From an uncultured delta proteobacterium (GTDB lineage Bacteria > Desulfobacterota > Desulfobacteria > Desulfobacterales > Desulfosarcinaceae), in contig CAVQUU010000029.1 in assembly GCA_963716825.1 (NCBI GenBank), forward strand, positions 56,767-88,766: DNA of 32,000 bases, written 5' to 3'. This document shows, in pieces, positions 1 to 32,000 of this stretch. The notes beneath the pieces are model-generated. The model had not been told where the DNA came from and did no database searches. It was given only the letters and a program-made list of their open reading frames with translations. Each line of letters starts with the position of its first letter. Positions within the stretch are counted from its first letter, which is position 1. A program made the translations under genes and the position numbers.

Positions 1-472
1 CCCCCCGCCAAGGCGAGGAACACATAGTTAGCCAGACGCAGCCGTTCGCGCCAAATCAGCAGGCTGGCCATGGTGCTGAGCGCGATCACCCCGAGTTCCA
101 GGGTGGGAAAAGCCACTGAACCCGGCAGATGAGCCAGGGCGCGAATCCAGAAATAAGTGGCCAGAATATTCGTCGTCCCCGAGACGACGCCCAGAAAAGG
201 CAGGGCCTGCCGGGTCGGGGCCCTTTGAAGAGCTGGAATCCGGTGAGAATCAGGGCGGTGCCGAAAATAATAACCATAAAGCCGTTGGGATCGGCCAGAG
301 GCGCCAGTTCAGCCTGCACCTTGAACGTGAAGTCGGTTATCCCGTAGACGGCAAAAAGCAGCATCCCCCAGATCGTTCCCTTCCACGTCGCCTTTCCGGC
401 CGTCCCGAAATGCAACGGTTCCTTACAGGCCAGAGGCAGACAGCAAAAGGCCAAAAATGCGATTCCACTCAT
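1..472 (-). pseudogene. Polytopic membrane protein (DMT/EamA-like), N-terminal part. The reading frame is broken at a G/C homopolymer and the gene continues past the window start
   Basis: ORF 86..472 begins with hydrophobic helices (MSGIAFLAFCCLPLA, GFMVIIFGTALILTGFQLF) but becomes an R/P/W-rich tail after FQLFKG. Another frame on the same strand reads RQALPFLGVVSGTTNILATYFWIRALAHLPGSVAFPTLELGVIALSTMASLLIWRERLRLANYVFLALAG from about nt 215 down to nt 1 without a stop. The frame switch coincides with the GGGGCCC run at 217..223. Confidence 0.5.
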
Positions 473-762
473 GCCTTCCCACCATGATCCAGGCTGACAA
501 TAATTTTTGCCATCAAAGAATACTATGATTTGCCGGCATAGTCCAATCCCGTCTGGGGATCCTCAGAATTGATGCTCAAGGTAAACCCGGTTTTGGCTGT
601 TTTCATTCATTGTGATGTCCTGCCTGCCCAATACTGGCGCCGGAAAGAAAAATAAGGCCGCTACACATGCAGTCACCATTGTGTATTTAAGCGGTTCCGG
701 CAACTCCGGGGCCAACGGTTAGGCCCTTTCCATTGTGGGTCAAATCAGGTAAGAACCATTGC

Positions 763-1620
763 ATGCTTCGACAGACCTTTTTACATATCCCGGGCATCGG
801 ACCCAAAACCGAACAGGGCTTCTGGGCCGCCGGTGTGGGTGATTGGAATGCCTTTTTCGACGATGTAACCCTGAAGCTGTCAGCATCCAAACGGGCGGCC
901 ATTGCCGATGTGTTGACCGAATCCAGACGCCAGCTGGATGGCCGGAACCCGGATTATTTCGCCCGGCGGTTGCCCGCCAGCCAGCAGTGGCGGCTGTTCA
1001 GCGAGTTCCGTGGCCAGACCGCCTACCTGGATATCGAAACCACGGGGCTGGAGGCAGACTGCACGATTTCCACCATCGCCGTGTACGACGGATCGACGAT
1101 GATCACCTACGTGAATGGACAAAACCTGGACGACTTCATCGACGACATCCGCCGCTTCAAGCTTCTGGTAACCTACAACGGCAAGTGCTTCGACGTCCCG
1201 GTGATCGAGCGGTATTTGGGCATGAAACTGGACCAGGCCCATATCGACCTGCGCTACGTGCTGGCCGGCCTTGGTTTAAAGGGTGGGCTCAAGCGTTGCG
1301 AGGCGCAGTTGGGCATGGGCCGCGGCGATCTCGAGGACATTGACGGGCTGTTCGCGGTGGTGCTCTGGAAGGCTTATCTGCGCAACCGTGACCAACAGGC
1401 CCTGGAGACCCTGCTCGCCTACAACCTGCAGGACGCCATCAATCTGGAGTCGCTGATGGTCACCGCCTTCAACCTGAACGTTCGGCAGACCCCCTTTGAT
1501 CGCCGATGTCGGCTTGCCGTGCCGCCAACACCCCAAAACCCGATTCCCGCCCACCGGCACACCATCGAGCGCTACCGCAATGAAGTGGCTTTTATCCGTT
1601 CCCTGCAGCCGCAGTGGTAA
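763..1620 (+). CDS. RNase H-fold (DEDD-like) predicted exonuclease, YprB/COG3359-like, with N-terminal helix-hairpin-helix
   Basis: Motifs IPGIGPKTEQ (HhH-like), YLDIETTGL, LVTYNGKCFDVPV, HIDLRY and AYNLQDA. ATG at 763 is preferred over the non-ATG start of the track ORF at 733. Confidence 0.75.
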   Translation: MLRQTFLHIPGIGPKTEQGFWAAGVGDWNAFFDDVTLKLSASKRAAIADVLTESRRQLDGRNPDYFARRLPASQQWRLFSEFRGQTAYLDIETTGLEADCTISTIAVYDGSTMITYVNGQNLDDFIDDIRRFKLLVTYNGKCFDVPVIERYLGMKLDQAHIDLRYVLAGLGLKGGLKRCEAQLGMGRGDLEDIDGLFAVVLWKAYLRNRDQQALETLLAYNLQDAINLESLMVTAFNLNVRQTPFDRRCRLAVPPTPQNPIPAHRHTIERYRNEVAFIRSLQPQW

Positions 1621-1623
1621 AAA

Positions 1624-1650
1624 AAACGCCGAACCGTTGGTCCGGCGTTT
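1624..1650. terminator. Bidirectional intrinsic-terminator-like hairpin between convergent genes
   Basis: AAACGCCGAACC (1624..1635) pairs with GGTCCGGCGTTT (1639..1650): 12-bp stem with one mismatch and a 3-nt loop. An A-run lies upstream and a T-run downstream. It sits between gene ends at 1620 (+) and 1682 (-). Confidence 0.6.
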
Positions 1651-1681
1651 ATATCGATATCGAGGCAATTGGCTTGCTCTG

Positions 1682-2773
1682 TTATCCTTCCAGGAACGGG
1701 TAGTCATTGTACCCCTTTTCATCACCGCCATAAAAGGTGTCCTGATCCGGATCATTGAGCGGGGCGTTGCGGCGATAGCGTTCCACCAGGTCCGGATTGG
1801 CCAGGTAGGGGACCCCGAAGGCCACCAGGTCTGCCGCATTCTCGGCGATGGCCTTTTCAGCGGCGTCCCTGCCGTAGCCGCCGTTGATCATCAGGGTACC
1901 TTTATAGATCTTGCGAAGTTCGGCGGCCACGGGCTCAACGCCCTCCTGGCTCTTAAACGTGGGATGGCCGGGCAGCGGTTCGATGAGGTGCAGGTAGGCC
2001 AGGGGAATGTCGTTCAGCGCCGCCACCAGTTGGCTGTAAAGGGCCAGGGGGTCCGAGTCGTGCATGTCGTTGAAGATCCCCCGCGGCGAGATGCGAAATC
2101 CGACCCGGCCAGGCCCCCACGCCTCAACCACGGCAGACACCACCTCAAGGGCAAAGCGCATCCGATTGGGGATGTCGCCGCCGTAGGCATCGTTCCGACG
2201 GTTGGACCCGTCTTTCAAGAACTGCTCGATGAGATAGCCGTTGGCACCGTGGATTTCCACGCCATCGAATCCGGCACTTTTTGCCAGCCTTGCCGCGTGG
2301 GTAAACTGGTCCACAAGGGATGGAATCTCTTCGGTAGCAATCGCCCGGGGCATGGTGGGCGGTTCGAAACCGTTGGGCGTGAACACCATGGTCTCCGCCT
2401 TGACGGCCGATGGCGCGATGGGATCGCTGCCGTCCGGTTGAAGCAAGGTGTGCGATACCCGGCCGGTGTGCCACAGCTGGCTGAAAATGCGGCCGCCTTT
2501 TGCGTGAACCGCATCGGTTACCGTCTGCCACCCGCGGGCCTGATCTTCGGTGTAAATGCCAGGCGTAAACACATACCCGGTGGCCTTGTCCGAAACCTGG
2601 GTGGCTTCGGTGATCAGCAGCCCGGCCGTGGCGCGCTGGGTGTAATGGGTGACCGCCATGGGCGTGGGCACCCCGTTTTCATCGTTCCGATTGCGGGTCA
2701 TGGGGGCCATAACCATGCGGTTGGGCAGGTTCAGCGCGCCCAGGGTGTAGGGGGAAAACAGTGTATCAGTCAT
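1682..2773 (-). CDS. Old Yellow Enzyme family NADH:flavin oxidoreductase / alkene (N-ethylmaleimide-type) reductase
   Basis: Full-length 363 aa with OYE hallmarks: MVMAPMTRNR, LITEATQVS, FSQLWHTGRVSH, VEIHGANGYLIEQFL, NRRNDAYGGDIPNRMRF. SD-like AAAGGA upstream of the ATG. Confidence 0.9.
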   Translation of the reverse strand: MTDTLFSPYTLGALNLPNRMVMAPMTRNRNDENGVPTPMAVTHYTQRATAGLLITEATQVSDKATGYVFTPGIYTEDQARGWQTVTDAVHAKGGRIFSQLWHTGRVSHTLLQPDGSDPIAPSAVKAETMVFTPNGFEPPTMPRAIATEEIPSLVDQFTHAARLAKSAGFDGVEIHGANGYLIEQFLKDGSNRRNDAYGGDIPNRMRFALEVVSAVVEAWGPGRVGFRISPRGIFNDMHDSDPLALYSQLVAALNDIPLAYLHLIEPLPGHPTFKSQEGVEPVAAELRKIYKGTLMINGGYGRDAAEKAIAENAADLVAFGVPYLANPDLVERYRRNAPLNDPDQDTFYGGDEKGYNDYPFLEG

Positions 2774-2815
2774 AATGATCGTCCTTTCAATGGGTCAATT
2801 ATTAATCCGATCTGA

Positions 2816-2830
2816 ATGACCGGTCGTCTT
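2816..2830. promoter_or_regulatory. Candidate TetR operator upstream of the OYE gene (ATGACCGGTCGTCTT, core palindrome GACCGGTC)
   Basis: Exact 15-nt copy of the sequence at 3444..3458. Located in the 70-nt spacer between the TetR stop (2844) and the OYE start (2773). Confidence 0.5.
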
Positions 2831-2843
2831 GAATTTTCTTAAG

Positions 2844-3431
2844 TTATTGTAACAACACTGCCAGCATATCCAAAAAGGCGTTCAGCGGCTGAATGTTACG
2901 GCTGGATTTCATGCGCAGGATCGCCCCTTCCCAGCTGTTGAAAATCGCTTCGGCCAGCCGGTCCGGATCCGCTTCCCGATTGACCTCTCCTGCATCCTGG
3001 GCGCTACGGATACAGCGGGCCAGGGCCGAAGTGTAGATGCGGAACAGGTACTCCGCCTTTTCGGCAACGGCTGCATTGGTATCGGCCAGTTCCTGGCACA
3101 GGTTGCCCACGAAACAACCGGTGGTGTAATTGCGTGATGCTTCATAAACGGCCGCCATGTCCGCGTAGCTGTCGATGATCCGCTGCTGGGGAGACGGGGA
3201 ACCGGTCGTCAGCGCGGTTTCGAATCCTGCGATGTGGTCATGGCTGGTGAACTCCATGGCCGCCAGGGCGAAATCTTCCTTGCTTTTGAAATAGTTATAG
3301 AAAGAGCCCTTGGGCACACCAGCGGCGTCCACGATCTTTTGGATGCCGGTGCCGTGATATCCCTTTCGCAGCATCAACGCCGCACCTGCGTCGAGAATGG
3401 CCGCACGCTTATCGTCTTTGGTCGTCTTCAT
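2844..3431 (-). CDS. TetR/AcrR family transcriptional regulator (NemR-like position upstream of the OYE gene)
   Basis: N-terminal TetR HTH: AAILDAGAALMLRKGYHGTGIQKIVDAAGVPKGSFYNYFKSKEDF. 195 aa, co-directional with and immediately upstream of the OYE gene. Confidence 0.9.
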   Translation of the reverse strand: MKTTKDDKRAAILDAGAALMLRKGYHGTGIQKIVDAAGVPKGSFYNYFKSKEDFALAAMEFTSHDHIAGFETALTTGSPSPQQRIIDSYADMAAVYEASRNYTTGCFVGNLCQELADTNAAVAEKAEYLFRIYTSALARCIRSAQDAGEVNREADPDRLAEAIFNSWEGAILRMKSSRNIQPLNAFLDMLAVLLQ

Positions 3432-3438
3432 ACGGGTT

Positions 3439-3466
3439 AAAATATGACCGGTCGTCTTTTTGTCAA
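3439..3466 (-). promoter_or_regulatory. Candidate sigma70-type promoter of the TetR gene with the operator in its spacer; possibly a leaderless transcript
   Basis: Minus-strand reading TTGACA-AAAAGACGACCGGTCA-TATTTT (16-nt spacer). The -10 element ends 7 nt before the ATG at 3431 and no SD is present. The spacer contains the repeated ATGACCGGTCGTCTT unit (3444..3458). Confidence 0.5.
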
Positions 3467-3600
3467 GCCAGAGGGTTTAGGTCGTCGAACAGAAGTCGGA
3501 AGATTGAAGAGCCGGATGGCAATCGCGGCTGCAAGCCGATCCTTCAGGCCCTTGATCTATCCTTAGCTAGCATTTATGCAATACATTGAAAGGGAAATAA

Positions 3601-4356
3601 TTGGTTATCAAATATGATTCGTTAGAAACTAAAAGTTTGGCAAGACAAATCGCTGATAATCTTCAAACTGCTATATTTAACGGTGATGTAGGAGCGGATG
3701 AGCGTTTGCCTTCCGAATATGAACTTGCCGAGAAATTTGATGTATCGCGACCTACCATTCGAGAAGCTTTGAAAATTTTAGCTGCAAGGAATCTAACTCG
3801 TTCCCAAAGGGGGCCCAGCGGTGGTACTTTTGTTAAAATACCAACTCAAGAAGACGTCCGGGAAATAATTTCGAATACAACGACCATGTTGATAAATTCA
3901 GGTGAACTGGATTTTCAATCTTTTCATGAGGCACGATATGAATTTGAGACATTTTGTTGTCGCTTGGCTGCCGAGAGGCGAAAACCGTTACACTTAGAAG
4001 AAATGAAGGTTGAGTTGGAGATTCAAAAGGATCCCACCACCAATCATGTAGAATTTTGTCATTCTGATGTTCGGTTTCATCGAATTATTGTGGATGCAAC
4101 TGATAATCCCCTTATTAGGATGATCATGGACCCGGTATTCGATGCATGACAGCCGATATTCAACATGGCCATTTATCGCTACCGCAACCGTGATAGAATT
4201 TTTTTCCAACATAAACATATATACGACGCGTTGAAGAATCACGAGGCGGACAAAGCAGTTAAAACCATGACAGAACAATTGGATGATCTGCATGAACACA
4301 TGCTTAAAGCCCACGAGTGGAGAAAATCCCGGGATAAGAACTTATACAATAAATAA
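3601..4356 (+). pseudogene. GntR family (FadR/FCD subfamily) regulator interrupted by an in-frame TGA
   Basis: ORFs 3601..4149 and 4165..4356 are in the same frame. The first has the GntR wHTH (LPSEYELAEKFDVSRPTIREALKILAARNL) and the start of an FCD domain. The second carries the FCD C-terminus (QHKHIYDALKNHEADKAVKTMTEQL). A single TGA at 4147..4149 separates them. Low-GC composition. Confidence 0.75.
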
Positions 4357-4460
4357 AACCACACATTCGGTTTCATCATGTTTAGTTGCGGGACAATAAC
4401 TTGTCGCACAACATTCTATTAGATTCGTTATGGCTATCAACTCATTGAAATATAATCTCA

Positions 4461-4682
4461 ATGCTTATCCTCTTCAGTCTGTATCTTGTTTTAAAGGAAC
4501 GTGGTCTGATGGTTCTCACCGGTTGTGCCCATGCAGGGGTCATTAATACTGTGGATTATGCCCGGCATTTGACCGGCATTAATCGTGTGTACGCAGTTAT
4601 GGGCGGATTCCATCTGTCCGGAGAACCATTCCAAGGAGCACGTGAACCCACGCTTTAGGCACTTAGAAAAATTGACCCTTGA
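4461..4682 (+). pseudogene. Decayed remnant of an MBL-fold metallo-hydrolase (COG1237-like) gene
   Basis: GLMVLTGCAHAGVINTVDYARHLTGINRVYAVMGGFHLSG matches only the C-terminal third of MBL-fold proteins. The same frame continues EPTL-stop-ALRKIDP-stop, i.e. several in-frame stops, and no N-terminal HxHxDH part is present. Confidence 0.6.
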
Positions 4683-4907
4683 CCCGCCCAACCAATCCAT
4701 TCTATCTATAACTCATAGGAATTGTGTGCTGTTCCTCCCTCCTATTTAGACATCATCGCGAATATAGTGAAACTCCTAGTTCAACACCAGCCGCTGATGC
4801 GATACGGATCCTGATTAATTTTCGCCTACCAATGAATTATTCGACAATTGCGGAGGAAAAGTCACACATTCCTAAAACATATGCCATTTATCACCAGGAG
4901 ATTGAAG

Positions 4908-7900
4908 ATGAAATGCTCAGAATGTAATTTCGATAATCCTGAGGGCATGAAATTTTGTGGTGAATGCGGTGGAAAATTAGCAACTAATTGTCCAGAATGC
5001 AATTTCAAGAATCCTCCAGATTTTAAGTTCTGTGGTAATTGCGGTTATGAATTGAAAGACGTCAAAACACAATCATCTTTAAAGAGAACACCTTTTGAAG
5101 ATAAATTGGAAAAGCTAAAAAAGTATCTTCCGGAGGGACTTATAAATAAAATTCTATCGCAAAAAAATAAAATTGTTGGTGAACGTAAACAAGTAACAGT
5201 TATGTTCTGTGACATGGCTGGTTTTACATCTCTGATAGACAAACTTGGCCCAGAAAAAGGATACTCTATAATGGATCAGGTTTACGAAATATTGATCCAT
5301 AAAGTTCAGGATTATGACGGCACGGTAAATGAGATGACCGGAGATGGAATAATGGCTCTTTTTGGTGCACCAATTGCGATAGAAGATGCACCACAGCGAG
5401 CTATTAAATCGAGTTTAGCCATTCACCGTGAGATGGCTAAATTTAGCGATAAGTTGATTGGTGAAGGAATTTCACCAATCAAAATGAGAGCAGGCATAAA
5501 CACTGGTACGGTTGTTGTTGGTGCGTTAGGAAACGATCTTCGAGTAGAATTCAAAGCTGTAGGTGATACAGTAAATATAGCTTCCAGAATTGAAGGTCAC
5601 GCTGAACCGGGGACTACATTTGTTTCAGCGGAAACTTTTAAATTAACTGAAGGATTATTTCGTTTTGAAGCCCTGGGTGAAAAAAAAATAAAAGGCAAAA
5701 AAGAACCAATTAACGTCTTCCAGGTAATTGCACCAAGTAGCAGCCGAACAAGATTTGATGTTAGTGCTGAGAGAGGGCTATCTCAATTTGTTGGGAGAAC
5801 AAGAGAGATAGAAATTTTGCATGAAGGTTTTGAAAGGGTAAAAGAAGGAAATGGACAAGCATTTTCTATTGTATCTGAAGCTGGTATTGGAAAATCCCGG
5901 TTGTTATATGAATTCAGAAAGAAAATATCAAGCACAGACGTCATTTTTTTAGAAGGAAGGTGTCTATCTTACAGTCATGGTATATCGTATCATCCTATCA
6001 TTGATATTTTAAAAGCGAATTTGGATATTCGTGAAGAGGATACGGATTCCGTAATTCGTGAAAAGGTTAAAAAAGGGTTAAGCATATTAGAGATAGATGA
6101 AACATTTGCACTGCCTTATATTTTAGAACTTTTCTCTGTGAAAGATAGTGGATTCAATGAAATCAAAATGAGCCCGGATGCCACAAAAGAAAGGGTAATG
6201 GAAATAATCAAGTTATTTACCCTTAAAGGATCAAAGATAAGACCGGTAATAACAGCTTATGAAGACCTTCATTGGTCGGATAAAAGTTCAGAAGAAGTAT
6301 TGAAATATGTTTTAGACAGCATTCCAGCATCAAGAGTAATGATGATATTTACATATCGACCAGAATTTGTGCACATATGGGGAAGTAAATCTTACCATAA
6401 CCAGCTCAACCTTAACAGACTTTCCAACCGAGAAAGTCTTGCGATTGTTAAAAACCAGCTTGAAACTAAAGAAATTGATCGCAAACTCGAAGAGTTGATT
6501 TTAGAAAAAACCGAAGGCGTTCCTTACTATATTGAGGAATTCGTTAAATCTCTTTATGAATCTAATATGGTCGTGAAAAATCATAAAATGTACCGCTTGG
6601 CTCAAAATATCGAAGAGGTCTCAATCCCTTCGACGATTCAAGGTGTAATCATGGCCAGGATAGACCGATTACCAGAATTGGCGAAAGAGTTACTTCAAAC
6701 TGGCTCGGTGATCGAAAGAGAGTTTACATATGAATTAATTAAGCATGTTTGTGAATTAGAAGAAAAAGAATTATTATCAGCTTTGTCGGTTCTAAAAGAG
6801 TCAGAGCTTTTGTATGAAAGGGGTATTTATCCTGAATCGACCTACATTTTTAAACATGCCCTGACAAGGGATGTTGTCTATGATTCAATACTTACTGAAA
6901 AAAGAAAAATATTGCATGAAAATATCGGTTACAGTGTCGAAGAATTGTATTCCAGTCGCTTAGAACAAAAATTTGAGGTTCTGGCTCATCATTTTGGCAA
7001 TGCCGAAAGTTGGGAAAAAGCTGTTCATTATGCAAAACTTGCCGCTGAAAAGGCCCATAAGCTCAGTCAATTTCATCAAGCTATCACTCTCTACGATCAA
7101 GCTGCCGGTTGGATTTTAAACCTTCCAGAAAGCCAATCCCAAGAAGAAAGCCTTCTTGATATTCAATTGGAACTTTGCTGGAGCAATATTGGATTAGGGC
7201 AATTTGGGAAAGTTGAGGAGGTTGCTTCAAAGGCAGAAACGATTGCTAAACACTTGGATGACAATATTCGGCTTGGCATCGCATACCTTGGCTTAGGAAC
7301 CGCCTGTGTATACCGAGGAAAATTCGAGAAAACAGAACACTACACATTATTGGCCATCAGGCATTTGGAAAATACAACTGAGGAACGATCATTAGCAATT
7401 GCTAACCTTGTGCTTGGAGCATGCTATATCGGGCAAGGTCTTTGGTTAAAATCTGAACCATGCTTTTCAAAAACCGTCAACATCTATGAGAAATTAGGCT
7501 CAAAAACCGAATATGTGATGGGTTGGAATGCCCTCCCCTACACAATCGTGTGTGGACAATTGGGATACAATTTCGCTGTTATGGGTAGAGTCACCGAAGG
7601 CAAGGAGCTGATCGAAAGGGGATTCTCATCTGAGTTAGAACAGGTCAGCAACCTCACCACCAAAATGGCCTTTTGCTCTTGGCAAGGCCTTTTCATTTCA
7701 CTGGTCGGAGAAGATTATTTTGAAGCGGCAAATAAAATTGACAATCTGGTAAGTCTTGCTGAGCGGTCAGGATCACCTTTCATGATGCTTGCATTTAACG
7801 CTGCTAAGGCCAACATGATGCTGGGTATCGAGGAATATGAAATGGTGCTGAAGTCATGCAACAACGCACTTGAGGCCATCGAAGGCACACCAATTCGAAC

Positions 7901-8312
7901 CGGCCATGTAACCAATATACATTATGACCTGGTTTTAGCAAATTTGAAGTTAGGTAATCATGATCATGCAAGGCAGCATTACGAAAAAGGTAAGTCTTTG
8001 GTTAATTTGGCACCAAACTGGTGGGGGCCTCGTTTTCTTTTCCTCAAGGGCTTGTTACTTGGAAATGAACCCTCTCCTGGATATGAATTAATTGAAAAGT
8101 CATTTAGAAAATCAATTGAAGATGACGAAAGTGTCGGAGCCACTGTACCGGCTGCCCAGACACGCTTCTATCTTGCAAAGATGTTTTTTTGTAAAGGTGA
8201 TTCTGACCGTGCCCATAAAATGATGACAAATCTCCGAAATTGTTTCGAGAAATATGAGATTCCAGTTTGGCGTCAAAAATGCGATCATGAACTTGAGCCA
8301 TATCACTTTTAA
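4908..8312 (+). CDS. Multidomain signalling protein: double zinc ribbon + class III adenylate/guanylate cyclase domain + AAA_16/STAND-type NTPase + C-terminal TPR-like repeats
   Basis: Start at ATG 4908, preceded by AGGAG at 4895..4899.
- Zinc ribbon: CSECNFDNPEGMKFCGECG and CPECNFKNPPDFKFCGNCG.
- Cyclase motifs: VTVMFCDMAGFT, GDGIMALFG, RAGINTG, GDTVNIASRIEG.
- NTPase: FVGRTREIEIL, Walker A SEAGIGKSRL, Walker B-like ITAYEDLHWSD.
- Long helical repeat tail to the stop at 8312, with no C-terminal HTH recognised. Confidence 0.9.
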   Translation: MKCSECNFDNPEGMKFCGECGGKLATNCPECNFKNPPDFKFCGNCGYELKDVKTQSSLKRTPFEDKLEKLKKYLPEGLINKILSQKNKIVGERKQVTVMFCDMAGFTSLIDKLGPEKGYSIMDQVYEILIHKVQDYDGTVNEMTGDGIMALFGAPIAIEDAPQRAIKSSLAIHREMAKFSDKLIGEGISPIKMRAGINTGTVVVGALGNDLRVEFKAVGDTVNIASRIEGHAEPGTTFVSAETFKLTEGLFRFEALGEKKIKGKKEPINVFQVIAPSSSRTRFDVSAERGLSQFVGRTREIEILHEGFERVKEGNGQAFSIVSEAGIGKSRLLYEFRKKISSTDVIFLEGRCLSYSHGISYHPIIDILKANLDIREEDTDSVIREKVKKGLSILEIDETFALPYILELFSVKDSGFNEIKMSPDATKERVMEIIKLFTLKGSKIRPVITAYEDLHWSDKSSEEVLKYVLDSIPASRVMMIFTYRPEFVHIWGSKSYHNQLNLNRLSNRESLAIVKNQLETKEIDRKLEELILEKTEGVPYYIEEFVKSLYESNMVVKNHKMYRLAQNIEEVSIPSTIQGVIMARIDRLPELAKELLQTGSVIEREFTYELIKHVCELEEKELLSALSVLKESELLYERGIYPESTYIFKHALTRDVVYDSILTEKRKILHENIGYSVEELYSSRLEQKFEVLAHHFGNAESWEKAVHYAKLAAEKAHKLSQFHQAITLYDQAAGWILNLPESQSQEESLLDIQLELCWSNIGLGQFGKVEEVASKAETIAKHLDDNIRLGIAYLGLGTACVYRGKFEKTEHYTLLAIRHLENTTEERSLAIANLVLGACYIGQGLWLKSEPCFSKTVNIYEKLGSKTEYVMGWNALPYTIVCGQLGYNFAVMGRVTEGKELIERGFSSELEQVSNLTTKMAFCSWQGLFISLVGEDYFEAANKIDNLVSLAERSGSPFMMLAFNAAKANMMLGIEEYEMVLKSCNNALEAIEGTPIRTGHVTNIHYDLVLANLKLGNHDHARQHYEKGKSLVNLAPNWWGPRFLFLKGLLLGNEPSPGYELIEKSFRKSIEDDESVGATVPAAQTRFYLAKMFFCKGDSDRAHKMMTNLRNCFEKYEIPVWRQKCDHELEPYHF

Positions 8313-8652
8313 TATGTTTTTAAAGCATCACCCTTTGCAAAGTATCAAATTTAGCAGTGCATCTACATCTGGTGGTCAGACGACATTTTGGGTGGGTGGT
8401 GATTACACACCAGTCAATGAATATATCTGATAAATCGGTTGCGTGGTGATCTATTGAGATCACTATGGTTCTGTGGCCCGCAACGATACCGGTGATCTTC
8501 ATTAGGTATCTGAATAACTTATATTATTGATTTAATCGCAGCAACGAAAAAGCTCACCGGCGGCAATGGAGCACAGCAGCAAAAAAGTTAGAAGAAGAAT
8601 TAATTTAGATAGAGTTACTTCATGCCAACTTTTCGACTCATTCCGCCACAAC

Positions 8653-15707: not shown

Positions 15708-16862
15708 TCAAGGACCGCGTTTGTCTTTCAATATATTGTTGGAGATCACCACCCGCTGAATTTCCGAGGTGCCTTCGTAGATGGTGAACACGCGGGCGTC
15801 CCGGTAGAATCGCTCCACCGGATAGTCGGTGGTAAAACCATATCCGCCGTGCATCTGCAGGGCTCTGGCCGTAACCCGGTTGACCATTTCGGACGCGTAC
15901 AGCTTGGCCATGGAAGCCTGGATGGTGAAACGTTCCTTGCGGTCCTTCATGGCGGCGGCACTCAGGGTGAGTTGCCGGGCCGCCTCGATCTCGGTGGCCA
16001 TGTCGGCGATGATCCAGCGCAGTCCCTGGAATTTGGAGATCTTCTGACCGAACTGGTCCCGCTGCTTGGCGTATTTCACGGCCGCATCGAAGGCCGCCTG
16101 GGCCACCCCGAGGCTCTGGGCGGCAATGCCGATGCGCCCGCCGTCCAGCCCCTTCATGACGATCTTGAACCCTTCACCCGCTTTTCCCAGCATATCCGAT
16201 GCCGGCACCCGGCACTCTTCGAAATGCAGGTCCGTGGTGTCCGAGGCGCGCAGCCCCATCTTGTCTTCCATGTTGCCAACGACGAGTCCGGGGTTGTCCT
16301 TGGTGACGATGAAGGTGCTGATTCCCTTGTGGCGGGCGTCCGGATCGGTCTTGGCGGTGACGATGACCAGACCGCAGTTTTGGCCGGTGGTGATAAAGCG
16401 TTTGGTGCCGTTGATGATGTAGTGGTCCCCGTCTTTCACCGCCGTGGTCTGCTGGCTTACGGGGTCGGAACCGGCCTCGGGCTCGGTCAGGGCAAAGGCG
16501 CCGATATATTTGCCCATGGCCAGATCCTTGAGATAATGCTGCTTTTGGTCTTCGCTGCCGAAATTCAGGATGCTTTCGCAGACGATGGAATTGTGCACCG
16601 ACATGACCACCGCCGTCGAGGCGCAGGAATAGGCGATTTCGGAAAGGGCCAGGACGTAGCCAATCGTGTCCGAATCCGATCCTTCGTAATCGAAGGGGAC
16701 CATCATTCCCAGGAGACCCAACTCGGCCATCTGTTTGAGGTTTTTGGCGGGAAATTCCTTGGTCTTGTCGCGCTCCGCTGCAGTTTCAGCAACCACCTTG
16801 CGGGAGAACTCGCGAACCATGGACTGAATCATCAGTTGTTCATCGGTCAGCTTGAATGACAT
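15708..16862 (-). CDS. Acyl-CoA dehydrogenase (short/branched-chain, butyryl-CoA dehydrogenase-like)
   Basis: 384 aa with full-length ACAD pattern: GAFALTEPEAGSD, ITNG-type (FITTGQ), QMHGGYGFTTDYPVERFYRDARVFTIYEGTSEIQ. Confidence 0.93.
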   Translation of the reverse strand: MSFKLTDEQLMIQSMVREFSRKVVAETAAERDKTKEFPAKNLKQMAELGLLGMMVPFDYEGSDSDTIGYVLALSEIAYSCASTAVVMSVHNSIVCESILNFGSEDQKQHYLKDLAMGKYIGAFALTEPEAGSDPVSQQTTAVKDGDHYIINGTKRFITTGQNCGLVIVTAKTDPDARHKGISTFIVTKDNPGLVVGNMEDKMGLRASDTTDLHFEECRVPASDMLGKAGEGFKIVMKGLDGGRIGIAAQSLGVAQAAFDAAVKYAKQRDQFGQKISKFQGLRWIIADMATEIEAARQLTLSAAAMKDRKERFTIQASMAKLYASEMVNRVTARALQMHGGYGFTTDYPVERFYRDARVFTIYEGTSEIQRVVISNNILKDKRGP

Positions 16863-16873
16863 GGTGTGGTCCT

Positions 16874-17425
16874 CTACGGGTTGTAAATCACGACAATCAG
16901 TTCGGCATCTGTTTCTCCAGTGTTTTTCAAACGGTGCTGAATACCGGAATTGAAATGGAGGGAGTCGCCGGCGCCAAGGGCGTTTACGTGTTCTCCGACC
17001 ACCACCTCGATGGTGCCGTCGAGCACGTACACGAACTCTTCCCCTTCGTGATTGTAACTGACGCCTTCATGGGTTTTCATGGCATCGATCTTCACCCGGA
17101 ACGCCTTGAGGTGTTTGTTCTCGGCCCCCGGCGTGAGGGTGGTGTAGGCATAGCTCGACGTGCGTTTGGTGTATGCCTTGATGCGGTCCTGCATGCGGCC
17201 ATCGTCTTCCTTGAGCAGATCCCCGGAGTCGATCTCAAGGGCCCGGGAAATCTGAAGCAGGGAACCCACCGGCGGCGTGACTTTACCGGTTTCGACTTTC
17301 TTCAGGAAATCGATCGAAAACCCGGTGTCGTTGGCCAGGGTCTCGTAGGACATCTTTTTGTCGGTCCGCGCCTTTTTGATCTTCTTGCCCACAGGGGTGA
17401 GACGGGCGTTTTTTCTGGGGGGCAT
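16874..17425 (-). CDS. XRE-family HTH + cupin domain transcriptional regulator
   Basis: HTH: MSYETLANDTGFSIDFLKKVETGKVTPPVGSLLQISRAL. C-terminal cupin: GEEFVYVLDGTIEVVVGEHVNALGAGDSLHFNSGIQHRLKN. SD AAGGAGG. Confidence 0.85.
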   Translation of the reverse strand: MPPRKNARLTPVGKKIKKARTDKKMSYETLANDTGFSIDFLKKVETGKVTPPVGSLLQISRALEIDSGDLLKEDDGRMQDRIKAYTKRTSSYAYTTLTPGAENKHLKAFRVKIDAMKTHEGVSYNHEGEEFVYVLDGTIEVVVGEHVNALGAGDSLHFNSGIQHRLKNTGETDAELIVVIYNP

Positions 17426-17437
17426 GGTACCTCCTTG

Positions 17438-18286
17438 TTAGTATTCGTAAAACCCTCTGCCGGTTTTCCGGCCCAGCCAGCCGGTTTCGACATACTTTCT
17501 CAGCAACGGGCAGGGCCGGTACTTGGAATCCTTGAATCCGTTGCACAGGGTCTCCATGATGGCCAGGCAGGTGTCCAGGCCGATCAGATCCGCCAGGGCC
17601 AGTGGCCCCATGGGATGGTTCATGCCCAGTCGCATGACCGTATCGATGTCTTCGCGGGTGCCCACGCCATGGTACAGGGCAAACACCGCCTCATTGATCA
17701 TGGGCAATAGGATGCGGTTGGCGATAAAGCCGGGAAAGTCGTTGGCCAAGGCCGGCGTCTTGCCGAATTTCACCGACAGGTCCCAGGTGGTCTGGAAAGT
17801 CTCATCGGAGGTGGCCAGGCCGCGGATGACCTCCACGAGCTTCATCACCGGCACCGGGTTCATGAAGTGCATGCCGATGACCTTGTCCGGACGTCCGGTC
17901 TGGGCGGCGATCCGGCCGATGGGAATGGAGGAGGTGTTGGTGGACAGGATCACACCGGGCCTGCAGATCTCGTCCAGATCCTTGAAAATCTTGAACTTGA
18001 GGGTCTCGTTTTCAGTGGCCGCCTCCACCACGAAATCCGCTTCAGCCATGTCCTTGAGATCGGCGGTGATCTTGATGCGGCCCATGATCGCATCTTTGTC
18101 TTCAGCCGAAAGTCTGCCCTTATCCACGTTTTTACCAAGGATCTTGGTAATATTGGCCAGCCCCTTTTCCGCAAATTCGATCTTGATGTCGCTCATGATG
18201 ACATTCAAGCCAGCGGTCGCCGCCACCTGTGCAATGCCGTTGCCCATCTGACCGGCGCCGATGACGCCGAAGGTGTTGATGTCCAT
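17438..18286 (-). CDS. hbd: 3-hydroxybutyryl-CoA (3-hydroxyacyl-CoA) dehydrogenase
   Basis: Rossmann motif GVIGAGQMGNGIAQV, plus STNTSSIPI, GMHFMNPVPVMKLVE and PGFIANRILLPMINEA. Confidence 0.93.
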   Translation of the reverse strand: MDINTFGVIGAGQMGNGIAQVAATAGLNVIMSDIKIEFAEKGLANITKILGKNVDKGRLSAEDKDAIMGRIKITADLKDMAEADFVVEAATENETLKFKIFKDLDEICRPGVILSTNTSSIPIGRIAAQTGRPDKVIGMHFMNPVPVMKLVEVIRGLATSDETFQTTWDLSVKFGKTPALANDFPGFIANRILLPMINEAVFALYHGVGTREDIDTVMRLGMNHPMGPLALADLIGLDTCLAIMETLCNGFKDSKYRPCPLLRKYVETGWLGRKTGRGFYEY

Positions 18287-18436
18287 TGTTTATCTCCCTC
18301 TATTAGGTGTTTAGCCGTTTAGACTGAAGGCTATTAGCCTTGAAATGAATACCATTGCTTTACTTCAAAAGGCTGAGCCAAAGGCGAATCCATCTTGCTA
18401 TCAGCTATCAGCCACGAGCTATCAGCGATGATCGCC

Positions 18437-18583
18437 GTGTCCGTTGAGAGATGGTAGCTTGCGGTTCAGATCAAGGCCGCAGGGTTTTGGAAACCGCAGG
18501 CGTAGCAGTGTGCTACGTCGAGGATTTCCAAAACGGCGAGAACGCCGAGCTGGGCCGCAAGATGCCATCTTATGGGCGGACAC
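18437..18583 (-). repeat. Copy B of the ~145-nt nested-palindrome intergenic element
   Basis: - Arms: GTGTCCG...AGATGG (18437..18454) / CCATCT...CGGACAC (18565..18583).
- Stem 2: CTTGCGGTTCAGATC (18458..18472) / GAGCTGGGCCGCAAG (18547..18561).
- Stem 3: GTTTTGGAAA (18484..18493) / TTTCCAAAAC (18525..18534).
- Inner hairpin: CGTAGCA-GTG-TGCTACG (18501..18517).
- Small hairpin: CGGCG-AGAA-CGCCG (18534..18547). Confidence 0.8.
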
Positions 18584-19758
18584 TATCGTTTGACTACCAT
18601 CGCCACCGCCTCCCCCCCCCCCAGGCAAAGCGAAACCAGTCCGGTTTTTTTGTCCCGGCGGATCATCTCGTGGAGCAGGGTCACGAGTACCCGGCAGCCA
18701 CTGGCGCCGATGGGGTGTCCCAAGGCCACACTGCCGCCGTTGACGTTGGTTTTTTCGGCGAGAAGCCCCAGCTCATTCATCGCGGAGACGGTGGATCCGG
18801 AAAAGGCTTCGTTGACCTCGAACAGGTCCACGTCATCGATGCCGATACCTTCCTTCTTCAGGCATTTGGGAATGGCCCAGATGGGCGCCACCAGCACGTA
18901 TTTCATGTCAATGCCGAAGGAGGCCTGGGCGCCGATGCTGGCCATGATCGTGCATCCCAATGCCTCGGCCTTTTCCCGGGACATGACCACCACGGCGGCC
19001 GCGCCGTCGCTGATGATGGAGGCATTGCCGGCAGTGCCGACCCCGTCTTTTTTAAAGGCCGGCTTCATCATAGCCAGGTCTTCATAGGAGGTTTCACGGG
19101 CGCATTCATCCTTGGCGAAGCGGGTGGGTTCGCCTTTGCGCCGGGGAATGGAGACGGGCACGATTTCGGCGTCGAAACGACCGCTGTTGATTGAATCGAG
19201 TGCCCGGCGATAGGATTCGGCGGCATAGCGGTCCTGATCTTCCCGGCTGACGTGGTAGCGCTCGGAACACAGTTCGTTGGACATGCCCATGTGAAAATCG
19301 TTGACGATGTCCCACAGGCCGTCGTGAATCATTGAATCCTGGAGCTGGCCCGGTCCCATGCGGTAACCGAAGCGTGCCTTTTCCAGGTAGTAGGGTGCCA
19401 TGCTCATGTTCTCCATGCCGCCGGCGACCACCACCTCGGCATCGCCCAGTTGGATGGCCTGGGCGGCCAGCATGACGGTTTTCAGGGCGGAACCGCAGAC
19501 CTTGTTGACGGTTATCGCCTCGGCCTCCCAGGGCAGACCGGCCTTGACCGCTACTTGCTTGGCCGGGTTCTGGCCGTAACCGCAGGGCAGCACCTGGCCC
19601 ATGAGAACCTCGTTTACCTCGGTTTTCTCGATGCCGGCGCGCCGGATGGCTTCTGCAACAACGATGGCCCCCAGGTCCGTGGCGCCGATGCCGGCCAGCG
19701 ATCCGTTGAAACTGCCCAGCGGTGTTCTCACCGCGCTGACAATGACTGCTTCGTTCAT
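18583..19758 (-). CDS. Acetyl-CoA C-acetyltransferase (thiolase II)
   Basis: Start at ATG 19756..19758 (MNEAVIVSAVRTPLGSF), preceded by AGGAG. Active-site NKVCGSALK, GHPIGASGCR and CLGGGEA motifs. The track ORF start at 19818 adds 20 non-homologous residues. Confidence 0.93.
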   Translation of the reverse strand: MNEAVIVSAVRTPLGSFNGSLAGIGATDLGAIVVAEAIRRAGIEKTEVNEVLMGQVLPCGYGQNPAKQVAVKAGLPWEAEAITVNKVCGSALKTVMLAAQAIQLGDAEVVVAGGMENMSMAPYYLEKARFGYRMGPGQLQDSMIHDGLWDIVNDFHMGMSNELCSERYHVSREDQDRYAAESYRRALDSINSGRFDAEIVPVSIPRRKGEPTRFAKDECARETSYEDLAMMKPAFKKDGVGTAGNASIISDGAAAVVVMSREKAEALGCTIMASIGAQASFGIDMKYVLVAPIWAIPKCLKKEGIGIDDVDLFEVNEAFSGSTVSAMNELGLLAEKTNVNGGSVALGHPIGASGCRVLVTLLHEMIRRDKKTGLVSLCLGGGEAVAMVVKR

Positions 19759-19833
19759 GGAATATCTCCTGTCGTTGAATCTATACCAGACCAATGAACG
19801 TACCTGGGCCTGATGCATTATAGTTGATGCGAG

Positions 19834-19926
19834 TTTTAAGTGTTCAAGTGGTTAAGTTTTAAGCAACGGATCAGGAGCCGATTGTAGGTTACAAATCGAC
19901 AGCATACCTTCGCTTAACACTTAAAA
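19834..19926. repeat. 11-bp perfect inverted repeat (TTTTAAGTGTT / AACACTTAAAA) with reiterated AAGTGTT-type half sites, in the icmF-thiolase spacer
   Basis: Arms at 19834..19844 and 19916..19926. AGTTTTAAG is repeated at 19832..19840 and 19855..19863. A further AACACT lies at about 19936..19941. Confidence 0.5.
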
Positions 19927-19948
19927 TTTTATACCTAACACTTTTTTA

Positions 19949-22900
19949 TCACATATTGCGCCGATACTGCCCCCCCACGTCATACAGCGCGCCGGTGATC
20001 TGCCCCAGGCTGCAGCATTTCACCGTTTCCATCAGCTCGGCAAAGATGTTCTCGCCGGAAAGGGCCACCTTCTGGAGCCGTGCCAGGGCCTCGGCGGCCT
20101 GGTCGGCGTTGCGGGTCTGAAAATCTTTCAGTCGGTTGAGCTGGGATTCCTTCTCCTCGGTGGTGGCCCGGGCCAGATCGATGCAGGAGGCCCCTTCCAG
20201 CAGATCGGCACCGTCGGCGTGGGGATCCCTGAAGGTGTTGACGCCCACGATGGGGTATTCACCCGTGTGTTTGAGCATCTCGTAGTACATGGACTCATCC
20301 TGGATCTTGCTTCGCTGGTAGCCGGTTTCCATGGCCCCCAGCACACCGCCGCGGGCGGTGATCTTGTCGTACTCCATGAGCACGGCTTCTTCCACCAGGT
20401 CGGTGAGATCGTCGACGACGAAGCTGCCCTGGTAGGGGTTCTCGTTTTTGGCCAGCCCCCACTCCCGGTTGATGATCAGCTGAATGGCCAGGGCGCGGCG
20501 CACCGACTCTTCCGTGGGCGTGGTAATGGCCTCGTCGAAGGCGTTGGTGTGCAGGCTCTGGCAGTTGTCGTAAATGGCGCACAGGGCCTGCAGGGTGGTC
20601 CGGATATCATTGAGCTGAATATCCTGGCTGTGCAGGCTGCGTCCGGATGTCTGGATGTGATATTTCAGCATCTGGCTGCGCACCGATGCCCCGTACTTCT
20701 CCCGCAGGGCCACGGCCCAGATGCGGCGGGCCACCCGGCCGATGACCGTGTACTCGGGGTCCATGCCGTTGGAGAAGAAGAAAGAGAGGTTGGGCGCGAA
20801 GTTGTCCAGGGGCATGCCGCGGGACAGGTAGTACTCCAGGTAGGTGAAGCCGTTGGCCAGGGTGAAAGCCAACTGGGAAATCGGGTTGGCCCCGGCCTCG
20901 GCGATGTGGTAGCCGGAGATGGAGACCGAGTAGAAGTTGCGCACGTTGTTGTCGATAAAATACTGCTGGATATCCCCCATCATCTTCAGGGCGAAATCGA
21001 TGGAGAAGATGCAGGTGTTCTGGCCCTGGTCCTCCTTGAGGATGTCCGCCTGCACGGTGCCGCGCACATTCTCCAGCACCATGGCCTTGATCCGCTGGTG
21101 TGCTTCGGCGGACGGCTGCCGACCGTTTTCCGCGGCATATTTGTCCACCTGCTGGTCGATGGCCGTGTTGAGGAACATGGCCAGCATGATCGGCGCCGGC
21201 CCGTTGATGGTCATGGAGACCGAGGTGCTGGGGGCGCACAGCTCGAACCCGCCGTAGAGCACCTTCACGTCATCCAGGGTGCAGACACTCACCCCGGAGT
21301 TGCCCACCTTGCCGTAGATGTCCGGGCGGCGGTCCGGATCGTAGCCATACAGGGTCACCGAGTCGAAGGCGGTGGAGAGGCGTTTGGCCTCGCTGTTGGA
21401 CGACAGCAGCTTGAATCGCCGGTTGGTGCGCGCCGGGTCGCCTTCACCGGCGAACATGCGCGTGGGATCTTCACCCATGCGCTTCATGGGAAACACCCCG
21501 GCGGTGAAGGGAAAGTAGCCGGGCAGGTTTTCGCGCCGCAGCCAGCTGTAGATTTCACCGGGATCCGTAAAGCGCGGCAGGGAGATCTTGGGGATCTTCT
21601 GGTGGGAGAGCGATTCGCTGTACAAGGGGCGCACGGATCTCCCGGCCGCGGACCGTGTAGACCAGTTCATCGCCGGAATAGGCCGCCTGGGTTGCCTCCC
21701 ATCCCTCGACCAGTTTTTCCGTCTCGTCATTCAGGGCCTCGCGGGCCTTGTCGATTTCCCCCTTGAGCCGCTCAACCAGAACGGTGGTGTCGCCATCGAG
21801 GCCGTCATCGGCCAAGGCCGCCGCCGTCTCCTCCAGGTGCCACACCCGCCGCATGGCGTCGGCCTGGCTTTGGGTTTCGCGATGGTAGGTTCTGACCGTT
21901 TCGGCAATTTCCGCCAGGTAGCGGGTGCGCTCCGGCGGGATGATGATGGTCTTGGAGGTGGATTGCTTGGTGTCGGGCCGCGGCAGGCTGGATTCGAAGA
22001 CCACGCCGGTCTTCTCCCGGATGCCGTCCAGCAGGGCGTGGTACAGGGCGGTGACGCCGTCGTCATTGAATTTGGAGGCAATGGTGCCGAACACCGGCAT
22101 GTCGTCGGGCAACCGGTCGAAGACATTGCGGTTGCGCTGCACCTGCTTGCGCACGTCGCGCACCGCGTCCTCACCCCCGCGCTTTTCGAACTTGTTGACC
22201 ACGACGATGTCGGCAAAGTCCAGCATGTCGATCTTCTCCAGCTGGGAGGCGGCGCCGAAATCGCTGGTCATGACGTACATGGACAGGTCCACCAGGTCGA
22301 TGATGTGGGAATCCCCCTGGCCGATGCCGGCGGTTTCGGCGATGACCAGGTCGTATCCGGCCGCCTTGACCACATCCAGCACCTCTTCCAGGGCATCGGG
22401 AATCTCCGTATGGGAACGCCGTGTGGCGATGGAGCGCATGTAGATCCGGGGGCTGTTGATGGCATTCATGCGGATGCGGTCGCCCAGCAGGGCGCCGCCG
22501 GTCTTTCTGCGGGACGGGTCGGCACTGATGATGGCGATGCGGATCTCTTTCAGGTCATGAAGCATGCGCAGGATCAGCTCGTCGGTGAGGGAGGACTTGC
22601 CTGCGCCGCCGGTGCCGGTGATGCCGATCACCGGCACTTTACGGTCGCCGATCCTGGCTTTGAGCTCCTGCCGGAACTTGGCCAGGTGGCCGTTTTCCTT
22701 GGCTTTGGCCTGCTCCAGGGCCGTGATCAGGTTGGCCGTGAGCAGCTTGTTGTCCGCGTCCAAACCGGACAGATCCAGGTTGGCACCATCGGCACGGGAG
22801 TAGTCCATGAGCTGGACCATGTGGTTGATGATCCCCTGAAGTCCCATGCGGGTGCCGTCTTCCGGCGTGTAGATTTTGGTCACCCCGTAGGCTTCCAGTT

Positions 22901-23237
22901 CCTTGATCTCTTCGGGAACGATGACGCCGCCGCCGCCGCCGAACACCTTGATGTGTCCGGCACCACCGTCTTTGAGCAGATCCACCATGTATTTAAAAAA
23001 CTCCAGGTGGCCGCCCTGGTAGCTTGAAATGGCGATGCCCTGGGCGTCCTCTTCGATGGCGGCGTCGACGATTTCCTTCACCGATCGGTTGTGGCCCAGA
23101 TGGATCACCTCGACGCCGGTGCTCTGCAGAATGCGTCTGAAGATATTGATGGAGGCATCGTGGCCGTCGAAAAGGGATGTCGCCGTGACGACCCGGACGT
23201 TGTTCCTGGGCCGGTATACCTGGATGTCATCGTTCAT
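19949..23237 (-). pseudogene. icmF: IcmF-type fused isobutyryl-CoA mutase (B12-binding domain + MeaB-like G-protein + mutase barrel) with one frameshift
   Basis: - ORF 21555..23237 carries the B12-binding domain (SLFDGHDASINIF, GIAISSYQGGH) and the P-loop GTPase (GITGTGGAGKSSL).
- ORF 19949..21730 carries the mutase barrel ([31 protein letters not shown]).
- The frames overlap by 176 nt.
- Sensible sequence switches at REIRAPL / [13 protein letters not shown], i.e. at the GGGG run 21626..21629 (CCCC on the coding strand).
- The combined length of about 1095 aa fits IcmF. Confidence 0.85.
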
Positions 23238-23258
23238 GCGTCCTCCTGTGGTATGAAG

Positions 23259-24413
23259 CTATTTCAGCTTGCCGATCAATGCACTGGCGATGGTGTTCTT
23301 CTGGATCTCCTTGGTGCCCTCGTAGATTTCGGTGATCTTGGCATCGCGATAGAAGCGCTCCACCTCGTACTCGGTCATGTAGCCGTATCCGCCAAGCAGT
23401 TGGATGGCCTCGTCGGCCACTTCCACGGCGGTGCGGGCGGCATACATCTTGGCCATGGAGGTGAGCTTGGGATCGATTCGGCCCTGGTCGAAGTTCCAGG
23501 CGGCCTTGTAGGTGATCAGGCGGGCCAGCTCGATCTTGGTGGCCATGTCGGCCAGTTTGTGCTGGGTGACCTGGAACTGGGCGATTTTCTTACCGAACTG
23601 CTCACGCTGCTTGACGTAGGCCAGGGCCCGGTCAAAGGCGCCCTGGGCGGTGCCCAGCGCCTGGGCGGCAATCTGGATGCGGCTCTCGTCGAAAAAGTGC
23701 AGCACGTGGTAAAAGCCCTTGTTCTCCTCACCGATGAGGTTGGTCAGGGGCACGCGTACGTCCTTTAATATCACTTCGGCGGTGGCCATCATGCGGATGC
23801 CCATCTTTTCACCCACATCGGCGGTGGAGAGACCGGGCCGATCCGCTTCCACCAGGATCAGGCTCTGACCGCGGTAGCCGGGTTTGGCGTCGAGGTCGGT
23901 CTGGCACAGTACGCTGTAGAAGCCGGCCAGCCCGCCATTGGTGATGAAGGTCTTGCCGCCGTTGACCACCCATTCGTCGCCGTCTTTGACAGCGGTCGTA
24001 TTCATGAAGGTGATGTCCGAACCGTGGTCCGGTTCGGTGAAGGCACCGGCGGAGAGCATTTCACCCTCGGCCACGGCGGGCAGGTACTTTTCCTTCTGTT
24101 CATCGGAGCCGTAGTGCATGATCAGTTCCGAGGCGAACGGCGCCAGGGCGATGGCGCTGCCGATGGTGGAGTCGCCGCGGCACAGTTCTTCGATGACCAG
24201 GATGTCCTCCAACGAACCGAGTCCCTGGCCTGAATATTTTTCCGGAAAATGAACCCCGAGCAGCCCCAGGTCGCAGGCTTTTTTCCAGATTTTGCGGGGA
24301 AATTCATGCTTTTTTTCCAGCTCGAAGGCCAACTCCTTGTCAAACTCGCCCTTGACGAAATCCCTGACCGCCTTTTGAATGTCCTTCTGGGTTTTGTTGA
24401 GCTCAAATTCCAT
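23259..24413 (-). CDS. Acyl-CoA dehydrogenase
   Basis: 384 aa: GAFTEPDHGSD, FITNGG, QLLGGYGYMTEYEVERFYRDAKITEIYEGTKEIQ. SD AGGAGGG. Confidence 0.93.
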   Translation of the reverse strand: MEFELNKTQKDIQKAVRDFVKGEFDKELAFELEKKHEFPRKIWKKACDLGLLGVHFPEKYSGQGLGSLEDILVIEELCRGDSTIGSAIALAPFASELIMHYGSDEQKEKYLPAVAEGEMLSAGAFTEPDHGSDITFMNTTAVKDGDEWVVNGGKTFITNGGLAGFYSVLCQTDLDAKPGYRGQSLILVEADRPGLSTADVGEKMGIRMMATAEVILKDVRVPLTNLIGEENKGFYHVLHFFDESRIQIAAQALGTAQGAFDRALAYVKQREQFGKKIAQFQVTQHKLADMATKIELARLITYKAAWNFDQGRIDPKLTSMAKMYAARTAVEVADEAIQLLGGYGYMTEYEVERFYRDAKITEIYEGTKEIQKNTIASALIGKLK

Positions 24414-25215
24414 TCCATCCCTCCTGCGTTAATAAGTAATGGTCATCATGTCCATAATGTAGTTCAGGATCCAGGTCAAGTGATTCGAACTCACCCTTCA
24501 AAATAAGACCCGATGTCACCCGAGCCCTTTTTCTTTCCCTTGATCCTTGAACCCTGTTTTCAAGCGCATTCTCACGACACATGCCCATGATGCTGCGGGT
24601 CTGAAAATCGATATACTCGTCGATGCCGTAATGGTTGGCCAGAAACCAGCGACGGAACGTCCACATGTGTCCCAGCACCGAGATATTATGGGCCACCAGG
24701 TCCAGCCGTCGCGAGGAGATGCGGGGAAGATCCCCCGACGCCATCAGCCGGGCCAGCACCCCGGTGAAGATACCGGTGATGCGGATTTCATTTTCCAGCA
24801 CCACCCGCTGCCACTTGCCTGGCAGCGATTGCGTTTCCTGATAGATCAGCAAAATGTGATCGTTCATGCGATGGCAGACCATGAAGTATTCGCGGATCAC
24901 CTCGGCCAGGGGATTCTTGCCCTTCTTGGCCCGGTTCAGCGCTTCGGCCACCCCTTGCTCGATCTCCGCATGGATCGCATCGCAGACCAGGTAGAGGACA
25001 TCCTCCTTGGTGGCGATGTATTCGTAGAGAGAACCGATGGAGATGCCCGCCGCCTGGGCGATCTGGCGGGTGGTGGTCTTGTGGAATCCGTTTTCGATAA
25101 ACAGGTTCACCGCCGCATCCACGATCTGCCGCCGGCGCTGTGTCACCAATGCCTGGTTTTTGACCTGGGTCGGGATTCCGTTATTATCGTGTTTTTTCTG
25201 ATTCTTGTTCAACAT
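24403..25215 (-). CDS. TetR/AcrR family transcriptional regulator (long, 270 aa)
   Basis: HTH: RQIVDAAVNLFIENGFHKTTTRQIAQAAGISIGSLYEYIATKEDV. The 3' end overlaps the ACAD start by 11 nt. No clear SD at the ATG. Confidence 0.85.
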   Translation of the reverse strand: MLNKNQKKHDNNGIPTQVKNQALVTQRRRQIVDAAVNLFIENGFHKTTTRQIAQAAGISIGSLYEYIATKEDVLYLVCDAIHAEIEQGVAEALNRAKKGKNPLAEVIREYFMVCHRMNDHILLIYQETQSLPGKWQRVVLENEIRITGIFTGVLARLMASGDLPRISSRRLDLVAHNISVLGHMWTFRRWFLANHYGIDEYIDFQTRSIMGMCRENALENRVQGSRERKRARVTSGLILKGEFESLDLDPELHYGHDDHYLLTQEGWNGI

Positions 25216-25283
25216 TTTGAAAAAACAACTTAATTTGTGTCTGCAATCAAAAATCCGAGCGAACGCTCAGTCATATTTTTTTG

Positions 25284-25313
25284 TTTTTAGTTCAGACCGG
25301 TCGGTTTTGTCAA
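25284..25313 (-). promoter_or_regulatory. Candidate promoter of the second TetR gene with a GACCGGTC palindrome in the spacer
   Basis: Minus-strand reading TTGACA-AAACCGACCGGTCTGAAC-TAAAAA (18-nt spacer). It shares TTGACAAAA..CGACCGGTC with the promoter at 3439..3466. Confidence 0.45.
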
Positions 25314-25436
25314 TACAAAATATGCAATGGACAAGATCGTTTTTCCGGGTGTTTCACCGCGGAAAAGCACAAGGGGCACTTGACAAGATGTAACAGTTGA
25401 TACAATTTTCAGGTAACAACTGATATTGAGGTTGGA

Positions 25437-26420
25437 ATGACGCCCCTAAAAATTAAAAAATGGTTGCTGTTGATTCACCAAATCCCCCCCACGCCAAATG
25501 CCCTCAGGGTTAAAATATGGCGGCGATTACAACAGGTAGGGGCCGTTGCCATCAAACAGTCGGTATACGTGATGCCCTTTTCAGAGCAGTCACAAGAGGA
25601 TTTGAGCTGGACCCTCAAAGAGATCGTTGCCGGCGGAGGTGACGGATCGATTGGCAGCGTGCACTTTACGGAGGGGCTGACCGATGAACAGGTCATTGCT
25701 CTGTTTCAGACGGCACGCAAGTCGGACTATCAAAAGATCATCCAGGGTGCGAGCACCCTGCTCACGGACTGGTCGACCGGAAAAATCGACCCCCAGGACC
25801 CGGCCGTTAAGGGCCCGGCGCAAGTATTAAGGCTCCAGCGTCGGTTCGATGAGGTGGCAGCCATCGATTTCTTCCAAGCCCCGGAGCGGGGGACTGCTGA
25901 AATCTTAATCCAGGACCTGACGGCACGCCTGTCCGGGCAGGGGTCCAATGAAAGTGCCGCCATGCATGAACTTGACGGCCTGCGAGGTAAAATCTGGGTG
26001 ACGCGAAAAAACCTTTTTGTTGACCGTATCGCCTGCGGTTGGCTGATCCGGCGGTTTGTGGACCGGTCAGCTGTTTTCAAATTCGTCGATGCAGAACCGT
26101 GTACCCCCAAGCCTGACCAAATCCGCTTCGATATGTTCGATGGCGAGTACACCCACGAGGGAGATCGATGCACGTTTGAGGTGATGATCCAGCGCTTTGG
26201 GCTCCAGGATCGGGGGCTTGTCCCTTTGGCCGAAATAATTCACGACATCGACCTGAAGGACACCCGATACGATCATGCCGAAACGGCCGGGTTTAACGCC
26301 CTGTTGACAGGCCTGGCGGCATCCCAGCCGGATGATGACCAGCGCATGACACTGGGGTTGCAGCTCATTGAAAACCTGTATGCCTATTTCCGGAGACAAA
26401 AGGGGAAACAGGCATCCTGA
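25437..26420 (+). CDS. chrB: ChrB-family chromate resistance/regulatory protein
   Basis: N-terminal WLLLIHQIPPTPNALRVKIWRRLQQVGAVAIKQSVYVMP and C-terminal WVTRKNLFVDRIACGWLIRRF ... FEVMIQRFGL, matching the two ChrB domains. chrA lies downstream. Confidence 0.8.
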   Translation: MTPLKIKKWLLLIHQIPPTPNALRVKIWRRLQQVGAVAIKQSVYVMPFSEQSQEDLSWTLKEIVAGGGDGSIGSVHFTEGLTDEQVIALFQTARKSDYQKIIQGASTLLTDWSTGKIDPQDPAVKGPAQVLRLQRRFDEVAAIDFFQAPERGTAEILIQDLTARLSGQGSNESAAMHELDGLRGKIWVTRKNLFVDRIACGWLIRRFVDRSAVFKFVDAEPCTPKPDQIRFDMFDGEYTHEGDRCTFEVMIQRFGLQDRGLVPLAEIIHDIDLKDTRYDHAETAGFNALLTGLAASQPDDDQRMTLGLQLIENLYAYFRRQKGKQAS

Positions 26421-26442
26421 CCAATCGTAAAGGAAACCCGCT

Positions 26443-27705
26443 ATGGGAACTCGCCAACGCATAACGGGCGGCACTGCCGGCGTCTCCGGTTTTCTGGCCC
26501 TTCAGCGCAGCACCGTCGGCGTGCTGGCCATGGTGGTGTTGGTGGGCATGGGCGAACGCATGGCCGAGCGCTTTCTGCCCATTTACATGCTGGCCCTGGG
26601 AGGTGGCGTGCTGGCGATCGGTCTTCTTCAGGCCATGGACAACCTGCTTTCGGCCCTCTACTCATTTCCCGGAGGCTACCTGTCCGATCGTCTGGGCACC
26701 AAGCGTTCGCTGCTGATCTTCAACCTGGTGGCCATGGCCGGATTCGCCCTGGTAATTATGGTCCCGGCCTGGCAGGCGGTGCTGATCGGGGCGGTGCTTT
26801 TTATATCATGGTCGGCCATATCGCTGCCAGCCACCATGAGTCTGATGTACAAAGTGCTGCCGGCCCATAAACGCACCATGGGGGTAACCATGCATTCGCT
26901 GGTGCGCCGCATTCCCATGGCGCTTGGCCCCCTGCTCGGCGGCCTGTTCATCGGCATCTGGGGCGAGCGTGACGGAGTCCGGCTCGCCTTCGGCGTAGCC
27001 CTGATCATGTCCATCGTGGCGCTGCTCCTGCAGCAGCGCATGATCGAAGACGACAGGCCGGATGCGCAGTCCACAGATAATGCCTGCAGTCTAACGCCGG
27101 AGAAAAATCCGTTGAAACTGTTTCGGCTGATGAACCCGTCCATGAAGGGGTTGCTGGCCACCGATATTCTCATCCGTTTTTGCGAGCAAATCCCTTATGC
27201 CTTCGTGGTCGTCTGGAGCATGAAGGTGATAACGGCACCGGTATCGGCTGTGCAGTTCGGTCTGTTGACCACCATCGAAATGGCGACGGCGGTTTTGGTA
27301 TACATCCCGGTGGCCTACCTGGCCGACCGCAGCGCCAAGAAGCCCTTTGTGCTTATCACCTTTGTCTTTTTCACCTTGTTTCCGCTGGTACTTCTTTTCA
27401 GTCGCTCTTTTGAATGGCTGCTCGTGGCGTTTATCCTGCGCGGGCTCAAGGAGTTTGGTGAGCCCACACGCAAGTCCCTGATCATGGATCTCTCACCGAA
27501 CAGCTGCAAGGCCGGGATGTTCGGGCTCTATTATCTGATCCGGGATGTTTTCGTCGCTTTCGCCGCATTGGGCGGGGCGTTTTTATGGCAAATCAGCCCG
27601 CAGACGAACCTGCTTACGGCATTCGTTTTCGGGATCATCGGCACCCTGGGATTTGCGATTTTCGGCCGCGATATCCAGGTGCCCGTATATAGGAAGAAGG
27701 CCTAA
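26443..27705 (+). CDS. MFS transporter
   Basis: 420 aa with about 12 hydrophobic segments and MFS motif A-like GGYLSDRLGTKRSLLI after TM2. Confidence 0.85.
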   Translation: MGTRQRITGGTAGVSGFLALQRSTVGVLAMVVLVGMGERMAERFLPIYMLALGGGVLAIGLLQAMDNLLSALYSFPGGYLSDRLGTKRSLLIFNLVAMAGFALVIMVPAWQAVLIGAVLFISWSAISLPATMSLMYKVLPAHKRTMGVTMHSLVRRIPMALGPLLGGLFIGIWGERDGVRLAFGVALIMSIVALLLQQRMIEDDRPDAQSTDNACSLTPEKNPLKLFRLMNPSMKGLLATDILIRFCEQIPYAFVVVWSMKVITAPVSAVQFGLLTTIEMATAVLVYIPVAYLADRSAKKPFVLITFVFFTLFPLVLLFSRSFEWLLVAFILRGLKEFGEPTRKSLIMDLSPNSCKAGMFGLYYLIRDVFVAFAALGGAFLWQISPQTNLLTAFVFGIIGTLGFAIFGRDIQVPVYRKKA

Positions 27706-27747
27706 GATGGTCGGACGTCCGCGATCGGTCAATGGCAAGGAGACGAC

Positions 27748-29064
27748 ATGACAACCCAATCGATTTCAGAACCTTCCAAACCGGTTTCTTTCAAGGAAGC
27801 CTTAACATTCTGGACCAAGCTGGGCTTTATCAGCTTCGGTGGGCCGGCCGGCCAGATCGCCATCATGCACCAGGAGGTGGTGGAGCGGCGGAAGTGGATC
27901 GGTGAAAACCAGTTTCTGCGGGCGCTCAATTTCTGCATGCTGCTGCCCGGCCCCGAGGCCCAGCAGTTGGCCACCTATATCGGCTGGCGGCTGCATGGTA
28001 CGCTGGGCGGCATCGTCGCCGGTGCGCTTTTCGTGATCCCTTCGATTTTCATCATGCTGCTGCTAAGTTACCTGGCCGTTGCCCACATCGATATTCCGGC
28101 GGTGGCCGCCGCTTTCTACGGCATCCAGCCGGTGGTGGTGGCCGTTGTGATCGAGGCGGTGCTGCGCATCGGCAAGAAGGCACTCAACCATCGCCTGCTC
28201 TATCTCTTTGCGGCCTTGGCCTTCATCGCCATTTTTTTCTTCAATGTCCCCTTTCCCTTGATTGTGGCCGGGGCGGCGGTAGGCGGCCTGCTCCTGCAAC
28301 GCGGGTTGCCGCAGGTCTTCTGCAAAGGCACCTTCGATTTCCAGTCCCGGGAATGCCTTGTCGAAGCGGAAACCGTCAACGGCCAATATAACGTCGCCCC
28401 CTCTTTCGTCCATGTCGTGCGGGTCTTTTGCATCTGCTTTGGACTGTGGGCCCTGGTGGTGGGCAGCCTGTGGGGATTGCGCGGACTCGAAGACACCCTG
28501 ACCCGGATCGCCTTTTTCTTCACCAAGGCCGCCTTCGTCACCTTCGGTGGTGCCTATGCCGTGCTAGCCTACATCACCGATTTCGCCGTGGGCAACAGCT
28601 GGCTAAGCACCGAGCAGATGCTCATCGGCCTTGGCCTGGCCGAATCGACCCCCGGCCCGCTGATCATGGTGACCCAGTACGTGGGATTCGTGGGGGCCTG
28701 GAACCTGCCCGGGGATCTGACCCCGTTGACCGCCGGCGTTCTCGGCGCCCTGATCACCACCTACGTCACCTTTCTGCCCTGCTTTTTTTTCATTTTTGCC
28801 GGCGCACCCTTCATCGAAGCCATGGCCGGCAACCCGCGCATCCAGGCCGCGCTTACCGGTGTCACCGCCGCCGTGGTGGGCGTGATCCTGAACCTGGCCG
28901 TCTGGTTCGGCTACAAGGTGATCCTGCCCGAGGCCGGGGTCGACGGGTTTGCCCTGGCTGCTGCGATTGTCTCGCTGGTGCTGCTTCAGAAATTTCATTT
29001 CCCCATTCAGTACCTGGTGCCCATCGGGGCGGCGGCGGGTGTGGTCTGGCGAATGGTGGGTTAA
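27748..29064 (+). CDS. chrA: Chromate ion transporter ChrA (CHR family, two-domain long form)
   Basis: Two CHR halves: FISFGGPAGQIAIMHQEVVERRKWIGENQFLRALNFCMLLPGPEA and FVTFGGAYAVLAYI...GLGLAESTPGPLIM. SD AAGGAGA. Confidence 0.92.
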   Translation: MTTQSISEPSKPVSFKEALTFWTKLGFISFGGPAGQIAIMHQEVVERRKWIGENQFLRALNFCMLLPGPEAQQLATYIGWRLHGTLGGIVAGALFVIPSIFIMLLLSYLAVAHIDIPAVAAAFYGIQPVVVAVVIEAVLRIGKKALNHRLLYLFAALAFIAIFFFNVPFPLIVAGAAVGGLLLQRGLPQVFCKGTFDFQSRECLVEAETVNGQYNVAPSFVHVVRVFCICFGLWALVVGSLWGLRGLEDTLTRIAFFFTKAAFVTFGGAYAVLAYITDFAVGNSWLSTEQMLIGLGLAESTPGPLIMVTQYVGFVGAWNLPGDLTPLTAGVLGALITTYVTFLPCFFFIFAGAPFIEAMAGNPRIQAALTGVTAAVVGVILNLAVWFGYKVILPEAGVDGFALAAAIVSLVLLQKFHFPIQYLVPIGAAAGVVWRMVG

Positions 29065-29101
29065 CCATCCAACCGGATGCTGCCGGGCCGTCAAGGTCGC
29101 T

Positions 29102-31090
29102 TCACCGTTTGAAGGCCATGAGACGGTGAAACAATCCTTTGATGGTCGGCGTGAGACGCGCGCGATTGTAAGCGTCGCCGCATTGGCGAATCGCCTCGGC
29201 CGCCGTCGGATACGGATGAATCACATTGGCCAGCTTGCCAAGCCCCATGCCACCCTGCATCGCCACGGTGATCTCGCTGATCATATCGCCGGCATGGCTG
29301 CCGACAATGGTTGCCCCCAGGATCTGGTCGGTGCCCTTCTTGACATGAATCTTCACAAAACCCGCTGTCTCACCGTCGACAATGCCCCGGTCGACATCGG
29401 CGAACTCCCGCGTGAAGGTGGCAAATGCGATGTTTCGGTCGTTAAGGTCCTTCTCGTAGAGCCCCACATGCGCCACTTCGGGATCCGTGTAGGTGGCCCA
29501 CGGGACGAGCAGGTTGGAAAATTTGTCACGACCGAAAAACAATGCATTGCGGATCACCAGGCGTGCCCCGAAGTCGGCCATGTGGGTAAACTGGTATCGG
29601 CTGGCGACATCTCCGACCGCGTAAATATCCGGGTTGGTGGTTTGCAGCCTGTCGCTGACCACAACGCCCATGCGCGCATCGTATTCCACACCGGCCTGCT
29701 CGAGACCCAGGCCGTCGACGGTGGGTTTGCGACCCGTGGCGATCAGCAACGCGTCGAATTCCAACCGTTGTTCCGTTTTGCCCTGGTCGAAAACGATGGT
29801 CACCGGCGGTTTTCCATTTTGGCTCTCAACGCCCCGGAAATTGACATGATAGACGAAAGTGACCCCGTCCCGGTGCAGTGCGTTTTCCACAATCGTGGCC
29901 GCGTCCGGGTCTTCTTTGGGCAGAATGGCGTCGCTGCGTGAAAAGACGGACACCTGCGAACCGAGGCGCTGGAACGCCTGGGCCAGTTCGATTCCGATGG
30001 GGCCGGCACCAATCACCGCCAACCGCCGAGGCAGCGCGGTCAAATTAAACACCGTGGCGTTGGTGAGAAAGGGCGCTTCCTTGAGACCCGGAATATTGGG
30101 GATCGCCGCCGTGCCGCCGGTGGCAACCACCGCTTTGGCAAATTTGAGGGTCTTGCCGTTGACTTCGATACGGTTTTTGCCGGTAAATGCACCCTTGCCG
30201 ATAAAAAGATCCACGCCCAGCTGATTGGCGTAGCGTTCGGCCGAGTCGACGGGCGCAATGCTCGCCCGCAGGCGACGCAGGCGCTCCATAACGAAGCCAA
30301 AGTCCACCGAAACGTTGCCATCGATGTTGACGCCGAATTGGGATGCATGGCGCACCGCGGCAGCGGCCTTGGCACAGCGCAGCAACGCCTTGGACGGCAC
30401 GCAGCCAACCGTGAGGCAGTCACCGCCCAACAGGTGCGCTTCGATAAGCGCCACGCGCGCACCCACACCGGCGGCGCCGGCTGCGGAAACCAACCCGCCG
30501 GCACCGGCACCGATCACCACCAGATTGTAGGAAGGCTTGGGCTGAGGGTCTACCCACGCTTTGGGGTGCAGCAGATCCAGGAATTTGGTGTTGTGTTCAT
30601 CCAGCGGTGCAACGCCACAAGCCTCCAGGCTCTCCTGGGCCATATCGGCCAAATCCGGGTCGCGTTCCGGGACAGACGGTTGCAGCACAAGGCCCGGGTC
30701 GCCGGTCGACGTGAGCGGCGATAGGAAATCCGCCCATCTGACGGCGCCGCCATCGGGTTTGCGCGCCACCTTACCGTGGTCCTCATCCGAGGCGAAACGG
30801 TAGAATAGATATTTATTCTCGAAGGGGTGTGCCTGTTGGACGTGATGAAACACACCGGCATTGAGCATCATGTTTCCGATACACAATGCATCGGCTTCGT
30901 CGCTGGCGATCGCTTCTCTCATAAACGTTTCGACCGCCTCGCTGCCCACAAAACACATCCCATACGTTTTCGGTGGGATGCCATACGTCCGATCCCGAAT
31001 GTCGAGGAGACCTTTCACATGCTGGGTCAGTTTTTCAAGGCCATCGCCGTCAAAAGAGGCCTCCTTGTCATTTTGTTTTTCATTGGCCAT
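29102..31090 (-). CDS. DEP-domain-containing class I pyridine nucleotide-disulfide oxidoreductase (mercuric-reductase/dihydrolipoamide-dehydrogenase-like; not a canonical MerA)
   Basis: - N-terminal ~110 aa are DEP-like (IRDRTYGIPPKTYGMCFVGSEAVETFM ... LNAGVFHHVQQAHPFENKYLFYRF).
- FAD fold VVIGAGAGGLVSA, redox CxxxxC GGDCLTVGCVPSK, NAD fold VIGAGPIGIELA, dimerisation HPYPTAAEA.
- No NmerA GMTCxxC and no C-terminal CC pair. Confidence 0.85.
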   Translation of the reverse strand: MANEKQNDKEASFDGDGLEKLTQHVKGLLDIRDRTYGIPPKTYGMCFVGSEAVETFMREAIASDEADALCIGNMMLNAGVFHHVQQAHPFENKYLFYRFASDEDHGKVARKPDGGAVRWADFLSPLTSTGDPGLVLQPSVPERDPDLADMAQESLEACGVAPLDEHNTKFLDLLHPKAWVDPQPKPSYNLVVIGAGAGGLVSAAGAAGVGARVALIEAHLLGGDCLTVGCVPSKALLRCAKAAAAVRHASQFGVNIDGNVSVDFGFVMERLRRLRASIAPVDSAERYANQLGVDLFIGKGAFTGKNRIEVNGKTLKFAKAVVATGGTAAIPNIPGLKEAPFLTNATVFNLTALPRRLAVIGAGPIGIELAQAFQRLGSQVSVFSRSDAILPKEDPDAATIVENALHRDGVTFVYHVNFRGVESQNGKPPVTIVFDQGKTEQRLEFDALLIATGRKPTVDGLGLEQAGVEYDARMGVVVSDRLQTTNPDIYAVGDVASRYQFTHMADFGARLVIRNALFFGRDKFSNLLVPWATYTDPEVAHVGLYEKDLNDRNIAFATFTREFADVDRGIVDGETAGFVKIHVKKGTDQILGATIVGSHAGDMISEITVAMQGGMGLGKLANVIHPYPTAAEAIRQCGDAYNRARLTPTIKGLFHRLMAFKR

Positions 31091-31104
31091 GGTTTTCTCC
31101 TTTT

Positions 31105-31332
31105 CTAACCGCCGGTGGCAAATCCAGGATACAACGTCATGCCGCCATCCACAAACAGGCTGATGCCATTGATATAGTTGACCACCACGTCAGCCCCGGC
31201 ATGACCCAGCGCGATGGCGACGGCCTTGCCGATGCCCGAGTTACCACCGGTAACCAGTGCTTTTTGTCCCTTCAAGATCTTCTCAATCGAGCACTGCGGC
31301 ATAACGACCTTCGGGTATTCTTTTTCACTCAT
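31105..31332 (-). pseudogene. Short-chain dehydrogenase/reductase remnant with a large in-frame internal deletion
   Basis: The 75-aa ORF joins the SDR N-terminus ([30 protein letters not shown]) directly to the SDR C-terminus ([22 protein letters not shown]). The catalytic S...YxxxK core (about 170-190 aa) is absent. Confidence 0.7.
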
Positions 31333-31361
31333 CGTGTCTCTTCATTATATCTTTCTCTCCA

Positions 31362-31541
31362 AAATAAATTCCAATAACAAAGAACCAAATGACAATTAAA
31401 TCAAAATATTCAAACTAAAAATTCAAAACCTTATGGTTTTGGAGAAGTGGAAATTCAATAGTTGGAGAAAAATAAGATGATGATCAACGGTTGGTTTTCG
31501 TCCTTGTTTGATATTTTGATGTTGTCATTTGGAATTTATTT
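31362..31541. repeat. Long imperfect inverted repeat in an AT-rich spacer
   Basis: - AAATAAATTCCAA (31362..31374) pairs with TTGGAATTTATTT (31529..31541).
- CCAAATGACAA (31385..31395) pairs with TTGTCATTTGG (31522..31532).
- ATCAAAATATTCAAAC (about 31400..31415) pairs with GTTTGATATTTTGAT (31507..31521).
- Inner hairpin AAAACC-TTAT-GGTTTT (31425..31440).
- Direct repeats TTGGAGAA (31439..31446, 31462..31469). Confidence 0.6.
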
Positions 31542-31612
31542 GAGATTTGTTGTTTGTTGTTTGTCATTTTATATGTTGGTGCTTGCAGTTGGTCGTTTCT
31601 GCTTTGTCCAGG

Positions 31613-32000
31613 TTACGCCATAACCTGGCTTCCCCCCGACTGCTGAATCAATTTGGCCACCTCACCCAGATTCAGCATGCGTCCTGATCCGGTGGGACAT
31701 TCCACCTTGAGCGAATCCCCATAGTAGTGGTGGTATTTCTGCAACGATTCGATCAGCAGGTAGTTGATCGGAAACCAGATGGGCCCGCGCCAGTTGGAAT
31801 TGCCGCCGAACAGCCCGCTTTGCGATTCAGCCGGCTGGTAGTCGATGGTATGGGACACGCCGTCCACGGTGAAGGTGTAGGGCCGGTCCCGGTGAAATTT
31901 GGAAACCGAGCGGATACCGTAGGGGGATAAAAATTCCTCTTCATCCAGCATGGGCCCCAAGACCTTGACCAGGCGTTCCCGATTGACGATGGAGAGCAAC
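31613..32000 (-). CDS. (alpha/alpha)6-barrel glycoside hydrolase (GH63 / GDE_C-like), C-terminal part; gene continues past the window end
   Basis: [12 protein letters not shown] ... [22 protein letters not shown] is typical of the C-terminal catalytic barrel of GH63/MGH1-like glucosidases. The ORF is open at nt 32000. Confidence 0.7.

Follow-up and report, generated by a model that had tools for sequence, protein, structure and literature searches.

The gene at positions 4908-8312 (+) of the window (the whole 32,000-nt stretch analysed, from an uncultured member of the Desulfosarcinaceae) raises the question of what is done by a protein that joins zinc ribbons, a nucleotidyl cyclase, a STAND NTPase and TPR repeats in one chain; the first-pass annotation had proposed a single-gene sensor-effector system, possibly serving defence. 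The analysis argues, with fairly good confidence, for a cytoplasmic single-polypeptide signalling enzyme in which a class III cyclase is placed under a MalT/AAA_16-type STAND switch and which belongs to ordinary physiology, not to phage defence. The gene is real and intact. Indeed, an uninterrupted ORF spans 4848-8312 (+), its likely start is the ATG at 4908, an AGGAGA sequence (4896-4901) lies 6 nt upstream of this ATG, and the protein read from it has 1134 aa. Pfam identifies a DZR domain (aa 3-46, 1.4e-10), a Guanylate_cyc domain (PF00211; aa 93-268, 6.8e-24, 84.9 bits for a gathering cut-off of 21.9), an AAA_16 domain (aa 293-480, 1.9e-20, 74.4 bits for a cut-off of 32.6), and TPR_12 together with other TPR matches (aa 715-1030). 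An AlphaFold2 model obtained with 100 diverse homologs as input has a pLDDT of 92.3 and a pTM of 0.81. The following parts are recognised:

4908-8312 (+): coding sequence of the DZR-cyclase-STAND-TPR protein, including the stop codon (intact ORF, Pfam domains, dN/dS)
4908-5057 (+): double zinc ribbon, aa 1-50, with eight cysteines, C3, C6, C17, C20, C28, C31, C42 and C45 (Pfam DZR)
5091-5162 (+): two helices, aa 62-85, carrying the conserved motif YLPxGLxxKIL (alignment with the Cya2 fusion 6FHT)
5175-5738 (+): class III nucleotidyl cyclase catalytic domain, aa 90-277 (Pfam; match to 2W01 by sequence and fold)
5784-6587 (+): STAND nucleotide-binding domain (AAA_16), aa 293-560 (Pfam; fold matches to 6MFV and Apaf-1)
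6588-6893 (+): helical/winged-helix part of the STAND module, aa 561-662, with the motif FKHALTRDVVY containing H650 (secondary structure of the model)
6894-8309 (+): TPR-like helical solenoid, aa 663-1134, presumed sensor (model and TPR Pfam matches)

The order of domains given in the first-pass annotation (zinc ribbons, cyclase, AAA_16/STAND, TPR) agrees with both Pfam and the model, and its GIGKS and EDLHWSD motifs were located within EAGIGKSRL (aa 324-332) and TAYEDLHWSD (aa 449-458). The repeats that it described are also present, but their length was underestimated at about 400 aa, as the modelled solenoid covers about 470 aa. The claimed absence of a DNA-binding output domain stands: no HTH is found in the 1134-aa protein by Pfam, no DNA-binding fold is detected by Pfam, in the AlphaFold2 model or by Foldseek, and in the model the TPR solenoid reaches the very end of the chain. 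Since the modelled helical solenoid runs unbroken from about aa 663 to the C-terminus, no HTH or effector domain is hidden there. All domains are under purifying selection, with a dN/dS of about 0.1; in comparisons with the other 95%-identical copies, values are 0.08-0.13 overall, 0.07-0.12 for the cyclase and 0.09-0.29 for the TPR region.

The complete class III catalytic domain announced earlier is confirmed by the presence of the metal ligands D102 and D146 and of the transition-state residues N223 and R227. These four residues are invariant in 31 members of the clade and at 45 loci; across the superfamily, both Asp and the Arg are conserved in at least 90% of members, and about one fifth have another residue, mostly His, in place of the Asn. 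The cyclase is the best-conserved domain of the protein, with a mean identity of 78% within the clade. Its best PDB sequence match is the Cya2 guanylyl cyclase 2W01 (1.8e-29), which also gives the lowest rmsd among the fold matches (Foldseek, TM 0.91, rmsd 1.5 Å), and the modelled domain reaches TM scores of 0.85-0.91 with Cya2, CyaB and CyaC, or of 0.85-0.93 when RhGC is included.

The two base-specifying positions are occupied by E142 and K216, and neither the Lys/Asp nor the Lys/Thr pair of adenylate cyclases is found. This E/K pair does not vary among the 45 loci and characterises one cluster of the superfamily, where 100 members include 50 with Q/T, 19 with E/K, 7 with K/T and 1 with K/D. 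E142 aligns with E488 of Cya2. Glu occupies the first base-specifying position in guanylate cyclases, and the second is classically C, S, T, H, A or G, a list without Lys (PMC4215837); furthermore, the E488K change turns Cya2 from a guanylate into an adenylate cyclase (PMC5995499). What is new here is that the substrate-specifying E142/K216 pair, invariant in the clade, is matched by PfPucC, a proven cGMP synthase according to a 2026 preprint, which reads guanine via Glu118 and Lys195 at the same two positions, these contacts being derived from an AlphaFold3 model and not from a substrate-bound crystal structure (bioRxiv 10.64898/2026.08.12.744502). With Glu142 and Lys216 at both base-reading positions, the residues suggest that the cyclic nucleotide product of the clade is probably cGMP rather than cAMP. 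As a correction to the earlier description of the cyclase, the substrate pair is E142/K216 and not the K/D of adenylate cyclases.

The likeness to Cya2 of Synechocystis (2W01) extends to the first base-specifying residue, Glu in both, and to a transducer-like helix before the domain. Cya2 is regulated by a membrane CHASE2 sensor, whereas the window protein would be regulated by its STAND module; the second specifying residue is Gly in Cya2 and Lys here, and Ser stands here where Cya2 has a Tyr that raises its guanylate cyclase activity. The helices at aa 62-85 align to the FGRYLTDQVVATLL segment of the Cya2 fusion 6FHT, in which the FGRY motif is the conserved CTE motif (PMC5995499). Y73, L74, P75, G77, K81, I82 and L83 of the motif YLPxGLxxKIL are invariant, and in sequence the helices resemble a transducer element ahead of class III cyclase domains. 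Upstream of them, all clade members have the eight cysteines of the zinc ribbons, which are also kept in 86 of 100 superfamily members.

The structural comparisons fit the earlier idea that a STAND switch, with its repeat sensor at the C-terminus, governs an N-terminal enzymatic output. Indeed, the top Foldseek match of the non-cyclase remainder is the STAND+TPR protein 6MFV (E 3e-13), with Apaf-1 at 7e-9; no PDB relative of the NTPase region was found by sequence profile. All five motif classes of a MalT/AAA_16-type STAND protein are present, followed by a repeat-type sensor: we take G326xGKS330 (Walker A), E452-D453 (Walker B), R484 (sensor-I-like), G537-V-P539 (GxP) and H650 to be the motif residues of this protein. 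The motif residues are invariant or nearly so across 100 members, down to 29% identity, and F648, H650, V656 and Y658 are nearly invariant in these members. The solenoid is modelled with a pLDDT mostly of 90-98 and is helical to the C-terminus. Identity in the TPR region falls from 57-65% within the clade to only 17-22% in the superfamily as a whole, which would be expected of paralog clades that each respond to a ligand of their own. MalT/PH0952-type proteins (6MFV) and Avs proteins share the P-loop domain, the helical/winged-helix part and the C-terminal TPR sensor with the window protein, but the output is a cyclase here and an HTH in MalT; Avs proteins carry a nuclease, protease, SIR2 or TIR domain as output.

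The gene belongs to a very large, known but uncharacterised family of bacterial signalling enzymes, as its four domains occur in the same order and with colinear full-length homology in the DZR-cyclase-AAA_16-TPR family. Clustering at 50% identity gives about 24,900 clusters that match at E<=1e-30, and most of the best 150 of them begin at query residue 1-3 and thus include the zinc ribbons. The protein had been called an orphan, which holds for the partner gene, none being conserved, but not for the protein family. Desulfobacterales, Cupriavidus, Burkholderia and rhizobia share the four-domain architecture and often have more than one copy of it or copies in tandem, and homologs are present in 722 plasmid or chromid records, the best full-length ones in Cupriavidus and Burkholderia (where they are annotated as 'adenylate/guanylate cyclase domain-containing protein'). 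Genomes carry several paralogs, some in tandem, that differ in their base-specifying pairs, a pattern typical of an expanded signalling family. In Cupriavidus basilensis, WP_150984813.1 has the same four Pfam domains in order and is colinear over its full length at 30% identity; neither protein has a conserved partner gene, and both occur in several copies per replicon. However, WP_150984813.1 has the canonical adenylate-cyclase K/D pair and a His in place of Asn223, whereas the clade of the window protein has an invariant E/K. Among eukaryotic proteins, the full-length mammalian soluble adenylyl cyclase ADCY10 (sACfl) likewise has class III catalytic domains followed by a predicted STAND P-loop domain, but it has two tandem catalytic domains acting as a pseudo-heterodimer, lacks zinc ribbons and is regulated by bicarbonate and calcium. 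A literature search found no biochemically characterised member of the DZR-cyclase-AAA_16-TPR architecture.

The location of the gene in a foreign-composition island beside gene debris, as first described, is supported by the GC profile, by a strain-variable islet and by damaged neighbours. The GC content is 35-43% over 4001-9000 and 55-62% in the flanks; that of the gene is 38.6%, compared with 57.9% for the rest of the window without 3401-9000. The sister contig L046 matches the window over 1-3569 and 9080-20171 at 89-92% nucleotide identity and contains 5.1 kb of unrelated low-GC DNA between these blocks. Three features are delimited by comparison with this contig and with those carrying other copies:

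3570-9079 (unstranded): low-GC islet that varies between strains, flanked by the backbone genes TetR (2844-3431) and Nudix (9119-9664) (comparison with L046, GC profile)
4668-4907 (+): upstream region travelling with the gene and holding the Shine-Dalgarno sequence AGGAGA at 4896-4901 (91-93% nucleotide identity to L001/L045 and L043/L044)
8313-8463 (+): downstream region travelling with the gene, its 3' end at a hairpin (homology limits against L001/L045 and L043/L044)

The islet contains the cyclase cassette, a GntR/FCD gene with an in-frame stop, a fragment of an MBL-fold gene and an ABM gene. Upstream homology begins sharply at 4668/4669 in all comparisons, and a possible promoter (TTGACC, 18 nt, TATCTA) may be read near 4680-4715. 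Downstream, homology stops at 8461-8462 for L001/L045, within the hairpin GTGATCT-ATTG-AGATCAC (7-bp stem, 8446-8463), and at 8377 for L043/L044. The segment 8359-8460 is also present, inverted, at another place in L044. A further new observation is that three genomic contexts unrelated to one another share the gene at 95% nucleotide identity, together with about 240 bp on its upstream side and 65-150 bp on its downstream side. The present copy reached a Desulfosarcina-like genome by recent horizontal transfer, with a lower-GC relative as the donor.

Could the protein nevertheless be a regulator of the MalT/LAL type? In that case the cyclase would act mainly as a nucleotide-binding or dimerisation module, and the double zinc ribbon would stand in for the missing LuxR HTH as the output, with nucleic acid or a partner protein as its target. 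The closest characterised architectures, LAL/MalT and the Rv0386-type cyclase-ATPase-LuxR proteins, are transcription factors. Rv0386, Rv1358 and Rv2488c of Mycobacterium tuberculosis likewise begin with a class III cyclase and continue with a P-loop STAND ATPase, and the base-specifying residues of Rv0386 are non-canonical too (Q/N). The first-pass annotation had pointed to this likeness without the LuxR HTH, and rightly so, as neither Pfam nor the model reveals an HTH: the mycobacterial proteins end in a LuxR HTH and the window protein in TPR repeats, and its double zinc ribbon is absent from the domains listed for them. The conservation of the eight zinc-ribbon cysteines, as strong as that of the catalytic residues, and the wide variation of the base-specifying residues over the superfamily would also suit such a regulator. 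However, invariance of the four catalytic residues in the clade, conservation of both Asp and the Arg over the superfamily, the place of the cyclase as the best-conserved domain with the dN/dS given above, and the lack of a DNA-binding fold by Pfam or in the model make this explanation unlikely.

An anti-phage sensor-effector, in which the TPR/STAND part senses a phage component (Avs-like sensing) and a cyclic nucleotide alarm activates a cell-killing effector encoded elsewhere (Pycsar/Pucsar-like signalling), is very unlikely. It would agree with the strain-variable islet of foreign composition and with the movement of the gene between no fewer than three contexts (95% identity), where IS elements or integrase/resolvase fragments are often its neighbours. 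Furthermore, cGMP made by an E/K-type cyclase is a documented anti-phage signal, and some cyclase-STAND fusions, of the NACHT and AP-ATPase types, are predicted to be immune, so that by architecture alone defence would be conceivable (bioRxiv 10.64898/2026.08.12.744502). The STAND domain of the window protein is, however, of the AAA_16/MalT type. PADLOC gives only PycC models for the protein, over the cyclase domain, and no Avs or other STAND defence model (E<=0.1); these matches are generic, because any class III cyclase would give them, and neither version of the islet has a PADLOC match. As single sequences, the physiological cyclases Cya2 (105 bits) and CyaB (94 bits) score much higher with the cyclase domain than a Pycsar cytidylate cyclase does (PycC structure 8JSF, 20.5 bits); PycC HMMs reach up to 67 bits. 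Instead of the N-terminal effectors of Avs proteins, zinc ribbons and a cyclase are found, and the neighbours are not defence genes. In a survey of 150 neighbouring ORFs at about 20 distinct homolog loci, no defence family recurs; neighbourhoods are variable and mostly metabolic, and the commonest Pfams (HMGL-like, aldo/keto reductase, radical SAM, ABC transporter, TPR, NUDIX and paralogous cyclases) each occur in at most 4 ORFs. The annotation had named a consistent lack of defence-island association as an argument against its own proposal, and this is essentially what these loci show. It had also noted that no cognate cNMP-activated effector is adjacent, which proves correct: no cNMP-binding effector is conserved beside the gene, and no CNBD-TIR or CNBD-TM gene lies beside the cyclase in the window or at about 24 homolog loci. 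In one context a stand-alone 145-aa cNMP-binding protein is encoded 2 kb upstream, but outside the shared block. Matches in a phage collection are restricted to the cyclase domain (aa 70-241), none covering more than 15% of the query. PucC of Pucsar resembles the window protein in the Glu/Lys at the two Watson-Crick-edge base-reading positions; the Pucsar cyclases, however, occur on long branches at loci with CNBD-TIR or CNBD-TM effectors (bioRxiv 10.64898/2026.08.12.744502), whereas the window protein, a STAND fusion of 1134 aa, evolves slowly and has no effector linked to it. Its strong purifying selection and high conservation, which extend to the sensor, are the opposite of the long branches that define immune cyclase clades, and the several paralogs per genome, some in tandem, also argue against defence.

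Finally, a regulatory part of a TOMM (thiazole/oxazole-modified microcin) or other natural-product cluster is hardly credible: NCBIfam TIGR03903 ('TOMM system kinase/cyclase fusion protein') aligns with aa 88-874 at 353 bits and has a homologous cyclase-STAND-TPR core, but this score is half of the curated cut-off (705.75), the match begins at model position 280, past the kinase part, no Pfam kinase domain is present and TOMM biosynthetic genes are missing from the window and from all of about 24 homolog loci, so that membership of TIGR03903 was rejected.

For the signalling enzyme favoured here, the following mechanism may be proposed. The C-terminal TPR solenoid would bind a ligand, either a small molecule or a protein, and thereby free the STAND module from an ADP-locked state; ATP binding to this module would then drive oligomerisation, which would join the N-terminal cyclase domains into a head-to-tail dimer. 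Class III cyclases need such a dimer to form their active sites. The cyclase would make a 3',5'-cyclic nucleotide, probably cGMP, that could act on cNMP-binding proteins encoded elsewhere in the genome, and the double zinc ribbon with the transducer-like helix may provide a second regulatory or dimerisation input. In mammalian soluble adenylyl cyclase, which has a predicted STAND domain, no tested nucleotide altered activity through that domain (PMC12802110), and STAND control of a cyclase is therefore without experimental precedent.

In summary, it is tentatively suggested that the clade with E142/K216, which is widespread in sulfate-reducing Desulfobacterales, is made up of guanylate cyclases gated by their STAND domains, which would be activated by ligand-triggered, ATP-dependent oligomerisation and whose gene would spread horizontally as a self-contained module of about 3.8 kb. 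If true, this would add a large, previously unrecognised branch to bacterial cGMP signalling and would offer a tractable bacterial model of STAND-cyclase control, of interest for mammalian soluble adenylyl cyclase as well.

The cyclase gene occupies a single long ORF, and its product carries four kinds of Pfam domain in the following order:

4848-8312 (+), single long ORF at the cyclase-gene locus
4908 (+), probable start ATG, with AGGAGA at 4896-4901, six nt upstream; product of 1134 aa
aa 3-46, double zinc ribbon (DZR) (Pfam)
aa 93-268, class III cyclase domain (Pfam, 6.8e-24)
aa 293-480, AAA_16 P-loop domain (Pfam, 1.9e-20)
aa 715-1030, TPR matches (Pfam)

The final AlphaFold2 model, computed from 100 diverse family members (pLDDT 92.3, pTM 0.81), replaced an earlier one computed from 31 close homologs (pLDDT 67.7), in which the cyclase and NTPase parts were poor and with which Foldseek returned generic TPR matches only. 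In the final model, the zinc ribbons are followed by a flexible linker, two helices, the alpha/beta domain of the cyclase, a P-loop domain with helical and winged-helix parts, and a helical solenoid that is continuous from about aa 663 through the final residue; no hidden HTH or other output domain is seen at the C-terminus. The best Foldseek match in the PDB is the STAND+TPR protein 6MFV (E 3e-13), followed by the cyclases Cya2, CyaB and CyaC (TM 0.85-0.91), and Apaf-1 was also matched; a sequence profile of the NTPase region found no relatives among PDB sequences. Pfam, AlphaFold2 and Foldseek thus reproduce the domain order described in the first-pass annotation, and the GIGKS and EDLHWSD motifs that it quoted are both found in the protein, so that this observation is confirmed in full. 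Scans of the window for tRNA and Rfam families gave no matches, and promoter and terminator consensus counts around the cyclase gene were no higher than in shuffled sequence.

Residue conservation was followed in two alignments, one of 31 members of the clade of close relatives and one of 100 members of the superfamily, down to 29% identity. The 31 clade members share, without exception, both metal ligands (D102, D146), both transition-state residues (N223, R227), the eight cysteines of the zinc ribbons, the Walker A residues G326, G328, K329 and S330 and the Walker B residues E452 and D453. Across the 100 members, G326, G328, K329, R484, E452, D453, W456, G537, P539, F648 and H650 are invariant or nearly so, a set that we take to represent the STAND Walker A, Walker B, sensor-I-like Arg, GxP motif and winged-helix His.

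The base-reading pair is Glu142/Lys216, as opposed to the Lys/Asp of adenylate cyclases. E142 aligns with E488 of Cya2, and K216 with the Gly of the Cya2 E-G pair; the E488K substitution turns Cya2 from a guanylate into an adenylate cyclase (PMC5995499), and in guanylate cyclases the first base position is Glu while the second is variable (PMC4215837). Furthermore, the anti-phage cyclase PfPucC makes cGMP, and its guanine recognition has been modelled via Glu118 and Lys195 (bioRxiv 10.64898/2026.08.12.744502), exactly the same two positions as E142 and K216. The signature D-E-D-K-N-R is kept in 45 loci of Desulfobacterales and relatives, next to which paralogs carry Q/T, K/T or K/G pairs instead. 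Among the 100 superfamily members, 50 have a Q/T pair, 19 E/K, seven K/T and one K/D, and average-linkage clustering of the superfamily placed all E/K sequences in one cluster. From this Glu/Lys evidence (Cya2, PfPucC, the 45 loci, the single cluster) we may thus reasonably infer, short of proof, that the product is cGMP. Whether the protein is a STAND-gated guanylate cyclase is a biochemical question worth asking.

Class III cyclases are active solely as dimers, with the active sites at the interface, and STAND proteins are closed, ADP-bound monomers that become ATP-bound oligomers once a ligand occupies the sensor. By analogy with these proteins, ligand binding to the TPR solenoid would allow the NTPase to swap ADP for ATP and to oligomerise, which would bring the N-terminal cyclase domains together and start cyclic nucleotide production; cNMP-binding proteins whose genes lie elsewhere in the genome would act as receptors. 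Conservation of the TPR region is good within the clade (57-65% identity); over the whole superfamily, in contrast, this region diverges more than any other (17-22%, versus 39-47% for the remaining domains), a pattern that fits paralog clades reading different ligands. A conserved YLPxGLxxKIL helix preceding the cyclase aligns with a segment of the Cya2 fusion containing FGRY, a conserved transducer (CTE) motif (PMC5995499), and because of this alignment the zinc-ribbon domain is suggested to be a second regulatory input.

The protein had been described as an orphan, a label that does not hold. Indeed, more than 7,900 proteins reached E<=1e-10 in a word-indexed search; the top 120 share 54-96% identity, most of them being full-length (~1135 aa) with the same domains, and nearly all source-named proteins among these 120 come from Desulfobacterales metagenome bins. 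With an exhaustive search of 50%-identity representatives, 24,909 clusters passed E<=1e-30; among the 150 best, the alignment mostly begins at query residue 1-3 and thus takes in the zinc ribbons. Homologs also occur in 722 plasmid/chromid records (at most six places per record) of Rhizobium, Sinorhizobium, Cupriavidus, Burkholderia and others; among the matches listed, the best are those of Cupriavidus and Burkholderia, which align from query residue 1. In particular, WP_150984813.1 of Cupriavidus basilensis, named "adenylate/guanylate cyclase domain-containing protein" in RefSeq, shares the four Pfam domains and can be aligned colinearly from end to end at 30% identity. Genomes may hold multiple copies (two on one complete chromosome, three in one bin), and paralogous DZR-cyclase-STAND-TPR genes form arrays, in tandem or nearby, at three homolog loci (L006 2697-9444; L010 1598-10810; L007 2507-3220 and 10184-10903). 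Within these arrays the base-specifying pairs differ, E/K standing beside Q/T, so that adjacent paralogs of a single genome may differ in the nucleotide made or in the ligand read.

The products of the window's backbone genes exceed 90% identity to Desulfosarcina/Desulfobacteraceae proteins, and window 1-3569 and 9080-20171 align at 89-92% nucleotide identity with a 625-kb contig (L046) from a sister genome. In this contig, the space between the TetR and Nudix genes is taken up by unrelated DNA of low GC content (5.1 kb), which makes window 3570-9079 an islet that varies between strains; the comparison, together with the GC profile, bears out the earlier proposal of a foreign-composition island. 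The GC content of the cyclase gene (38.6%) is below that of every flank in its three contexts (58% for the window outside 3401-9000, and 44-48% in the other two), and that of distant family members lies within 1-4 points of their own flanks. The sole part of the islet that recurs elsewhere is 4668-8461, that is, the gene with ~240 bp upstream and ~150 bp downstream, which is found at ~95% nucleotide identity in two further, mutually unrelated contexts: in the first (L001/L045), PAS and cNMP-binding genes lie upstream and an integrase fragment or IS66 downstream; in the second (L043/L044), HU genes lie downstream in both contigs and a resolvase gene is present in L044. The left edge of the shared block is at 4668/4669 in all comparisons, and the right edge varies (8377 with L043/L044, 8461-8462 with L001/L045). 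Searches for terminal inverted repeats and target-site duplications around the 3.8-kb block and the islet gave short repeats at chance level only, so no transposon- or integron-like structure is claimed. The three copies differ by a dS of ~0.12-0.13 with a dN/dS of 0.08-0.13, no domain exceeding 0.35 and the TPR region lying at 0.09-0.29; the gene has therefore been kept by selection in every context. A decaying cargo or pseudogene is rejected (intact ORF, dN/dS ~0.1), as is a phage-borne origin, the matches in the phage collection being confined to the cyclase domain (aa 70-241). This 95%-identical cassette, found in three contexts and lacking recognisable mobile-element ends, is a clean case of recent single-gene transfer within an order.

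Other features were noted in and around the islet. A GntR/FCD-family regulator gene (3601-4340, +) has a single in-frame TGA at 4147-4149, past which the FCD domain stays in frame as far as a TAA near 4340; either this islet gene is a pseudogene or the TGA is a sequencing error. The 3' fragment of an MBL-fold hydrolase ORF (…LVLTGCAHAGVINTVDYARHLTGINRVYAVMGGFHLSG…) at ~4440-4660 (+), 8 nt left of the block edge at 4668, looks like a gene remnant. Two small repeated intergenic elements are shared with L044: 102 nt just 3' of the cyclase gene (8359-8460) recur inverted at 89% identity (L044 9241-9342), 5.4 kb downstream of the L044 gene copy, and 54 nt of the promoter-like upstream region (4671-4724) have an 81%-identical counterpart ahead of a Usp gene (L044 11039-11092). 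In L001 (5885-6322 and 8144-9154) and L045 (7620-8057 and 8123-9154), the stand-alone 145-aa cNMP-binding protein and the PAS protein are encoded just upstream of the gene copy in divergent transcription; the cNMP-binding gene, which is outside the shared block and missing from the other contexts, encodes a possible local receptor.

The first-pass annotation had put forward, as a hypothesis, a single-gene sensor-effector system of possible defence type, and an action of the gene in phage defence now appears highly improbable. PADLOC matched the protein to PycC (Pycsar cyclase) models only, over aa 79-252, models that any class III cyclase matches, and to no Avs or other STAND defence model; neither islet version (window and L046) gave a PADLOC match. 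Against solved structures, the cyclase domain scored 105 bits with Cya2, 94 bits with CyaB and 20.5 bits with a Pycsar cytidylate cyclase. Among 150 ORFs within 6 kb of homologs at about 20 distinct loci, PADLOC families were each represented by three at most, the PycC matches being the paralogous cyclases themselves, and the commonest Pfam families (HMGL-like, aldo/keto reductase, radical SAM, TPR repeats, ABC transporter, B12-binding and NUDIX) were each present in at most four, together with paralogous cyclase-AAA_16 genes; pre-annotated homolog neighbourhoods agree with this survey. An immune role has been predicted for fusions of a cyclase with a NACHT or AP-ATPase STAND domain, and immune cyclase clades are recognised by long branches and conflict-gene neighbourhoods (bioRxiv 10.64898/2026.08.12.744502). 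In the present family, the STAND domain is of the AAA_16/MalT type, the branches are short and the neighbourhoods are metabolic; the family therefore essentially shows the lack of defence-island association that had been named beforehand as refuting a defence role. The earlier interpretation is partly supported: it holds for the domain architecture, for the logic of sensor, switch and output and for the location in an island, but not for a defence role. The gene is best annotated as an ordinary signalling gene, and prioritising it as a defence candidate is unwarranted. About 6 kb from one homolog, L039 (17123-18352) encodes an MBL-fold protein matching the Pfam families Anti-Pycsar_Apyc1, a cyclic-nucleotide-degrading nuclease fold, and generic Lactamase_B; it occurs at this locus only and is probably a generic MBL hydrolase.

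Several backbone genes of the window also deserve mention. In brief, these include: an IcmF-like fused B12-dependent mutase/MeaB GTPase gene split by a frameshift, possibly a long-read assembly error, into overlapping ORFs (19949-21730 and 21555-23237, -), which is single (1095 aa) in L046; an acyl-CoA dehydrogenase gene, intact here and similarly split in the near-identical contig L042; a pyridine nucleotide-disulphide oxidoreductase (29102-31090, -) with a DEP domain at its N-terminus (Pfam 1.6e-15), of a kind known chiefly from signalling proteins of eukaryotes; a chromate-resistance-like series of ChrB-like regulator, MFS transporter and ChrA chromate transporter (25437-29064, +); and a conserved protein of ~500 aa between HD-domain and SurE genes (10568-12163, -), with no Pfam or PADLOC match, also encoded in L046 (8281-9786).

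The nearest relatives of the protein are uncharacterised proteobacterial proteins of the same architecture. Of the proteins that have been studied, the mycobacterial Rv0386-type cyclase-ATPase-LuxR regulators, whose HTH is missing here, are among the closest; Cya2 has the cyclase domain in common but a different regulation, full-length mammalian soluble adenylyl cyclase has a likewise predicted STAND domain, and the TOMM kinase/cyclase fusion (TIGR03903) shares the cyclase-STAND-TPR core. Membership in the latter family is rejected (TIGR03903 score under the cut-off, kinase missing). No published characterisation of a DZR-cyclase-STAND-TPR protein was found in the literature on cyclase-STAND-TPR proteins, DZR-cyclases and Desulfobacter guanylate cyclases; the kind is therefore counted as known, widely annotated and functionally unstudied, and what is modestly new is the E/K pair pointing to cGMP and the horizontal spread over three contexts. 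The protein represents a very large family (~25,000 clusters at 50% identity), routinely annotated and never characterised, whose members join a nucleotide cyclase to a STAND ATPase switch. To our knowledge, few bacterial guanylate cyclases have been confirmed; if the Glu/Lys clade makes cGMP, an extensive cGMP signalling layer would exist in Desulfobacterales, and the family could offer a simple model for the STAND-controlled activation of a cyclase, a question also posed by human soluble adenylyl cyclase.
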